Shown here one piece after another: positions 1-64,000 of a DNA stretch of 64,000 nt. The notes beneath the pieces are model-generated. The model did no database searches, was not told the DNA's origin, and worked only from the letters and a program-made list of their open reading frames with translations. Source of the stretch: an uncultured bacterium (GTDB lineage: Bacteria > Babelota > Babeliae > Babelales > RVW-14). The translations under genes and the position numbers were made by a program. Location of the stretch: assembly GCA_903825355.1 (NCBI GenBank), contig CAIKAH010000001.1:2540-66539 (forward strand). The letters are read 5' to 3'. The stretch's first letter is position 1. Each line of letters begins with the position of its first letter.

Positions 1-548
1 TGCGCAACAGGAAAAGCAATAGCCGCCTGCCACGGTATATGCCGTATAGCATTCCTGTAACAAAGCTGTGTTGTCGCATAGAGTGACGAAAAACCTGGTT
101 GCAAGCTAATAACACTTGCATATTCATTCAACCACTGTTGTGCTGACTTTGGCGTAGCCCCTCTACCGCTAGGAAAAATTGCTGCAACCGCTGGTGGTAT
201 TATGGTATTTTCACCAACAATTTGTAGCCACATAGCTGAAATGTCTCGATCACCGGGCGCATTCGCACCTTTTACCGTTAGATTATTTTTGCCATGGGGT
301 AAAAAATACGAAGCAAAGCGACTATCATTCGTTGATACCTGATAGCCAGCCGTAGCGTTAAAACTAAATCCCCCTACGCCAGCTTGTGCGACCTTATAAT
401 CAGCATGGTCAGCAAATTGCAAGAGCTGATCTGCCAAAGGTGCACGTGGTTGAAAAAATGATCTTCCCGTTACCTGCCCAGCGGTGGCGCTAACCGCATA
501 CATTCCTAAAAAACCCAATACATACCACAAGCAATTAATCTTTTTCAT
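1..548 (-). CDS. Secreted or outer-membrane-associated protein, N-terminal part only (gene continues beyond the left edge)
   Basis: My own minus-strand translation from the ATG at 548-546 stays open to position 1: MKKINCLWYVLGFLGMYAVSATAGQVTGRSFFQPRAPLADQ... The N-terminus looks like a signal peptide. The start overlaps the stop of the upstream coiled-coil gene by 14 nt. It is absent from the ORF track because it is truncated. Confidence 0.55.
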   Translation of the reverse strand, partial: MKKINCLWYVLGFLGMYAVSATAGQVTGRSFFQPRAPLADQLLQFADHADYKVAQAGVGGFSFNATAGYQVSTNDSRFASYFLPHGKNNLTVKGANAPGDRDISAMWLQIVGENTIIPPAVAAIFPSGRGATPKSAQQWLNEYASVISLQPGFSSLYATTQLCYRNAIRHIPWQAAIAFPVA

Positions 549-2577
549 CTATATCACCATCATCTATTTTAAATCTACTTAACTGTTGCTGCAATGTTGC
601 TATATAACTTTTTTGTTTCTCTAAGCTGCTACTAAGATTCGCTATAACCACTTCTTGTTTAGCAGCTTGATCTTGCAATCTGCCATTTGCTAGATCTTTC
701 TCGCGGCAACGCTCAAAAAATCCTTGGACTTTTGCTTCAGCAAGAGAGATATCACTCCTTAATTGTTCTAACTCCTCTAGTTGCTTCCGATTGTTATCTT
801 GAGTGACTCTAAGCTCTTCTAGTAAATCAGTATTTCTAGCTTGCAATGACTCCGCAGCCTTAGCTTTACTCTTTGCCTCCTGCAAGCTACGAATAGACTC
901 TTCATTTCTCACATTTAAATCACTAACCCTATCGAGTAGCTTTTTATTCTCCTGCAAGCAATCATCCAGTTGAGCGCTGAGCTGACGCTGGTTTCCCGTC
1001 ATGGTACGTAAAACCTTTTCAAGCGGTCCTTTTTTTTCTTCTTCTTTTTGCAATGAAGAAATTTTATCTTTGTCAATTTTATTTTGATCTTCTAAAGTAC
1101 TCACCTGTTCATTTAAAAAAGCTATTTCTTTAGTCAATGTTTCTACTTGTTGTTCTATACGAAGCCGTGTTTCTTCTGCAAGCTTATGTTGCTTAATTAA
1201 TGCATTATTTTTTTCTTGCAACTCCGCTACCGCCAATCTAAGCCTTTGCTGCTCAACCACTGATGCTTGTAATTCTTGGGCCTCACGTTGCTTCATACCA
1301 TCCATTATCGAACGCCACTCGGCTTCAAGCGAAGGATCAAATAAAGGCTCACTTGTCAGTGCAGGCGCAGTTGTATCAACTGGTTTTTCTCTGCTGGCCA
1401 ACTGTGCACGTAGCCTAGCGTTTTTTATTTTCAGTTTATCAAACTCACGCTGCATCCAACTAAACTCTGGATCTTTTCCCACTGTATCTTTTAAATCAGG
1501 TGGTACAGAAACGGCCGTTGCTAAGTAATTACGTAACATCTCAATTTCTGCTAACAGACGTTCTCTTTCACGAGCATGCTCTTCTTGCAATACAGTAATA
1601 TGCTGGTGAACTTTCTCTTCTTTTTTTGATAGATGATCTTTCAGCTTTGCTCTACGCATTTTTTGCGCAGCAACATCTCTCCTTTTTTCTTTTGCTACCT
1701 GAGCAGTTCTTACCGCATTAATCACCCACGGCATTTGTCGCTGTATCAACGCTTCTGCATCAACTCCTTCGTACATCCGTACATCACGAGCAGCGCGACA
1801 TTCTAAAAGGGCCAGCCGAGCGGCAAGTTGACGTTGCTTGGCATCATTCAAACTACTAAAATCTATATCCGCAGCACTAACAGCGCTGGAAGATAGATTA
1901 AAACTACTAGAAGAAGCAGCATCTGTTTCTTCAGGGGCTGCTGATTGCAAAATAGTAAGTAATTCGCCATATGATTTTTGTGGAAACATACTTTTTATAT
2001 CGCCACTAATGCGTTGAAGCTCCTGAGATAGTTTTTTTATTTTCTTTCGAGACGAGGCTCGCATTTTCCAACGGGTAAAAGCATCTTTTAGAATGCCGTG
2101 CTCAGCCCCTTTTTTAACATGCTCTGCCTCGAGCTTCATCCGAGCCGCTTCAGCTTCAGCCTTCAAGCGCTCTTTTTCTGCTGCAGCCGCTAGTGCTTGC
2201 TCACGTTTAGCTTCATCTTCAGCTGCTTTTAAAGCTGCTTCATGCTTAAGTCTTTCTACTTCGATGGCACGCAGCTGATCCTCTTCTATCTTTTTTTTAA
2301 TTGCTACAATTTTTGATTCAGCCATTGTTTGCACATTTGTCCATTCTTTTCGCTCTTGCTTATGGAGAAGGGATTGAGCCAACTTAGTATTTGCTATGGA
2401 TTTAATATTTTCTGCCTCTGACAAACTGAGAGAAGAAGTTGTAAGACTTACTAGCAAGGAGCTCGCTGAAACTTCACCTGTACTAAAAGACATACCAGTA
2501 GACGAACTAACTAAAAAATATGGCGACAGAAATATCATCTGCACCATGAAAATTCTTAAAAAATGATATTTCTTCAT
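535..2577 (-). CDS. Large secreted coiled-coil protein, function unknown
   Basis: The track ORF is 535..2610. I prefer the internal ATG at 2577 (MKKYHFLRIFMVQMIFLSPYFLVSS, signal-like). A Ser-rich stretch follows, then about 600 aa of E/K/Q/L/A heptad-type sequence with no catalytic motif I recognise. Confidence 0.8.
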   Translation of the reverse strand: MKKYHFLRIFMVQMIFLSPYFLVSSSTGMSFSTGEVSASSLLVSLTTSSLSLSEAENIKSIANTKLAQSLLHKQERKEWTNVQTMAESKIVAIKKKIEEDQLRAIEVERLKHEAALKAAEDEAKREQALAAAAEKERLKAEAEAARMKLEAEHVKKGAEHGILKDAFTRWKMRASSRKKIKKLSQELQRISGDIKSMFPQKSYGELLTILQSAAPEETDAASSSSFNLSSSAVSAADIDFSSLNDAKQRQLAARLALLECRAARDVRMYEGVDAEALIQRQMPWVINAVRTAQVAKEKRRDVAAQKMRRAKLKDHLSKKEEKVHQHITVLQEEHARERERLLAEIEMLRNYLATAVSVPPDLKDTVGKDPEFSWMQREFDKLKIKNARLRAQLASREKPVDTTAPALTSEPLFDPSLEAEWRSIMDGMKQREAQELQASVVEQQRLRLAVAELQEKNNALIKQHKLAEETRLRIEQQVETLTKEIAFLNEQVSTLEDQNKIDKDKISSLQKEEEKKGPLEKVLRTMTGNQRQLSAQLDDCLQENKKLLDRVSDLNVRNEESIRSLQEAKSKAKAAESLQARNTDLLEELRVTQDNNRKQLEELEQLRSDISLAEAKVQGFFERCREKDLANGRLQDQAAKQEVVIANLSSSLEKQKSYIATLQQQLSRFKIDDGDIDEKD

Positions 2578-2804
2578 AACTAACACCCATTCACAAAACA
2601 CATTAATCAATATCTTCTATACTAAATTACTTATCCAAGTATTAAAAAATAATGCTCCTAGATGCACGTTTTTGAGAAAAATAGTACTAAAAAGCTGATT
2701 CAAGCTTTTTTTTGGATTCGTGCGTTTAAGTAAAATATTTTTCTACACTGCTTCATCTTCAACCCCTAAATATGTTTAATCCTCTTTGTGCTTAAAGGTA
2801 CTAT

Positions 2805-5207
2805 ATGAAAAAAAATATGATTTCCAGCGCAGCTTTTTTCTGCTTTTTACTACTAGCGACGCGCTGTCTTGCAACCCCCGCAGTTGCATTAGAACAACAG
2901 TTAAAAAGCAGTTCCCTTACCATAGAGACAGCAAAATTGATTGAACACGAAGCGAACAATATGCTGAATCAATCAAACATATCGAAAGCAGACCGGCAGA
3001 TATTCACTAAGATTTACTTGACCGCACAACAAAAAATCGCTGCACTTACAGCAACACTTGATCAGCTTGCGCTAGCAAAAGCTGAAGCAAAAGGAAAAAC
3101 AGCACAGATAGCAGCAGCGGCGGCCGATGCAGCGGCTTATCTGCAAAAAGCAGCAGATGACCATGGCGTTACAACTTGTAGCCCTGCCATAAATATAACC
3201 TATAGCACGCCTTCTGACCCTGAGGTGTACAATGATGCTATTCGTCAGGCACTTATTGCGCAGGCCACATCACCATTTCCAAACAAAGAAGGCGTAATTG
3301 CCTTTATTAATGAGGCAACCCATAAGCTGTATGTAGATATAAACATGCTATACAGCAAGACCATTCCTCCCGCCACTTCAAGTAGCACTGTCCATCTGCC
3401 CGCATTGAAAAAAACTACCGATAAACTTCAACGAGCAACAAAAAAGACTACGCACTTAGTCAAAAAAAACAAAAAACGAAAAGACCAACGACTAACTGCA
3501 CTTGCAGCAAAAAAGACAGCTGATAATGCAAGGGCAGCAGCAGAAGCTGAACAAATGCAATCTAAAGCGACTGCTGATAAAGCAGATGCTGATGCTGCAG
3601 CAGCTAGAAAAGCAGCTAAAAAAGCTGCGAAAATTAAGGAGCAAATTATAACAGCCGCGAAAAATAGAGTTGCTAAAGAAAAAGCAGAGCAGCATAAACT
3701 TGATGCAATAGTAAAAAAAACATTACGAGAACAGCAAGAAGCAGAGCATTTGTTCAAAGAAAAAGAAGCAAAACTCAACGCAACAATCAGCGATGAAAAA
3801 AATAAATTGCAACAAGCTCAAGATACTGCCAAAGCTGCTCTTGCTGCACAACGAGAGGCAGAGCGCTCAGCACAACAAGCTGCCGATCGTGAAGCAGCAG
3901 CAATTGCCGCCGCGACACAAGCAGGACAAACAGCTGATCAAGAAAAAATCAATCGTGCTGCTGCAGACGCTGCAAAACAAGAAGCAAATCAGGCGAGAGC
4001 GCTTGCTGAGGAAAAAGCACTCCAAGCAGAAGCAGCTCAACAAAGAGCTGTCGCAGCAAAACAAATAGCAGAGAATGCACTTGCAGAACTAAAACAACAA
4101 CAAAGCGCGCTAGAAGGAGCGCATCAACAAGCGCAGGCAGCACTTATTACCAAAGAAAATGAAGTAGCTAAGCAAAAAAAGAAAGCTAAGACCAGAAAGC
4201 AGCAATTAGCACAAGAAACCCAACGAAATAGCACCTTAGCAACGAGCCTGAAAACGCTACAACCACAACTTATAACAGCACAACGTGCTGTACAAAAACT
4301 CACCACCGAGCGCGACACGGCACTTGCTCAGGTTGCTACTGCACAAGAAGCTGCACGGTTAGCTGTTGCAGCCCTCACAGCATCACAGGCGGCACTACAA
4401 GAAGCACAACTTGCACTACGGGAAAAAACAAGTGAATTACAAATAACTAGAGCTGAGTTAGCAGAGGCTCGAAAAAAAGTAGTTACAGCAGAAGAGATAG
4501 CCGCTACTGCAGGAGCGCGCGCAGCTGCAATAGAACAAAAACTACGCCAGGCAGAGAGTGAAAAAGATGAAGCTCTTGCAAAAGCATTAGATCAGTTAAG
4601 CAGCGTAACCACTGAACTACAAAGCAAAACAATATCACCAGCACGTAGTGATACCCCAACCTCACCCCGGTCAAGCAGCTCATTTTCTAGTGAAGGAGAT
4701 GATTCACCTCGATCTGCTACGTCAGAAGTGCCAGGCGAACCGCGTGTGTTTGGCATGACACAAAAAGATATTTTAATTGCATTGCAACAGTTCATCATCA
4801 AGGGTAATCGTTTCACTGGAACTATGAGTAAAAATAATATTGTTGATATTGGCACTAACCGTAAGGTAATGAGATCAAACACCAGCAACCTACAAGCAAA
4901 CATGCTGCTCATTCGTGATATTGTTTTTCGGCTTGCGGAAACAACTGCCCTCTATAGAGGGAAAAACACTCCTACCATTCAGCATGGGCTCGATTTAACT
5001 GAAGAACAGTTGCGTGAGCAATACAGCGGCAGCAAACAACTTCGGGGAGGAGGTATGGCTGCTGAAAAAAAGAATGCTGTCACGTTAGAAGAGTTAGCGG
5101 GGATGCTCTTTATGAATTTAAAAGAAGCAAAAGAAAATACCGCTCGCCCTACTAGAGAGCCAATCCTCAATAAATTTGGTATTGAGTTATCACGACTGCA
5201 TAAGTGA
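2805..5207 (+). CDS. Large secreted Ala/Lys/Gln/Glu-rich coiled-coil protein with a distinct C-terminal domain, function unknown
   Basis: 800-aa ORF with a signal-like N-terminus (MKKNMISSAAFFCFLLLATRCLA). Residues about 230-620 are nearly pure A/K/Q/E low-complexity helix. An S/P-rich linker (SPARSDTPTSPRSSSSFSSEGDDSPRS) follows, then a roughly 160-aa non-repetitive C-terminal region. Confidence 0.8.
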   Translation: MKKNMISSAAFFCFLLLATRCLATPAVALEQQLKSSSLTIETAKLIEHEANNMLNQSNISKADRQIFTKIYLTAQQKIAALTATLDQLALAKAEAKGKTAQIAAAAADAAAYLQKAADDHGVTTCSPAINITYSTPSDPEVYNDAIRQALIAQATSPFPNKEGVIAFINEATHKLYVDINMLYSKTIPPATSSSTVHLPALKKTTDKLQRATKKTTHLVKKNKKRKDQRLTALAAKKTADNARAAAEAEQMQSKATADKADADAAAARKAAKKAAKIKEQIITAAKNRVAKEKAEQHKLDAIVKKTLREQQEAEHLFKEKEAKLNATISDEKNKLQQAQDTAKAALAAQREAERSAQQAADREAAAIAAATQAGQTADQEKINRAAADAAKQEANQARALAEEKALQAEAAQQRAVAAKQIAENALAELKQQQSALEGAHQQAQAALITKENEVAKQKKKAKTRKQQLAQETQRNSTLATSLKTLQPQLITAQRAVQKLTTERDTALAQVATAQEAARLAVAALTASQAALQEAQLALREKTSELQITRAELAEARKKVVTAEEIAATAGARAAAIEQKLRQAESEKDEALAKALDQLSSVTTELQSKTISPARSDTPTSPRSSSSFSSEGDDSPRSATSEVPGEPRVFGMTQKDILIALQQFIIKGNRFTGTMSKNNIVDIGTNRKVMRSNTSNLQANMLLIRDIVFRLAETTALYRGKNTPTIQHGLDLTEEQLREQYSGSKQLRGGGMAAEKKNAVTLEELAGMLFMNLKEAKENTARPTREPILNKFGIELSRLHK

Positions 5208-5299
5208 AGCAAACGCATTTAAGTATGTTTTTTACGGGTCATCAGAAGAAGTTCTCTTAGCGCCTGCCTTTTTTTTCAACTTGTAGTGCCTAAAAATAG

Positions 5300-5328
5300 T
5301 TGACAAAAAGGCAGGCCGGCTTTAGATT
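5300..5328 (+). promoter_or_regulatory. Candidate sigma70-type promoter upstream of spoVG
   Basis: TTGACA (5300-5305), 17-nt spacer, TAGATT (5323-5328), about 100 nt upstream of the spoVG ATG. This is a sequence match only. Confidence 0.4.
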
Positions 5329-5429
5329 GATGCCAGATCGTCGCAGTAATATGTATGATTAGCGCGGTGGCAAGGCGTTTACAAAAAATCGCTGGCAACC
5401 AGATGTGACCAAAAAAGTCGGAGAAGTTC

Positions 5430-5693
5430 ATGGAGATCACAGAAGTAAAAGTTTTTCCAGCTAATGAAGGAAGACTTAAAGGATATGCAACAATGGTATT
5501 TGACAACGCCTTTATCGTGCGGGACATGAAAATTATCCAAAGCGACGAGGGATATTTTGTTTCTATGCCTTCACGAAGAAAAAAGGACGGATCGTTCAAA
5601 GACATCGTCCATCCGTTGAATGCAGAAACTCGCCAAGAAATTGAAAATAAAGTTATCGAAGAATATAAAAAAGTAGTTGGCGAAGTCGCATAA
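5430..5693 (+). CDS. spoVG: SpoVG family protein
   Basis: The 87-aa sequence MEITEVKVFPANEGRLKGYATMVFDNAFIVRDMKIIQSDEGYFVSMPSRRKKDGSFKDIVHPLNAETRQEIE matches the SpoVG fold signature over its full length. Confidence 0.9.
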   Translation: MEITEVKVFPANEGRLKGYATMVFDNAFIVRDMKIIQSDEGYFVSMPSRRKKDGSFKDIVHPLNAETRQEIENKVIEEYKKVVGEVA

Positions 5694-5731
5694 TTAGTGT
5701 AGTATATGTCACATCTTGATTGAAATTTGAT

Positions 5732-5806
5732 TGGGGCGTGGCCAAGTGGTAAGGCAGCAGGTTTTGGTCCTGCCATTCGGAGGTTCGAATCCTTCCGCCC
5801 CAGCCA
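5732..5806 (+). tRNA. tRNA-Gln (anticodon TTG), CCA encoded
   Basis: Manual cloverleaf: acceptor TGGGGCG/CGCCCCA, D arm GCC-AAGTGGTAA-GGC, anticodon stem GCAGG/CCTGC with loop TT-TTG-GT, T arm GGAGG-TTCGAAT-CCTTC, then G-CCA. Confidence 0.9.
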
Positions 5807-5828
5807 ACATCATAAGGAAATAACTGCA

Positions 5829-6659
5829 GTGAGCAGCTTGCATCCTATCGAAAAAAATGTGAAGGCTTCCTCGTTTGAGGAAGCCTTCTTTCATTCTAAC
5901 GAAACATACATTCATCCAACCGCTGTCATCGGAGATCATGTCACGCTTGGCAAAGGCGTTAAGATTGGCCCCTTTTGCACTGTAGTTGGCAACACGAGTA
6001 TCGGTGACAACACGCGCTTGCATGCACATGTTACTATTGGGCTTCCCGGCCAAGTAGTTGGCGTATTGCAAAGCTTGGGAACCATTATCATTGGGAGCAA
6101 TTGCGAAATTCGTGAATTTGTTACCGTACATGGAGCACGGACTGATGAAGGCTCCACGCGCATTGGCAATAATTGCTACATCATGCATAATGCACATGTG
6201 GCGCACGATGTAATCATCGGCAATAATGTTGTAGTCAACCCAGATGTTAATTTTGGGGGACATACCGTAGTTGAAGATCGTGCCGTCATCATGACCGGCA
6301 GTGCCACACACCAGTTTACGCACATTGGTACCCTTACAGCGTTAGCACCGTTCAGCGGCATTCGACAGGACTTACCACCTTTTTGTATTTTTAGTGGCAA
6401 ACCAGGAGCTTTTTTTGGCCTCAATGTAGTGGGCTTGCGACGAAATGGCGTACCGCGTGAAAGTATTAATGCCTTAAAACACGTTACTAATCTTTTTTAT
6501 CTTGAAAAGCTCCCATTGCAAAAAATAACCGATACTAGCATTGCCGAGCCAAGCTGGGGAAGCGACCAGTACGTGCAGCAATTTTTAACCTTTGTACACA
6601 ATAGCACGCGCGGGGTTTCTCGCCGTTGCGGTAAAGAATCTGAAGCGGAACTACTATGA
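5829..6659 (+). CDS. lpxA: Acyl-ACP--UDP-N-acetylglucosamine O-acyltransferase (LpxA)
   Basis: Left-handed beta-helix hexapeptide repeats (IHPTAVIGDHVTLGKGVKIGPFCTVVGNTSIGDNTRLHAHVTIG...) plus a C-terminal helical domain (GLNVVGLRRNGVPRESINALKHV), colinear with E. coli LpxA. The track ORF starts at 5727 but that part is the tRNA-Gln. I place the start at the in-frame GTG at 5829; the exact start is uncertain. Confidence 0.85.
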   Translation: MSSLHPIEKNVKASSFEEAFFHSNETYIHPTAVIGDHVTLGKGVKIGPFCTVVGNTSIGDNTRLHAHVTIGLPGQVVGVLQSLGTIIIGSNCEIREFVTVHGARTDEGSTRIGNNCYIMHNAHVAHDVIIGNNVVVNPDVNFGGHTVVEDRAVIMTGSATHQFTHIGTLTALAPFSGIRQDLPPFCIFSGKPGAFFGLNVVGLRRNGVPRESINALKHVTNLFYLEKLPLQKITDTSIAEPSWGSDQYVQQFLTFVHNSTRGVSRRCGKESEAELL

Positions 6660-7663
6660 TAAAACTAGGCATCATCGGGCTTGGCAAAATGGGCGGCTAC
6701 CACGCTTCCATCTCACAAACGTTGCCCAACGTTAAACTCGTTGCTGTTGCTGACCCGCACCAATCAAATCTAGACAAAGTTACAGACCAAACGGTTATCA
6801 AAACTAACGATTTTACGCTCTGGCTTGATCAAGTTGACGCGGTTATTATTGCTATTCAAACCGCTAAGCATTATGCCGCAGCAAAAACATGCTTAGAGCA
6901 TGGAAAACACATTTTAGTTGAAAAGCCTATCACTAGTACTAGCGAGCAAGCAGCAGAGCTGTTTGCCTTAGCACATAAAAACAATCTTGCTTTGCATGTG
7001 GGACACGTTGAGCGCTTTAATGGCGCCATTCAAGAACTTAAGAAAATTGTTACTCGGCCACTTTTTATTGAGTGCCATCGCATGGGGCCATTTGTTCAGC
7101 GTGCAGCACGCGATAGTGTGGTGCTTGACCTCATGATTCACGATGTTGATTTGGTGCTGAGCCTGGTGAATGAAAAACCGGTCAGCGTTACAGCCCATGG
7201 CAGCAGTGTACACTCCCCACTAGCTGACGTTGCTAGCGTACAGCTTACGTTTCCTAGCGGGTGCATAGCTTCTGTAGTAGCAAGCCGTGCCTCCCAAATT
7301 AAACAGCGCAGTATGACGGTACATGAAAAAGAGGCGTTTTATCATCTAGATTTTACTACGCAAGATTTAGTAATTCACCGACAAACGAGCTCAAGCGTGC
7401 AGGTAGGACTCGATCAATTACGCTATCGCCAAGAGTCACTGATTGAACATGTTTTTGTACACAAAGATAATCCGCTCAAACTTGAGATCATGCATTTTAT
7501 TCGTGCTATTGAAACGCAACAAGACATGCGCAATGCCCTGCAGGACATTCAAGCATTAGATATTATTGTTGAAATTGAGCGGCAGTTGAGCGTGCAAATG
7601 GGTAACGCTTTGAACAGCACTACAACCCCTACGGAGCATCGTTCGACAACTATGACGATATAA
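6656..7663 (+). CDS. Gfo/Idh/MocA-family NAD(P)-dependent oxidoreductase (possible UDP-GlcNAc 3-dehydrogenase GnnA-like)
   Basis: N-terminal Rossmann motif MIKLGIIGLGKMGGYHA, then EKP (ILVEKPIT) and a family-typical C-terminal domain. The ATGA start/stop overlap with lpxA suggests translational coupling. Confidence 0.8.
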   Translation: MIKLGIIGLGKMGGYHASISQTLPNVKLVAVADPHQSNLDKVTDQTVIKTNDFTLWLDQVDAVIIAIQTAKHYAAAKTCLEHGKHILVEKPITSTSEQAAELFALAHKNNLALHVGHVERFNGAIQELKKIVTRPLFIECHRMGPFVQRAARDSVVLDLMIHDVDLVLSLVNEKPVSVTAHGSSVHSPLADVASVQLTFPSGCIASVVASRASQIKQRSMTVHEKEAFYHLDFTTQDLVIHRQTSSSVQVGLDQLRYRQESLIEHVFVHKDNPLKLEIMHFIRAIETQQDMRNALQDIQALDIIVEIERQLSVQMGNALNSTTTPTEHRSTTMTI

Positions 7664-7666
7664 TAA

Positions 7667-7873
7667 ACCGCTCTTTCTTGGCCCATTGGGCCTGCACCCA
7701 TTCGAGATGCTCAGGGTGAGCGGGGGAATAAACAGATGTACACAATTTTTCTCATACAAAAATCCACTAATCCTTTTTTAATAACGGTTAGCTTTTATTT
7801 AGGTAATATACAAAATGCCGCTCCCCCTGAGCAAGGTCGAAGGGCGAAGTCCGCCAGGACGAGAAAGAGCGGT
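7667..7873. repeat. Long imperfect palindromic GC-rich element (two inverted units of about 60 nt around an AT-rich spacer of about 90 nt)
   Basis: The outer 14 nt ACCGCTCTTTCTTG (7667-7680) pair with CGAGAAAGAGCGGT (7860-7873). The inner GCTCAGGGTGAGCGG (7710-7724) pairs with CCGCTCCCCCTGAGC (7818-7832) with 1 mismatch. The middle parts are partly complementary. It fills the spacer between the oxidoreductase gene and lpxI. Related units occur at 16.7, 33.0 and 58.8 kb. Confidence 0.75.
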
Positions 7874-7878
7874 ACCTA

Positions 7879-8682
7879 ATGATTGCTGTCATTGCCGGAA
7901 CCGGCTCTTTACCTACAGAGGCATGCAAAAAATTAGTACAAGAAGGCAAAGCTTTTTTTGTCGTATGCCTGTTCCCTGAAGAAAATCAGCAACAGTTGCA
8001 GGCCGTCATCGGGCATGGGATTGAGCTGGTAGCTGAAAAATGTTTTAAAGCTGGTACTATCCTACGCAAGCTCCAAGAGCGAAAAACAAAACAGGTATTG
8101 TTTATTGGCAAAGTTGATAAAAATAACCTTCTTAAGCAACTTAAACTAGATTGGCTAGCCCTCAAAATAATGGGTTCGCTTGTTACTCGTGGCGACAAAG
8201 ATGTAATGGAAGCGCTGCTCAAAGAGCTTGCCAGTAATGGTATAAGCACCATCCGCCAAGATGAAGTTTTAGATGGGTTGCTCGTCAAACCAGGCATACT
8301 CTGTGGAGAACTTACCAAAACATTAGAAGCGAGCATTCAACTGGGAATCAAAACAGCGCTCACCATATCAAAAGCTGATATTGGACAAACCGTGGTGGTA
8401 AAAGATGCTATGGTGCTTGCCGTAGAAGCAATAGAAGGAACCGACGCCTGCATTCAGCGAGGACTGGCATTAGGCAAAGAAGGGGTAGTCATCTGCAAGG
8501 CTGCGCACCAAGAACAAAATAAATCATATGATTTGCCAACGCTAGGCCCAAAATCACTTGCAAGCTTTAAACCAGGTGATGTAGCAGCTATCGCTTGGGT
8601 TGCCTCTCATACCTTAATTGCTGAAAAAGAGCAGTTTATTGCTCAAGCCAAAGAACTTGAGATTATGCTAATAGCAGTTTAA
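7879..8682 (+). CDS. lpxI: UDP-2,3-diacylglucosamine hydrolase LpxI (DUF1009 family)
   Basis: Has the MIAVIAGTGSLP N-terminus, FIGKVDK, and the C-terminal DIGQTVVVKDAMVLAVEAIEGTDACIQRG and KSYDLPTLGPKSL motifs typical of LpxI. It sits in an lpx gene context. Confidence 0.85.
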   Translation: MIAVIAGTGSLPTEACKKLVQEGKAFFVVCLFPEENQQQLQAVIGHGIELVAEKCFKAGTILRKLQERKTKQVLFIGKVDKNNLLKQLKLDWLALKIMGSLVTRGDKDVMEALLKELASNGISTIRQDEVLDGLLVKPGILCGELTKTLEASIQLGIKTALTISKADIGQTVVVKDAMVLAVEAIEGTDACIQRGLALGKEGVVICKAAHQEQNKSYDLPTLGPKSLASFKPGDVAAIAWVASHTLIAEKEQFIAQAKELEIMLIAV

Positions 8683-8697
8683 TTTTTAGATATCCCG

Positions 8698-8741
8698 ATA
8701 GCAAAAATACCCAAGTTTTTAGGCTAGGGTATTTTTGCTAT
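8698..8741. terminator. Hairpin between convergent lpxI and the ABC-F gene (possible bidirectional terminator)
   Basis: ATAGCAAAAATACCC (8698-8712) pairs perfectly with GGGTATTTTTGCTAT (8727-8741) across a 14-nt loop. The stem is AT-rich and there is no clean U-tract. Confidence 0.4.
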
Positions 8742-8758
8742 AAACATTTTCTAGTTGT

Positions 8759-10654
8759 TTAGGCCGTTAGCTTTTCCCAAAGCTCATACGCTTCTTCTAG
8801 CTGCTTTTTCAAATGAGCATGCTTTACTTCAAGTTTTTTGTACTCATCAGTCCCCCAAGAAACATCAGCAAACTTGTGCGTTATGGTTTCATTTTCTTTT
8901 TCAAGCTTAGCAATTGAACTTTCCAAATTTTTGATTTTCTTTTGTTGATCTTCACTCCGAGCAGCACCTTTTGCTGTACCAGCATCGGGGGTTACAATCT
9001 TCTTTTGTGGCCCTTTTAAGTGCCCAGCAGCAGCTTGCTTTTCAAGCAATGCGCGCTCAGCTACATGCTTGGCATATTGGTATGATTCAAAATTACCCTC
9101 ATAACTACGTATACCTGTAGGAGTTAGCTCAAGTATGCGTGTTGCTAGCTCATCTAAGAACGTTCTATCATGCGATACAAATAAAATAGTGCCTTCAAAC
9201 TGCTTTAATGCTTGGCCCAAAATTTCTTTAGATTGCAAATCTAAATGGTTAGTTGGTTCGTCAAGGAGCAAAAAGTTCCCCTCAGCAAGGAGTACTTTTA
9301 CCATTGCTAATCGGTTTTTTTCCCCACCACTGAGCACGCGTACGCGTTTTGAAACATCATCACCAGAAAACAAAAATGAGCCCAACAAGGGGCGTAGCCG
9401 TGCATGAGCTGTTTGTGTTTTAGCAGACAGTTCAGCTTCGGCTAAGACTGTTTTTTCACCATCGAGCGAACGCTCTTGATCTTGCTCAAACAAAACTGGC
9501 TCAACATTATACCCCAGGGTATATTTGCCTGCGTCTTGCTCAAGTTTACCCATTAAAATACTTAACAACGTTGTCTTACCAACACCGTTTGCAGCAACCA
9601 AGGCCACTTTTTCGCCACGCTTAATATTGAAAGCAACATCTTTAAACAACTGCTTTGCGTCAAATGATTTACTAATGCCTTCAACGCTCATCACAATATC
9701 GCCAGAACGTTTTGCCGGGGGTACGGAAATACGCATGGTTGCTGGCCCTGCATGGATTTCAACCTTTTCCATTTTATCCAAGGCTTTAAGCATACTCTGC
9801 GCTGTACTTGCACGTGATGCACTTGCTCTAAATTTATTAATAACTTCCATTTTCTTTTTAATTTCACGCTGTTGAGCATCGTATTGCTTTTGTAACAACT
9901 CTTCTGCTTGGGCTTTTTGCTCCAGGTAGCGCGTATAGTTACCGGTATACATTGTACCTCTGCCCATTTCAACTTCAAAAATGTAGTTGCACACGTGATC
10001 TAGAAAATAGCGATCATGCGAAACAAGCAAGAAACCAAAGCGAGCATTTTTTAAGAAATCTAAAAACCACGTCTGCGCAACAATATCCAAGTGGTTAGTT
10101 GGTTCATCAAATAGGTAAAGATCAGCCTTTTGCAACAATAATTTTGCAAGCACTACCCGCATTTTCCAGCCAACACTCAGTTGATCAACCGGCGTATCCC
10201 AACGGTCTGGCCCTAAGCCCAGCCCCTGCAATACTTGCTTAGCTTCCACCACAAGCGCCGGCAAATCAAAATCTGAAAGTGCGGTAATTGCCGTAGTATA
10301 CTCTTCAAATTGCTCGTCGGTAGCTTCGCCAGTTGCTAAAATAGCTTCTAGCTCTGTTACTTTTTTTTGCAACGCTTGTGCTTCATCAAAAACAGAGCAT
10401 GTCTCATCAAGAATAGACCGCGAAGAAAGCAGTACTACTTCTTGGGGCAGGTAAGCAATTTTACGCTCACGCTCAAGACTAATCGCCCCTTTATCCAATG
10501 GCTGACGGCCACCAATTACTTTGAGCAAGGTACTTTTACCAGCACCGTTACGCCCCACCAGTCCAACTTTTTGCCCTAATTGTATGGTAAAAGATACCTG
10601 TTTAAATACCTCTTGTTGACCAAAAGTTAATTCTAAATCTTGTGCAATAAGCAT
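8759..10654 (-). CDS. ABC-F family ATPase (two ABC cassettes, no TM domain; Uup/YbiT-like translation factor type)
   Basis: Two Walker A motifs (GRNGAGKSTLL, AANGVGKTTLL), two signature motifs (LSVGWKMR, LSGGEKNR) and two SHDR-YFLD/TFLD switch regions. It has an inter-cassette linker and a C-terminal coiled-coil tail. Confidence 0.9.
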   Translation of the reverse strand: MLIAQDLELTFGQQEVFKQVSFTIQLGQKVGLVGRNGAGKSTLLKVIGGRQPLDKGAISLERERKIAYLPQEVVLLSSRSILDETCSVFDEAQALQKKVTELEAILATGEATDEQFEEYTTAITALSDFDLPALVVEAKQVLQGLGLGPDRWDTPVDQLSVGWKMRVVLAKLLLQKADLYLFDEPTNHLDIVAQTWFLDFLKNARFGFLLVSHDRYFLDHVCNYIFEVEMGRGTMYTGNYTRYLEQKAQAEELLQKQYDAQQREIKKKMEVINKFRASASRASTAQSMLKALDKMEKVEIHAGPATMRISVPPAKRSGDIVMSVEGISKSFDAKQLFKDVAFNIKRGEKVALVAANGVGKTTLLSILMGKLEQDAGKYTLGYNVEPVLFEQDQERSLDGEKTVLAEAELSAKTQTAHARLRPLLGSFLFSGDDVSKRVRVLSGGEKNRLAMVKVLLAEGNFLLLDEPTNHLDLQSKEILGQALKQFEGTILFVSHDRTFLDELATRILELTPTGIRSYEGNFESYQYAKHVAERALLEKQAAAGHLKGPQKKIVTPDAGTAKGAARSEDQQKKIKNLESSIAKLEKENETITHKFADVSWGTDEYKKLEVKHAHLKKQLEEAYELWEKLTA

Positions 10655-10671
10655 GCATATTCCTATGAGAT

Positions 10672-10701
10672 AAAAAAGGCCCCTGTGAATTTCCAGGGGC
10701 C
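10672..10701 (-). terminator. Rho-independent terminator downstream of the 764-aa gene
   Basis: The minus strand reads AGGCCCCTG-GAAATTCA-CAGGGGCCT followed by TTTTTT. Confidence 0.75.
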
Positions 10702-10785
10702 TGATTATGTAATTTATTTTTCAAACATTCATCATAACGATGAACACAAGGCAGCTGCCGGTTACTGCTCTACCCGCACGCTAGC

Positions 10786-13080
10786 CTATGCTGCCGCCTG
10801 CCCTTGTGGGCCACTAGGCTTTCTAAAGAACCATTCAGCCATTTTATAGCCGGCCTGACGACCGACAAAACCACTCAGGCTGATAAGTATACCATGTCCC
10901 ACTTTATCGACAAGAAGCGGTACAAACTCAACCAAGTCATCTTTGTGTTTTTTATAGTCCTCAAGACAGCTCATGGTTTGTTTGTAATCAAAAATTCCCA
11001 TCATGAAGAAGTAGTCAAGAAACGCAATCATCATTGCATCATTAATTTTTTGATCATCGTGTAGATCAGGAGAGATCATACCTACTGATCGCATAAAATC
11101 AATCGCTGCACGGCGTTGCTGGCTACCCGCCGTATGCATAACATCTTGGATCATTGCTTGCAGCATGTTCACTACAATTTCTTTGCTATAACCAAGCAAC
11201 ATAACTTCGTCTTCTGAGAACAGCCATGATGCTACTTTCATTCCCACCTTGCTTAATCCAGAAGCTAGAGCCTCAATATTTGCAGCAGCCCCTTTACGAG
11301 CCCAATGGCGACCTATTGAGCCAAAGACATAATAAAGCGCACTGTACTCTAGAAATAAGTTTTGATTTTGCTTAAAGAAAGCCTCATGTGTTACCCCGCC
11401 ATTTGGATACATTTTAGCGTACGCAGTCATCATATCAAAGAAGTACCAGCGATTGTTATAACCGTGTATATCAAAATCGTTAAAGCGCGCGATATAGTCA
11501 TTGATTACCGGATGGCGCTGCATTAAGCACCAAGTAATACAAACATCCATAAATTCAGAAAGAATTCGCGGACTTACTACGCCCATTGTTGCATTTTCAA
11601 TATCATACATACGTTCACGGCTTACATGGTTATAAATAGCTGACTCCATCATGCCGCTGACATATCCTTGCAAGCTAAAAATACCAAAACGAATAATTGC
11701 ACGGTAAACATCAGCCGTTAGCGCCTTATTGCGTGGAGTTCCATCTTCTTCAAAGGTAAAAACATCTTTAAAATTACCTAAATTATACCAAGCAAAAGCA
11801 CATACAAAACGCATACCAAAACGCGCCAACTGAGACATTTGCATGGCATACATAGTTGGCTTATTAAAAAGCTGCGCACCAGCAAATAAGGTCATCCCGT
11901 GTTTTTGCAACTTAGTAAGAACGCCCCCTAGAGCAGCGATTCCCACTCCTTCGTTCAATGGATCGACAAAGTGAGCCAGAGAACTATCACCAATAATAAG
12001 CTGCGTAATGTCACGACCAGCAGAATCAAAATGATGCTGAGCCATCGCAGCAAAAGCTAGCCCTGAACGCAAGCAAACATCTTGCACCCACACGCTACTT
12101 GGGGATCGACCATGAGTAAGGTGTGCAAAACTAAAGCCATTAAGCATGAAATATGGCTCAAACACGTCATACACATGCGACATGGTGTAAAGCACCCAAC
12201 TAATATCAATAGTAGCCTTGGCAGCAGCCTTTTGCACATTGATCATTGTGTGCAAGTGCTTAGTAACTTGTTTGGTCCAATACTCCAGTGCCTTGTGCTG
12301 TACAATATCGCCTTTTGCTATTGTTTCAGTCAAATGCACCAATACATTGCTAGTTTTATGAAGAACTTTTTCCAACTCTTTAATTGCTGGCGCGTTAATA
12401 TTGTAACAAGCACGCGCTGCAGCAGCATAATTTTTAGCATGCATTTTTGTCAAAATGTCGCGCAAAGTTATTGTTTGTTCGCTCTCTGCTTTTTCAAGCA
12501 ATTTTAGCAATCCTTTAAGATCAGCGTGCCCCCAAACAGCTGTAGCCGCAACAGCCTTATCTTGCGCATTATTACTGATATTACTAAAAAATAGTTCTTG
12601 AAAGGAGCCATCACGCAACGCATCTTCTAGCTTATGCAGCGCTTGTTTACACTCATCAGTTTGTTTTGGTTGGTTAGCAATAGTATAAGCCAACATCCCA
12701 ATAGTATTTTGCAAACGCAAATTGTTTGCCACCACAGAAACACCTTGTAGGGCCTCTTCCACTAAGGCACGGGCATCAGCAGGCAATACTTTGAGATGTT
12801 GCTCACGAATTTCTTGTTGCTGACGAATCGCATCAGCTTTAAGCCGCTCAATCAATGCTTGAAAATCATTCTGTAATTCTATAGGGTTTGAACCAATTAA
12901 CGATAGAGCTTGAATATCCCCTTCAGTGCGTATTGGCTGATCATCAAAATCTTTGAATAACGCTAGTTCTTTTGTAACTTCTTTACTCATTTCGATTGGT
13001 TGAGGAGTGCCTACTGCATGAACTTGAGTAAACAAAACAAATGCCGTTACCAGTACGCGTCTAAATTGTGCGATTGTCAT
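10786..13080 (-). CDS. Large signal-peptide protein, unknown function (tandem paralog 1)
   Basis: 764-aa ORF with a signal-like N-terminus (MTIAQFRRVLVTAFVLFTQVHAVG). It is alignable end to end with the 13296..15410 product, for example VDPLNEGVGIAALGGVLTKLQK / VDPLNEGIGIFALGGILGKLQK and YYVFGSIGRHWARKGAAA / YYVFGSVGRYWARKGAAA. Confidence 0.8.
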   Translation of the reverse strand: MTIAQFRRVLVTAFVLFTQVHAVGTPQPIEMSKEVTKELALFKDFDDQPIRTEGDIQALSLIGSNPIELQNDFQALIERLKADAIRQQQEIREQHLKVLPADARALVEEALQGVSVVANNLRLQNTIGMLAYTIANQPKQTDECKQALHKLEDALRDGSFQELFFSNISNNAQDKAVAATAVWGHADLKGLLKLLEKAESEQTITLRDILTKMHAKNYAAAARACYNINAPAIKELEKVLHKTSNVLVHLTETIAKGDIVQHKALEYWTKQVTKHLHTMINVQKAAAKATIDISWVLYTMSHVYDVFEPYFMLNGFSFAHLTHGRSPSSVWVQDVCLRSGLAFAAMAQHHFDSAGRDITQLIIGDSSLAHFVDPLNEGVGIAALGGVLTKLQKHGMTLFAGAQLFNKPTMYAMQMSQLARFGMRFVCAFAWYNLGNFKDVFTFEEDGTPRNKALTADVYRAIIRFGIFSLQGYVSGMMESAIYNHVSRERMYDIENATMGVVSPRILSEFMDVCITWCLMQRHPVINDYIARFNDFDIHGYNNRWYFFDMMTAYAKMYPNGGVTHEAFFKQNQNLFLEYSALYYVFGSIGRHWARKGAAANIEALASGLSKVGMKVASWLFSEDEVMLLGYSKEIVVNMLQAMIQDVMHTAGSQQRRAAIDFMRSVGMISPDLHDDQKINDAMMIAFLDYFFMMGIFDYKQTMSCLEDYKKHKDDLVEFVPLLVDKVGHGILISLSGFVGRQAGYKMAEWFFRKPSGPQGQAAA

Positions 13081-13295
13081 AAAACACCATGTAATAAATA
13101 TGTTAAGAATGTCCTACTGTGTGCCCCCGCCCCCGATTTAACTCCCGAGCTATAACGCTTATAATCACGTTCAGCACGACAAAGAGCCCCGGATTCCGGA
13201 TTCGCTAGTATGGCAAGACCAGCAATGGTGTCAATTAAAATGAAATAGAATTAACTTTAAGACAAAACGATCCCGTTGTTATTTTCAGATTGAAT

Positions 13296-15392
13296 TTATT
13301 GCGACTGAATGGGAGAGATAGGCTCCCTAAAAAAATACTCAGCAGCTTTATAGCCAACATGACGGCCCAGAAATCCACTAAGGCTAATAATAAAAGCATT
13401 TCCTACTGAGCAAAGAAAACGAGGAATAAAAATATCCATGTCTTCTTTGTATTCTTCGTACAAGGTTATGCATGCAGCTGCCTGATGATAATCAAAGACC
13501 CCAAAAAAGAGAAAATAATCGGTAAACAACTTAATAATCATCTCGTTGATTTCTGCATCCTCAGGCAACTGAGCAGGCAAACACCCTTTTGATTGTAAAA
13601 AAGCAATCGCTTGGTAACGCAACGCGCCGCCTGTCGTCATCACATCGTGGAGGACAAAGCCCAACAGACCAGTAATTTGTTCTTTACTCAGTAGTATTTG
13701 ATCGGCATATTTTTTTGGCAACACATAGGATGCCATTGAACTACCTACACTTCGCGCATACGCCCCAATAGTCTCACCATAAGCAGCTGCACCCTTGCGT
13801 GCCCAATAACGCCCCACAGAACCAAAGACATAATAAAGTGTAGAATACTCATAAAATCGCTGCTGGTTATAAGCCAAAAATTGTTCAAATGCTGCTTCAT
13901 CTTTAGGATCTGCATATTTGAACATGTATCGCAAATACCAGGCATGTTTGTACTGATGAATATCAGCATCGCTAAATTTAACAATATTTTTTTCTACCCA
14001 CTCGTGCCGCCGCATAAGGCAACCAGTAACACACATATCAACAAATTCGCTGACCAGCTGAGGAGCAATAATACCCATGGTGGCATTTTCAATCTGATAT
14101 AGCCTTTCAGCACTTACTTTATCACAAATTAACTTCTCCACCGAGCCGCTCACATGTGCTTCTAACTCTAACAAACCATAGCGTAAAATAGAACGATAGA
14201 GCAATGCCGTTACTGCGTAATTTTCAACTTTTTTTGTTTTAAGTAATGGTACTAAGTTATACCACGCAAAAGCACACCCAAAGCGCAAAGCAAACCGCTC
14301 AACAGGAGATAGTGGCGGACCAAACATGGTTGGCACAGCGAAAGCATGCCCTATGGTACCCACGGCGTTCATCGTCTTTTGTAACTTACCCAATATGCCG
14401 CCCAAGGCAAAAATACCTATCCCTTCATTGAGAGGGTCAACTTGCTGCACCAACGATCCATCGCCCATAATAAGCAAGGTAATATCGTTCTTTGCAGTCT
14501 CAATATCCTGTTGCTTCATAGCCATATAAGCAATACTTGTACGCATAAATACGTCTTGCCAAAGAGGCGCATGCAACATATTTTCAAATGAAAACTCTCC
14601 ATACAGGTGAAAATAAGGTTGTAAGATATCGTAGAAATAAGAAAGCGCTAACAGCAATCGCTGTAAATCAAGATTAGCCATAGTGCCTGCTTTTTTCATT
14701 TTACGCACTGTTTGCAGATGTTTATTGATCTGCTTGGTCCAAAAAATAAAAGCATCACGATTAAGTAATTCTTTTTTGTTTCGTGCAGTCAAAGCAGCAG
14801 CAAGACAGTTGCTCGTTGTTTTAAGTTTTTGCTCAAGTGCAGCGAGCGAAGATGCATGAACTGCATAAACGGCACGTGCTGCAGTAGCATAATCGCTTGC
14901 CTGTAGCTTTTCTAAAATAGCTGCTAAGATTGCTGCTGAGTTGCCAGCTGCTTTCTGCAACAGTGGTAAGAGCTCATCCAACTCCTTTTTTCCCCACGCG
15001 GGAACTTCTTGAACAGGAGCACACATATTTCCAAAAAAGAAATGACCAACGGAACCATCACGGGTTGCACGCTCAAGTAAAGTAAGGGCATCGTGCAGCG
15101 TCTGGGAACTGCTATTCGTGAGTTGTTTTTTAATATCGCTAATCAGCATGTCTAGCGTAGCAGGAAGCCTGAACAGATCACTACATTCCGTAAATGCAGT
15201 AAGAGACTCTTCAACGAGCGCACGAAGTGATGTGGGCAAAGCGTTAAAATGTTTTTCACGAAGCATTTTTTGGCGCGCAACAATAGGAGCAAAAATATCA
15301 TCAGTGCTTGGCAATGTTATTGCAGCACAGGAAAGACTAGTATGAACAATAATCGCACATAACCACATGCGCACTAAGGAAATAATTTGCAT
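13296..15392 (-). CDS. Large signal-peptide protein, unknown function (tandem paralog 2)
   Basis: The track ORF is 13296..15410. The likely start is the internal ATG at 15392 (MQIISLVRMWLCAIIVHTSLSCAA). It shares conserved blocks with the 10786..13080 product along its whole length, including the C-terminal ISLSGF(V/L)GR..GYK.AE.FFR.P. Confidence 0.8.
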   Translation of the reverse strand: MQIISLVRMWLCAIIVHTSLSCAAITLPSTDDIFAPIVARQKMLREKHFNALPTSLRALVEESLTAFTECSDLFRLPATLDMLISDIKKQLTNSSSQTLHDALTLLERATRDGSVGHFFFGNMCAPVQEVPAWGKKELDELLPLLQKAAGNSAAILAAILEKLQASDYATAARAVYAVHASSLAALEQKLKTTSNCLAAALTARNKKELLNRDAFIFWTKQINKHLQTVRKMKKAGTMANLDLQRLLLALSYFYDILQPYFHLYGEFSFENMLHAPLWQDVFMRTSIAYMAMKQQDIETAKNDITLLIMGDGSLVQQVDPLNEGIGIFALGGILGKLQKTMNAVGTIGHAFAVPTMFGPPLSPVERFALRFGCAFAWYNLVPLLKTKKVENYAVTALLYRSILRYGLLELEAHVSGSVEKLICDKVSAERLYQIENATMGIIAPQLVSEFVDMCVTGCLMRRHEWVEKNIVKFSDADIHQYKHAWYLRYMFKYADPKDEAAFEQFLAYNQQRFYEYSTLYYVFGSVGRYWARKGAAAYGETIGAYARSVGSSMASYVLPKKYADQILLSKEQITGLLGFVLHDVMTTGGALRYQAIAFLQSKGCLPAQLPEDAEINEMIIKLFTDYFLFFGVFDYHQAAACITLYEEYKEDMDIFIPRFLCSVGNAFIISLSGFLGRHVGYKAAEYFFREPISPIQSQ

Positions 15393-15557
15393 AAAACCCC
15401 AACCACCCACATAAACTCATTAGATACCCGTTAGCCGCTCCTCTTTTGGAATAAAATGTAGAGAGGCAAAATATAGTATGGCAGGGGTTATTGGAACGTC
15501 AAACGGGTGGGGAAACTACCACTTTTGAGCAACGACTAATCATACACCGGCCGCAGC

Positions 15558-16682
15558 CTAGTTTCTATCTGCATTAATTCGCTCATAGCGTGCACAATTA
15601 GCGATAAAACCAATCATGCACCAGCTCGCAATAAGTGCTGTCCCACCATAACTAATAAAAGGCAGTCCCAACCCTTTAGTCGGTAGCAAACCACAAGATA
15701 CCATAAGATTGATCAGCGCTTGAATCGTTAGCAATATAATAAAACCAAGCGAGCTAAAAAAGCCAAATCGCTCACGAAATAAAAGCACAATACGCATACC
15801 AAAAAATAAAAATGCTGCGTAGAGTAGAATAAGCCCTAACGACCCAATAAACCCTATTTCCTCGGCAATAATAGGAAAGATAAAATCTGTATGTTGCATA
15901 GGAAGATAGAAAAATTTCTGTTTAGAATTGGCAATCCCAACGCCCCACATTTTGCCGTTGCCAATAGCAATAAGTGACTGGATAATTTGAAATCCTTTTC
16001 CTTGGGGATCGGCCCACGGGTTCAAGAAAATTAAAATACGGCTCAAGCGGTATGACTTGGAAAAAATGAGATAGACAATCGCAGGGCAAGCAAGGAGCGC
16101 TGTAGTAAGTAAATAGCGCATATTACATTCTGCAACAAAGAAAAGGACTAACGCAGTGGAAAAAAGCGTAATGACCGAACCAAAATCAGGTTGTTTAAGC
16201 AAGAGCGCAAAAGATACGCCCAACACAAATAAAAACGGCAAATAGGTATAGAAGAATGATTTAATGCGATATTGCTTTTTTTCTAAAAAATATCCCATGT
16301 ACAATATAAGAAATATTTTAAGCAGCTCGCTGGGCTGCAAACTAATAAAACCTAGATGTAGCCAGCGATTTGCCCCATGCATTTTTATTCCTAGCCCAGG
16401 AACAAATGTTAACCCCATCAAAGCAAGCGAGCCAATAAACAGCATGGGCGCATAGTGTTTGAGTTTTTCGTACGGGACGAGTGCAAATACCAAAAAGCCT
16501 ATAACTGCCAGCAATGTATAAGCAGCTTGTTTCTTTAAAAAAAAGAAATCACTTCCACATTTTTCTAATGCAAGAATGGAGCTTGAGGAATACACAAAGA
16601 CAAGGCCAACTAACGTAAGCAACGTTACTATGCCCATAAGTGTTTGTACATCTGCACGTAAACGACTTGTCGGTAATGCCAT
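15558..16682 (-). CDS. ftsW: SEDS-family peptidoglycan glycosyltransferase FtsW
   Basis: Polytopic membrane protein of 374 aa with family motifs (QPSELLK, LPMQHTDFIF, GLGLPFISYGGTALI). It lies directly downstream of murD, as in dcw clusters. Confidence 0.85.
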   Translation of the reverse strand: MALPTSRLRADVQTLMGIVTLLTLVGLVFVYSSSSILALEKCGSDFFFLKKQAAYTLLAVIGFLVFALVPYEKLKHYAPMLFIGSLALMGLTFVPGLGIKMHGANRWLHLGFISLQPSELLKIFLILYMGYFLEKKQYRIKSFFYTYLPFLFVLGVSFALLLKQPDFGSVITLFSTALVLFFVAECNMRYLLTTALLACPAIVYLIFSKSYRLSRILIFLNPWADPQGKGFQIIQSLIAIGNGKMWGVGIANSKQKFFYLPMQHTDFIFPIIAEEIGFIGSLGLILLYAAFLFFGMRIVLLFRERFGFFSSLGFIILLTIQALINLMVSCGLLPTKGLGLPFISYGGTALIASWCMIGFIANCARYERINADRN

Positions 16683-16705
16683 GAGAGCCTCGCTTGTATT
16701 GTCAC

Positions 16706-16860
16706 TCGAATCTTTCTGATCCCAACTGACTTCGCCAATACAAAACGAACGTTCTATATCTAGACAAACTCAGGGGGAGAGGATGATTATAACCCACATT
16801 GTTCCCGTCATCCTGGACTTGTCGATAGCCCCTGACCAACGGGGCCAAGAAGATGCGGGC
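16706..16860. repeat. Second copy of the GC-rich intergenic element (two diverged inverted units), between murD and ftsW
   Basis: ATCTTTCTGATCCCAACTGACTTCGCC...CTCAGGGGGAGAGG matches the reverse complement of 7817-7873 (CTCTTTCTCGTCCTGGCGGACTTCGCC...CTCAGGGGGAGCGG). CCCGTCATCCTGGAC...GGGGCCAAGAAGATGCGGG matches the reverse complement of 7667-7726 (CCCGCTCACCCTGAGC...GGGCCAAGAAAGAGCGG). Confidence 0.65.
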
Positions 16861-16895
16861 TAAACCAATTCTCACTGTAAAAAAAAGAGTGCCCC

Positions 16896-18356
16896 TTAGG
16901 CAAGCTTTTGCACGAGCTGCTCAAACACCTTGCCCCGATGCTCATAATTTTTAAAAAAATCAAAGCTTGTCCCGCTTGGAGAAAAAATGACTATATCCCC
17001 ATCCTTCATGATCAATCCTATAACCTGTATCACTTCTTCTAAAGTATTACATGCTGTTGCACCAGGAAACTGATGACTTTCTGGCCCAAACGCAAAAATA
17101 TGTTTTACAGGGTGCATTTTTGCCAACTCCGGCATTAACCATGAGCGATCAATACCTTTACTAAGCCCCCCCAAGATAATGATCAACGGACGTTTTTTAG
17201 TAGTAAGCCGTGCTACTGCTGCAAGGGTAGCTTCTGCTATAGTTGATTTTGAGTCATCATAAAAATCAACTCCTCGAATAGTAGCACAATGACGCACTCG
17301 ATGGCCCAGGTCTGAAAGCAGCTTCTCTGGTGAGATTTTTTTCAAGACAGCAGGCAACTGTTCTACAGCAAGTCCCATCACATACAGCCCTGCAACAACC
17401 TGCATCCAGTTACTAATAAAGGTAAGATCAGGCAATATAATATTTTCCACTAAAAGTATGGTAGCCGTACAGTTAAAATATTCATACGTTGCAAGCATAA
17501 TGCTGGTACCATCAATATAAAGGAGTTGAAAATGACTGATAGGAACCAACTTCAATGCAGTATCATCAAGTTTAGATACAGCCGTTACTAAGATCTTGCT
17601 ACGTACAGACTTAAATGTACTTGCCATAATAAATTGAGCCTGGCCTACCAATAGCTCATATGAAATAATAGCTGTATCTTGTGGCCCTTGGGCATACAGC
17701 ATCGTTAATTTTGCTGCACAATAGCCAGCAAATGTCTTATGACGATCTAAATGATTGGGATAAAAATTGGTATATATTGCGATGTTAGGAGAAAAAGAGG
17801 TATTCAATTCTAGTTGAAAGCTAGACAATTCTATAACGGCAGCATCTAGTTCTTTTTGTTGACTAACTAAATCAAGCATACCAATACCAACGTTACCGCC
17901 AATCGCAACCTGCAATCGTCTACCATTGCCCTTTTTTGGTACTATATTTGCTAGGCTACCCAACAAACGTGTAATAGTTGTTTTACCAACTGAACCGGTG
18001 ATAGCAATTGTTGGCTTATTAAAAAGTACACTAAAAAAATCAAGCTCACAGAGTATTTTACTTCTATATTGTTGATAGGGGCTCAGATCAACGCCTGGGC
18101 TGGCAAGAAGAATATCATGCTGCTCGAAAAAATTTTTCAAATCGGTACTATGACCATCAATAAACACAGCATCTGCGTGTTTTAAGAGTGTTACTTCATG
18201 CTCATCTAAAACACGGTTGTCCCAGACAGAAATTTTTTTGCTTTCACTCAAAACACACTCAACACGATTAGAAGTACCTTCGACTCGCGTACTACTTAAA
18301 AGGGCTAAGGCAGACTTGCCTACTACCCCAAAACCAATAATCCCTAGCTTGTACAC
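16896..18356 (-). CDS. murD: UDP-N-acetylmuramoylalanine--D-glutamate ligase (MurD)
   Basis: Mur ligase layout: N-terminal Rossmann (LGIIGFGVVGKS), ATP-binding ITGSVGKTTI, and DDSKSTIAEATLAAV in the C-terminal domain. It starts with GTG. Confidence 0.85.
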   Translation of the reverse strand: MYKLGIIGFGVVGKSALALLSSTRVEGTSNRVECVLSESKKISVWDNRVLDEHEVTLLKHADAVFIDGHSTDLKNFFEQHDILLASPGVDLSPYQQYRSKILCELDFFSVLFNKPTIAITGSVGKTTITRLLGSLANIVPKKGNGRRLQVAIGGNVGIGMLDLVSQQKELDAAVIELSSFQLELNTSFSPNIAIYTNFYPNHLDRHKTFAGYCAAKLTMLYAQGPQDTAIISYELLVGQAQFIMASTFKSVRSKILVTAVSKLDDTALKLVPISHFQLLYIDGTSIMLATYEYFNCTATILLVENIILPDLTFISNWMQVVAGLYVMGLAVEQLPAVLKKISPEKLLSDLGHRVRHCATIRGVDFYDDSKSTIAEATLAAVARLTTKKRPLIIILGGLSKGIDRSWLMPELAKMHPVKHIFAFGPESHQFPGATACNTLEEVIQVIGLIMKDGDIVIFSPSGTSFDFFKNYEHRGKVFEQLVQKLA

Positions 18357-18378
18357 AAGCTCCCCTTTGTAAAAACTA

Positions 18379-19833
18379 TTACTTTGCTACTTGCGTTACC
18401 GCTTTAATAATATTAGAAGTTGAATGACCCGGTAAAAAATCAATAATATGAACTTCTCCACCATATGATTTTAATAAGTCATAGCCAACAATTTTTTCTT
18501 TTTCATAGTCACCGCCTTTTACTAATACATCAGGCCTAATGTATTCAAGAAGCGCCCCAGGAGTGTCTTCATCAAATGCCACAACAAAGTCTACCATCCC
18601 TAAGGCAGCCAGCATGGTAGAACGAAAAGTAATATCATTTACTGGACGCGAAGGCCCTTTTAGGCGGCGGATAGAATTGTCTCCATTCAATCCAACTACT
18701 AAAATATCACCTAACCGTTTTGCTTCTTTAAGCACATGCATATGCCCGGGATGCATAATATCAAAACAACCGTTGGTAAATACTACTCGTTTTCCTTCAG
18801 CACGCATCCAATCAAGTTCAATTTTTAGCAGCGCCCAGTCAAAAAATATTTTCTCTTCCATCTCGTCTGCTTTATTAATGAGCTCTTCTAAACTAACGGC
18901 ATACGTTTTAATATGTGAAACAGCTAAAGAAGCCGCGTTATTTGCCAACTGCAAGCAATCTTCTATTGGAAGTAAATGAGCAAAACCAAGCGCTAAAAAA
19001 GATACTACGGTGTCGCCAGCACCAGTGAGATCATATACTTCACGCTTGTAGGCAGGCGAAGTAATATATGCGTCTGGCGAAATATATACCATCCCCTTTT
19101 CACCTAGCGTAACAATAACCGCCTGCACATGCAGCAAGCTGCACAACAGCAAACCATTTTCTTGCATTGAATTATCTACAGGCAAATTAAAATAAGCAAC
19201 CAGCTGCTGGTATTCGCGTAGATTTGGCTTAACAATATCAACCCCATAATATTTTTCAAAATCAGGGCCTTTAGGGTCAACTAAGATACGACAGTGATAA
19301 AGCGCTGCTTGCTCACGAATGAAAGACATTATTTCAGGGGTTACCATGCCTTTGGCATAGTCAGAAACCAATATAATAGCCCCTGGCTTAAGCAGCGCAC
19401 TAATACGCTCTTTAACCACTACACATTCTTGTGCACTGAGTGGGGTTGTCGTCTCCGTATCAAGACGAAATACTTGATGGTTTTTTGCTAAAAACCGACG
19501 TTTGCAAGTTGTTTGACGATCGCCTGAAAAAACAATGCCATCAAGAACAATCTTATTTACTCGGAGCTGATCCAAAAATCTTTGTCCCTCTTGATCTTTA
19601 TCATTAATAATACCAATCAATGACACATCCAGCCCAATATGCTTACAATTAGCAGCAACATTTGCAGCGCCTCCAAGACTCCACTCCTTACCCTCCTCAA
19701 GTAAAATAGGGACCGGTGCTTCGGGCGAAATACGATTAACGTTACCAAAAAAGTATTCATCAATCATAACATCGCCTATAACAAGCACCTGCTTGGGGCT
19801 GTTTTGTTTTAATCGATTAATTAACTGTTTCAT
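18379..19833 (-). CDS. hldE: Bifunctional D-beta-D-heptose 7-phosphate kinase / D-beta-D-heptose 1-phosphate adenylyltransferase (HldE)
   Basis: N-terminal PfkB/ribokinase domain (VLVIGDVMIDEY, DLTGAGDTVVS) and C-terminal cytidylyltransferase domain (VVFTNGCFDIMHPGHMHVLKEAK). The track ORF extends to 19872; I prefer the ATG at 19833 (MKQLINRLK). Confidence 0.9.
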   Translation of the reverse strand: MKQLINRLKQNSPKQVLVIGDVMIDEYFFGNVNRISPEAPVPILLEEGKEWSLGGAANVAANCKHIGLDVSLIGIINDKDQEGQRFLDQLRVNKIVLDGIVFSGDRQTTCKRRFLAKNHQVFRLDTETTTPLSAQECVVVKERISALLKPGAIILVSDYAKGMVTPEIMSFIREQAALYHCRILVDPKGPDFEKYYGVDIVKPNLREYQQLVAYFNLPVDNSMQENGLLLCSLLHVQAVIVTLGEKGMVYISPDAYITSPAYKREVYDLTGAGDTVVSFLALGFAHLLPIEDCLQLANNAASLAVSHIKTYAVSLEELINKADEMEEKIFFDWALLKIELDWMRAEGKRVVFTNGCFDIMHPGHMHVLKEAKRLGDILVVGLNGDNSIRRLKGPSRPVNDITFRSTMLAALGMVDFVVAFDEDTPGALLEYIRPDVLVKGGDYEKEKIVGYDLLKSYGGEVHIIDFLPGHSTSNIIKAVTQVAK

Positions 19834-19964
19834 GATTAAGCTTGCTTTCATTAAACTATTGCTGCACCACAAGAATTTACGTAAGGTGGTACGGGCGAAT
19901 TATGCATCGAGAAAAAGCAGAATTTAACATACTGCATTTTGCAATTTTAGCAAAAGGAGAATAA

Positions 19965-20594
19965 GTGATAAAGCTGCATTTTACGTATAACATTGCAGAC
20001 CTTGCTCAAGCGATTAAAATTGCTGAGCAAACAGCTGAATACGCAGATATCATTGGGGTTGGATCATTGCTCTTATTTAAAGAAGGAGTAGGAGCTATAA
20101 AAGCATTTAAAAATGCTTTTCCGAACAAAGAAATTTTTGCTGAAACAAAATTAGTAGAAAAAACAGAAGAAGCTATCACCCTCATGGCGCAAGCAGGTGC
20201 ATCATATGTATCTGTATTGGCAGGGACGTTTAATACGAGTATTAAAAAAGCTATAGCCACTGCCCACCGGTTTGATATCAAAATTGCTCTTGATTTACTT
20301 GATGCTCAATCAGTTGGACAAGCAGCTATGGACGCAAAAACACTGGGTGCAGATATGCTTATTTTGCACCATGCCCCTCATATGGAAGAAGAAAGTGATA
20401 TTGATTCTGTTTGGCATAATGTTCGCGACAACACCAGCCTCCCTATTTTTATAACTGGTAAAGTTGATAGCTCTAATTTTGCACAAGTTGTCTCCCTTAA
20501 ACCACAAGGCATTATGCTCGGAGCCCCAATTGTGCGAGCAGAAAGCCCATCCCGTGCAGCAGAATCATTTCGTACATTAATCCCAAATAAATAG
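19965..20594 (+). CDS. OMP-decarboxylase-fold protein of the 3-hexulose-6-phosphate synthase / KGPDC family (divergent)
   Basis: The 209-aa product is colinear with HPS-type TIM barrels (ADIIGVGSLLL, IFAETKL, SVLAG, KIALDLL, MLILHH, GKVDSSNF, GAPI). Several positions that are acidic in HPS look substituted. Confidence 0.6.
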   Translation: MIKLHFTYNIADLAQAIKIAEQTAEYADIIGVGSLLLFKEGVGAIKAFKNAFPNKEIFAETKLVEKTEEAITLMAQAGASYVSVLAGTFNTSIKKAIATAHRFDIKIALDLLDAQSVGQAAMDAKTLGADMLILHHAPHMEEESDIDSVWHNVRDNTSLPIFITGKVDSSNFAQVVSLKPQGIMLGAPIVRAESPSRAAESFRTLIPNK

Positions 20595-20602
20595 AGACTT
20601 TT

Positions 20603-21232
20603 ATGAACACTTTTTCATACCTAATGCTAGTAGTCGCGCTGGCAGTTTCAAACTGTCTTGCAAACGAAACAATAACCGATACTGTATCGCCTTATGACAA
20701 AAGCAAAGCAATTTTCAATGCAAATGTCACTACTATTACAGGGATTATAAATTCGCTTAAAGATTCACTGGCAAATGCAAAAAAGCAGTATGACAAAATC
20801 GTTTACGATAAAAATACCGCAACAAATAATGTAAAAAAATATATGCAAGCAATCGCAATTTTAGAGCAGCAGCTTGCTGAAACGCAGACCAATCTTAAAA
20901 ACGCTACTACAACTGTTATGATGTGTGAATCAAAAATAGGAAATATCAATGCTACGCTGGGTCAAGCGGTAGATGGACAGTCGACCAGTATCGCCACAAG
21001 CATGACGGCTATTTTAACAGCAAGTGATCAGATGAACACCCTGGCAGCCAATTCAACAACTGCTGACAAGCACAAATTAGAGGCTGGAAATGCTAAGAAA
21101 CAAGCACAAAGCTTGCAAAACTCCTTAGAAAATCTAAAAAAAGATATTAGCTCAGCTAGAATGCAATATGCTGCCGCAGGAACACAAGCATCAGCACCGG
21201 TACTAACACAGCAAACAGCCCAACAAAATTAG
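20603..21232 (+). CDS. Secreted N/T/A/Q-rich helical protein, unknown function
   Basis: 209-aa ORF with a signal-like N-terminus (MNTFSYLMLVVALAVSNCLA) and low-complexity helical sequence. Its stop overlaps the convergent ligase stop by 4 nt. Confidence 0.7.
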   Translation: MNTFSYLMLVVALAVSNCLANETITDTVSPYDKSKAIFNANVTTITGIINSLKDSLANAKKQYDKIVYDKNTATNNVKKYMQAIAILEQQLAETQTNLKNATTTVMMCESKIGNINATLGQAVDGQSTSIATSMTAILTASDQMNTLAANSTTADKHKLEAGNAKKQAQSLQNSLENLKKDISSARMQYAAAGTQASAPVLTQQTAQQN

Positions 21233-23001
21233 TTTTTTTTGTTTTTAGTTTTTTTTTCAAACTGCAGATGATACAAGTTCTGTACCTCAGCAGACGTGGT
21301 GGCTGCTGTTGCCGATTTGTCTGGACGATAACCCATGAACCGTGGAAAGCGTAACGCGTAACCAAGTTTTTCAGTAGTTGCATGCGCTGTATGCGAAGGA
21401 GAAAGCGTAATTTCATCTGCTCGGATCATACAAACAATCTGTGGATCAACCCAAACATCAGGAAACAACTCTTTGTTACAGACCACATTGTGTGGCAAGC
21501 GTGACATTTTTAGCCCATCACAGGCTTTTTTTACTTCCCGCCATTCAGCATCAGTAAAACCAGTACCAATTTTTGCTACTGTTTCAAACATATCTTTTTT
21601 AGGATTGTAAACACCAACAAGCAAAGCGCCTATGCCAAATTGTGCTCGCTTGCCCTGACCTGCGTAATAACCTAAAATAACACAATCTAGCGTATCATCT
21701 AACGAGCCAGTCTCTTCGCGTTTCAGCTTAATCCAGTTAAAGTTACGCTTGCCTGGTTGATATAAAGCATCAGGGCGTTTAACAACTAAGCCTTCTAGTC
21801 CGAGAGTTACCGTCTCTTCAAAATAGTTAAAAAGCTCTTCTCCGTCCTGCATAACACGCTCATCAATTACTTTAATAATTTCATGTTGCTGCACAGCCTT
21901 AGTAGCACATATCTTTAACATAATGTCTCGACGCTCTTCATGCGTTTTGCTGAGCAAGGATGTTCCATTTAGAAAAAGTATATCAAACAGGTACAACTTA
22001 AGCGGAAATACTTCAGCTACTTGATCAATATTATGTTTACGCTTACGTTTTACAGTCTCTTGGAATGGCAAAAAATCACCAGTTTGTGGATTAATGCAAA
22101 TTGCTTCACCCTCAACAATTAATTGCTCCACATCAAGCTCATATAGCGATGCAACAAGATCAGGAAACATAGCTGACATGTCTAGTAAATTGCGTGAAAA
22201 AAACCGTACAACCTTATGTTTTGCACTGTTATCAAGATGCACTTGCAATCGAAAACCATCAAGCTTAGGTTGCGCAACACAAGTACCCAATTTTTTTATA
22301 ATCGCTGCGGCATCAGCAAGACGTTCTGCAGCTGAAGGACGAATGGGAATGCCAGGCTTAATTGCCATAGCATGAATACCAGCAATACCAGCCGATTTAA
22401 GTGTTGCAATAATCAAGCCAATATCAGCACAAATATTATATGCTTGCTCTAAATCGCCACGCAATGATTTGTTACCAACCGACATCCAGGAAAATGCATC
22501 CAGCAAGGTCATATCAGAAAAACCAAGTCGCAAATTACCTTCTATAATCCGTAGAACATATTTTGCTGAAATCGGATCCAGCGCTCCTAACAATTTTAAT
22601 ACTGCTTGCTCACGATTTTCTTGTGAACCAATACCGCTCATTTCAAGTAATTTTTGCAGACTTCGCTCAATATCGATTACAGAAAGAACAGAGGTCTCTA
22701 CACCCCACGTATACTGCGCCACCACAGAACCCAAGTCCCCAACTTTTTTCAATTCATGCTTAGCAGCGTCAACTGAAGTACCAAGCAATTGAGCAACAAC
22801 ATGTATCAAGCTTTTTTCAGCTAAATTAAATTGTGCGCCCAGATAAGGGGGCTTGAGCGAGCCGAGCGAAACATAAGCAATAACGCTAGCCTCAACAGCC
22901 GTTGCCTGCCCAAACAATTCAGCAAGCACAACTGTAATAGCAGTACGTGCACTCTCTTCTTCTATCTGGTCAAATATACGAGCAACATGAGAAAATTTCA
23001 T
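21229..23001 (-). CDS. ATP-dependent DNA ligase (Lig1/archaeal-type with N-terminal DNA-binding domain)
   Basis: Motif I is KLDGFR (QPKLDGFRLQVH), with EGEAI (III), EGLVVK (IV) and WIKLK (V). There is a roughly 240-aa N-terminal DBD-like region and an OB-fold C-terminus. The start overlaps the plsY stop (ATGA). Confidence 0.85.
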   Translation of the reverse strand: MKFSHVARIFDQIEEESARTAITVVLAELFGQATAVEASVIAYVSLGSLKPPYLGAQFNLAEKSLIHVVAQLLGTSVDAAKHELKKVGDLGSVVAQYTWGVETSVLSVIDIERSLQKLLEMSGIGSQENREQAVLKLLGALDPISAKYVLRIIEGNLRLGFSDMTLLDAFSWMSVGNKSLRGDLEQAYNICADIGLIIATLKSAGIAGIHAMAIKPGIPIRPSAAERLADAAAIIKKLGTCVAQPKLDGFRLQVHLDNSAKHKVVRFFSRNLLDMSAMFPDLVASLYELDVEQLIVEGEAICINPQTGDFLPFQETVKRKRKHNIDQVAEVFPLKLYLFDILFLNGTSLLSKTHEERRDIMLKICATKAVQQHEIIKVIDERVMQDGEELFNYFEETVTLGLEGLVVKRPDALYQPGKRNFNWIKLKREETGSLDDTLDCVILGYYAGQGKRAQFGIGALLVGVYNPKKDMFETVAKIGTGFTDAEWREVKKACDGLKMSRLPHNVVCNKELFPDVWVDPQIVCMIRADEITLSPSHTAHATTEKLGYALRFPRFMGYRPDKSATAATTSAEVQNLYHLQFEKKTKNKKN

Positions 23002-23594
23002 GAATCATTCTTTTTTAAGAAAGCACTAATATTACTACGATGGCGAAGCACAAACCAGCCTGCAATTGCACCAATAAGTAAAGCGTGATCATTTGCACCT
23101 GCAATTACTAGAAAATTTATCACAACCACTATCGATGCTAACGATGCTATAAATGGCTGCTTACTTAAGAGCAACAAACCAGCCCAGGTTACCAGAAAAA
23201 GACCTACCGCTGCTCCTGGCAATGTAAAAAACATTATACCAAGCGCCGTAGCGACACCCTTACCTCCTCTGAAATTAAGAAAAATGGAATAAGCATTCCC
23301 TACCAGCAGACTAGTAATACCTACATAAAGAATCCAAGCTGATAGGTTACCGGTAGCAGTAATCAACCACTGTGTACACGCAAGCACACCATACGCTTTT
23401 AATGCATCAATAAACGTAATAAAAATAAAATATTTTTTGCCTATCACGCGCGCAACATTCGAAGCGCCAATATTGCCTGAGCCATATTGCGTAATATCAA
23501 TACCAAAAAAAAGTTTACAAAAAAAGTACCCTGTGGGAATTGCACCAACCAGATATCCCATTACACAGACAAGGATAATGACTAGGGCTTCCAA
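22998..23594 (-). CDS. plsY: Glycerol-3-phosphate acyltransferase PlsY
   Basis: 198-aa polytopic protein with the GSGNIGASNVARVIGKKY and FRGGKGVATALG family motifs. TTG start. Confidence 0.9.
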   Translation of the reverse strand: MEALVIILVCVMGYLVGAIPTGYFFCKLFFGIDITQYGSGNIGASNVARVIGKKYFIFITFIDALKAYGVLACTQWLITATGNLSAWILYVGITSLLVGNAYSIFLNFRGGKGVATALGIMFFTLPGAAVGLFLVTWAGLLLLSKQPFIASLASIVVVINFLVIAGANDHALLIGAIAGWFVLRHRSNISAFLKKNDS

Positions 23595-23669
23595 CAGGGT
23601 ACCTTATATTTAATAACGACTTGCCATTTGCATTATCTAACACATCTCTGTAGATGATAGATATTAGAA

Positions 23670-23746
23670 TGGTAGCGACGCTGAGATTCGAACTCAGGAC
23701 CTACGGATTATGATTCCGTCGCTCTAACCAACTGAGCTACGTCGCC
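23670..23746 (-). tRNA. tRNA with CAT anticodon (elongator Met or Ile2/lysidine type), CCA encoded
   Basis: The reverse complement folds as GGCGACG-TA-GCTC-AGTTGGTTA-GAGC-G-ACGGA-ATCATAA-TCCGT-AGGTC-CTGAG-TTCGAAT-CTCAG-CGTCGCT-A-CCA. It lacks initiator features: position 1:72 is paired and there is no GGG/CCC anticodon stem. Confidence 0.85.
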
Positions 23747-23760
23747 GTTACCAGATGTTT

Positions 23761-25404
23761 CTAAATTTTGAACTGTTTAATGCTCGTACAATCAAAACAG
23801 AATTTGTACAATGATTTAAGAAACAGCACACCTGACAAAAGTGTTGCAACAATACCAGCCATTAGTGTTACCGCAAATCCTTTGATCGCTGGACCACCAT
23901 ACCAGAACAGCACAATACCGGTCAGGAACGTTGTAATATTTGAGTCTAAGATCACAGGCATCGCATCAGAGAATCCATCAAGCATCGCTTTTTTAAAAGG
24001 GACACCAATTTTCAGCTCGTCTTTGACGCGTTCATAAATCAATATTGAAGCGTCAATTGCCATACCGATGGTCAGTACAATACCCGCAATACCAGGTAAT
24101 GTCAAGGTCGCTTTGAAGTAAGACAAAAATAATAACGTCAAAAAGATGTTTACTAACAATGTAATAATTGCAAAGAGCCCTGGGATTTTATAGTAAATCA
24201 AGCTAAAAAAGAATAAAAGCGCAAGAGCAACCATACAAGCCAAAACACCTTTGTAAATCGAATCTTGCCCCAGCGATGCACCAACACGGTTTTCTTGCTC
24301 CATTTTCAATGGCGCCTGCAGTGACCCTGATTTGAGAATAATAGAAAGGTCCAGTGCTTCTTGTACGCTTGCAATGTGATTGATAACACCAGAACCACCC
24401 GTAATAGCTGTCTGAATTTGTGGATAGGTGTACATAACATCGTCGATGATAATACCCAAATTACGCTTGATATTATTTGAAGTCAGCTCGCCAAATTCAC
24501 GACCGCCCTCACTATCAAGTTTAAAGCTTACCATTGGCTTATTGTACTCATCATGGTCTACCTTAGCAGCAATTAAATGGTCGCCGGTTAAATCAGGATA
24601 AGCTGAAACCAAGAAAAATTGACCATGGCCTTCTTCGTCCGTACCTTTTCTACCAGGCACAATCATCTTATCTGAAGGCAATTCCCCGTCATATTTATCT
24701 AATAAGGCTTCGCGAGAACCAGCCATATCTTCAATAATTTTAAACTCAAGCAACGCTGTTTTAGTAATTACCGATTTAACGTGCTCAGGATCGTCAATAC
24801 CTGGCAGCTGAATGACAATCTGATGGTCACCATGCTGCTGTACGATAATACCTTCAACGCCATACCCACCTAAACGATTGGTAAGTACGTTTACGCCTTG
24901 CTCTACAACACCAAGGCGCGTGGCTTGCTCCACTTCTGGTGCAAACGTTGCACGTAATACACCATCACTAAGCTTTAAGCGTAATGAATTTGTTTTGGAT
25001 TCAGTAAGCGCAGCATAGGCAGCTTTACCCTCAGCCTCAGAAGCAAAGGTCATATTTAGACCAGTATCAACTACTTCTTTTTTAACAGGCAAAGCAAGAT
25101 TTTTTGCTCTAAGGATATTTTCAATCCCACGGCCTTCGCCTAGTAATTTGATTTCGAGCGCTTTTTCAATTTCTACGGTGTATACCAGATACGTACCGCC
25201 TTCAAGATCAATACCTTTTTTAATATGGCTAAATTTCAATGCATTGTAATAGTGGCGAGCTGTTCCCATCAAACCTGGCTGACGCGCTTGCTTAAGGGCT
25301 TTTTGATCTAGCGAAAGCATAAAATAGCAACCAGCAACGATAACGCCTACCCACAACATAAGTGGTGAAACCAGTGCTCTGCTTAATTTAGATTGTGTTT
25401 GCAT
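23761..25404 (-). CDS. secD: Protein translocase subunit SecD
   Basis: N-terminal TM segment, large periplasmic domain (GIDLEGGTYLVY...), and a C-terminal six-TM bundle with GIAGIVLTIGMAIDASILIYERVKDE. I prefer the ATG at 25404, preceded by GAAGGAGAG; the track ORF runs to 25473. No adjacent secF. Confidence 0.85.
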   Translation of the reverse strand: MQTQSKLSRALVSPLMLWVGVIVAGCYFMLSLDQKALKQARQPGLMGTARHYYNALKFSHIKKGIDLEGGTYLVYTVEIEKALEIKLLGEGRGIENILRAKNLALPVKKEVVDTGLNMTFASEAEGKAAYAALTESKTNSLRLKLSDGVLRATFAPEVEQATRLGVVEQGVNVLTNRLGGYGVEGIIVQQHGDHQIVIQLPGIDDPEHVKSVITKTALLEFKIIEDMAGSREALLDKYDGELPSDKMIVPGRKGTDEEGHGQFFLVSAYPDLTGDHLIAAKVDHDEYNKPMVSFKLDSEGGREFGELTSNNIKRNLGIIIDDVMYTYPQIQTAITGGSGVINHIASVQEALDLSIILKSGSLQAPLKMEQENRVGASLGQDSIYKGVLACMVALALLFFFSLIYYKIPGLFAIITLLVNIFLTLLFLSYFKATLTLPGIAGIVLTIGMAIDASILIYERVKDELKIGVPFKKAMLDGFSDAMPVILDSNITTFLTGIVLFWYGGPAIKGFAVTLMAGIVATLLSGVLFLKSLYKFCFDCTSIKQFKI

Positions 25405-25548
25405 ACTGAACTCTCCTTCAGACTCCAACAATTTCGATTCTTTTTTAGATTCTCTGCTTAGACAAGTCATCATATTGTAGCCGCCAGAGCCACGACCAAT
25501 GGCCTGCCATTTGTAGCTACAAACCCTTCAAGGTAAAGGGTATAAGAA

Positions 25549-25635
25549 TGGTGCCGAGGAAAAGACTCGAACTTTCATGGGTTTTACCCCGCTGCCCCCT
25601 TAAAGCAGTGCGTCTACCAATTTCGCCACCTCGGC
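25549..25635 (-). tRNA. tRNA-Leu (type II, long variable arm); the canonical 7-nt loop gives anticodon AAG
   Basis: The reverse complement is GCCGAGG-TG-GCG-AAATTGGTAGA-CGC-A-CTGCT-TTAAGGG-GGCAG-(CGGGGTAAAACCCAT)-GAAAG-TTCGAGT-CTTTT-CCTCGGC-A-CCA. It is a Leu tRNA under either reading; the only alternative is a 9-nt loop that would contain TAA. Confidence 0.8.
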
Positions 25636-25861
25636 ACATCATGTACATGTCAATACGAGTAAAAGACGCACAAAATGTACCACAAACGTTTTACCTTAGC
25701 AACCACTTTTTGCGCTTTTTTTCATTATTTTAATAAAAAACAACCTTATATCGTGCATTTTTCAGCTATTTAGCCATTTTTTAATGCGTATAAAACATGC
25801 TATGCTTTTAAGTAATTACAATTACGATATTTAATTGCGCATATTTTGGAAGAGATAAAAG

Positions 25862-27568
25862 ATGAATATATATACTATTTTTACCCTACTGATGTTGTTA
25901 TGTATTCCAACCAACACTACCTTTGCAAGCTCTAAAAAAAAACGCCCCCTAGAAGAGGATACTCAAAACATTATCGATCTAAACAGCGACGATGAACCAA
26001 GAGAAATAACAAAGCCAGGTACTCCACCACCCATCGTACTTACGGCAGCGGGGCAGACAGTAGAAAGTTTTTTAAATAATCTTTTTTTTACTCGCAAAGA
26101 ATTTCGCTGTACCTCCACAGAAGTTGAAACATTTCAACAACAATGGGCTTTGCTAACGTCACGAGACCAAACTCATCTCAGAACATGTAATGATGGCAAG
26201 TTCAACGACACCATTGAAGAATTCTTAAAGTACAAAAAACGGCGTAAAAAAACACAGAATCAGGAACAGGGTCTATTAAACCTGTTAGAAAAAATTAATC
26301 CTACTAAGATCACGCTTGCTGATGTTACAGCATTTACCACAATATGGAACACATGGACGAAAAAAAACCAGCAATCATTTTTGGAAACGCATGAGAAAGA
26401 AATGGTGCTCATAGCACAACTAACATCAATGATTCCCGAAGACGAGGGCTTTTCTGATGACGACGCCGCTCCTCTTGTTGGAACCTATCTTCCTGCTATT
26501 CCTGCTGAAGGAAGTCTAGAGCCGCGCCCTCTAACCCGGGGTATTGAGAACCCTCACGTCATGTGTTTTATGAATGCAACACTACAGGAAATACTCGCCA
26601 GCCCAAGACAAGTTGCTTATCTCAGTATGTTGAAGCGTGAAGCTGTATTGACGCACGCAGCAGGTGATGGCAGAAGGACACCCCTTCTACAGGCTTTTTT
26701 TGATTATAGGGACAATTATTTTTTAACGGCTAGCCATGCGGTAGTTTCAGCAAGCGATCCTGTATATACAGCTTTTGCTCATGCCGTCCATACACTCCTT
26801 GATCCTAAACAGTTAAAACAACACGATCCGCATGAATTCTACACGCAGCTCTTTTCCGCTTTGCATGACCATGACACAGATACACCACGGGCCAATCAGC
26901 TACTACCAACACGCATAGAAACAACCAATACTTGTGCACGGAATAACCACACAAGAACTAAAAACAAGCCCTCATACGTTGTCATGCTAGACGGGTTAAA
27001 TAGTTATCCTGACCAAGATAAACCAATAACTATTACTAGGCTTCTCAATGACTATCAAGCACTTATAGCCAGAACTGACCAAATTGAATGTTCCATGTGC
27101 GGTTGCGAAAATGATGCCTGCCCAAAAAAATTTGCAGAGGAATGCCCATGTAAAGGTGATTTAGCAAAAGTATATAAGAAAAGTCATGACACCATGAAAT
27201 ATACCATACACCCTGAAAATCATTTAGTAATCTATGTTCAACGTTCTAATGCAGACGGAAGCAAATGCAAAAAGCCCATAATTGCTGAAAAATCTATTAC
27301 TGTTGATGGCAAACGTTTTCAGCTTATGTCGGTACTTTTTCATGGGGGCGAAAAAGCTGGTAGCGGCCACTGGACTACTCTAAGACAAGAAATATTATTT
27401 AACCCTAGAAACGGGGACTATCGCAATACCAATCATTGGATCTATTGCAATGACGCTCGCCTATATAATACGCCAGTCGACTTTCCCGTTACTATAACAT
27501 CAAAAAAAATGAGCCCTCGCCCAGGCAAACCTGATGCAACTATGTTCTTTTATGACCGCGTTGCTTAA
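25862..27568 (+). CDS. Secreted ubiquitin-specific-protease-like cysteine peptidase (C19/USP family, eukaryote-like)
   Basis: Cys box GIENPHVMCFMNATLQ (Cys235 at nt 26564-26566). His box GGEKAGSGHWTTL plus WIYCNDARLY. Cys-rich insert CSMCGCENDACPKKFAEECPC. Signal-like N-terminus MNIYTIFTLLMLLCIPTNTTFA. Confidence 0.75.
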   Translation: MNIYTIFTLLMLLCIPTNTTFASSKKKRPLEEDTQNIIDLNSDDEPREITKPGTPPPIVLTAAGQTVESFLNNLFFTRKEFRCTSTEVETFQQQWALLTSRDQTHLRTCNDGKFNDTIEEFLKYKKRRKKTQNQEQGLLNLLEKINPTKITLADVTAFTTIWNTWTKKNQQSFLETHEKEMVLIAQLTSMIPEDEGFSDDDAAPLVGTYLPAIPAEGSLEPRPLTRGIENPHVMCFMNATLQEILASPRQVAYLSMLKREAVLTHAAGDGRRTPLLQAFFDYRDNYFLTASHAVVSASDPVYTAFAHAVHTLLDPKQLKQHDPHEFYTQLFSALHDHDTDTPRANQLLPTRIETTNTCARNNHTRTKNKPSYVVMLDGLNSYPDQDKPITITRLLNDYQALIARTDQIECSMCGCENDACPKKFAEECPCKGDLAKVYKKSHDTMKYTIHPENHLVIYVQRSNADGSKCKKPIIAEKSITVDGKRFQLMSVLFHGGEKAGSGHWTTLRQEILFNPRNGDYRNTNHWIYCNDARLYNTPVDFPVTITSKKMSPRPGKPDATMFFYDRVA

Positions 27569-27600
27569 GTCTACATAAAGCGATTCATCTACTCCAAACT

Positions 27601-27638
27601 AAAAAGGGCCGTCATACGAAAGTATGACGGCCCTTTTT
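27601..27638. terminator. Bidirectional rho-independent terminator between the USP-like gene and htpX
   Basis: AAAAA-GGGCCGTCATAC-GAAA-GTATGACGGCCC-TTTTT: a perfect 12-bp GC-rich stem flanked by A and T runs. Confidence 0.85.
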
Positions 27639-27653
27639 AGTTTTTTCTAACTT

Positions 27654-28520
27654 TTACTTTCTAAGCGCCATCGCGCGCAGTCTTTTTACACGCTCTTCCA
27701 TTGGTGGATGAGTTGATAGCAAATGCATAATCCCCTTCATGGAGAATGGGTTTACAATAAACAAACTTGCCGTTGCAGCCTCAGCAGGTGACCCAGCCTC
27801 ATGCGGTCGGCGATGCGCACTACTATGTAATTTTTCAAGCGCAGAAGCCAACGCCAGCGGATCATGACAGGTCTTAGCTCCTGTTTCATCTGCTAAATAT
27901 TCTCTAGAACGGGAAATGGCCAATTGCAACAATGTTGCTGCAAGCGGCGTAATAATAATAATTGCTAATGCCGGTAATAGCCCCCCACCGCGTTCTTCAC
28001 GGTCACGCGAAGAACCAAAAATCATAGCCCATTGCATCATGTGAGCCAAATAACTAATGGCTGCAGCAAGCGTTGCAGCCACCGTACATACTAAAATATC
28101 GCGGTTTTTAACATGGGACATTTCATGCGCAAGTACGCCACGCATTTCATCAGCATCAAGAATCTCCAAAATGCCTTCTGTCACCGCCACTGAAGCATGC
28201 GCTGGGTTTCTACCAGTTGCAAATGCATTTGCGGTGTGATCAGGAATAAGCCATAATTTGGGCATAGGCATTTTTGCTTGAAAGCACAATTCCTCAACAA
28301 TTTCATAAATCCATTTATAGCGTACTTCATCTAGTGGCGTAGCTCGATACATAGCCAATACCATTTTATCTGAAAAAAAGTAGGTGATAAAATTAAACAA
28401 ACAAGCCATAACAAGCGCTATGGTTAATCCATTTTTTCCACCAACAAAGTACCCAACAAGAAAAAATAGGCTGCTCATAATTGCCAGCAGCATCATAGTT
28501 TTAATACGATTAAAATACAT
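27654..28520 (-). CDS. htpX: Membrane zinc metalloprotease HtpX (peptidase M48)
   Basis: HEMSHVKNRD zinc motif, four TM segments, and the conserved EYLADETGA and STHPPMEERV motifs. Confidence 0.9.
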   Translation of the reverse strand: MYFNRIKTMMLLAIMSSLFFLVGYFVGGKNGLTIALVMACLFNFITYFFSDKMVLAMYRATPLDEVRYKWIYEIVEELCFQAKMPMPKLWLIPDHTANAFATGRNPAHASVAVTEGILEILDADEMRGVLAHEMSHVKNRDILVCTVAATLAAAISYLAHMMQWAMIFGSSRDREERGGGLLPALAIIIITPLAATLLQLAISRSREYLADETGAKTCHDPLALASALEKLHSSAHRRPHEAGSPAEAATASLFIVNPFSMKGIMHLLSTHPPMEERVKRLRAMALRK

Positions 28521-28570
28521 AAACTAACTCCATCCCAGAAATATTAGTAAACGTTTTAATAACAAGATTT

Positions 28571-28816
28571 TTAATGATGAAAATTCTCACTTACAGCCTT
28601 AGCAATCCCTGAAATAAACAGAAAAGCACCACCCGCAATTACTAAAACTACGGGCACAATAACTAATAACCACACCCGTGCCGTAGAAGAAAGCGCATTC
28701 CATACCACCGCAAAAGGTAATATGGCTACTGCCGTTGCGTAAAACGTCGCAAAATAAGCGCTTAAGATTCCTAATACCCCATACACAATGTAGCGAAAAA
28801 AACGAAGAACTTGCAT
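28571..28816 (-). CDS. Small membrane protein (2-3 TM), unknown function
   Basis: 81-aa ORF that is almost entirely hydrophobic helices. It lies directly upstream of htpX on the same strand. Confidence 0.55.
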   Translation of the reverse strand: MQVLRFFRYIVYGVLGILSAYFATFYATAVAILPFAVVWNALSSTARVWLLVIVPVVLVIAGGAFLFISGIAKAVSENFHH

Positions 28817-28888
28817 AGCAAATCTCCTTCTAGTAAATGGGTAAGAAGACTACTCCAACTGCCCGGAGCCTAGCAGGAAATGGTCAAT

Positions 28889-28920
28889 ATTACTACTCTT
28901 TTTGCAAAATAAGAGGTCAA
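28889..28920 (-). promoter_or_regulatory. Candidate MerR-type promoter/operator upstream of the small-membrane-protein/htpX pair
   Basis: The minus strand reads TTGACC, then 19 nt (TCTTATTTTGCAAAAAGAG), then TAGTAA(T). The spacer contains the perfect palindrome TTTTGCAAAA (28900-28909). It sits just downstream of the MerR/HspR-like gene. Confidence 0.35.
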
Positions 28921-28927
28921 AAAAAGT

Positions 28928-29446
28928 CTAATCTTTCTCGTACTCAATCTCGAAGTCATCTATGGCAATATCTGGTTCCACATCATCATATGCATGTTTT
29001 CTAGTTGCCACCTTTTTAGGCTGTTTTTCATCAGGAAGTAATAACTGTTGCTTGCCTACTGGCAATTTTTCAGTCTTATTATCTTTGCGAATACCGGCCA
29101 GCTGCTGTGCCTGACGCCCAATATCTTGTCGCAACTGCTCTTTTTCTTCTTCAATTTCGTCTTCAGCCTCTTTGAACACTTTATTCATTTCGTCTTGCAT
29201 GCGCTTGATCTTTTTTTGCAGCTTCAAGATCATTTCTACGCCAGCTAAGTTAACGCCCAGCTTGTGCGTCAAATAAATAACCTCTTCAAGACGGTCAACA
29301 TCGTCTTCTGAGAAAAGGCGTGTATTACCCTCTGATCGCTTAGGCGTAATAAGGCCTTGTTTTTCATACATCCGAATGGTCTGTTGATGCACAGAAAACA
29401 TTTTAGCGACAACAGATATTGAGTAAAAACCCTTCCTTTTTCTCAT
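28928..29446 (-). CDS. MerR-family transcriptional regulator (HspR-like heat-shock regulator)
   Basis: N-terminal MerR helix-turn-helix (YSISVVAKMFSVHQQTIRMYEKQGLITPKRSEGNTRLFSEDDVDRLEEVIYLT), followed by a coiled-coil and an acidic tail. Confidence 0.8.
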   Translation of the reverse strand: MRKRKGFYSISVVAKMFSVHQQTIRMYEKQGLITPKRSEGNTRLFSEDDVDRLEEVIYLTHKLGVNLAGVEMILKLQKKIKRMQDEMNKVFKEAEDEIEEEKEQLRQDIGRQAQQLAGIRKDNKTEKLPVGKQQLLLPDEKQPKKVATRKHAYDDVEPDIAIDDFEIEYEKD

Positions 29447-29461
29447 CGCAACTCCTTGGCC

Positions 29462-31291
29462 TTAGTCATGCTTAAGAATGGTTAAAAACGCATCGTGTGG
29501 CAATTCAACGTTACCAACTTGCTTCATCTTCTTCTTACCTTCTTTTTGCTTTTCAAGCAACTTGCGCTTACGGCTAATATCCCCGCCGTAACATTTTGCA
29601 ATAACGTTTTTACGCATTGCTGATACGGTTTCACGCGCAATAACTTTTGCACCAATTGCAGCCTGAATAGCAACTTCAAACATCTGTCTATGGATAACTT
29701 CTTTCAGCTTCTGTGTCAACTGACGGCCTACAGTAAACGCCTTGTCTTCATGCACAATCATTGAAAGAGCATCAACAGCTTTACCATTAAGCAAGATGTT
29801 CATTTTCACTAAATCTGATTCTTGGTAGCCAGCTTGCTCATAATCAAAACTAGCGTAGCCCGCACTGATGGACTTTAATTTGTCATAAAAATCAGTAATG
29901 ATTTCATTCAACGGCAATTTGTAACGCAAGATAATCCGCCCTTCATCCAAGAAGGTCATCTCTTGTTGCACCCCACGACGGTCTTGGCAAAGATTCATGA
30001 TATTACCCAAATACTCTTTTGGCATAATCAATGTTGCTAAAACCACTGGCTCAAATACCGCTTCTATTTTAGTTACTTCAGGAAATTTTGATGGGTTTTC
30101 AATAACTTCTTCTTCCCCACTCGTCAACCGTACTTTATAAAGTACGGTCGGGGAAGTAACAATAATATTGGCATTATACTCTTGCTCCAAACGTTGCTTA
30201 AATACGTCCATATGGAGCAATCCCAAAAAGCCACAACGAAAACCAAGCCCGAGCGCCACTGATGTTTCTTTTTCAACGTGCACACTTGGATCATTCAACG
30301 TCAATTTTTCAATTGCATCACGAACCATCTCAAATTCAGTAGTATCAAGCGGATAAATCCCAGCAAAAACCATTGACTTTGCTGGCTTAAAGCCTGGCAA
30401 AGCTGGCACTGGATGTTTTGCGTGGCACAGGGTATCCCCAACACGAGCTTCTTTAACCGTTTTCATACCAGTAATCACATATCCTACCTGGCCGGTGTAA
30501 AGTGCTTGTTGTTGTAATGGTTCAGGATACATTAATCCAAGCTCCAACACTTCATACTCTTGCCCAGTGTGTGCAGCCATGATGATGTCGCCTTTTTTCA
30601 AAGAGCCATCAATAATTTCAATCAAACAGATAACCCCACGATATTCGTCATACCATGAGTCAAAAAGCAGGGCCTTGAGGGGCTTATTGGCATCCCCTGT
30701 AGGCGCTGGAATCCGTTCAATAACTTGCATAATCAACTCATCAATACCAATCCCTACTTTTGCAGAAATGAGCATGATATCTTCTTGCTTAGTATCAAAA
30801 ACCTTCTCCATCTCGCGCCCAACACGGTCAGGATCAGCATTCATCATATCAATTTTATTAATCACCGGCACAATAGTTAAGTTCTGCTCAAATGCCAAAT
30901 AAAAATTTGCCATTGTCTGTGCTTGCACCCCCTGCACTGCATCAACAACCAATAAAGCTCCCTGACAGGCATATAACGAGCGCGAAACTTCATAGGTAAA
31001 ATCAACATGCCCGGGGGTATCAATCAAATTAAGGAGATATGTTTTACCTTTGTATTCATAAAACAAAGTCGCTGTTTGTGCTTTTACGGTAATGCCTCGC
31101 TCACGCTCAACCTGCAATTTATCCAAAAACTGCGTAGCTTTTTCACGCATAGAAATGGTTTCTGCCTTTTCAAGGAGACGGTCAGCAAGGGTAGATTTAC
31201 CGTGGTCAATATGCGCAATAATTGAAAAATTGCGGATGCACGACAACTCAAAATCTTTAAGATTAAAATTTGCAATGGAGCTTATATTCAT
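29462..31291 (-). CDS. lepA: Elongation factor 4 (LepA)
   Basis: GTPase motifs [14 protein letters not shown] and NKID, plus the LepA-specific C-terminal domain ([24 protein letters not shown]). Confidence 0.95.
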
Positions 31292-31310
31292 GGAATTAAG
31301 AATCTTTCAA

Positions 31311-33011
31311 TTACATGCGTTCTGGCTTAGAAATACCAAGCAGGTCTAAACAAAGGCTTAACACATTTTGGACAGAATGCACCATCAACATACGTAATTC
31401 TGAAACTGCTGTTTGATGCTTATCAATAACTTTATTACGAGTGTAGTAACTATGCAAACATTGTGCTAGTTCAAGGGCATAATACGAAAGCATATGAGAT
31501 TGATGGCCTTGCGCTGTTGCACGTAAAATATTTTCTAGCAAACACATTTTTTTCAGCAAATCCCGCTCTTCTTCAGTAACATGCGGCATAAGTGCTATCA
31601 GCTGCTCACGAGTTACCTTTCCGTGCCGCACTTGATCTACCCAATCACCAAACTCTTCAACTGCTGCCCTGTCAAGTAAACTACTAATCCGCACAAAAGC
31701 ATATTGAATATAATAGACGGGATTTTCATCAGTCTTTTTAAGAGCTGTTGCTAGATCAAAATCCAAGGTCATATCTGCTTTACGATTTAGGTAAAAAAAC
31801 CGTGCTACATCAGTACCAACTTCTTCAATCACATCGCTTAGCTTAGTAAAATTACCAGCTCGCTTGGACATGCGCACCGCTACATCATTTTCTTTTATAT
31901 TCACCAGCTGATACAAAATAACTTCCAACTGATCAGGGTTAAAGCCCAGCGCTTCCATCGTAGCTTTCAAGCGCTTAACATAACCATGGTGATCATGGCC
32001 TAAAATATCAATCAATTGATCGTACCCACGATCAAATTTGTTTTTGTGATACGCAATATCAGCTGCAATATAGGTCAATTCGCCTGTGCTTTTACGTACT
32101 ACGCGGTCTTTATCATCACCAAAATCAGTAGACTTAAACCACAAGGCTCCATCTTTTTCGTAGGCAAGCCCCTTAGTGACAAGCAAATCAAGAGCGCGCT
32201 CTACTGAACCATCATCATGCAATGTTTTCTCAGAGAACCAACGATCAAAATGAATGCGATAGGAGGTCAAATCAGCTTTAATCAGATGCAGTAACTGTTC
32301 TTTGGCATAAAGCTCAAAAAATACTGCTGGCTTTTCTTTGAGTGAATCACCATTGGCTAGTACACAGTCTTTGGCAACAGCAATCAAATATTCGCCCGCA
32401 TACCCGTCCTCAGGCAACTCCTGAGCAATCCCAAGCTCTTGCAAGCAGCGTGCTCGTAACGAAAGCCCTAATTTATTGATCTGATTACCAGCATCATTTA
32501 TATAAAATTCTTTGTCCACCTGATGACCCAAAAAAATCATCACACGAGTAAGCGTATCTCCAATTATGCCACCGCGCCCATGCCCCAGATGAAGTGGACC
32601 AGTTGGATTAGCACTTACAAATTCAATCAAAACCCTTTTTTTTGGCTCATGGTCATCAAGCTTAAAAAATGCTTCTTTTTGCGTTATCAATTCAAACAAT
32701 AATTGTTCGGTAGCCGCTCGAGAGAGCATTAAGTTAATAAAGCCAGGGCCAGCAATATGCACTTGCTCAACATAAAGTCGCATTTCGTGGGTAGTGGATA
32801 AAGCTTCCTTTATGTCATCTGCAATAACACGTGGATTAAGCCCAACGATTTTGGTCAAAATCATAGCAATATTAGTACTCAGATCACCAAATTTTGCTTC
32901 AGCACCAATATTGAGTTTAAATTCAAGATTTTTAAAATCGATATCAGTCAATGCATATTTTCGCTTTGCTTCAACCGTGATAAAATTTCTAATGGTCGTC
33001 AAAAGATTCAT
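31311..33011 (-). CDS. argS: Arginine--tRNA ligase
   Basis: Class I HIGH variant (SANPTGPLHLGHGRG), MSKRAG (KMSKS-like), and a DALR anticodon-binding C-terminus. Confidence 0.95.
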   Translation of the reverse strand: MNLLTTIRNFITVEAKRKYALTDIDFKNLEFKLNIGAEAKFGDLSTNIAMILTKIVGLNPRVIADDIKEALSTTHEMRLYVEQVHIAGPGFINLMLSRAATEQLLFELITQKEAFFKLDDHEPKKRVLIEFVSANPTGPLHLGHGRGGIIGDTLTRVMIFLGHQVDKEFYINDAGNQINKLGLSLRARCLQELGIAQELPEDGYAGEYLIAVAKDCVLANGDSLKEKPAVFFELYAKEQLLHLIKADLTSYRIHFDRWFSEKTLHDDGSVERALDLLVTKGLAYEKDGALWFKSTDFGDDKDRVVRKSTGELTYIAADIAYHKNKFDRGYDQLIDILGHDHHGYVKRLKATMEALGFNPDQLEVILYQLVNIKENDVAVRMSKRAGNFTKLSDVIEEVGTDVARFFYLNRKADMTLDFDLATALKKTDENPVYYIQYAFVRISSLLDRAAVEEFGDWVDQVRHGKVTREQLIALMPHVTEEERDLLKKMCLLENILRATAQGHQSHMLSYYALELAQCLHSYYTRNKVIDKHQTAVSELRMLMVHSVQNVLSLCLDLLGISKPERM

Positions 33012-33032
33012 ATAAAGGAGCCTTTAATTACT

Positions 33033-33103
33033 TTCCCGCTTACCCTAGTCTTATCGAAAAGTCCCCGTTGTATCAGGTATAGCCTTGGCAAAGGAGAAGC
33101 GGT
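33033..33103. repeat. Third locus of the GC-rich intergenic repeat unit
   Basis: TTCCCGCTTACCCTAGTCTTATCGAA...GGCAAAGGAGAAGCGGT aligns ungapped with the reverse complement of 7667-7726 (TCCCCCGCTCACCCTGAGCATCTCGAA...GGCCAAGAAAGAGCGGT). By my count, 22 of the first 31 and 13 of the last 17 positions are identical. A weaker inverted partner may lie at about 33140-33235. Confidence 0.55.
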
Positions 33104-33251
33104 TTTAATTCAAATTTAAATTCACCCATCCATAAAGAGGGCCGCTCATTCTACCAAGATATAAAGAACTTGAAAAGCACAACCCTCTCTCGATCGTTAT
33201 TCTTGAGCTATAAGCAAGGCTGAGCCCCCTAAATCACCATAATCAATGAGA

Positions 33252-34634
33252 CTAAAAATGGACTGCTAATGAGCAGCCAAGCGAACCTGCAATCATATCA
33301 GTTGCCCAACTATACTTACCAAGAATGGGTAGACTATATTCAACGCTAGCCAATACGCCGATTGCTGACCCAAACATTTCTGCTGTATTTACCTGTACAG
33401 CGGCACGCAACACATGCGTTTCCCATCCCTGTAGACGGGTGTCACTATCAGCATAATGATTTGGCAACACCAGCTCATAATTTCCACCAGCAAGCGCTTT
33501 AGCTTGCTCAGCCGCAATTTTGGTCGATAAATAATTTCCATCACGCACGTCATAGGTTGTTCGCTCCTGGCATGTGAATGTGTAACCAACTAAGGCACGC
33601 AGCCCTTTGATCAATTTATTAACGCCTACGTAGCCACCAATATCCCAGAGGGAACCATAGTCTTCTGAAACACGCACCTTTTCCAAAACAATCCAACCAT
33701 TTTGATTTAAATCGGTTTTAAGACGAGCGTTGCGACGCGCATGAAAAAACACACTGCTTCCTGCTTGAAGCCCAACAGTAAGATAATCAAATACATTTGC
33801 TTCAAGGGCACCCCGACCGATACAGCCTATGTGTCCATTGTGCCCACGAGGCAGATCAAAAACTACATTTGCATCTTTGCCGCTGGCAGCCGGCAGACTA
33901 AAACCAAATTGCATATAGCCAGCTACTTCGGTTACAAGCGGAGCAAGACGAGCTGAATAGCCTTCCCAGCCAACAGAAAGCACGGGATCACCAATATCCC
34001 ACCCTCGACGCACATCAGTAATAGGCTTGATGCCATGCTCTTTTAAAATCAGCGGTAGAAAGGTGGTAATAAAATGTACCATATTTTGGCCAAGTGGATC
34101 AGCAATCCCCACATTAGTTGCCTTAATACCACTGATAGTAAATTTACTAAAAGGTATAAACGCCTGCAGATACAAACCATACCAGAAGGGCACCTGCGCC
34201 TGCACCGAAACGTCAGTGATACTAAAATTACCGCCATATACTACTTTGCCATCATTGACGCCAAGCGTTTTGGCTGTAACCGCTGCATCAATCAGTTTAT
34301 TGCGCCATAAACCAGTAGTTGGATGCCAAAAACGATGAGTGATAGGCATTTTCGCTGCATCTACATTATCTAAATTACTCCCCAACCGTAGCAAATCAAA
34401 CGCCCCATTAGCATTAAAAAGGGGTGTTTTATTTTCATGCCCATCAAAGGCTGTGTGCGTACTGCCGCTGGCTGCTCTGAGTGAAACTCTTGCCGGTGCT
34501 TTTTTTACAAAATGGTGCGGCAAATTTGACATAAGGCCTGCACGATAAAATAGTTGCGCATCCCCCGCTAAAACCCAAGAAACTATTGTAAAATTCACTG
34601 CCGCAAGCAGCATTAAACGTTTCATGCTATTCAT
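33252..34634 (-). CDS. Outer-membrane beta-barrel protein (porin-like), unknown specificity
   Basis: 460 aa with a signal peptide (MNSMKRLMLLAAVNFTIVSWVLAG), an alternating amphipathic strand pattern, aromatic-rich sequence, and a terminal ...SLAVHF ending in Phe, typical of OMP beta-signals. Confidence 0.7.
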   Translation of the reverse strand: MNSMKRLMLLAAVNFTIVSWVLAGDAQLFYRAGLMSNLPHHFVKKAPARVSLRAASGSTHTAFDGHENKTPLFNANGAFDLLRLGSNLDNVDAAKMPITHRFWHPTTGLWRNKLIDAAVTAKTLGVNDGKVVYGGNFSITDVSVQAQVPFWYGLYLQAFIPFSKFTISGIKATNVGIADPLGQNMVHFITTFLPLILKEHGIKPITDVRRGWDIGDPVLSVGWEGYSARLAPLVTEVAGYMQFGFSLPAASGKDANVVFDLPRGHNGHIGCIGRGALEANVFDYLTVGLQAGSSVFFHARRNARLKTDLNQNGWIVLEKVRVSEDYGSLWDIGGYVGVNKLIKGLRALVGYTFTCQERTTYDVRDGNYLSTKIAAEQAKALAGGNYELVLPNHYADSDTRLQGWETHVLRAAVQVNTAEMFGSAIGVLASVEYSLPILGKYSWATDMIAGSLGCSLAVHF

Positions 34635-34688
34635 ACCTCTTTAGTTAAAATAATGCCAGCAAGGCACCGCTATTAAACTTGTTATTTG

Positions 34689-35000
34689 CTAAGCACACTC
34701 TTTGTAGAGCCATTCACCAAACGAATCTGTGACCTCAACATTTGCTTGAGATATGCAGGGTATATCAAATCCATGCAAATCTTGCAAAAAATGTACCGCG
34801 TCCGCCGCCCGCTCTTGCAAGGTTTTAAACAGCACCACCGTCTCTCCCTCCCGGCTACTAGCTCCTGTCCATTGTAGCCCACGCTGTGTAGCAAAAACAT
34901 TAGCACAGGCTACCAACCGCTGCGCCATGAGACAATCAATTGCACGCATTGCCTGTTCATGTGACCCAAACGTAACATATAAAAATACTGCCTTCTGCAT
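34689..35000 (-). CDS. cutA: Divalent-cation tolerance protein CutA
   Basis: The 103-aa product is colinear with CutA1 (VFLYVTFGSHEQA...LVACANVF...FDIPCI). Confidence 0.8.
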   Translation of the reverse strand: MQKAVFLYVTFGSHEQAMRAIDCLMAQRLVACANVFATQRGLQWTGASSREGETVVLFKTLQERAADAVHFLQDLHGFDIPCISQANVEVTDSFGEWLYKECA

Positions 35001-35142
35001 AGCCTATCCTTTTCCCTTGAATACTAATTAAATCTCATCTCTCAATTAAATTGATTGACAATCGAATATTTTGACTCAAGACTAATCGATGTTACTATAG
35101 TCCGTGATAAAATTATATATAAACCTGACCAGGAGGGATGTC

Positions 35143-35430
35143 ATGCTTTTTAACATTTTGCTCGTGTTTTTGGTAACATGCTTTGTTTCAACAACAATAC
35201 CAGAAGCCCTGCATGCTAAAGGAAGCAATCCTGATATTACTGATGTTGTTATAGAAAATGCGGCAGCCGTACAGGAAAACAATGATGAAGATGATACTTT
35301 CCCTAACATTGATAGCGATGATGAAGACGAAGACGAGCTAGGAAAAGAAGAACCGGTTTCGTTTGATCCTGCAGAAAATCGCGATATATCATTCAATTTT
35401 GATGAGCTAGAAGAAAACGATAAAGATTAA
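35143..35430 (+). CDS. Small secreted, highly acidic protein
   Basis: I chose the ATG at 35143, preceded by AGGAGGG; the track ORF starts at 35104. It has a signal-like N-terminus (MLFNILLVFLVTCFVSTTIPEALHA) and a D/E-rich remainder (DSDDEDEDELGKEE...). Confidence 0.65.
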   Translation: MLFNILLVFLVTCFVSTTIPEALHAKGSNPDITDVVIENAAAVQENNDEDDTFPNIDSDDEDEDELGKEEPVSFDPAENRDISFNFDELEENDKD

Positions 35431-35470
35431 TCAGCTAGCTCTATCATTATTCAGGCTTATTGATTTTTAG

Positions 35471-35514
35471 CCGCTACCCCATTTTGTAAACTAAAATAAG
35501 GTAGCGGTTTTTTT
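35471..35514 (+). terminator. Rho-independent terminator after the acidic-protein gene
   Basis: CCGCTACC (35471-35478) pairs with GGTAGCGG (35500-35507), followed by TTTTTTT. Confidence 0.6.
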
Positions 35515-35520
35515 ATAAAA

Positions 35521-35549
35521 TTTGCTTTTATCACTACAAGCGATAAACT
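35521..35549 (+). promoter_or_regulatory. Candidate promoter of the 306-aa paralog (inside a duplicated 53-nt upstream block)
   Basis: TTTGCT, 17 nt, TAAACT. The block 35505-35557 recurs at 36557-36609. Confidence 0.4.
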
Positions 35550-35593
35550 TGCGATCCTTTTTAACAAAAATATAACGCACAAGAGAAGATTAC

Positions 35594-36514
35594 ATGCTTT
35601 ATCGATTAACATTACTATTAATAATTACCAACTCGCCACTTGTTCCATCAGCTCACCTTGTAGACTATTCAGACTCAGAAGACAGCGAAAACGAAACAAC
35701 TACCGCTACTCCCCAAAGCAAACCAAGCACAAGTCCCAATCGAAGCCCCAGATCAAGGATAACAAGTCCGCTACAAAAAACACCACCTTCTCATTTAGCT
35801 ATCACGACAAAAATCACCCCTAATAAACGCATAATCAAGACACAACTACAAAAAGCCGAACGCAAAAATCGCATAGCGTTTAGCGAAAAAACAGCTAATT
35901 TACTCAAAGAAGCTATGGTACTTGATCCTGAACACCTAGAAGGTAAGTTATACCGTCAAGGAATTCTTGTTTTTCACGAACGTGTATTGCAGCGATTTGC
36001 ACACAATCTACTACAGTATATTGAACAGGAACGAAAGAATAATTCTTTTACGCTTGAAGATGAGCATTGTCTTCTTACTAGAGAAAGCGAACACGCTTTG
36101 TCTAGCGAAATTATCATTAATGCTATTCTTATGGGAGAATGCTCATTTCAACTAGGTAAAAACAATCAAATAGAACTAGTGATTGACGCCAAAGTGGTGT
36201 GCAATAGCAATGATTCAATAGTTAAATGTATATTGAACGATCGCACACACGTAAAACTTGTTTTTGGGTCTCCTCGTCAGGGAACAACCAACAAGTATCC
36301 TTTTGTTCTGTATCATGCTATGTTCCATAAACCTTACTATTCTGCACGTTATCATCAATCAAGCGTAGATAAGGCAGAGGCTTTTCTCGATACCAAGCTA
36401 TATGAAGGAAAAGAAATACTTTGCTTTGATCTCACCTGTAAAAAACGGGCGCAGCTTCCATTAATGAATGAACTCTTTGCTACAATCACGCCAACCTTAT
36501 TAGATTCAAAATAA
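35594..36514 (+). CDS. Secreted protein, unknown function (tandem paralog a)
   Basis: 306 aa with a hydrophobic N-terminus and an S/P/T-rich segment, then a globular region. It is homologous to the next gene (GILVFHERVLQRFAHNLLQYI / GILLTEQRVAYNYAYNLRNRI and PFVLYHAMF / PFLLFHAMV). Confidence 0.75.
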   Translation: MLYRLTLLLIITNSPLVPSAHLVDYSDSEDSENETTTATPQSKPSTSPNRSPRSRITSPLQKTPPSHLAITTKITPNKRIIKTQLQKAERKNRIAFSEKTANLLKEAMVLDPEHLEGKLYRQGILVFHERVLQRFAHNLLQYIEQERKNNSFTLEDEHCLLTRESEHALSSEIIINAILMGECSFQLGKNNQIELVIDAKVVCNSNDSIVKCILNDRTHVKLVFGSPRQGTTNKYPFVLYHAMFHKPYYSARYHQSSVDKAEAFLDTKLYEGKEILCFDLTCKKRAQLPLMNELFATITPTLLDSK

Positions 36515-36572
36515 AAATGCAAATTCAGCCTAATGTAAGATTTTTTTGTTTTTGAACGGTTTTTTTATAAAA

Positions 36573-36601
36573 TTTACATTTATAGCTGCACTCGATAAAC
36601 T
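36573..36601 (+). promoter_or_regulatory. Candidate promoter of the second paralog (duplicated upstream block)
   Basis: TTTACA, 17 nt, TAAACT. Same register as the 35521-35549 copy. Confidence 0.4.
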
Positions 36602-36644
36602 TTCAATCCAGTTAAAATCAAACCATTATTCTTCAAGAGAAAAC

Positions 36645-37457
36645 ATGCCTTACCTATCAATATTCTTATATAGTCTTTTATTAACTGTATCCTCAACCAT
36701 TCTACCAGCTGGTACCCCTGACAGAGGACTCCCTGGGGGCGCTGCCATCCAAACACCCCCTGCTCCCGGCAGAGCCCAATCACCCCGCACACTTTCTACA
36801 AATAGAGTCCATCACACACCGCTAACACCGATAGGCCGTCGCCATCTTACGGCTAATACCAGAAAAGGACTCAATTTAAATAGAGTTATAATTCCTGACC
36901 ATATTCGTGCCTCACTCCATGCAGCTATAAACGCGCCTGTACACATTGATGGTCGACTGCACCAGCATGGAATACTGCTCACTGAACAACGAGTAGCTTA
37001 TAATTATGCATACAACCTGCGCAATCGTATTGTGCGGCACCGCTCTACAAATGCAGATGCGTTTGGAGGAAATGCTACTTCTATTGTAAACAAACAAAAA
37101 AATGAATTTAAACATGTTGTCCCTTTAAAAACTATTGTTGATATTATTGAACGTGGTAGCACGTTTGCCAGATTCGAAAATGGCGTATTGCAATTAGAAA
37201 TAATTGCAGAAGCAACCGTATTTAGTAATGACCCAAAAATAAGTGCGTGGCTGGCCGAAGTAAATGAAATTAGATTAACTTTTGGCTACACTAATGATTC
37301 ACTTGATGTTACTGACCCATTTTTGCTATTTCATGCAATGGTAGATCGTCGAGAGAACAGAAGCCCTCATCTTTATCCTGTTGCTGGGGTAACAGCGTAT
37401 CTTGATTATCATTCATACCCTACTCGTGGCCCCATTTTGCGTTTTAGAATTCCATAA
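36645..37457 (+). CDS. Secreted protein, unknown function (tandem paralog b)
   Basis: The track ORF begins at a TTG at 36546 inside the duplicated promoter block. The ATG at 36645 (MPYLSIFLYSLLLTVSSTILPAG) sits at the same distance from the block as in paralog a. It has a P/G/A-rich segment and then the homologous globular region. Confidence 0.75.
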   Translation: MPYLSIFLYSLLLTVSSTILPAGTPDRGLPGGAAIQTPPAPGRAQSPRTLSTNRVHHTPLTPIGRRHLTANTRKGLNLNRVIIPDHIRASLHAAINAPVHIDGRLHQHGILLTEQRVAYNYAYNLRNRIVRHRSTNADAFGGNATSIVNKQKNEFKHVVPLKTIVDIIERGSTFARFENGVLQLEIIAEATVFSNDPKISAWLAEVNEIRLTFGYTNDSLDVTDPFLLFHAMVDRRENRSPHLYPVAGVTAYLDYHSYPTRGPILRFRIP

Positions 37458-37471
37458 TTAAAGAGCGCTTA

Positions 37472-37801
37472 ATGCCTATTAATTTCAGAAATTTGTTTTC
37501 TTTTCAGCCTGCTGAAGTCAAGCAGGCATTCGCTGTAGCTATAAAACTCGGCTACGGGCAAGGGGTGAAGCTTATTAAAGCACCAACAACAACGCCATAC
37601 AGCAAGCTGCTCGTGGTCACGCCACGAGCAGCTGGTAAAGCACATGACCGTAACTTAATTCGCCGCCGAGCAAAAGCAATCTTTTATGAATGTGCCTCGC
37701 ATGAAAACCCTGCCATTTTTATTTTGCTGGTTAACAAGCGAGCAACCACTGCTGCATTCGACTCACTTAAAGCATTTTTGCTGAACTATATTTGTAAGTA
37801 G
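37472..37801 (+). CDS. rnpA: Ribonuclease P protein component
   Basis: 109 aa and basic. The central LLVVTPRAAGKAHDRNLIRRRAKAIF matches the RnpA RNR-type motif. It is followed by yidD, as in the canonical locus. Confidence 0.75.
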   Translation: MPINFRNLFSFQPAEVKQAFAVAIKLGYGQGVKLIKAPTTTPYSKLLVVTPRAAGKAHDRNLIRRRAKAIFYECASHENPAIFILLVNKRATTAAFDSLKAFLLNYICK

Positions 37802-37815
37802 CCAGAGATAATACA

Positions 37816-38037
37816 ATGCGCCTTTTGGTACTTATTTATCAAACCTTAAGACCATTTCTAGGCCTTACTACATGCATCTATCCTATCAGCTGTGGGCGCT
37901 ATGCCTTGCAGCAACTAGAGATCAAGCCTTTTTGGATTAGTGTACCATTAATTGGATTGCGTGTGTTAAGTTGCAATCCAATTAATGGCTTTATCCGCTG
38001 GGTACGTTTTAAACGCGCCCTACGCGCACTCGAGTAA
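37816..38037 (+). CDS. yidD: Membrane protein insertion efficiency factor YidD
   Basis: 73 aa with the conserved Cys pattern (TTCIYPISCGRYALQQLE...LRVLSCNP) typical of YidD. Confidence 0.75.
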   Translation: MRLLVLIYQTLRPFLGLTTCIYPISCGRYALQQLEIKPFWISVPLIGLRVLSCNPINGFIRWVRFKRALRALE

Positions 38038-40780
38038 AATTATCACTCGAAACATAGCGTGCAGCAACCTGATTAATCTCTTGTAATGTTAAGCTATGAA
38101 CCCGTTGTAATACCTTATCATAATGATCTACAGGTAATTCTAATGCCTTAATTCTACAGATAGTACCTGCAATAATACTATTGCTGCCCATTAAATCGGC
38201 TAGATCTTTTTCATATGAATGCTTCGCAGCATCAAGCTCTTCTGCAGTTACTCCTTTTTCAGCAATATCTGCTAGACATTTAAGTATTTCGGTTTCAGCA
38301 AAACCAACATTTTCTGGATTAATTATCGCCCCCACACAATCGTAACCAGGCTGTTTTCCTGCACGAGCAGCAAATTCACCAAACGCTACATAAAATAGCC
38401 CGGTACGTTCACGAATTTTATAAATTCGCGAACCCAATGATTTGAAACAAATATAATTTAATAACTTAAGCGGTACAAAATCAGCATCATAAATAGTCAC
38501 AGGAGAAGGTCTGCCATACATTACTACTACTTGATCACGCGTCATAGCAACATCAATGTACTCTGATTTCGCTTCTTGAGGCTTAATTGATGCAACCGAC
38601 ATTTTCATTCCTGTTTCAATTTTACCTAAGTAGCACCGTATTAGATGCTCCATCTCATAAACATCAAAATCTCCTACTACCGATACCACCAGATTTTCTG
38701 CAGTCAAAACCTGACTATGTAAAGTCTTCAAGGATGCCGTATTTACTCGTGCAACATCTTCTATTGCCTCGTCAAAGGTCCAGGCAAAGGACTGTCCTTT
38801 AAAAAGAGCATTTTTAAGTAAACGACCAGCTATATCTTTTGCGTCATCTTTTGAGCGTTGGAAAGCATCAAGCTCAATTTTTTTAAGTTTTTCTAACGCA
38901 TCTTTAGCAAAAGTTGGGTAACACAGTACTTGCACAAAGCGCTCTAGTAAATCTGTAAAATCAGCAGACAAACATGATAACGAAGCCCCGGCAGCATTAA
39001 AATTAAACGACGCCCCACGCTGTTCAAAAAAATCTACCGTTTCTTTTTTACTACTTCCCTTAGTCCCCTCTAAGAGCATGTTCATCATAAGCCCCAATAC
39101 TACCCCTTCACGGGCACTAGCAAAAAATGCCGCTTCCTTAAAGCTAAACATGGTAGCAATCATAGGTAGCTGCTTTTGTGGTGCAAGAAGTACGGTTAAA
39201 CCGTTAGGCAATATAATAGTTTTTGTTGGCTGAGGAAAGGTAAAGGTCAATGGTGTAGGTGGCGGGAAAGCGCCAGCAGCACGTGGTTCTTCAATTGGCG
39301 CAGTACGCTCATGCCGTGCTAAAATTTTCTGATCAAGAGCATTAGACTGCTCTTTCATCAACTGACGCATTTCTTTTTTATCTTCTGGCAAAGGCAATAC
39401 TTCCAGCTGATTCATTAAAAATGGATCTAGATACGACTTTGCAATTTCTTGTAATTCTTGCGTGGTAATATCATTATAGCGATTAACCCGATTAAATAAG
39501 GCAAACTCATCACGAGTAGCAAAATATGATTGCAACCAGTCCATTACAAGATTGTTGAAATGTAAGGTCTCTTCAAAAAAATCCACCTTTTTTGTCTTAG
39601 CAACACGTGCCAAATCAACATCACTCACGCCGTTGCGCACTAACGATGCTAGTTCTTCTTTAATTAACCGAATACATGCTTCTTTTTTTCCAGGCAGAGG
39701 CTCAAGAAATACAAAGAACAGCCCAGCTTCCATCATTTTAAAAGCCGAAGCACCAACTGATGACGCTACTTTATGCTCATCAACCAACGTCCGGTACAAG
39801 CGTCCAGCATGTCCAGCTCCTAAAATAGCTTCAAGAACTGATATAGCTTGCTCATGTTTATCTTTAAGTCCTGGAATAACCCAGTACAACATGAGTTGCT
39901 CATTTTTTATATCTTCATAAAAACGTGTATTGTTAACAGCTAATTCTGTATGTAGTGATGGAAATTCCACCACCGCTGCTTTTGTAGTAGGAGCTGGCGC
40001 ATCAAAAAGACGTTCTACTTCGGCAAAAGCCTCCTTAGGATCAACATCTCCTACAATAAACAATGTTGCACGGTCGGGACGGTAATATTTTTTGTAAAAT
40101 GCTTTTACTTGATCAGCGGTAAGCGTCAAGAGATCTTCCTTAAAACCGATAGTCGGCATATGATACGGATGGTTTGGAGGAAATGCAAGCTCTAACGATT
40201 TCAGGTACATCATTTTCCAATAATCGTCTTTATTCATCTTAAGCTCTTGCACAACTGCCTTGACTTCTGATGCAAGGTGTTGTGGATCAAACCGTACATT
40301 ATTCATACAATCTGCAAGAATTTCTAAGAATGGCTTCCAATTATTTTTATTGGATTCAAAATAATAACTGGTCGCATCCAGCATCGTAAAAGCATTATAA
40401 GTAGCACCATATTTGCGAGCTATAGTATCAATGTCAGTTTCTGATAGTTTTTCTGTTCCTTTAAAAATCATATGCTCTACCAAATGAGCAAGCCCCCGTT
40501 CGCCAGATTGTTCAACATACGAACCAACATCATAAGCCATCTGTACCAACACTTTGGGTAAAGCATCGTTCTGATAAATAATGGCATGCATACCATTCGG
40601 TAGTATACGTTTGGTAATTTTCTCAGTAGGCACAGTAAAAAGTGATTCAACTGCTTTTAATGATGGTTTTTTCTGCTTTATATAAGCCCAATAAGCAGCC
40701 ATTAATAAGCTGCAACATGCTATCAAAAGCAGCACTAGTTTAATTTTCGTGCTTAATAATTCCATAAGTCTATCCCTCAT
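38009..40780 (-). CDS. Membrane-anchored M16 (pitrilysin-family) zinc peptidase, tandem M16 halves
   Basis: Inverted zinc motif HLVEH (GLAHLVEHMIFKGT) in the first half, and a second inactive-type M16 pair in the C-terminal half. It has an N-terminal TM anchor (KLVLLLIACCSLLMAAYWAY). The track ORF extends to 40864; a start at 40780 or 40765 is more plausible given the divergent gene at 40870. The 3' end overlaps convergent yidD by 29 nt. Confidence 0.85.
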   Translation of the reverse strand: MRDRLMELLSTKIKLVLLLIACCSLLMAAYWAYIKQKKPSLKAVESLFTVPTEKITKRILPNGMHAIIYQNDALPKVLVQMAYDVGSYVEQSGERGLAHLVEHMIFKGTEKLSETDIDTIARKYGATYNAFTMLDATSYYFESNKNNWKPFLEILADCMNNVRFDPQHLASEVKAVVQELKMNKDDYWKMMYLKSLELAFPPNHPYHMPTIGFKEDLLTLTADQVKAFYKKYYRPDRATLFIVGDVDPKEAFAEVERLFDAPAPTTKAAVVEFPSLHTELAVNNTRFYEDIKNEQLMLYWVIPGLKDKHEQAISVLEAILGAGHAGRLYRTLVDEHKVASSVGASAFKMMEAGLFFVFLEPLPGKKEACIRLIKEELASLVRNGVSDVDLARVAKTKKVDFFEETLHFNNLVMDWLQSYFATRDEFALFNRVNRYNDITTQELQEIAKSYLDPFLMNQLEVLPLPEDKKEMRQLMKEQSNALDQKILARHERTAPIEEPRAAGAFPPPTPLTFTFPQPTKTIILPNGLTVLLAPQKQLPMIATMFSFKEAAFFASAREGVVLGLMMNMLLEGTKGSSKKETVDFFEQRGASFNFNAAGASLSCLSADFTDLLERFVQVLCYPTFAKDALEKLKKIELDAFQRSKDDAKDIAGRLLKNALFKGQSFAWTFDEAIEDVARVNTASLKTLHSQVLTAENLVVSVVGDFDVYEMEHLIRCYLGKIETGMKMSVASIKPQEAKSEYIDVAMTRDQVVVMYGRPSPVTIYDADFVPLKLLNYICFKSLGSRIYKIRERTGLFYVAFGEFAARAGKQPGYDCVGAIINPENVGFAETEILKCLADIAEKGVTAEELDAAKHSYEKDLADLMGSNSIIAGTICRIKALELPVDHYDKVLQRVHSLTLQEINQVAARYVSSDNFTRVRVGRV

Positions 40781-40869
40781 GTTGTGACAAATAGTCGTAA
40801 ATATGTTACAAGTTACACTAACAGTGTTAACAATAGCCTCTATTCTACCTAAAAATTTTAGCAAAAAGC

Positions 40870-41922
40870 ATGTTAAATATTCTAATCATGAGAGTTTCCG
40901 CTATTGGTGATGTCATTCACACATTGCCATGCGTGTTTTTGTTGAAACAACTTATTCCATCAGCACGGATTAGCTGGATAGTACAAAATAAAGCTGCTAG
41001 CTTATTACTCAATCAACCATTTCTTGAAGAAGTATATGTGTTGCCTGATAATTTTTTATATCCAAAAAATATTGGTACTACATTACGTGTCATGAAAAAA
41101 CTCCGCAGCATCCAGTGGGATGGTATTATCGATTTTCAAGGGCTTACAAAAACAAGCATGCTTCTCGCATTTCTTCGTGGCAAAAAATATGGATTTGATA
41201 AAAAGCATGCACGCTGGCCTTTAAGCACCTGGTTTACCCATCAACAAATTACGCCGGATTTTAGTAACATTGTTCAAAAAAATTTAGCACTCGCCGCTCA
41301 TGCAGCATATAACTTAAGTCCACATCGTAGCTGCCCAGCTATCCATACCTTACAATCAGCATTTCAATTAGCTATCCAAAAAGCAGATGCCGAAATAGTA
41401 AAAGCATGGATTGTCCATTCACAACTTAGAGCTTTTATTGCACTCTGCCCCAACACTACCTGGGAATCAAAGCATTGGCCGACAGAGCACTGGACAGCAG
41501 TAGCAGGTGAATTAGCAAAAAATCCTCTACGTCCTATTGTAGTTGTTGGCACCAATTTTGGACAAGCTGCAAAAGATTTAGCCGCAGAACTTAGCAAGCA
41601 GCATATTCCTTTTCATATTATGCCTGCATGGAACTTAGCGATGACCGGATATGCACTTACTTATGCACGTTTAGTTATTGCTCCTGACACAGGACTCCTG
41701 CATTTGTGCGACTATTTAGGAATCAAAACAATCGGTATTTTTGGACCCACTTCAAAAAGCCAACATGGCCCTTTTTTAGTGGGAGAGAATGTAAAGCAGG
41801 CATTACAAATACCATGCCCACATTTTTATAAAAAAGAACATAATGATAGCCAAGACAACTGCATGGCACGTTTTATGCCAACAGATATGCTTATGCACAT
41901 TTATAAGGCGTTAAATCAATAA
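40870..41922 (+). CDS. Glycosyltransferase family 9 (LPS heptosyltransferase, WaaC/WaaF-like)
   Basis: N-terminal MLNILIMRVSAIGDVIHTLP, and a C-terminal DTGLLHL motif with IGIFGPT. The length and layout are typical of GT9. Confidence 0.85.
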   Translation: MLNILIMRVSAIGDVIHTLPCVFLLKQLIPSARISWIVQNKAASLLLNQPFLEEVYVLPDNFLYPKNIGTTLRVMKKLRSIQWDGIIDFQGLTKTSMLLAFLRGKKYGFDKKHARWPLSTWFTHQQITPDFSNIVQKNLALAAHAAYNLSPHRSCPAIHTLQSAFQLAIQKADAEIVKAWIVHSQLRAFIALCPNTTWESKHWPTEHWTAVAGELAKNPLRPIVVVGTNFGQAAKDLAAELSKQHIPFHIMPAWNLAMTGYALTYARLVIAPDTGLLHLCDYLGIKTIGIFGPTSKSQHGPFLVGENVKQALQIPCPHFYKKEHNDSQDNCMARFMPTDMLMHIYKALNQ

Positions 41923-41935
41923 TAAAGGGATTTCG

Positions 41936-42316
41936 ATGTCCACGCTAAATTTTTCAGATCAATCATTAACTGGCATACATTTCGTTGGACCATTAACCAT
42001 TAATGCCGCTCGGTTTGATGATGCAACATTAACAGAAGTTCTGTTTCAACATCTTATTTTACAAGATAGTTACTTTGATGATGCACGGTTAGAGAATGTC
42101 CTGTTTGAAGATGTAACATTAGAAAATGTCTCTTTTGATGATGCACTCTTACATAATGTTCGCTTTACTCGTGTATGCCTTAAGAATTGTACTTTTAATG
42201 ATGCAACGCTTAACAATGTTACTTTTACTGATGTATTGGTTGAAGGCACAAAATCAGTTGATGAAACGTTCCATGATGCCACGTTAAATTCTACAGATAT
42301 AACCGGTATCGCTTAA
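41936..42316 (+). CDS. Pentapeptide-repeat protein
   Basis: 126 aa of consecutive A(D/N)LXX-type pentapeptides (FDDATLTEVLF..., FDDARLENVLFEDVTLENVS...). Confidence 0.85.
   Translation: MSTLNFSDQSLTGIHFVGPLTINAARFDDATLTEVLFQHLILQDSYFDDARLENVLFEDVTLENVSFDDALLHNVRFTRVCLKNCTFNDATLNNVTFTDVLVEGTKSVDETFHDATLNSTDITGIA
42014..42253 (+). repeat. Four tandem 60-bp (20-codon) repeats inside the pentapeptide-repeat gene
   Basis: Units start at 42014, 42074, 42134 and 42194, each beginning TTTGATGATGCA or TTTAATGATGCA. Confidence 0.8.
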
Positions 42317-42334
42317 TAATTCTTTTTAGCTAAG

Positions 42335-42356
42335 CGGGCTTATGTACATAAGCCCG
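42335..42356 (+). terminator. Hairpin terminator after the pentapeptide-repeat gene
   Basis: The perfect palindrome CGGGCTTATGTACATAAGCCCG is followed by TTCTTATC. Confidence 0.6.
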
Positions 42357-42369
42357 TTCTTATCTTACT

Positions 42370-43131
42370 CTATTCCATTGGCGCATTCATAAGAGCTTGC
42401 CATGAGACAGGAAACTTCGTAGAAACAATATCGCTTACCAAGTGCGCATATTCTTGTATCTCTCGTTGTGCAAGTGGTGCCACACGTAACCGTACTAGCC
42501 GTGCATAGCCAGCTAGGCTAGCAGTTTCAATAAATTCGGTGTACATAGCCTGAGGTAATACCATACGCGCCTGTTCTGGAGCCACTCCCTGATCCAACAA
42601 ATATTGATAATATTCTTGCGCTTTATCAAAATAATCTTGCATCTGTGCCATAAGGGGAACACTATTTTCTACTAACTCTTGTTTGGAGCCTTGCTTTAAA
42701 TTTTTATCCCGTTGACGCAGCCCTGCTGGCATAAAACAACCTGGAGCGTCGGTCACATAGCGACGAGAAACTTCATTACGCGTAAACCCAACTGAATGCT
42801 TAAACCATTCCCGTGCGATAAAAATAGGCATTTTAATCCGCAAAGAAATTTGTGGATGAAAAAAGGGGGAAGAATGGCGATGGTCAGCAAGGTATTTAAT
42901 CAATTTAGCATCACGCTCAGCAAGCTTAGGTACTGTTTTACCTTCTACTTCTACTTGCTCAAATGCCGACTCTTTATGAAAAGAGACGCGTGCAGTGTTT
43001 ACAACTGTTAGATCAGAACCAAAGCAATCTATAAGTTCAACAAAACCTTTGCCATCATGAATAAATAATTTATTAACTGGTATTGCTTCCTGCATAGCCG
43101 GATGAAGTCGCACAGCGCCCTGCAATTCCAT
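42370..43131 (-). CDS. thyX: Flavin-dependent thymidylate synthase ThyX
   Basis: 253 aa. A ThyX-motif-like DHRHSSPF is followed by IKMPIFIAREWFKH. The overall ThyX layout is present. Confidence 0.8.
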   Translation of the reverse strand: MELQGAVRLHPAMQEAIPVNKLFIHDGKGFVELIDCFGSDLTVVNTARVSFHKESAFEQVEVEGKTVPKLAERDAKLIKYLADHRHSSPFFHPQISLRIKMPIFIAREWFKHSVGFTRNEVSRRYVTDAPGCFMPAGLRQRDKNLKQGSKQELVENSVPLMAQMQDYFDKAQEYYQYLLDQGVAPEQARMVLPQAMYTEFIETASLAGYARLVRLRVAPLAQREIQEYAHLVSDIVSTKFPVSWQALMNAPME

Positions 43132-43237
43132 ATAATCCCCTTCAAATTAAAATATAAGTTACAGTTCCAATACACGACAGAATAACGCGCACAAGGAAAA
43201 AATAAATCCCCCGTTTCAAGGACAAAAAAATTGTGAT

Positions 43238-43942
43238 ATGGTTATGAGCCTTACTATTCTGCCATTAGGAGAAACAATGCTCAAAAATATTTCAGTAAAA
43301 ACCACCCTTCCCCTTGCTATATGGCTTCTTATGCTCATCGCAAGCTACTACTTTCCGTTAACAAACCTCAGTGGCTCATTCCGCTCTATTCTGAGTGGTA
43401 TTAATATCGTATTGCCCCTTGCTGGTGGCCTCTTTGGGATAGGGATGGTCTGTTGGCTGATAAGCAGTTTATGGCTTTTAAAAACACTCGTTCTCAGCAA
43501 AGCACTTACTTTTGGCATTCCAAGCGCTTGTGCAATGCTCTCGTGGGCAAGTAACTCCAAAAAAAGTGCTACAAAGAACATTAATTTTTTAATCAACGCT
43601 TTCTTGCCTGCACTTTGTATGGTAGTTTTCATGATGCATCCAGCATCATGCGGTGCGTGGCCCTACGCTTTGTATTGGCTTATTCCGATTGCTATTTGGG
43701 CAATAAATCACTCTCAAAATAGCTTACTTTGCGCCTTGCAAAGCACTTTTGTTGCTCACGCCGTTGGTAGTGTGATGTGGGTATTTTTAGTGCCCATGAC
43801 TACCAGTCAATGGCTAGCATTAATTCCTATGGTAATGTTAGAACGGATCAGTATTGCTGTACTTGCCGCTAGCCTGTATAAGATTATCAGCGTGACGACT
43901 ACGCTCATTGTAGTAAAACGTATTAAAAAACATCTCGCCTAA
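43238..43942 (+). CDS. Polytopic inner-membrane protein, unknown function
   Basis: 234-aa ORF with about 6 predicted hydrophobic helices and no motif I can assign. The real start may be the internal MLKNISVK. Confidence 0.65.
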   Translation: MVMSLTILPLGETMLKNISVKTTLPLAIWLLMLIASYYFPLTNLSGSFRSILSGINIVLPLAGGLFGIGMVCWLISSLWLLKTLVLSKALTFGIPSACAMLSWASNSKKSATKNINFLINAFLPALCMVVFMMHPASCGAWPYALYWLIPIAIWAINHSQNSLLCALQSTFVAHAVGSVMWVFLVPMTTSQWLALIPMVMLERISIAVLAASLYKIISVTTTLIVVKRIKKHLA

Positions 43943-44025
43943 GTTCTTTACATTCTTGCTTGTGCGCTTAAAAATTAACTATTCTAGAGTAAGTTAATTT
44001 TTAAAGTACCCACGTAAGGAGAACA

Positions 44026-44772
44026 ATGATGAGTGGTCCCAATCTTCGCTTACTAAAAATACTATTTTTGGTGTTAACATTAGTCTTACCAAACGGCCTT
44101 CTAGGGGCAGATGCTGTTACACAAATTAATGCCATCTTTAATACTCATATGAGCTACCCTGGAGGCATTAGCGCTTTTACAACTGAGGCTCCTGCACTTT
44201 CAGCTCCAACAGATATTGCTACACTTACCACCCTCTGGAATGCCATTAATGCTGCAGCAAAAGCAACTCCACCAGCTGATGCAACTCAACTCAGCAATAC
44301 ACAACAGGCCTTCTGGAATGGTATTATTTTACCAGCCACAGTACTCCCTCCTTTTGATGCCACGATAGCAGAATATGTTGCATTGTATACTGCAGTTTAT
44401 AATGCATGCAAATCTTTATGTCAGCCTTCCTGCTCATTAATCACTGGGCCTGTCAGCGATAGTAGCACAGATGGAACAGGTAGCATGCAATACCAACTTG
44501 ATAGTTTTATAACGAGCCTTGATCTTCCTGCATCGATTACGAGTCTAGCACCAGCTACGGCGCCAAGCCCTATAAGCGAACCTAGAACTCCTGCTCCATC
44601 TAAACCAGCAACAAAAAAAACAGTAAAAAAATTACAAAAAACTATTAGAAAACCTGCTAATGCACCAGTTCCTTCTTCAGAGAAAACAATAGCCCCAACA
44701 CATAAACATGCTAAACAGGCTCCCAAAGTTATAAAAGCTGTAGTTGCTAATCCAAAAAGTATGAAAAAATAG
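44026..44772 (+). CDS. Secreted protein with a Pro/Ala/Lys-rich basic C-terminal tail, unknown function
   Basis: Signal-like N-terminus (LLKILFLVLTLVLPNGLLGA). The C-terminal tail PAPSKPATKKTVKKLQKTIRKPANAPVP...KHAKQAPKVIKAVVANPKSMKK is strongly basic. Confidence 0.7.
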   Translation: MMSGPNLRLLKILFLVLTLVLPNGLLGADAVTQINAIFNTHMSYPGGISAFTTEAPALSAPTDIATLTTLWNAINAAAKATPPADATQLSNTQQAFWNGIILPATVLPPFDATIAEYVALYTAVYNACKSLCQPSCSLITGPVSDSSTDGTGSMQYQLDSFITSLDLPASITSLAPATAPSPISEPRTPAPSKPATKKTVKKLQKTIRKPANAPVPSSEKTIAPTHKHAKQAPKVIKAVVANPKSMKK

Positions 44773-44805
44773 GCGGTAATTAAATCAATTTTCATACAAT
44801 AAAAA

Positions 44806-44832
44806 AGCCCCGTGTTTATACGGGGCTTTTTT
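44806..44832. terminator. Bidirectional rho-independent terminator between the 248-aa gene and ssb
   Basis: AAAAA-AGCCCCGT-GTTTAT-ACGGGGCT-TTTTT. Confidence 0.8.
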
Positions 44833-44857
44833 ATTGTAAAAGATAAATCATGCAAAA

Positions 44858-45385
44858 TTAGAATGGGAGATCGTCTTCAAATGGTTTTTGGTCTTTGAAT
44901 GCAATTTCACCAGTTGAGGTCCCCATTTCTTCATCTTTTTGAGCTGCTTTTTTAATGCGTGTTTTTGGAGCAACAGCTTCTTGTGATTGCATGCTAGCCA
45001 TAGGAGCTGCAGAAGAAGCTGCATCGTAATCATCAAGACCATCTTCTTGCTGATTAGAGCTTAAAAACGTAACACGGTCAGCAACAATCGAGTGCTTGCT
45101 ACGTTTTGAACCATCAGCCTCCTGCCAGCTATCTAGCTTTAAACGTCCTTCAACTAAGACCGGACGACCTTTTGCAAGAAATTGACGGCATGATTCAGCC
45201 TGCGGACCCCATACATCAACATCTACAAAACAAACCTCTTGTACCATAGTACCGGTTTGCTTATTTTTAAATTGTCGGTTTGACGCGAGACCAAGACGAC
45301 ATACAGCCTGCCCTGAAGCTAACTGTTTATGTTCAGGATCACGAGTCAAGTTACCAATCATAATTACGCGATTAAAACTTGCCAT
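44858..45385 (-). CDS. ssb: Single-stranded DNA-binding protein
   Basis: OB-fold N-terminus (MASFNRVIMIGNLTRDPE...), a Gly/Gln/Ala-rich linker, and an acidic tip ending DDLPF. Confidence 0.95.
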   Translation of the reverse strand: MASFNRVIMIGNLTRDPEHKQLASGQAVCRLGLASNRQFKNKQTGTMVQEVCFVDVDVWGPQAESCRQFLAKGRPVLVEGRLKLDSWQEADGSKRSKHSIVADRVTFLSSNQQEDGLDDYDAASSAAPMASMQSQEAVAPKTRIKKAAQKDEEMGTSTGEIAFKDQKPFEDDLPF

Positions 45386-45438
45386 TAACGTGCTACCTCA
45401 CCTAAAATTAATAAACGATTTAAAACGGTGAGGCTAGA

Positions 45439-46548
45439 TTACCACAAACTTGAACGATGGCAAAGCACGTCCTCAAGATCATCAAAACTACGTAAAATTG
45501 ATGCGTATTCTTCAGGTTGATGTATATATTTTCGCAAAAGTGAATCCGTAGTTTTAACAATCTTATCAATGGTACATGCCTGCTGGATAAGTTCAGGAAA
45601 AAGCTGCTTTCCTGTCAGCAGATTTGGCAAACTCATAGAAGTTACTTGTACTACTAAACGTGCAATTGCATATGAAAGCCATGACGTTTTATATGCTACT
45701 ACTGTTGGTACACGTAACAATCCAAGCTCTAAAGTTACCGTACCCGGCTTTGCAATAGCCACGCACGCAGACTGCAATATATGGTATTTTTCACATTCTT
45801 TGGAAATAAAACGAATATTGCGGCATACTTTCTCAAGACCATATTTAGCAGCTATCTGCTCGTAATCATCAATTGCAAGCGATTGCGGAACTGGAATAAC
45901 AAATGAAAGCATTGGATGCATACGCTGCAACTTACTCATTACTGTCAAAAAAACAGGTAACATCACTACCAATTCACTTTTCCGTGATGCCGGCAAGAGT
46001 GCTATTACAGCTTGCTTAGGAGCAACTGTGGCACGCCTAGCAAGTATTTCTTCTGCCACTGGATTGCCTAGCCAACTTACCGATAACCCACGCTCACGAT
46101 ACCATGAAACTTCAAATGGATACATAACCACTACTTGATCAGCAAACTGCTTAAGTGCTTTGATACGCCATGCTCCCCATGCCCATAATTGAGGCGGAGA
46201 AACATAGGTAATTTTTAATGTTGGCTTTTCTTTCTTTAGTAATCTAGCCAAACGCAAATTAAAACCTGGAAAGTCTACTAATACCACTTCTTCAATATTG
46301 CTTGTTAGAATATGATGCGCCAGAGCTCTAATTTTTTTCAATAACCGGGGCAGGTGTTTTATTATTTCTACAATCCCAACAACATTCAAGACTTCAAAGC
46401 GTTCATAAAGCTCCATTCCTGCAGCAACTGCAGCATCCCCACCGATACCCTGAATACTGCAAGCAGCTAGTGCTTTTCGTTTTTGTATATACCACGCAGC
46501 AATACGATCCCCAGAAACCTCGCCAGCAACCATAAATATTTTTTTCAT
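45439..46548 (-). CDS. lpxB: Lipid-A-disaccharide synthase
   Basis: 369 aa with the N-terminal MKKIFMVAGEVSGDRIAAWY (GExSGD motif), colinear with the GT19 LpxB family. Confidence 0.9.
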   Translation of the reverse strand: MKKIFMVAGEVSGDRIAAWYIQKRKALAACSIQGIGGDAAVAAGMELYERFEVLNVVGIVEIIKHLPRLLKKIRALAHHILTSNIEEVVLVDFPGFNLRLARLLKKEKPTLKITYVSPPQLWAWGAWRIKALKQFADQVVVMYPFEVSWYRERGLSVSWLGNPVAEEILARRATVAPKQAVIALLPASRKSELVVMLPVFLTVMSKLQRMHPMLSFVIPVPQSLAIDDYEQIAAKYGLEKVCRNIRFISKECEKYHILQSACVAIAKPGTVTLELGLLRVPTVVAYKTSWLSYAIARLVVQVTSMSLPNLLTGKQLFPELIQQACTIDKIVKTTDSLLRKYIHQPEEYASILRSFDDLEDVLCHRSSLW

Positions 46549-47084
46549 GAGTGCCTCAAGCAGCCATCATTTTTTATGCGATGAATAATCTCTCGCAATC
46601 CTTTCTCGTCCTGTTCACCAGTACTACTTCCTAATTCGCATTTTTTTACAGCAGCAAGTGCATCTTGCATAATGTGCAAAGCTGTATTCAGTGCTACCTT
46701 GGTTGCTTTAGTCACTCGCGGTTCATCATCTAGCAAACCTTCGGCCAAGCGAGCACAAGTTGTTTGCAGATATGCAACATCTTCATGCATTTTAGCCATT
46801 CTTTGTAAAGTCCCCCGAGGCACGGCAACGGTAATCGCTTGCTGCTGTTTCTGCTCTTCCACTGATTGTTGCGTTTCAGCTAATCCCTGAATTGAAGCAC
46901 CTATCCGCTTCACTAATCCAGTTGTTTCACTGAAAAGCTCTTTCGCCACACTACCAAGGTTTTCTTTTAACGCACTACGTGAAAGTTTTTGTTTTGATAC
47001 ATGAGGGGCTTTAGGCTGCACAATAAATTCTTCAGCACGCAATCCTATGCAGGCTAGCGAGCAACATATCAAAAAAATATTCAT
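46545..47084 (-). CDS. Secreted helical protein, unknown function (translationally coupled to lpxB)
   Basis: 179-aa ORF with a signal-like N-terminus (MNIFLICCSLACIGLRA). Its stop overlaps the lpxB start (ATGA). Confidence 0.65.
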   Translation of the reverse strand: MNIFLICCSLACIGLRAEEFIVQPKAPHVSKQKLSRSALKENLGSVAKELFSETTGLVKRIGASIQGLAETQQSVEEQKQQQAITVAVPRGTLQRMAKMHEDVAYLQTTCARLAEGLLDDEPRVTKATKVALNTALHIMQDALAAVKKCELGSSTGEQDEKGLREIIHRIKNDGCLRHS

Positions 47085-47096
47085 CCCAGATCTCTT

Positions 47097-47129
47097 TCAA
47101 AAAATAAAGGGACCCATTCCTGAGTCCCT
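47097..47129 (-). terminator. Rho-independent terminator after the 126-aa gene
   Basis: The minus strand reads AGGGAC-TCAGGAATGG-GTCCCT followed by TTATTTTTT. Confidence 0.6.
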
Positions 47130-47194
47130 CTAAGTTGGCTGATCGTTAGATCAATAATCTTATACTAAGTACCTAGTTATTATATAACCAGTTA

Positions 47195-47575
47195 CTACTG
47201 TCCGGCAGCAGCGTGACCAGCAGTCGCACCACAGCAAGTACCTGAAGCAGCAGGAGGTGTTCCCCCGTTATCATCAGGATTATCACCAGAAGGCTTCTTG
47301 AAGAAGAACAAGTCATACTTGTAATCAAGTGCTGCATAAACACCAGCAGCAGCTAATACACCAACAGCAATAATTGCATACATTTGTTTTTTTGAAGCTT
47401 CGCTTTTCATTGCAAGAGCAACAGCTGGGCTAATTTTGCTCAAACGAGCAATTTCTTCTTTTACTTGAGTATCAACTGCAGCGATGGTTTCAGCGTCAAC
47501 AACAGCGTTGTCAGCAGCTTGAACAGGAGCAGCCATCATAGCAGTTGCAAGAACAACAGCAAATAGAGTTTTCAT
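47195..47575 (-). CDS. Single-pass membrane protein, family member A (signal peptide, helix, AMKSEASKK motif, TM, short tail)
   Basis: MKTLFAVVLATAMMAAPVQA...VALAMKSEASKKQMYAIIAVGVLAAAGVYAAL... shares its architecture and the AM(K/Q)(S/T)EA(A/S)K(K/R) juxtamembrane motif with the two genes upstream. Confidence 0.7.
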   Translation of the reverse strand: MKTLFAVVLATAMMAAPVQAADNAVVDAETIAAVDTQVKEEIARLSKISPAVALAMKSEASKKQMYAIIAVGVLAAAGVYAALDYKYDLFFFKKPSGDNPDDNGGTPPAASGTCCGATAGHAAAGQ

Positions 47576-47786
47576 AATGATTTCCTCTTTGTTTTGTTAA
47601 ACTTAAAAAACGTCAGCCAACGCTTTTTGATGTCGCAAAATTCACTACACATACAATCACGCCATTTATAGGGGCGTTTTTTGCGTATTAATATAAGCAG
47701 ACTTATAATAAATGCAAGTTTTTTAAGCGCACAATTAGTCAAATTTTTTGTTGTTAATCTGGTACATAACAACAAAACAAAAACTA

Positions 47787-47850
47787 TTTGTACAGTCTAT
47801 TTGCCGGAGAAAATTTGCTTAAACTTTTTCGGGCAAATAGACTGTACAAA
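47787..47850 (-). terminator. Perfect 19-bp hairpin immediately downstream of the 241-aa gene
   Basis: TTTGTACAGTCTATTTGCC (47787-47805) pairs with GGCAAATAGACTGTACAAA (47832-47850) across a 26-nt loop. A T-rich tract follows on the minus strand. Confidence 0.6.
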
Positions 47851-47852
47851 TG

Positions 47853-48578
47853 TTAATTATCAGAATCTGAATCAAATACTGGATTAAAGAGTGGCTCAAC
47901 AACAATGCCATGTTGCCGTGCACGTGCACGTGTAGTGCGCCCTTGAAAAGGAGGCTGAGGCATCGGAGCAGGAGTAGGTGCAACTGACGTATCCACTGAA
48001 GAAACCGCAGCACTCGCAACGGGAGATAATACTATTGTTGTTTCTCCACGCAAGCGGCTGCCCTCATCTTCTGCTTGTTTGATTGTTTGAGCTTGTGCAT
48101 CATGAATAATATCCTGCAGAACATCTGCTGTAGGCATGTTCAAATCGGGTACCCCAACCACCGGAGCACGTCCTGGATCATTATGCCCCAGGTGATGCTG
48201 CTTGGCATGCCCCGTACCATGATAATGCCTAATACAAGAACAAGGAGGAACATCGCTATTTGTATTGTCATTTGGATTTTCAGGATGATCATCTTGTCTA
48301 GGCCACAACCAGCAGATTAGTGCTGCTATTCCGCTAACAGTAATCACTCCCGTAATAATACGAGCAGCTAATTTTCTTTTCGCAGCTTCCGTTTTCATAG
48401 CTTGATTAAGCTTTGATTGAGGTGATTGCTTATGCGCTTCTTCTTCTAGCCGTGCCATTACTGCTTGCTCTATTACATGCATTTCATCTTCATGTAAAGC
48501 CCTTACTGGCTGATCGCTTGCAACAAGAAGAGAGCTACAGATACTTAATAGCAACAGAATTGTCATAAATTTATTCAT
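47853..48578 (-). CDS. Single-pass membrane protein, family member B
   Basis: Signal-like N-terminus, LNQAMKTEAAKRKLAARIITGVITVSGIAALICWLWP, then a His/Pro/Asn-rich variable tail that contains MPTADVLQ. Confidence 0.75.
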   Translation of the reverse strand: MNKFMTILLLLSICSSLLVASDQPVRALHEDEMHVIEQAVMARLEEEAHKQSPQSKLNQAMKTEAAKRKLAARIITGVITVSGIAALICWLWPRQDDHPENPNDNTNSDVPPCSCIRHYHGTGHAKQHHLGHNDPGRAPVVGVPDLNMPTADVLQDIIHDAQAQTIKQAEDEGSRLRGETTIVLSPVASAAVSSVDTSVAPTPAPMPQPPFQGRTTRARARQHGIVVEPLFNPVFDSDSDN

Positions 48579-48612
48579 TGTTGTTTCCTCTTAGAAGTTT
48601 ATCGCTAGAACT

Positions 48613-49386
48613 TTATTTTGCAGCTCCATCACCTTCAGCCGCAGCAGAAGTTCCGTCGACAATAAACGCCTGGACTACTGGTACTGCACCAGCCACAGGA
48701 ACGTTAGCCGCCACGGGAGAGGCTTGAGTAGAAGGGTCTTGAGACTTAGGCTTTAATTCATATAATTTTAAAAGATCATTAACTATAGTTTTTTGAAGAT
48801 CTTTTTTTATTGTTTCAATATCTGCTGCATCTAAACAAATAGTATTACCAGCTTTTTTTGCACAATAATCCGCATTTTGACGATATAAGGTAGCCATATT
48901 GCTAAACATCTCTGTGCGCATAGCTTGTAGCATTTCTACCGTTGGCATATGTTTATCTGCAACAACCGCAGCAGGATTTGTTACTTTTTCTGCTGTTGTA
49001 TTAGCTGGAACTCCAGAAGCTGCTGCACCTGTTGCTAATTTAGGATCTGTCTGCGCAGATTTAGCTTCTCTAGAACTAGTCTCATCTGATTGAACTGCTT
49101 TTTTAGGCCAAAAATACCAGCAAGCCATAGCTAGCCCCCCTGCTACAAGAACTCCAGTAATAAAATAAGCAAGCAACTGTCGCTTAGCCGCTTCCGTTTG
49201 CATAGCTAGCGCCACTTTTTTATTAGTCTGTGCTTCTTGCTCTAACCGGATTGTTACTTCCTGCTTAATTACCTGTAACGTTTCTTCATCCAGCATTACA
49301 GGGATACTAGAGTTCGTTGCTGTATTAGCACAGGCAGCACTCCCCAAAGAAGCAACCAACACAAATGCTATTAAATGTTTAATCAT
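48613..49386 (-). CDS. Single-pass membrane protein, family member C
   Basis: Signal-like N-terminus, VALAMQTEAAKRQLLAYFITGVLVAGGLAMACWYFWP, then a variable tail that contains MPTVEMLQ. Confidence 0.75.
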   Translation of the reverse strand: MIKHLIAFVLVASLGSAACANTATNSSIPVMLDEETLQVIKQEVTIRLEQEAQTNKKVALAMQTEAAKRQLLAYFITGVLVAGGLAMACWYFWPKKAVQSDETSSREAKSAQTDPKLATGAAASGVPANTTAEKVTNPAAVVADKHMPTVEMLQAMRTEMFSNMATLYRQNADYCAKKAGNTICLDAADIETIKKDLQKTIVNDLLKLYELKPKSQDPSTQASPVAANVPVAGAVPVVQAFIVDGTSAAAEGDGAAK

Positions 49387-49420
49387 TAAAATCCTCTAAG
49401 GTGTAAATATCTTTCTATTT

Positions 49421-50035
49421 TTATGAATATAAACGTATTACTTTAAGCGCATATTGTCCTAGCGACATCACTGCACATGCAGCAACAAGCATCAATCCTA
49501 CTTGGTGCAATACATACGGATGCCAGCCGGCAAAATAACAAATAAAAAGCCAACTGATAAATATAATTTGCACACAAGTCGAAATTTTTCCCCATAATAA
49601 TGGTTTAACCATTGCTACTTGATCCTGCCGAATTAAAAATAGCGAACCACATAACATGGCAATTTCACGACCAATTAAAATAGCAAGTAACCAGCCTGGA
49701 ATATGAAAAAAGGGGACATGAAAAAAACTAAGCGCCAAAAATGATGACAATAAGAAAATTTTATCTGCTAGTGGATCTAATAAAGTTCCCAAGTGAGTTT
49801 GCTCATTGAAATAACGAGCCAATTGACCATCTAACATATCAGTAAGAGCCGCCACTATAAATACTACAAACGCACTCTGCCAATGGGCATAGTATAACAG
49901 CCAGACAATAACCGGTGCTAATGCAACTCGCAGCAGCGTAAGCATATTAGAGGGGGTAAGCCAGGTCTTATCGGTAAAAATGTGTCTCAGGGAGGAATGT
50001 TTTGATTTCATGTCTGCCGTTCTGATAAATACCAT
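49421..50035 (-). CDS. pgsA: CDP-alcohol phosphatidyltransferase (PgsA-like)
   Basis: Motif DMLDGQLARYFNEQTHLGTLLDPLADK, which fits D-x2-DG-x2-AR-x8-G-x3-D-x3-D, in a polytopic protein. The start could instead be the ATG at 50011. Confidence 0.85.
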   Translation of the reverse strand: MVFIRTADMKSKHSSLRHIFTDKTWLTPSNMLTLLRVALAPVIVWLLYYAHWQSAFVVFIVAALTDMLDGQLARYFNEQTHLGTLLDPLADKIFLLSSFLALSFFHVPFFHIPGWLLAILIGREIAMLCGSLFLIRQDQVAMVKPLLWGKISTCVQIIFISWLFICYFAGWHPYVLHQVGLMLVAACAVMSLGQYALKVIRLYS

Positions 50036-50122
50036 AAATCGCTAAAAGGATACCCTAAGTTGCGCTTTTTGAAAACACCAGTATCATAAAAGCCTTCTTT
50101 TACGACACAACTAAGGTTTTTT

Positions 50123-50800
50123 ATGTTAAACGAAGTCATTTTTTTGGTACATAGCGCATCCATAGCAACCGTTTCCTTAGGATTACTCTGGCTTGGCAAA
50201 GAAGGATTAACAGCAGGAGTATGCCTCTTTTCAATACTCTCAAACCTATTGGTAACGAAACAAATCAGTTTATTCGGTTTGGAAACCATAGCCACTGATG
50301 TTTTTACGATTGGGGCTGTCTTTTGCCTCAATCTTCTTCAAGAATATTTTGGTAAAGGAGCAACCATACGGGCGATTATATGCAATTTTGCGCTTCTTAT
50401 TACATACCTGTTCATGTGTCAATTACATCTCGCCTATGAACCAAGCAGGTTTGATTTTATGCAGCATCATTTTGAAACAATGCTAAGCCCTATGTTACGC
50501 ATAACACTTGCTTCGATTGGCTCCTATTTTCTATCACAACTTTTTGATTCCTATCTGTATAGTAAACTTAAAGCGTCTCTACACGGCAAACACATACTTT
50601 TACGCAATACAATTACCATTGCTACGTCCCAACTATTCGACACTATACTTTTTACATTTACTGCTCTTTACGGCACAATCCACAATGTGTGGCATATTAT
50701 TGTTATAAGTTATACTATTAAAATAATTGTTATTATCTGTAGCTCTCCATTCATCGCCTTATCAACATTTTTAATACGCAAAACCCAGTCTCATGAATAA
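50123..50800 (+). CDS. yhhQ: Queuosine-precursor transporter (YhhQ/VUT family)
   Basis: Polytopic 225-aa protein with family-like RITLASIGSYFLSQLFDSYLYSKLK and IATSQLFDTILFTF. It overlaps the tgt start by 8 nt. Confidence 0.75.
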   Translation: MLNEVIFLVHSASIATVSLGLLWLGKEGLTAGVCLFSILSNLLVTKQISLFGLETIATDVFTIGAVFCLNLLQEYFGKGATIRAIICNFALLITYLFMCQLHLAYEPSRFDFMQHHFETMLSPMLRITLASIGSYFLSQLFDSYLYSKLKASLHGKHILLRNTITIATSQLFDTILFTFTALYGTIHNVWHIIVISYTIKIIVIICSSPFIALSTFLIRKTQSHE

Positions 50801-51938
50801 CCAATCTTCTCCTCAGTTTCGATTTGAGCTGTTACACACCTCCACTAAATCTCGTGCGCGCGTAGGCAAAATTCACACGCCCCACGGCGTAATAGATACC
50901 CCTGGTTTTGTTGCTGTTGGCACTAATGGCAGTATTAAAGCACTCGATAACCCTACAGTAGAAGAACTTGGTGTTCAGCTTATGTTTTGCAATACCTATC
51001 ACCTGATGCTGCAGCCTGGAAGCAAGATTATCAAAGAAGCTGGAGGAATCCATCGGTTTATAAACCGGAACCAGCCTATTATTACTGACTCAGGGGGCTT
51101 TCAAGTTTTTAGTTTAATGTACGGAGGGGTACATCAAGAGCTTAAAAGCCAAGGGCTTAAAAAAATTGAAAATAGTGTTTTAAAAATTAACGAAGAAGGC
51201 GTATTATTTCGCTCTTACCGTGATGGCTCGCCCATATTACTTACCGCAGAAACATCAATTCAAGCGCAAAAAGATATTGGTGCAGATATTATTGTCAGCT
51301 TTGATGAATTACCACCCTGCCACATGGACCCACAAAAATTACGTCATAGTCTTGACCGTACTCACCGGTGGGAAAAACGATCATTAGATGCTCATCTCGC
51401 CAATCCAAATAACCAGGCATTATATGCAGTAGTACATGGAGGAATAGATCGTACGCTACGAAAAAAAAGCTGCGAATATTTATCAGCCTTACCATTTGAT
51501 GGATTTGCAGTTGGTGGAAGCTTAGGCAAAACACGCGAAGAGATGATTGAAGTAGTTAAATTTGTTTTCCCACACCTCCCCGCCGATAAACCTAACCATT
51601 TGCTTGGTATTGCCGATTTACCATCAATAGAAGCCTGTATTCCTCATGGGGTTGATACCTTTGATAGTGCTTACCCAACTAAAGCAGCACGGCACGGATT
51701 ATTGCTTACCAAACGAGGACGCGTACGCATAATGGCTGGCGGAAATGCTTCATATCACAGACCTATTGAAGACGATTGCACCTGCAGCACCTGCCAGCGG
51801 TTTACGCTTTCTTATTTGTGCCATTTATTCAAAGCACATGAGCTTACTGTTTATAGCTTGGCAACCATACATAATATCCATTTCATGGTACAGCTCATGG
51901 CAAAGTACCGCAATAATATTTTGCAGAATAACATTTAA
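50793..51938 (+). CDS. tgt: Queuine tRNA-ribosyltransferase
   Basis: TPGFVAVGTNGSIKAL, TDSGGFQVFSL, and the zinc site CTCSTC...H. Confidence 0.95.
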   Translation: MNNQSSPQFRFELLHTSTKSRARVGKIHTPHGVIDTPGFVAVGTNGSIKALDNPTVEELGVQLMFCNTYHLMLQPGSKIIKEAGGIHRFINRNQPIITDSGGFQVFSLMYGGVHQELKSQGLKKIENSVLKINEEGVLFRSYRDGSPILLTAETSIQAQKDIGADIIVSFDELPPCHMDPQKLRHSLDRTHRWEKRSLDAHLANPNNQALYAVVHGGIDRTLRKKSCEYLSALPFDGFAVGGSLGKTREEMIEVVKFVFPHLPADKPNHLLGIADLPSIEACIPHGVDTFDSAYPTKAARHGLLLTKRGRVRIMAGGNASYHRPIEDDCTCSTCQRFTLSYLCHLFKAHELTVYSLATIHNIHFMVQLMAKYRNNILQNNI

Positions 51939-52456
51939 CACCACGGAGAGCAGTAACAACAGCTTTTTTTGGACCTAGAAGACGATAGCAACTGAATTAA
52001 TAGGTCATGATAGAGGCCAAGCTGTCGATTCCCTGTTTCCATGTATCTTTTTAACTGCTCACATTCTATCTGCAGCAAACTTAGGGCTAGAGGAGTGTTT
52101 GCTATACTCTCTACCTCCACCGGAAGCCAAAACCTTTCAGGAGATCTGCTAGATTCGCTACTACCTACCGCATCCATCTCTTCTCGCGTAGCAACAGCGA
52201 GGGCTCGCGCTATTAATTCATGGATTTCCCCACCAAGCATAATCTTCAAATCTGCTAATCGTTTACGAGTCTCCGCCAATTGATCTCGCGAAACATGTGA
52301 TTTAATAGTTGGATACTGCTCTATAAATTTTTGGTGCACCACCCCCTCACCAAGTGCTTTTATAGGGTCTTTCGTTGGTTTTACTACAACACTATCCATT
52401 GGCTTAATGGTTGGCACAACTACTCCGATTGCGCCAAAGATCATGATCCATCGCAT
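51935..52456 (-). CDS. Hypothetical protein with a hydrophobic N-terminus and a Cys-rich C-terminal tip
   Basis: 173-aa ORF with MRWIMIFGAIGVVVPTI at the N-terminus, ending ...SRSKKSCCYCSPWC. It is the last gene of the co-directional block that starts at 58678. Confidence 0.6.
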   Translation of the reverse strand: MRWIMIFGAIGVVVPTIKPMDSVVVKPTKDPIKALGEGVVHQKFIEQYPTIKSHVSRDQLAETRKRLADLKIMLGGEIHELIARALAVATREEMDAVGSSESSRSPERFWLPVEVESIANTPLALSLLQIECEQLKRYMETGNRQLGLYHDLLIQLLSSSRSKKSCCYCSPWC

Positions 52457-52534
52457 GGCCGCGCCCCCCCCCGATTAAGTAATTTTCCTACCCCCACAAA
52501 CAAGCGCCTACAAGTGTTTATTTATTAATCTTTC

Positions 52535-53248
52535 TTAAAAAGACTTTCCGGTTGCGATAGCACCACGTAAGAATGCTGAAGGCGATTCATATGAACCATA
52601 TACCCCATTAAACGCACCTGTTGAGGCTTTAGCTGAAAATCCTACCGGGTGTCTATAACCAAAAGAATATGATGGGTGCCCATTCGAGGCAGGCGCTGAA
52701 GATTCCCAACACGGCTGATCAGGAGGGTAGCAAGATGCATTCGAAGCATATACCGGAGGCGGACAATGTCTGTGTGGAAAAGGATCTGCTGCGCGTGCTG
52801 CTCTGGCAGTTGCAACTGATGGAGCGCTGCTCATCATACAATAAATTGCTACAGCTATTACGATTGCAGAGGCAATACCAACTCCTATTTTTATCCTTTG
52901 ATTAAAATCTTGCTCTGCTCGCAGCGTATCAGCATGTGCTTGCTGTATATCTAATTGCTTTGCTTGCTGCAACAATCGTTCTTGTTCTAACGCTTGTTCC
53001 GACAACATAGCTGCTTGTTGCTTTTCAAGAACAGCTAAAAAATCTTTGGTATATTTTATTTTTTCATCATGTGTCATAAATGAGGTTGCTTCGTGCCACA
53101 TTCCTACAACGTCAAGGGTATTTTTTCCAGCCAATACATCACTACAGAGTCTTTCTGTGAAAATTGTTGCTATTTCTTGAGGCGGGACCACTTCTCCCAT
53201 TAAATGAGACGCTAACAGCAAAATTCCTAATGAAATTTTTTTAATCAT
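52535..53248 (-). CDS. Single-pass membrane protein, second family member D
   Basis: Signal-like N-terminus, WHEATSFMTHDEKIKYTKDFLAVLEKQQ, a coiled segment, a TM (IGVGIASAIVIAVAIYCMM), and a P/S/Y/G-rich tail. It is paralogous to the next gene upstream. Confidence 0.75.
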   Translation of the reverse strand: MIKKISLGILLLASHLMGEVVPPQEIATIFTERLCSDVLAGKNTLDVVGMWHEATSFMTHDEKIKYTKDFLAVLEKQQAAMLSEQALEQERLLQQAKQLDIQQAHADTLRAEQDFNQRIKIGVGIASAIVIAVAIYCMMSSAPSVATARAARAADPFPHRHCPPPVYASNASCYPPDQPCWESSAPASNGHPSYSFGYRHPVGFSAKASTGAFNGVYGSYESPSAFLRGAIATGKSF

Positions 53249-53301
53249 AAAAATACCTTATTTATATAATATTGCTTTTTTAATTACACGCTGAATGGCA
53301 T

Positions 53302-53334
53302 ATGAAACCTTTTTTATGTTAAAAAAGGTTTCAT
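53302..53334. terminator. Perfect 14-bp hairpin overlapping the stop codon of the 263-aa gene
   Basis: ATGAAACCTTTTTT (53302-53315) pairs with AAAAAAGGTTTCAT (53321-53334) across a 5-nt loop. Confidence 0.45.

Positions 53335-64000: not shown

Follow-up and report, generated by a model that had tools for sequence, protein, structure and literature searches.

In the genome of an uncultured bacterium, two neighbouring genes of a lipid A operon, one encoding a Gfo/Idh/MocA oxidoreductase and the other LpxI, are separated by a GC-rich palindrome of 207 bp, which raises the question of what this element is, how it came to lie there and whether the operon makes use of it. The window considered here is a stretch of 64,000 nucleotides (GCA_903825355.1, CAIKAH010000001.1:2540-66539), to which all coordinates given without a contig name refer. 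A sequence-only reading of the window had offered three options for the palindrome, namely a MITE-like mobile element, a REP-like dispersed element and a dedicated structured RNA or processing element; the second has held, and neither the strict MITE nor the dedicated operon RNA has. Probably the element consists of two units of a selfish, nuclease-linked DNA repeat, structured and REP-like, which form a non-autonomous dimer carried as a tolerated passenger in the lipid A operon. The features of the window that bear on the question are as follows.

5727-6659: LpxA gene, upstream of the oxidoreductase gene (Pfam)
6656-7663, + strand: Gfo/Idh/MocA oxidoreductase gene (Pfam PF01408, PF22725)
7627-7648, + strand: relic partial third copy of the repeat in the tail of the oxidoreductase ORF (model positions 15-36; E = 3e-4 in a 600-nt search)
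7667-7873, no strand: composite element, in which two repeat units form a convergent heterodimer around a spacer
7668-7723, + strand: left arm, a full unit of type II subtype A (TTTCTTGGCCC...; nhmmer model 1-52, 31.1 bits)
7668-7673/7718-7723, 7680-7684/7688-7692 and 7697-7699/7714-7716: helices P1, P2 and P3 of the left arm
7700-7713: conserved loop of the left arm
7724-7817, no strand: spacer, AT-rich, 94 nt, unique (a second copy is absent from the genome)
7818-7872, - strand: right arm, a full unit of type II subtype B (TTTCTCGTCC...; nhmmer model 1-52, 36.8 bits)
7872-7867/7823-7818, 7860-7857/7852-7849 and 7844-7842/7827-7825: helices P1, P2 and P3 of the right arm
7879-8682, + strand: lpxI (Pfam LpxI_N, LpxI_C)
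16706-16860, no strand: decayed convergent dimer of the same family, read by eye and below the nhmmer threshold used

The palindrome has the overall form first described for it, with two inverted arms of about 56 nt each that flank a unique spacer of 94 nt and 27% GC. Positions 7667-7683 pair with 7857-7873 (17 nt, 88%) and positions 7708-7723 with 7818-7833 (16 nt, 94%); the outer 14-mer that had been called perfect is so as RNA, and as DNA contains one T-G pair at 7679/7861. The arms have a GC content of about 60%, compared with about 27% in the spacer and 42% in the genome, and are thus GC-richer than the genome, as had been stated. It is also correct that the element fills the gap between the oxidoreductase gene and lpxI, a gap of 215 nt of which it leaves uncovered only 3 nt at the left end and 5 nt at the right. 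Computational folding, one of the checks suggested at the outset, gives 7667-7873 energies of -81.7 kcal/mol (+ strand, z = -6.4) and -84.5 kcal/mol (- strand, z = -6.2), and 0 of 200 shuffles equal the element's energy.

A genome-wide search for further copies of the arms had likewise been suggested, and it was carried out on the element's own assembly (G000; 1.39 Mb, 57 contigs), first by BLAST with the element and then by nhmmer iterated to convergence. In the BLAST search the arms alone find matches, at dozens of sites and often on both strands: the best other copy of the left arm lies at C4:23137-23193 (93% identity), and the right arm is 91% identical to C8:8501-8555, a copy that flanks a GIY-YIG gene. 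The iterated search defines a dispersed repeat of 50-56 nt with 136 copies in the genome, to which both arms belong with E values of 1e-7 to 1e-9 and whose consensus is CCGCTCTTCCA-CCCCTACGGGG-CG-TCC-TTCGACAAGCTCA-GGA-GGAGCGG. Each arm is therefore itself a complete folded unit, a fact missed by the sequence-only reading, which had recognised the palindrome correctly. The arms represent two sister subtypes, A and B, of a 'type II' subfamily and are placed face to face around the spacer. The first 8 nt of the spacer, GGGAATAA, are the unit's semi-conserved 3' tail, and they are found there because a GGGRATAA tail often follows the unit, as seen in the 3' flank profile. A literature search with the core motif as a string did not find a relevant paper.

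In the unit, P1 (CCGCTC/GAGCGG) forms the outer stem, P2 is a hairpin that varies between copies, and P3, a helix of 3 bp, closes a conserved loop of 13-14 nt, TTCGAC-N2-3-GCTCA, the most conserved part of the unit. This architecture was assessed on an alignment of 107 distinct full-length copies by comparison with slid partners and with 500 shuffles. In P1 and P3, 94.4% of the cells are paired, versus 40-62% with slid partners, and 0 of 500 shuffles match the observed pairing or covariation score. All three pairs of P3 show exchanges (UA 67, CG 27 and GC 5; CG 75 and GC 28; CG 56 and GC 28), and the terminal pair of P1 is C-G in 86 copies and U-A in 15; these counts exceed the number of independent events because many copies share ancestry, and the pattern is nevertheless clear. 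The sequence of P2 varies freely yet stays complementary, as in CCCC/GGGG, GTCC/GGAC, CCTCC/GGAGG and GGCCC/GGGCC. The unit thus consists of three helices, two of which are backed by compensatory changes, so that the stems of the copies found genome-wide have been kept. As a separate observation, 13 copies (for example C41:11435-11507 and C2:32496-32572) carry an extra 22-nt hairpin, GTTCAGAACTTGCGTTCTGTAT, which lies just 5' of the TTCGAC loop and replaces the 5' strand of P3.

Units occur singly, in pairs and in other arrangements, and are found in either orientation at some 100 further loci, ORFs included. Two kinds of pair recur. The 23 divergent (-,+) dimers have spacers of 14-26 nt and are mostly type I heterodimers that combine a P3 of TCC/GGA with a P3 of TGG/CCA. 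The 21 convergent (+,-) dimers have unique spacers of 28-142 nt, unrelated between dimers; among them are about ten A/B heterodimers of type II, to which the 207-bp element belongs. Convergent dimers either nearly fill intergenic gaps, with 2-24 nt left at six loci, or sit within long ORFs; at the lipid A junction, 4 and 6 nt lie between the ORF edge and the unit. The divergent dimers (spacers of about 18 nt) were seen to occupy larger intergenic regions. A flanking direct repeat that would indicate a target-site duplication is absent in 114 of 134 copies and at 7667/7873. Identical copies lie only within larger duplicated regions, and for that reason they are not evidence of recent transposition. 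Two sets of copies are identical together with their flanks (C2:7665, C14:1447 and C52:24701; C31:6928, C41:11435 and C52:31932), and these reveal either larger duplicated segments or collapsed or duplicated regions of the assembly.

The history of the lipid A junction was read from orthologous loci. The closest LpxI loci come from uncultured MAGs, one of which is labelled Candidatus Babeliales; the genome is small and encodes eukaryote-like C2H2 zinc fingers, and all 261 genomes available for the phylum belong to one order. The lineage fits Dependentiae/Babeliales, on which all of the evidence agrees. The gene order lpxA-oxidoreductase-lpxI is kept in every relative examined. Outside the genus, the stop codon of the oxidoreductase gene and the start codon of lpxI overlap (as ATGA in locus L040) or are separated by 0-45 nt. 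One congener (G001) has zero copies of the family and a gap of 9 nt, which follows a different C-terminal tail of the oxidoreductase; in a second congener (G002) this junction contains a flipped A/B dimer, in which the two subtypes have changed places and the spacer is unrelated, and there the left arm is translated as the C-terminus of the oxidoreductase. Since the genes overlap or nearly touch elsewhere and the site is empty in G001, the element is specific to this lineage, in which its arrival disrupted a translational coupling inherited from the ancestor. This comparison, too, had been proposed earlier, and its outcome, together with the 136 copies and their compensatory stems, bears out the REP-like option by presence in some relatives and absence from others. 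It also illustrates that selfish hairpins can split translationally coupled genes in a reduced genome.

The arms of the G000 and G002 elements align better when one element is flipped, and their spacers are unalignable in either orientation (of 500 shuffles, 432 and 272 equal or exceed the observed score). The two dimers may represent one insertion that was later inverted, or independent hits; the spacers fit both. In G000, the relic copy at 7627-7648 is translated within an extension of about 23 residues at the oxidoreductase C-terminus, an extension that is missing in other genera. The ORF in those genera ends shortly past the motif IERQLG(L/V)R, which reads IERQLSVQ here.

The alternative that survives best makes the element a cis-regulatory RNA of the lipid A operon, acting as an attenuator, an RNase III site, an mRNA stabiliser or a device that ties the translation of lpxI to the end of translation of the oxidoreductase ORF. 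We regard this as improbable, in spite of several features that suit it. The hairpin is very stable (-81 kcal/mol), the base of its stem lies 3 nt past a stop codon and 5 nt before a start codon, the purine-rich end of the right arm (GAGAAAGAG) stands at the position of a ribosome-binding site and is sequestered in the stem, and REPs of other bacteria affect mRNA stability (Di Nocera et al., 2013; PMC3733652). However, G001 and all other genera lack the element and have the two genes overlapping or almost in contact, so that the orthologous site is empty in most relatives. In G002 the flipped element with its translated left arm does not conserve the geometry, and some 100 further loci have like units, placed in either orientation and also within ORFs. 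A scan for promoters and terminators detected no promoter-like feature and no U-tract terminator on the sense strand of the element, the sole terminator-like match being on the antisense strand (7834-7818), and an Rfam scan of 7400-8100 at E values of up to 10 returned zero matches in 7667-7873. The palindrome should accordingly not be annotated as a regulator of lipid A synthesis.

With neither a terminator nor a promoter on the sense strand, lpxI is most simply taken to be expressed by read-through. The element is probably transcribed through, and its RNA would fold into one long hairpin: the inter-arm hairpin has a computed energy of -80.7 kcal/mol, compared with -21.7, -18.8 and -5.9 kcal/mol for the local folds of arms and spacer, and a full transcript would favour it over these separate folds. 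In such a hairpin the stop codon of the oxidoreductase gene (3 nt 5' of the stem) and the start codon of lpxI (5 nt 3' of it) would become neighbours in the RNA, with at most about 10 nt between them at the foot of the stem, and the purine-rich stretch 5' of the lpxI ATG would be sequestered. A terminating ribosome would open the base of the stem, which could keep some of the coupling and help to explain why the insertion is tolerated. Because the geometry is not conserved in G002, coupling through the hairpin is put forward as a possibility and not as a finding.

In a second alternative, a RAYT (HUH Y1) transposase would have mobilised the element as a REP/REPIN doublet. REPs, BIMEs and REPINs resemble it in that they too are short GC-rich palindromes that lack target-site duplications and form head-to-head and tail-to-tail homodimers and heterodimers, among which heterodimers predominate; their spacers of 20-100 bp are conserved or variable, and copies occur in genes, notably those of DNA repair (PMC3733652). 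The high copy number of the palindromic unit, its inverted dimers, the lack of a target-site duplication and the intragenic copies, as known for GTAG and CGTC REPs (PMC3733652), would all agree with such an origin. The unit, however, is about twice as long as a REP, which is an imperfect palindrome of 20-40 nt, and folds into three helices; a terminal GTAG or CGTC tag is missing, CGTC being found internally and in some subtypes only; and a RAYT partner is lacking. A search of the genome for RAYT and IS200 genes gave one Y1_Tnp match, a truncated IS200-type gene with a stop codon that no repeat adjoins, and a search for IS110 found no gene. In 41 relatives the presence of Y1 genes is not correlated with that of the repeat, such genes occurring in 8 of 17 repeat-positive versus 8 of 24 repeat-negative genomes. 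RAYT mobilisation is therefore quite unlikely. The degraded IS200-type TnpA gene lies at C7 992-1210 (-), and the surrounding C7:1-2500 encodes eukaryote-like C2H2 zinc-finger repeat proteins with TGEKPF-type linkers.

A classical MITE, that is, a deletion derivative of a DDE-transposase insertion sequence that is mobilised in trans, would account for inverted arms of about 56 nt, a length of about 200 bp, an AT-rich interior and an intergenic position. It is very unlikely all the same. A target-site duplication is found neither at the locus nor across the family, the interior is shared by no other copy, and the arms, which have their own covarying internal structure, behave as independent units that occur alone and as tight divergent dimers as well. 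No insertion sequence with matching ends was found in the genome, where the lone transposase remnant is the unlinked, degraded IS200 gene. A chance palindrome or diverged intergenic spacer, for which nothing speaks but the non-coding position, is already refuted by the fold (z = -6.4), by the match of both arms to the 136-member family and by the covarying stems, and an ancestral gap of only about 0-45 nt also speaks against it.

The selfish, REP-like dimer that remains as the preferred reading has a candidate partner enzyme. The genome contains four small GIY-YIG paralogs, all four of which have the repeat next to them, in three cases on both sides. The one at C2:61131-61418 is a protein of 96 residues (PF01541, E = 8e-15); its gene has a copy of the repeat on either side, at 61085-61134 (-) and at 61441-61490 (+). 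The paralogs on C2, C9 and C42 adjoin type I copies. The gene at C8:8176-8448, which encodes an intact protein of 93 residues that is 53% identical to the C2 paralog, is framed by type II copies of subtypes A and B, each of which is half of a convergent dimer. The GIY-YIG proteins are 93-96 residues long and have Y6, Y16 and E64; the nearest PDB entries are the UPF0213 proteins 1zg2 and 1ywl, and an NCBIfam search gave no match. The C42 paralog (C42:24436-24720) has an in-frame TAA stop and is probably a pseudogene.

The association between gene and repeat extends across the phylum. The motif TTCGACN{2,3}GCTCANNNNGAGCG occurs in 72 of 261 genomes and 42 of 145 genera, at 1 to 101 copies with G000 the highest, and the reversed pattern used as a control gave 0 matches in the 261 genomes. 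Close homologues of the nuclease (E at most 1e-15) are present in 77 of the 261. Both are found in 47 genomes, the motif only in 25, the gene only in 30 and neither in 159, which corresponds to an odds ratio of 10 (Fisher p = 3.6e-14) when kinship between genomes is ignored; where there are at least 10 copies of the motif, the gene is present in 29 of 34 genomes. At 40 homologue loci, the motif lies within about 100 nt on both sides in 13 and on one side in 6, and the 13 two-sided loci always have the (-,+) arrangement, whatever the strand of the gene. The repeat family is thus very probably tied to a small GIY-YIG protein whose nuclease activity is predicted from its sequence. The repeats also persist without the enzyme, as follows from the 25 motif-positive genomes that lack the gene and from G002, which has 23 copies and no detectable GIY-YIG gene.

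The 5' ends of the units point inward in the gene cassettes and the 3' cores point inward in the 207-bp element; because of this opposite orientation of the arms, the element is not a simple deletion derivative of a cassette. The possibility that the spacer is the remnant of a GIY-YIG gene was considered separately and is ruled out by the arm orientation and by zero similarity.

A precedent exists in Neisseria meningitidis, where SsnA, a GIY-YIG protein of 94 residues belonging to cd10448, binds the NTS hairpin on single-stranded DNA only and cuts just upstream of it; mutations of Y6, Y17 and E64 abolish this cleavage, and ssnA genes are flanked by their own repeats, gene and repeat co-occurring across genomes (Chenal et al., 2025; PMC11893778). 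The system described here resembles Ssn/NTS in that a single-domain GIY-YIG gene of about 95 codons is framed by inverted copies of a hairpin repeat, which is scattered in tens to hundreds of copies, and in its enrichment among host-associated bacteria. Tyr6 and Glu64 correspond in position to those of SsnA, and the second catalytic tyrosine is residue 16 here versus residue 17 there. The repeat itself is different. NTS corresponds to the REP named CGTC-1 by Di Nocera et al. (2013; PMC3733652), and NTS/SRM has the form CGTC-ATTCCCGCG..GCGGGAAT; the present unit has 50-56 nt, three helices and a TTCGAC..GCTCA loop, and its consensus for this comparison, CCGCTCTTCCACCCCTACGGGGCGTCCTTCGACAAGCTCAGGAGGAGCGG, fails the NTS/SRM consensus CGTCATTCCCGCGMAVGCGGGAATCYRG and contains no ATTCCC..GGGAAT palindrome. 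Identity of the unit with CGTC-1/NTS is ruled out, as the sequences differ. The nearest solved relatives of the protein are the UPF0213 entries, and the likeness to SsnA seen here lies in size, layout and residues. Moreover, NTS is rarely intragenic (2%; PMC11893778), whereas many copies lie inside ORFs here.

The sequences thus establish the repeat family, its covarying fold, the build of its dimers, their presence or absence at the lipid A junction and the association of gene with repeat; what the nuclease recognises, how the family spreads and how it affects expression are inferences. By analogy with SsnA and NTS, the likely partner enzyme, a single-domain GIY-YIG nuclease of about 95 residues, would have the folded unit on single-stranded DNA as its target and would cleave close to it. 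The family would spread or be maintained as selfish DNA in the Dependentiae/Babeliales lineage, and one dimer would have come to occupy the junction of two ancestrally coupled lipid A genes. More specifically, the repeat could be the single-stranded site of a second, hitherto undescribed partnership between a GIY-YIG enzyme and a hairpin repeat, in which one genome would have two specificity pairs side by side, with type I units belonging to the C2, C9 and C42 proteins and type II units to the C8 protein, a proposal drawn from the analogy that we make tentatively and with rather more doubt than conviction. In such a partnership the enzyme would be a UPF0213-like nuclease, its site a three-helix unit of about 50 nt, and the 207-bp dimer would depend on the C8 nuclease; type II dimers would be tolerated at operon junctions and in ORFs because they fold out as hairpins. 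The family would extend the GIY-YIG/hairpin-repeat discovery of 2025 by a new repeat architecture and possibly a new branch of enzymes, and would carry it to a deep-branching phylum of obligate intracellular bacteria. Matched pairs of enzyme and site in one genome would provide natural specificity controls for tools based on single-stranded DNA nucleases.

Two other groups of repeats invite comparison. The Rickettsia palindromic elements (RPE) are likewise selfish, reside in an obligate intracellular host, lie in frame in genes and are tolerated in linkers; they differ in phylum and in sequence, and RPE-4 and RPE-6 are CGTC-type REPs (PMC3733652). QMITE2 of Coxiella burnetii is also small and highly structured, belongs to an intracellular host, occurs in 3' UTRs as well as between genes and comes in large and small versions (Wachter et al., 2018; PMC5896051). 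It is set apart by the GTAG REP that it carries, by direct repeats of 7-11 nt in its full-size form and by serving as a target of IS1111 (PMC5896051), none of which is seen here.

Copies of the repeat within genes show how far insertion is tolerated. By a crude ORF call (ORFs of at least 90 aa), 46 of the 136 copies overlap an ORF, and some of these overlaps are start-codon artefacts. In-frame copies with Pfam support are found in the following six genes, and convergent dimers in a continuous open frame at two gene junctions, all in G000.

C45:5785-7809: MutL, with a dimer between DNA_mis_repair and MutL_C
C11:924-2501: GpmI, with an in-frame unit
C42:34699-35934: GT4 glycosyltransferase, with a unit between its two domains
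C23:15465-17240: histidine kinase, with an in-frame unit
C13:5353-6789: TonB-like protein, with an in-frame unit
C42:33219-34754: HisRS-like protein, with an in-frame unit
C10:40838-43672: NagZ-NamZ junction, with a convergent dimer
C48:10403-12049: TrxB-thioredoxin junction, with a convergent dimer

Even essential proteins, MutL and GpmI among them, can thus take up selfish hairpins in their linkers without being destroyed. The alignment of GpmI to solved structures is loose around the insert, too much so to fix where the insert begins and ends. The MutL proteins of congeners lack both units and have a linker of about the same length as the stretch between the units here, and for this reason convergent dimers may be two units that bracket native DNA and not one module. 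The in-gene units were seen mostly in interdomain linkers. The NagZ-NamZ and TrxB-thioredoxin joins may be gene fusions mediated by the repeat, or may reflect chance in-frame read-through of adjacent genes.

Follow-up and report, generated by a model that had tools for sequence, protein, structure and literature searches.

REPs, known from Enterobacteria and Pseudomonas and mobilised by RAYTs, Y1/HUH transposases whose single-copy gene is flanked by the repeats, are imperfect or simple palindromes of 20-40 nt whose families are usually lineage-specific, and in the BIMEs of E. coli two types of REP unit, Y and Z, are combined in opposite orientation. They form inverted dimers downstream of ORFs, lie at times within ORFs, and are assigned by the criterion of a conserved GTAG or CGTC tetranucleotide at one end (PMC3733652). 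Rickettsia palindromic elements (RPEs), palindromes of about 150 bp from an obligate intracellular bacterium, are inserted in frame into genes (PMC10969869) and are retained as loop or linker peptides of unrelated housekeeping proteins. MITEs such as Correia, ERIC, Nezha and QMITE are dispersed and non-coding, have terminal inverted repeats between target-site duplications, and share their ends with a parent insertion sequence. Here we analyse a 64,000-nt stretch of metagenomic DNA (the window) in which a GC-rich intergenic sequence at 16706-16860 had been flagged as a member of a dispersed repeat family. We consider it likely that this sequence is one locus of a REP/REPIN/RPE-like family of small, non-autonomous, structure-dependent mobile repeats; the family appears to be new, and we infer its mobility from its distribution.

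Dependentiae have reduced genomes and an obligately intracellular lifestyle, and nearly all knowledge of them is metagenomic. In the literature searched we found no description of dispersed repeats in Dependentiae and no paper describing the repeat reported here.

Genomic setting

The best matches to FtsW place the host of the window in Candidatus Dependentiae (TM6, Babeliales), at 97%, 93% and 91% identity, and the GC content of the window is about 41%. The flagged locus is bounded by ftsW (15558-16682, -) on one side and a murD-like Mur ligase gene (16896-18356, -) on the other. A Pfam scan of window ORFs gave no transposase domains, the window contains no IS, and all-against-all comparison of the window intergenic regions gave no other repeat family, with 58679-59106 also blank. 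Classical bidirectional intrinsic terminators are present at 27596-27645, 63631-63688 and 47786-47851; the first, CTAAAAAGGGCCGTCATAC-gaaa-GTATGACGGCCCTTTTTAG, separates convergent genes and has a similar counterpart in the related locus L044, and the second has perfect arms of 27 nt.

Several further features of the window are recorded here for their own sake. Tandem paralogs at 10786-13080 and 13296-15410 (-; 764 and 704 residues) have no Pfam match and share stretches of about 72% nucleotide identity; their counterpart in the relative L002 is one 761-residue copy together with an AAA_14/DUF4143 gene missing from the window. In another tandem pair of unassigned function (35594-36514 and 36546-37457), 60 nt at the gene start or immediately ahead of it are 80% identical (35505-35564 versus 36557-36616), and a 57-nt motif is common to three adjacent ORFs at 47195-49386 (motif span 47358-49207). 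The window has eukaryote-like genes for a UCH (ubiquitin C-terminal hydrolase) domain protein and an ATP-dependent DNA ligase (25862-27568, +; 21229-23001, -), and a relative encodes a zf-RING_2 protein beside its argS block (L272:6686-6701). ORF 2805-5207 (+) encodes 800 residues with no Pfam match, has an AT skew of 0.34-0.40 (A over T) and is apparently low-complexity and rich in alanine and glutamine. The 1517-residue product of gene 54125-58678 (-) has a single Pfam match, to PPDK_N (ATP-binding), at residues 195-415.

Sequence and structure of the repeat unit

The pattern CCCCGCTCACCCTGAGC...TCGAA...GGCCAAGAAAGAGCGGT is present in the window, and the consensus put forward in the original prediction was located at 7667-7727 (-), 7814-7875, 16803-16862 and 33033-33103. 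With up to 3 mismatches, each 15-16-nt half of that consensus matches 3-4 times in the window compared with 0.4-0.8 times in shuffles, and because 0 of 100 shuffles reached the observed counts we take the consensus to be real. A generic repeat search (seed 10, minimum 25 nt) missed the family because its copies are gapped and diverged. Using about 22 loci of two related TM6 MAGs, from a scan of one genome per species with the pattern CCTGAGC-N3-4-TCGAA-N15-45-RAGAAAGAGCG, we refined the consensus to CCGCTC-A-NCCT-GAGCYTGTCGA-A(T)GGN'-CG-[variable hairpin]-(A/G)AGAAA-GAGCGG. The unit so defined is GC-rich, about 56 nt long, and predicted to form three helices as single-stranded DNA or RNA: an outer stem (CCGCTC/GAGCGG), a first hairpin (NCCT-GAGCYTGTCGA-AGGN') with a nearly invariant loop, and a variable second hairpin that precedes a conserved purine tract, (A/G)AGAAA.

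A covariance model built from 23 units (R1) found 46 copies at E <= 0.01 in 222 kb consisting of the window and loci of two or three related Dependentiae genomes, and the repeat is therefore a dispersed family that extends beyond the window, as had been proposed. These copies begin with YCGCTC and finish with GAGCGR, and none of the 46 carries a GTAG or CGTC tag at either end, a difference from REPs to which the greater length and three-helix design of the unit add a further one. In Rfam 15, tRNAs alone reach the gathering score in the window and 18 loci, and nothing matches 7600-7950 at E <= 10. Together with the missing tag, this agrees with the original view that the consensus belongs to no named bacterial repeat.

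MAFFT with RNAalifold on raw units recovered the outer stem only, because the hairpins were misaligned, and we then specified the structure manually and used the covariance model to refine it. Of the cells in the resulting alignment of 46 copies, 92.5% are paired, and double changes occur at 11 of the 16 pairs, values reached by 0 of 500 shuffles in a control that overstates their significance because the alignment was fitted to the structure and many copies are kin by descent. Displacing the 3′ partner by 1-3 columns lowers pairing to 24-51% of cells. Covarying pairs occur in the outer stem (CG 34/UA 8), the first hairpin (CG 22/UA 12/GC 7) and the second hairpin (GC 15/CG 12/UA 12), and the same compensatory changes can also be read in the raw sequences. 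The copies contain 12 G-U pairs versus 28 C-A/A-C mismatches and thus give no sign that constraint acts on unit-strand RNA rather than on DNA.

Some copies carry an extra insertion of about 35 nt within the first hairpin loop. In several units this nested sequence is CCTGCCATTCGTAGCCACCTGGGCGTAGTATGGA, itself hairpin-like (L042:2090-2185, L044:4351-4444 and 6191-6284, L079:1833-1974). The TCGACA within the unit resembles a -35 box by a 9/12 consensus match only. Hammerhead ribozyme, tRNA-like, attC and k-turn identities for the first hairpin were rejected by inspection, as the conserved cores differ.

Doublet organisation

Units are mostly paired, with 36 of 48 in head-to-head or tail-to-tail arrangement across spacers of 9-89 nt. 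Fifteen of 16 doublets are heterotypic and join a T-type unit (CGAAG-GTCC...GGAC-GAG) with a G-type (CGCCGG...CCAAG) or a short S-type unit. The ends of the units are the exact limits of similarity between doublets, no direct repeats that would mark a target-site duplication flank six aligned doublets, and within doublets the units are better conserved than the spacers. One genome holds three near-identical doublets at separate loci (L037, L075 and L022). Many copies lie 1-26 nt from stop codons, some end 6-7 nt before a start codon, both orientations relative to flanking genes occur, and tail-to-tail doublets are found between some convergent genes.

In these respects the family resembles REPs, BIMEs and REPINs, which are likewise short, GC-rich, multi-copy hairpins mainly just downstream of ORFs or between co-directional genes, and it shares with REPs and REPINs common inverted doublets, no target-site duplication and occasional in-gene copies. 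Its two unit types in opposite orientation recall the Y and Z REPs of E. coli BIMEs, by analogy only, the sequences being unrelated. MITEs offer a looser parallel: the doublets, at 130-210 bp with inverted arms of about 55 nt and an AT-rich centre, are similarly non-coding and dispersed, but have no target-site duplication, no conserved internal sequence and no known parent IS, and solo units are frequent.

Copies in the window

We scored the window with a second covariance model (R2) and an nhmmer profile, both built solely from related-genome copies and containing zero window sequences. Two intact units face each other at about 7.7 kb. Unit A (7668-7723, -) is G-type with the second hairpin GGCCC-aat-GGGCC, begins 4 nt past the stop codon of a GFO/IDH/MocA oxidoreductase gene (6656-7663), and has a predicted fold of -25.2 kcal/mol (z = -2.6); its match at 7664-7727 (-) scores 71.5 bits (E = 7e-19) with R2 and E = 1.4e-14 with nhmmer. 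An AT-rich spacer (7724-7817) lies between the two heads of the doublet. Unit B (7818-7872, +) is T-type, CGAAG-GTCC-gcca-GGAC-GAG, and ends 6 nt ahead of the lpxI start codon (7879); its match at 7814-7876 (+) scores 61.2 bits (E = 8e-16) with R2 and E = 3.4e-11 with nhmmer. The minimum-energy folds of A and B are the same three helices, and the two together are predicted to form a single extended structure (-81.7 kcal/mol, z = -6.2). On sequence grounds the inverted pair at 7668-7872 is certain to consist of genuine family copies, as the original prediction had held for both arms.

The flagged units lie in the murD-ftsW spacer. Unit C (16804-16858, +), downstream of the Mur ligase gene, is a decayed G-type copy with the outer stem CCCGtCATC/GATGCGGG, and its match at 16801-16862 (+) scores 11.6 bits with R2 (E = 0.42; nhmmer E = 0.5). 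Unit D (16709-16786, -), 26 nt upstream of the ftsW start, is also decayed, with about 21 extra nucleotides in the first hairpin loop, and its match at 16702-16786 (-) scores 10.9 bits with R2 (E = 0.67; nhmmer E = 0.0074). When their own spacer alone is searched, the R2 E values are 0.0015 for C and 0.0023 for D. The two stand head-to-head with about 20 nt between them, as in doublets elsewhere. Three independent metagenome contigs with the Mur ligase gene, L001 among them, end 5, 57 and 356 nt past it, and breaks at or just beyond C/D fit a multi-copy sequence, a typical assembly break point.

Unit E (33036-33102, +; match 33032-33106) is a decayed solo unit that scores 19 bits with R1 (E = 0.002) and 15.2 bits with R2 (E = 0.036) and has no nhmmer match. 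It lies antisense in the 5′ leader of argS (31311-33011, -), downstream of a promoter-like TTTTCA-17-TAGAAT (33176-33148). Unit F (58791-58916, +), between the PPDK_N-domain gene and murB, scores 12.6 bits with R2 (E = 0.21 in the whole window and 0.0016 in its own spacer alone) in an alignment that accommodates 69 inserted nucleotides in the loop of the first hairpin and whose outer stem, CCCCTC/GAGGGG, is compensated, and is matched by neither R1 nor nhmmer; from its sequence it may be a decayed family copy.

Three of the four window loci are thus individually marginal under the window-free model, and coding-region matches at 29249 (14.4 bits) and 10347 (13.1 bits) score like the weak copies with R2. 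We nevertheless regard C, D and E as probable decayed copies because they are intergenic, C and D are head-to-head, the outer stems are compensated, and comparison with relatives supports them. Intergenic DNA makes up about 9% of the window yet holds four of the six best sub-threshold matches. A weak match in secD (24557-24618), considered as an in-gene copy, was rejected as chance because the window and L002 proteins align without gaps.

These scores revise the original picture of three clear loci in 64 kb, since one locus alone, the 7.7-kb pair, is intact. The flagged units stand as a diverged inverted pair, although they are decayed and not clear copies, and the same holds for the argS unit at 33033-33103, which is an insertion relative to two relatives. 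The unit called probable at 58794-58836 becomes a possible one within the larger R2 alignment, and the weaker copies suggested at 13123-13192 and 15434-15520 drop out, with no match to any model at E <= 10.

Turnover between related genomes

Insertion polymorphism, which the original prediction had proposed as a check, is evident at several loci. The murD-ftsW spacer carrying C and D is 90.1% identical between the window and L003 (FtsW 97% identity), where the ortholog of C is 90% identical and D is conserved; the flanking genes reach 86-95% identity at third codon positions, and the spacer is therefore decaying at about the neutral rate. In L002 (FtsW 91% identity) the same spacer is 86 nt long and retains a 33-nt stem remnant only, CCGCTCTTTC-attgag-GAAGAGCGG. 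At the GFO-lpxI locus both the window and L002 hold a doublet, with the arm types swapped, and the A/B spacer has no similarity to the L002 spacer in either orientation. The argS spacer measures 240 nt in the window; L272 and L273, which share the promoter-like sequence with the window but have no unit E, have spacers of 96 and 95 nt. These comparisons show that copies have been gained, lost and replaced across related genomes, and that most copies of the window lineage are eroding at a roughly neutral pace.

Copies within genes

The original prediction described every copy as intergenic. That is so in the window, which has no in-gene copies and lacks orthologs of the repeat-bearing genes of relatives, but in those relatives about a quarter of the sampled copies lie within ORFs. 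In-frame copies occur in MnmG, a PepA-like aminopeptidase, a glycosyltransferase, UppP, a TolC-like protein and at a NagZ-NamZ junction. MnmG of a relative has 34 residues in place of 8 in E. coli MnmG, and an entire doublet, of about 70 residues, is inserted in UppP of three Dependentiae and missing from five others. In PepA, the glycosyltransferase and NagZ-NamZ the units fall between Pfam domains, and by sequence comparison the in-gene insertions are predicted to occupy interdomain linkers or surface loops. All five forward in-gene copies use one reading frame, encoding AHPELVE, and the peptides inserted in UppP are conserved among orthologs.

Copies also affect the limits of gene models. 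At L079:1833-2057 a doublet fuses Glyco_hydro_3 (NagZ-like) and NamZ domains into one 923-residue ORF (211-2982, -), and one of the units there has lost the TGA that would otherwise close the fusion frame. The GFO gene call in L002 runs 10 residues beyond that of the window, into a unit (L002:17839-17925).

This behaviour resembles that of RPEs, palindromes that likewise sit in frame in unrelated housekeeping genes of an obligate intracellular bacterium and are retained as loop or linker peptide. The likeness (MnmG, UppP, PepA, glycosyltransferase, NagZ-NamZ) holds in the relatives, not for the window copies, and is one of behaviour; the phylum is another one and the unit is shorter than an RPE. 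The intra-ORF share also sets the family apart from REPs.

The core hairpin in other bacteria

The outer stem and first hairpin, CCGCTCAYCCT-GAGCYTGTCGA-AGGRTGAGCGG, are also present in Alpha-, Beta- and Gammaproteobacteria, in metagenome contigs and in (pro)viral contigs, and by its sequence the core hairpin is not specific to the host organism. In Sphingomonadales, with more than 50 loci in the one-genome-per-species scan, the first ~28 nt of the Dependentiae unit have a near-exact match, inverted pairs occur as well, and the element reads CCGTTCG-CCCTGAGCTTGTCGAAGGG-C-CGTTCTTTCTT...AAGAAAGAGCGG-[inverted module]; the shared tail AAGAAAGAGCGG was required by the search pattern. A metagenome scan with CGCTCHNCCTGAGCYTGTCGAA returned at least 120 contigs; among the matches listed, GC ranges over 34-74% and most are the simple 33-nt hairpin. 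The motif occurs in 58 IMG/VR contigs and in unannotated copies on plasmids of Comamonas, Novosphingobium, Methylobacter, Rhizobium, Microvirga and Methylobacterium. The matches seen in Chloroflexota, Acidobacteriota, Cloacimonadota and Eremiobacterota consist of the first-hairpin module CCTGAGC-N3-4-TCGAAGG alone, with no outer stem.

With the Dependentiae model, scores of metagenome copies do not exceed 44 bits, against 53-84 bits for intact Dependentiae copies from outside the window, and what the two have in common is therefore confined to the outer stem and first hairpin. The form in Sphingomonadales and other bacteria is a plain hairpin of 33 nt or consists of two inverted modules with a hairpin at the centre. 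In the Dependentiae unit, the 3′ strand of the outer stem comes only after an inserted second hairpin and purine tract. The generic 33-nt hairpin of other phyla, unlike the Dependentiae unit, would fit the length of a REP, but its cross-phylum occurrence departs from the usual lineage-specificity of REP families. We offer only tentatively, as a possibility we think less probable than its alternative, that the outer stem and first hairpin form a module of an undescribed cross-phylum superfamily whose invariant loop is recognised by a widespread enzyme or host factor, with the Dependentiae unit as a lineage-specific elaboration that has colonised protein-coding genes.

Half of the generic hairpin also occurs in tandem arrays in high-GC metagenome contigs (L158:3065-3167, four copies with a 27-nt period, and L107:1831-1970). 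Translations of such hairpins may turn up as spurious peptides across many annotations. A 5-kb stretch between two inverted hairpins in the metagenome contig L100 was considered as a transposase-like cassette and set aside, its ORF layout alone resembling ordinary genes.

Discussion

The family differs from the named families in the features that define them, having no tag, a longer unit, no target-site duplication and no known transposase, and its closest parallels are those of organisation and behaviour. Some E. coli REPs have been shown to act on transcripts of neighbouring genes, and the units could on that model be primarily host-selected mRNA elements for stability, processing or translation, repeated at many operons for their function and not mobile. 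All three helices covary, units outlast the doublet spacers in conservation, many copies adjoin stops at 1-26 nt and some precede starts by 6-7 nt, the A/B fold (-81.7 kcal/mol, z = -6.2) lies exactly between the GFO stop and the lpxI start, and this locus is occupied in two genomes. Covariation and the conservation of units over spacers could equally reflect such a host-selected function. We nonetheless think it unlikely as the primary explanation, given that the units stand in both orientations relative to genes and are intra-ORF in about a quarter of cases in relatives, the C/D pair evolves at the rate of synonymous sites, presence, unit type and spacer vary among orthologous loci, and C-A/A-C mismatches (28) are more numerous than G-U pairs (12). 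A role as factor-independent transcription terminators, to which GC-rich hairpins often just 3′ of genes and tail-to-tail doublets between some convergent genes would be suited, is very improbable: no T-run follows the stems, a terminator scan gives a partial stem at unit B only, the small hairpin with a T-run at the Mur ligase stop (16902-16890) lies outside the units, the genome has classical bidirectional terminators elsewhere, and units also occupy 5′ leaders and ORFs.

The similarity might alternatively lie in a repeated peptide module (AHPELVEG..., or PFDKLRVSG... on the other strand) and not in a DNA element, as the single preferred forward frame of the five forward in-gene cases and the conserved UppP peptides would suggest. 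We find this scarcely credible, because all window copies and most others are intergenic and in both orientations, base pairing is the constraint, and the host proteins are unrelated and take the insertions in linkers. For the window itself, the 7.7-kb pair could be the sole real element and C, D, E and F chance GC-rich hairpins, since they score 10.9-15.2 bits (E = 0.04-0.7), no better than the two coding-region matches. Against this stand their intergenic positions, in the small fraction of sequence that holds most of the best sub-threshold matches, the head-to-head arrangement of C and D with an nhmmer E of 0.0074 for D from an independent profile, compensated changes in the outer stems, the coincidence of E with an insertion relative to two genomes, and the stem-only remnant retained in the L002 murD-ftsW spacer, and we judge a chance origin distinctly unlikely.

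We therefore favour a REP/REPIN/RPE-like family of mobile repeats. Its copies would have spread through an enzyme that acts in trans and identifies the fold of the unit by its invariant loop and its tail, much as HUH/Y1 transposases (RAYTs, IS200/IS605 TnpA) act on the hairpins of REPs and IS ends, the analogy on which this proposal is modelled. The missing target-site duplication fits HUH-type mobilisation, as negative evidence only. Single copies may have secondary effects on mRNA stability or translation, for example through the A/B structure between the GFO stop and the lpxI start.

With a REP/RPE-like family in Dependentiae, there would be two independent cases in which selfish palindromes have colonised the housekeeping genes of an intracellular bacterium. 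Such a family would account for the fragmented assemblies of these genomes, offer repeats usable as strain-typing markers, and flag gene models that are lengthened or fused by read-through of repeats, such as the NagZ-NamZ fusion, the ~70 residues of UppP and, in L002, the extended C terminus of GFO. That the core hairpin is nearly identical to repeats of Sphingomonadales and many other bacteria is atypical of REP-type elements and points to a shared mechanism of recognition.

Follow-up and report, generated by a model that had tools for sequence, protein, structure and literature searches.

A predicted secreted ubiquitin-specific protease (peptidase C19) family at a conserved chromosomal locus of Candidatus Dependentiae

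The locus and its features

The window, by which we mean the whole 64-kb stretch of DNA that was analysed, carries a complete gene whose product combines, from the N- to the C-terminus, a predicted signal peptide, a linker, a helical N-terminal region and a USP-type catalytic domain. The gene, its motifs and its immediate surroundings comprise the following features.

25549-25635, minus strand: tRNA-Leu(aag), transcribed away from the USP gene (ARAGORN; Rfam score 46.4 bits)
25848-25854, plus strand: Shine-Dalgarno-like element GGAAGAG, 7 nt 5' of the ATG, read from the sequence
25862-27568, plus strand: USP gene, complete, with an ATG start and 568 codons plus a stop codon (568 amino acids)
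25862-25927, plus strand: residues 1-22, a predicted signal peptide of the Sec type that is probably cut by signal peptidase I at TFA/SS
25928-26059, plus strand: disordered acidic, Pro-rich linker (residues 23-66; AF2 pLDDT 28-43)
26060-26428, plus strand: N-terminal region modelled as all-helical (residues 67-189; full-length model, pLDDT 60-89)
26540-27553, plus strand: catalytic domain of the USP type (peptidase C19), residues 227-564, comprising Thumb, Fingers and Palm
26540-26587, plus strand: Cys box GIENPHVMCFMNATLQ (residues 227-242)
26564-26566, plus strand: TGT codon of the predicted catalytic Cys235, within the Cys box
26819-26839, plus strand: QHDPHEF motif (residues 320-326), counterpart of the USP motif QQDAxEF
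26933-26950, plus strand: C358-x4-H363 in the first Fingers hairpin, where canonical USPs have their first pair of zinc ligands
27089-27151, plus strand: Cys-rich fingertip, C410-xx-C413-x-C415-x4-C420-x7-C428-x-C430
27359-27379, plus strand: His box GSGHWTT (residues 500-506)
27368-27370, plus strand: predicted catalytic His503, within the His box
27437-27454, plus strand: WIYCND (residues 526-531)
27449-27454, plus strand: Asn530-Asp531, the third catalytic position and, directly after it, the conserved Asp
27598-27641, no strand assigned: hairpin (20-bp stem) between an A-run and a T-run (terminator scan and sequence)

The motifs that an earlier note had placed in this open reading frame (25862-27568, plus strand) were all recovered on recomputation where they had been reported, and the flanks that it had described, a tRNA-Leu and a terminator, were likewise found. 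The neighbourhood of the USP gene consists of the tRNA-Leu and the genes for SecD, HtpX, a MerR-family regulator, LepA and ArgS. The USP gene is transcribed alone, in the orientation opposite to both its neighbours, and the hairpin, judged by its sequence, could stop transcription in both directions and thereby serve the convergent USP and htpX genes. Intact orthologues are present in four further genomes, and a purine-rich element (GGAAGAG, GGAAGG or GGGGG) stands at equal spacing to the start in all five orthologous loci; a consensus promoter scan upstream of the USP gene found no sigma-70-like site. Upstream of the tRNA-Leu lies a conserved block of about 85 nt, which matched no Rfam family when considered as an RNA and whose folding z-scores on the two strands (-0.2 and -1.0) are not unusual.

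The catalytic domain

By its sequence profile and its predicted fold, the window protein is a genuine member of the USP-type (C19) protease family. A search with the Pfam profile UCH (PF00443), which the earlier note had proposed as a check on its USP assignment, gave a significant match (E = 6.4e-13, 49.3 bits at a cut-off of 23.9) that covers residues 227-564 of the protein and, of the 254 profile positions, all from 2 to 254, and an E-value of this size over the full length of the profile means that the USP motifs are no chance match. All relatives of the window USP likewise score above the Pfam UCH cut-off. In the Pfam search, no match to UCH_1 (PF13423) was reported for the window protein, and the NCBIfam search with it returned nothing meaningful.

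When the single protein was searched against PDB sequences, USP30 was found at E = 0.06, a value that is barely informative; with a profile built from the bacterial family only, USP30 was retrieved at E = 3.4e-14, which is decisive. This profile alignment covers the Cys box, both zinc-ligand positions, the His box and the ND motif. It places the Cys box of the window protein on GNTCFMNS of USP30, His503 on SGHF, and Asn530-Asp531 on the S-D of WLWVSD, so that C235, H503 and N530 come to lie on catalytic residues. Within the Cys box, C235, F236, N238 and A239 are invariant across the alignment of the bacterial family, and Asn230, five residues ahead of Cys235, occupies the oxyanion-hole position. 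G502 and H503 are invariant in seven of seven bacterial relatives, and N530 and D531 throughout the family. The residue that follows the catalytic His in USPs, the aromatic gatekeeper, is usually Tyr or Phe. In the window protein this position is taken by Trp504, which is invariant in the six proteins with H-W, and the L014 orthologue has the canonical H-Y; the concept of the gatekeeper is that of the SnUSP study (PMC10643670). Glu325 in the QHDPHEF motif is invariant both in the bacterial family and in 19 of 19 aligned USPs, and the legend to Fig. 1 of the TssM paper describes a highly conserved Glu of USPs as important for binding (PMC10719079); the motif and its Glu325 may thus take part in the binding of the ubiquitin tail. 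Together, C235, E325, H503, N530 and D531 are invariant despite an overall identity of only 22-40% among the members of the bacterial family.

The fold prediction, which had also been suggested as a check, yielded what is modelled as a canonical USP domain of the Thumb-Palm-Fingers type. In the AF2 model, the pLDDT of the catalytic domain is mostly 75-95, a helix begins at residue 235, and the Fingers are built from strands at residues 350-376, 402-410 and 439-450. The best 50 matches of a Foldseek comparison of the modelled C-terminal domain with the PDB are all USP catalytic domains (E = 1.9e-16 to 5e-14; target-normalised TM mostly 0.60-0.75), with USP18, USP2, USP30 and USP1 among the top matches along with USP36-Fubi complexes. 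A structure search of BFVD ranked giant-virus USPs first. Of the outcomes that the earlier note had named as refuting, the two computational ones, lack of a significant USP/UCH profile match and an incompatible predicted fold, thus did not arise, the placing of the triad being judged by alignment.

The Fingers and their putative zinc ligands

Most USPs, though not all of them, possess a four-ligand zinc ribbon of the type CxxC...CxxC. The region of C358 and H363 is aligned by the family profile with CKHC of USP30; the arrangement C-x(3,4)-H is kept in the proteins P0001, P0002, P0016, P0017 and P0023, and L014 has CxxC. The fingertip consists of the canonical second CxxC pair (C410, C413) and four additional cysteines, with the segments CSMCGC (residues 410-415) and CPKKFAEECPC (residues 420-430) both lying downstream of the Cys box and upstream of the His box. 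All six cysteines are retained in the 33%-identical orthologue P0016 (ECSACGCATCNNTEICRC); P0017 and P0023 have CxxC alone, P0015 has lost all of these cysteines, and the L014 orthologue displays the canonical CSAC...CDIC. These motifs suggest that zinc may be bound at C358, H363, C410 and C413. Counted together, C358, H363 and the six fingertip cysteines make eight potential ligands, which would make two zinc sites possible in a segment that AF2 models with low confidence (pLDDT about 55).

The N-terminus and the route of export

The signal-like N-terminus to which the earlier note had drawn attention recurs in every relative, although the adjacent linker is not conserved. Heuristics based on hydrophobicity and a small-residue cleavage motif assign the window USP a putative signal peptide (MNIYTIFTLLMLLCIPTNTTFA/SS) whose n-region has no positive charge and whose hydrophobic core (mean Kyte-Doolittle value 2.39 over 12 residues) is followed by T-F-A. 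A hydrophobic N-terminus with such a cleavage motif was found in eight of eight family members, and the c-regions of orthologues follow an 'NT..A' pattern (TNTTFA/SS, QNTVA/SS, SNTLYA/A) beyond which the linker is unalignable. Reading the N-terminus as a lipobox was rejected, as Cys14 is not conserved. Similar hydrophobic N-termini are present on many other open reading frames in the window.

The linker opens with a basic cluster, KKKR (residues 25-28; found by regex), and another, KKRRKK (residues 125-130), is contained in the helical N-terminal region. Only the window protein and the orthologue with 76% identity possess this helical region, which is absent from or unalignable in P0015, P0016, P0017 and P0023. 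No Pfam family was found for residues 67-189, and the region modelled alone gave an unreliable structure (pLDDT 51.7). An internal duplication in the N-terminal region was considered and discarded because 67 of 1000 shuffles scored equally high, which is not significant.

By itself, a Sec signal brings a protein to the periplasm only. Among the Dependentiae, 44% of the CDS have signal peptides (PMC6561590). Type II secretion belongs to the core of the phylum (PMC4776705), for which no other secretion system is reported, and in Babela nothing but a type II system was detected (PMC4378268). By analogy with these other members of the phylum, the bacterium that carries the window USP would possess a type II secretion system as well; no type II secretion (Gsp) genes were recognised among the open reading frames scanned in the 64-kb window. 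Three relatives (L014, P0017 and P0023) end in CaaX-like WCxIx C-termini (WCSIQ, WCVIC, WCTIS), a motif that the window protein itself does not have. CaaX-type motifs are usable by host prenyltransferases only, as in the case of Legionella AnkB (PMC2916131), and the tails of these three relatives imply an action inside the eukaryotic cell. A protein that combines a RING domain with ankyrin repeats, encoded beside the orthologous locus of the sister genome L005, speaks for the same site of action.

Conservation of the locus and evolutionary rate

The slot SecD/tRNA-Leu/[USP]/HtpX is common to five related genomes that were independently assembled from different samples, and the tRNA-Leu is likewise found between SecD and the USP gene in L001, L005, L006 and L014. 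Hence, the tRNA-Leu is a conserved neighbour and not the boundary of an island. In a more distant relative, the slot holds an ankyrin-repeat protein. With a GC content of 0.411 and a GC3 of 0.343, the USP gene equals the genes next to it. The earlier note had taken the layout of a lone gene between a tRNA and a terminator as a hint of acquisition, and this hint is contradicted, as far as a recent island is concerned, by the five-genome synteny and by the native GC and GC3 values. No donor is apparent, and any transfer from a eukaryote would have to be old.

With the protein or the family alignment as the query, word-indexed searches recovered the 76%-identical orthologue and two weak matches only. 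It took an exhaustive profile search to reveal the family, with 15 matches at E <= 1e-3 among 1.84 billion representatives, and a pattern scan of GTDB genomes led to two contigs of TM6 UASB124 MAGs. In a simple NJ tree, the bacterial USP family forms its own clade (bootstrap values 74% and 93.5%). A tblastn search of plasmids with the USP gave no match, nor did a PADLOC scan for anti-phage defence systems; neither E1, E2 and Ubl genes (as in Bil or CBASS Cap2/Cap3-type operons) beside the USP gene, nor a bacterial substrate with a ubiquitin fold encoded near it, were found.

The USP gene evolves at a rate quite different from that of its surroundings. Its orthologues are 76%, 37% and 33% identical, the corresponding values for SecD being 98%, 91% and 83%. 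Against the closest orthologue, its dN is 0.146, compared with 0.004-0.02 for the housekeeping proteins SecD, HtpX, LepA and ArgS, and its dN/dS is 0.32, compared with 0.02-0.04 for the neighbouring genes. A dN/dS of 0.32 indicates that the gene is functional and under selection; it evolves fast but under constraint, and such divergence beside a well-conserved SecD would be expected if the protein interacts with a host.

Relation to known USP-type proteins

USP-type effectors are not a new class in bacteria, as the proteins of Babela, TssM and SnUSP1-3 attest. Pagnier et al. described in 2015 three predicted secreted C19 ubiquitin hydrolases in the genome of Babela massiliensis (Dependentiae), co-occurring with RING, F-box and ankyrin proteins (PMC4378268). 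They share with the window USP the phylum, the peptidase family and the predicted secretion, and the company of RING and ankyrin domains recurs beside the orthologous locus in L005; they are known from genome annotation, and the likeness is one of description. The window USP belongs to a UASB124-like lineage and has an N-terminal helical region of its own and the six-Cys fingertip.

SnUSP1-3 from the chlamydial species Simkania negevensis, an amoeba-associated intracellular bacterium, are biochemically characterized USP-type effectors, of which SnUSP1 and SnUSP2 are active, linkage-promiscuous deubiquitinases; these proteins are large and contain hydrophobic regions, and a type III signal is predicted for SnUSP2 only (PMC10643670). 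They come from another phylum and, unlike them, the window USP has a predicted classical Sec signal, the Trp gatekeeper and the extra fingertip cysteines; the two groups are probably independent acquisitions. TssM of Burkholderia pseudomallei and B. mallei, likewise characterized biochemically, is a USP-type effector that is exported via Sec and type II secretion and acts on host ubiquitin conjugates; in enzymes of this type the Fingers are deleted, a Littlefinger loop is found instead, and an Ig-like domain forms the N-terminal part (PMC10719079). The window USP, in contrast, is modelled with Fingers strands, retains the zinc-ligand positions, and has a predicted N-terminal region that is all-helical; TssM was found neither among its PDB sequence matches (E <= 1e-3) nor among the top 50 structural matches.

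Eukaryotic USPs (USP30, USP2, USP18, USP14) and those of giant viruses have the fold, the Cys box, QQDxxEF, the zinc-ribbon positions, the His box and the ND motif in common with the window USP, at an identity of only 10-18% in structural alignments. What sets the window USP apart from the eukaryotic enzymes is H-W in place of H-Y/F, C-x4-H as the first ligand pair, the four extra cysteines, and the bacterial chromosomal setting, in which the gene has a Shine-Dalgarno-like element and a predicted intrinsic terminator and its product a predicted signal peptide.

To our knowledge, the tools with which the Dependentiae, widespread and almost uncultured parasites of protists, manipulate their hosts are known only from annotation lists. 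The locus defines a candidate deubiquitinase family by a full-Fingers USP, a predicted Sec signal, a fixed slot in five genomes and rapid divergence, and the CaaX-like tails of some members point to the eukaryotic cytosol. With it, the few USP-type effectors on record from bacteria (TssM, SnUSP1-3) would be joined by one from another phylum, and it lends support to the idea that the Sec/type II route is able to deliver ubiquitin-directed effectors. It represents no new kind of system, but a clean example of effector-like evolutionary rates attached to a well-defined candidate enzyme.

Proposed function and alternative explanations

The window belongs to a MAG of Candidatus Dependentiae (TM6, UASB124-like), a bacterium that can live only inside the cells of protists, as a parasite or symbiont, and a host-targeting role is therefore the natural reading of a USP in its genome. 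The suggestion of the earlier note that the gene encodes a host-targeting effector is strengthened by this lifestyle and by the conserved, signal-like N-terminus. We consider it probable, from sequence and structural model, that the gene encodes a catalytically competent USP (MEROPS C19) isopeptidase of Candidatus Dependentiae that is exported and acts on host ubiquitin; from the same material we infer its secretion route, its catalysis, ubiquitin as its substrate and its cellular target.

In the envisioned mechanism, the Sec signal peptide would direct the protein across the inner membrane and be cleaved after Ala22, and the type II secretion system or outer-membrane vesicles would release it from the cell. 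Inside the host cell, the Fingers, probably stabilized by zinc via C358, H363, C410 and C413 plus the four extra fingertip cysteines, would grip the globule of ubiquitin, while the acidic QHDPHEF motif and Trp504 would steer its LRLRGG tail into the cleft. The putative triad Cys235-His503-Asn530 would then hydrolyse the (iso)peptide bond after Gly76; TssM, for comparison, is an esterase. Host proteins, or the bacterium and its compartment, may in this way be stripped of ubiquitin, and ubiquitin-dependent degradation and autophagy would be blunted.

USP folds also serve modifiers other than ubiquitin: USP18 handles ISG15, USPL1 SUMO, and USP36 Fubi. A protease for a protist ubiquitin-like modifier (NEDD8, a SUMO-like protein or another GG-ended Ubl) instead of ubiquitin is an explanation to which we concede a small but real likelihood. 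Sequence cannot separate ubiquitin from NEDD8 or other GG-ended modifiers, USP18 and the USP36-Fubi complexes rank among the best structural matches, the family is extremely divergent, as the 15 matches of the exhaustive search illustrate, and its gatekeeper is Trp and not Tyr or Phe; moreover, the reactivity of SnUSP2 of Simkania extends to an ISG15 probe (PMC10643670). However, the acidic QxDxxEF motif with its invariant Glu325, typical of binders of the Arg-rich LRLRGG tail, is kept, the ubiquitin enzymes USP2, USP30 and USP1 rank equally in Foldseek, and all characterized bacterial USP-type enzymes favour ubiquitin (PMC10643670, PMC10719079).

Within the exported-effector reading, we regard as unlikely a variant according to which the branch with the window gene, in which the CaaX anchor is missing, has been retargeted from host membranes elsewhere, possibly to the nucleus. 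The protein would then be a 'nucleomodulin' deubiquitinase, secreted via Sec and type II, that acts on protist chromatin or nuclear proteins. This variant draws on the N-terminal helical module and the SV40-like clusters KKKR and KKRRKK of the window protein and its closest orthologue, and on the enlarged fingertip with eight potential zinc ligands shared with P0016. If it were true, effectors would turn over rapidly at the site behind htpX, as part of an arms race with the host.

Action on the bacterium's own envelope is improbable. Here the N-terminus would be an uncleaved anchor or a periplasmic signal, and the protease would process bacterial envelope proteins, a proposal that fits the periplasmic destination of a Sec signal alone, an n-region without positive charges and the position of the gene between the envelope and quality-control genes secD and htpX. 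Against it stand the modelled, complete USP fold whose Fingers would bind ubiquitin, the conserved motif for the ubiquitin tail, and the CaaX-type C-termini of relatives, which would be meaningless in the periplasm. Furthermore, the USP gene forms a transcription unit by itself, running against the genes on either side, its slot is filled by the ankyrin-repeat protein in the more distant relative, and the surrounding genes include none for a bacterial substrate with a ubiquitin fold.

Very improbable, in our view, is a catalytically dead pseudo-USP that serves as a scaffold and only binds ubiquitin or ubiquitinated proteins. Such a loss of activity would accord with the very fast divergence and the loss of the zinc ligands in one orthologue, and SnUSP3 of Simkania reacts with probes without cleaving chains (PMC10643670). 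Yet every member retains the Cys, the His, the Asn/Asp, the oxyanion Asn and the gatekeeper position, and universal retention of catalytic residues at 22-40% identity would be difficult to account for unless catalysis were under selection.

A recent genomic island at the tRNA-Leu, or a eukaryotic contaminant or chimera of the metagenome assembly, could be suspected from a lone plus-strand gene of a eukaryote-dominated family beside a tRNA and a strong terminator, but both readings are contradicted by synteny and composition (the identical slot and tRNA in five independent assemblies, GC and GC3 values that match the neighbours), and the conserved Shine-Dalgarno-like element, the separate bacterial clade and the lack of any plasmid or anti-phage defence match leave them a negligible likelihood.

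Gene and catalytic domain

The open reading frame that the earlier note had singled out as a secreted, eukaryote-type ubiquitin-specific protease (USP; peptidase C19) is real, and once all positions were recomputed, its motifs, the neighboring tRNA-Leu and the hairpin were borne out in full.

Landmarks of the window USP gene and its product
25862-27568 (+): USP ORF, 568 aa
Residues 1-22: signal-like segment, hydrophobic core plus T-F-A/S-S cleavage motif
Residues 23-66: disordered, acidic, Pro-rich linker, opening with KKKR
Residues 67-189: all-helical region with KKRRKK, found only in the window USP and its 76% identical relative P0002
Residues 227-564: USP domain
Residues 227-242 (+): Cys box GIENPHVMCFMNATLQ; Cys235 is TGT at 26564-26566
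C410, C413, C415, C420, C428, C430 (+): cysteine cluster between Cys box and His box
Residues 500-506 (+): His box GSGHWTT
Residues 526-531 (+): WIYCND
25549-25635 (-): tRNA-Leu(aag), beside the USP gene
27598-27641: hairpin located where the USP and htpX genes converge; 20-bp stem, A and T runs on either side

The USP domain matches positions 2-254 of 254 of the Pfam UCH profile (PF00443) with a score of 49.3 bits (gathering score 23.9; E = 6.4e-13). Solved USPs are barely detected from the single window sequence (USP30 at E = 0.06); a profile of seven bacterial relatives alone matches USP30 at E = 3.4e-14, and the alignment pairs the Cys box, two zinc-ligand positions, the His box and the ND motif with their USP30 counterparts. 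The USP fold is likewise recovered in an AlphaFold2 model built from 19 input sequences (mean pLDDT 72.7; catalytic domain mostly 75-95), since the top 50 Foldseek matches in the PDB are USP catalytic domains only (USP18, USP2, USP30, USP1, USP36 and others; E down to 1.9e-16; target-normalised TM mostly 0.60-0.75). Giant-virus USPs are its best matches in BFVD. C235, F236, N238, A239, E325, H494, G496, G502, H503, N530 and D531 are invariant in all seven relatives, and the window USP is predicted from the alignment to possess the geometry of a catalytic triad.

While the Burkholderia effector TssM is fingerless (PMC10719079), the predicted model of the window USP contains Fingers strands (E350-376, E402-410, E439-450), which makes it a full USP rather than a TssM-type enzyme. 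The first zinc-pair position in the Fingers is C358-x4-H363 and the second is C410-xx-C413, after which follow four further cysteines in a pattern retained in the 33% identical relative P0016. This makes eight potential ligands, enough for two putative zinc sites; the model is poor at this cysteine fingertip (pLDDT about 55). The relative at L014 6883-8109, a locus from another genome, has a classical CSAC...CDIC arrangement. The syntenic orthologue P0015 (L005 10001-11593) keeps the catalytic residues and possesses neither an equivalent of C358/H363 nor a CxxC; its sequence marks it as a naturally occurring variant without zinc, of a kind also known from some eukaryotic USPs. The signal-like segment is kept in the orthologues (TNTTFA/SS, QNTVA/SS, SNTLYA/A). 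A lipobox in this N-terminus is ruled out, as Cys14 is not conserved.

A fixed chromosomal slot and an old acquisition

When 1.84 billion representatives were searched exhaustively with a profile, 15 hits reached E <= 1e-3, a number so small that the USP lineage must be very divergent. Five of these (P0002, P0015, P0016, P0017, P0023) form a bacterial family with signal-like N-termini, and the hits beyond it, P0021 aside, score 35-47 bits; P0018 is fungal, P0019 is named USP10 by its source, and P0027 carries an added N-terminal Cys/His-rich region with, as judged by eye, the look of a UBP-type zinc finger. P0021, a further signal-bearing USP that sits in the tree with the hits outside the bacterial family, lies on a bacterial contig; USPs of this signal-bearing kind are thus not confined to a single bacterial lineage. 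P0021 is a compact protein of 324 aa (L013 1050-2024, GCA_964446935.1); its N-terminus is signal-like, it scores far higher against UCH (117.6 bits), and its neighbors are dnaN, an ankyrin gene and a recF-like gene.

P0002, P0015, P0016 and the L014 relative share the slot of the window USP, with the same tRNA-Leu in each, in the order DNA ligase, PlsY, SecD, tRNA-Leu, [USP], HtpX, followed by MerR, LepA and ArgS. In more distant Babeliales, the ArgS-LepA-MerR-HtpX block is preserved, and the genes after HtpX differ. This distribution indicates that the ancestor of a subclade acquired the USP or placed it in this slot, with vertical inheritance ever since. A recent island or contamination is rejected by synteny and by composition, the GC (0.411) and GC3 (0.343) of the gene being those of its neighbors. 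In a simple neighbor-joining tree, the syntenic orthologues group at 93.5% bootstrap and the whole bacterial family at 74%, and no eukaryotic or viral donor is identifiable at this divergence. In two distant genomes, the USP, SecD and tRNA-Leu are replaced directly after htpX by an ankyrin-repeat protein (L015 6870-7841, minus strand) or by two ORFs that match no Pfam family (L016 7072-8705). Flanked by a conserved block, the junction after htpX acts like a variable "effector slot".

The spacer that separates the tRNA-Leu from the USP gene contains a stretch of about 85 nt (25647-25730) that is nearly invariant in five of five genomes and better conserved than the adjoining protein genes. On its minus strand, an A-rich run is followed by TTGCTA-17 nt-TACATT, and the stretch probably serves the divergent tRNA-Leu as promoter, UP element and leader; a novel small RNA is the less probable reading. 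The stretch matched no Rfam family, and its folding energy was not unusual.

Evolutionary rate

Amino acid identity of window proteins to those of three related loci
Protein: L001; L005; L006
USP: 76%; 37%; 33%
SecD: 98%; 91%; 83%
LepA: 99%; 94%; 91%
HtpX: 96%; 87%; 78%

A comparison of the two closest genomes gives dN = 0.146 and dN/dS = 0.32 for the USP, and dN = 0.004-0.02 and dN/dS = 0.02-0.04 for SecD, HtpX, LepA and ArgS. Non-synonymous change in the USP is hence about ten times faster than in its housekeeping neighbors, a rate typical of host-interaction proteins, and its dN/dS is that of a gene under selection and not of a pseudogene.

A proposed role in the host cell

The window SecD and HtpX group with proteins labelled "Candidatus Dependentiae bacterium", as does the only close USP homologue, P0002, and a scan of GTDB species representatives placed two relatives on contigs from MAGs named "candidate division TM6 bacterium UASB124". 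Members of the Dependentiae live as obligate intracellular parasites or symbionts in protists, and their genomes measure 1.0-1.5 Mb (PMC4776705, PMC6561590). We propose that the window USP would most likely be exported by Sec, lose its signal peptide, and then leave the bacterium via a type II system or vesicles; inside the host cell, it would hydrolyse ubiquitin conjugates, its putative substrates. The type II system belongs to the core of TM6, with two gspD copies (PMC4776705), type II is the only secretion system found in Babela (PMC4378268), and vesicle budding was seen in Chromulinavorax (PMC6561590). PMC5478897 includes the report that type II substrates of Legionella reach the host cytosol, and TssM provides the precedent of a USP-type effector exported by Sec/type II (PMC10719079).

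Three relatives end in CaaX-type W-C-x-I-x motifs: L014 6883-8109 (minus strand; TSWCSIQ*), P0017 (L010 476-2170; GGWCVIC*) and P0023 (L008 8001-9425; DRWCTIS*). This end is absent from the window USP and its three closest orthologues. Host prenyltransferases use such a motif in Legionella AnkB (PMC2916131), and the tails of the relatives could be farnesylated by host enzymes; as they are usable only by host prenyltransferases, these relatives support action in the eukaryotic cytosol. Among the extra genes between htpX and the MerR-family gene of the sister genome L005, two genes away, lies a gene (15237-16139, plus strand) for a 300-aa protein with a zf-RING_2 match (31.5 bits; cut-off 27.3) and a weak ankyrin match, possibly an E3 ligase mimic. 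Its location near the USP locus suggests a lineage able both to set and to remove ubiquitin marks of the host. The first gene of L008 also has a weak zf-RING_2 match.

Specificity for a ubiquitin-like protein rather than for ubiquitin is possible. The complete ubiquitin-binding architecture and the relatives with CaaX tails make a periplasmic or membrane protease acting on bacterial substrates unlikely, and the invariant triad speaks against a pseudoenzyme, which we likewise consider unlikely. Membership in a bacterial ubiquitin-like or defence operon is rejected: PADLOC gave no hit, and no E1, E2 or Ubl genes are among the neighbors of the USP gene.

The observation of the earlier note is therefore confirmed, and its interpretation as a horizontally acquired host-targeting effector is essentially supported, with the corrections that the acquisition is old and that the window USP belongs to an already known class, with characterised USP-type bacterial deubiquitinases from Burkholderia (TssM) and Simkania (SnUSP1-3). 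What appears to be new, on sequence grounds, is a defined USP family of the UASB124 lineage that occupies a fixed chromosomal slot, the extreme rate at which it diverges, a Trp gatekeeper and an enlarged Cys fingertip, the predicted lineage-specific N-terminal helical region, and the CaaX-like tails of the relatives.

Other features of the window

With a GC content of about 41% and many signal-like ORFs without a Pfam family, the window looks like a Dependentiae-type genome. Many of these ORFs are large and encode candidate secreted proteins.

Signal-like ORFs without a Pfam family
Minus strand: 535-2610, 10786-13080, 13296-15410, 33252-34634, 47853-49386, 52535-54122
Plus strand: 2805-5207, 35594-36514, 44026-44772

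In ORF 35594-36514, the signal is followed by an acidic Ser/Asp/Glu-rich linker, the same layout as in the USP N-terminus. A 1517-aa protein with a signal-like N-terminus (54125-58678, minus strand) has an unusual architecture, its sole recognisable domain being PPDK_N (pyruvate phosphate dikinase ATP-binding; residues 195-415). Synteny with L001 and L005 identifies the 590-aa ORF at 21229-23001 (minus strand) as an ATP-dependent DNA ligase; the domains DNA_ligase_A_N, DNA_ligase_A_M and DNA_ligase_A_C, a set more typical of eukaryotic and archaeal ligases, were read from the precomputed Pfam table of the orthologues. The SecD ORF (23761-25473, minus strand) measures 570 aa mechanically versus 547 aa in orthologue calls, and its true start is probably an internal Met 23 codons downstream, which would widen the SecD-tRNA-Leu spacer.
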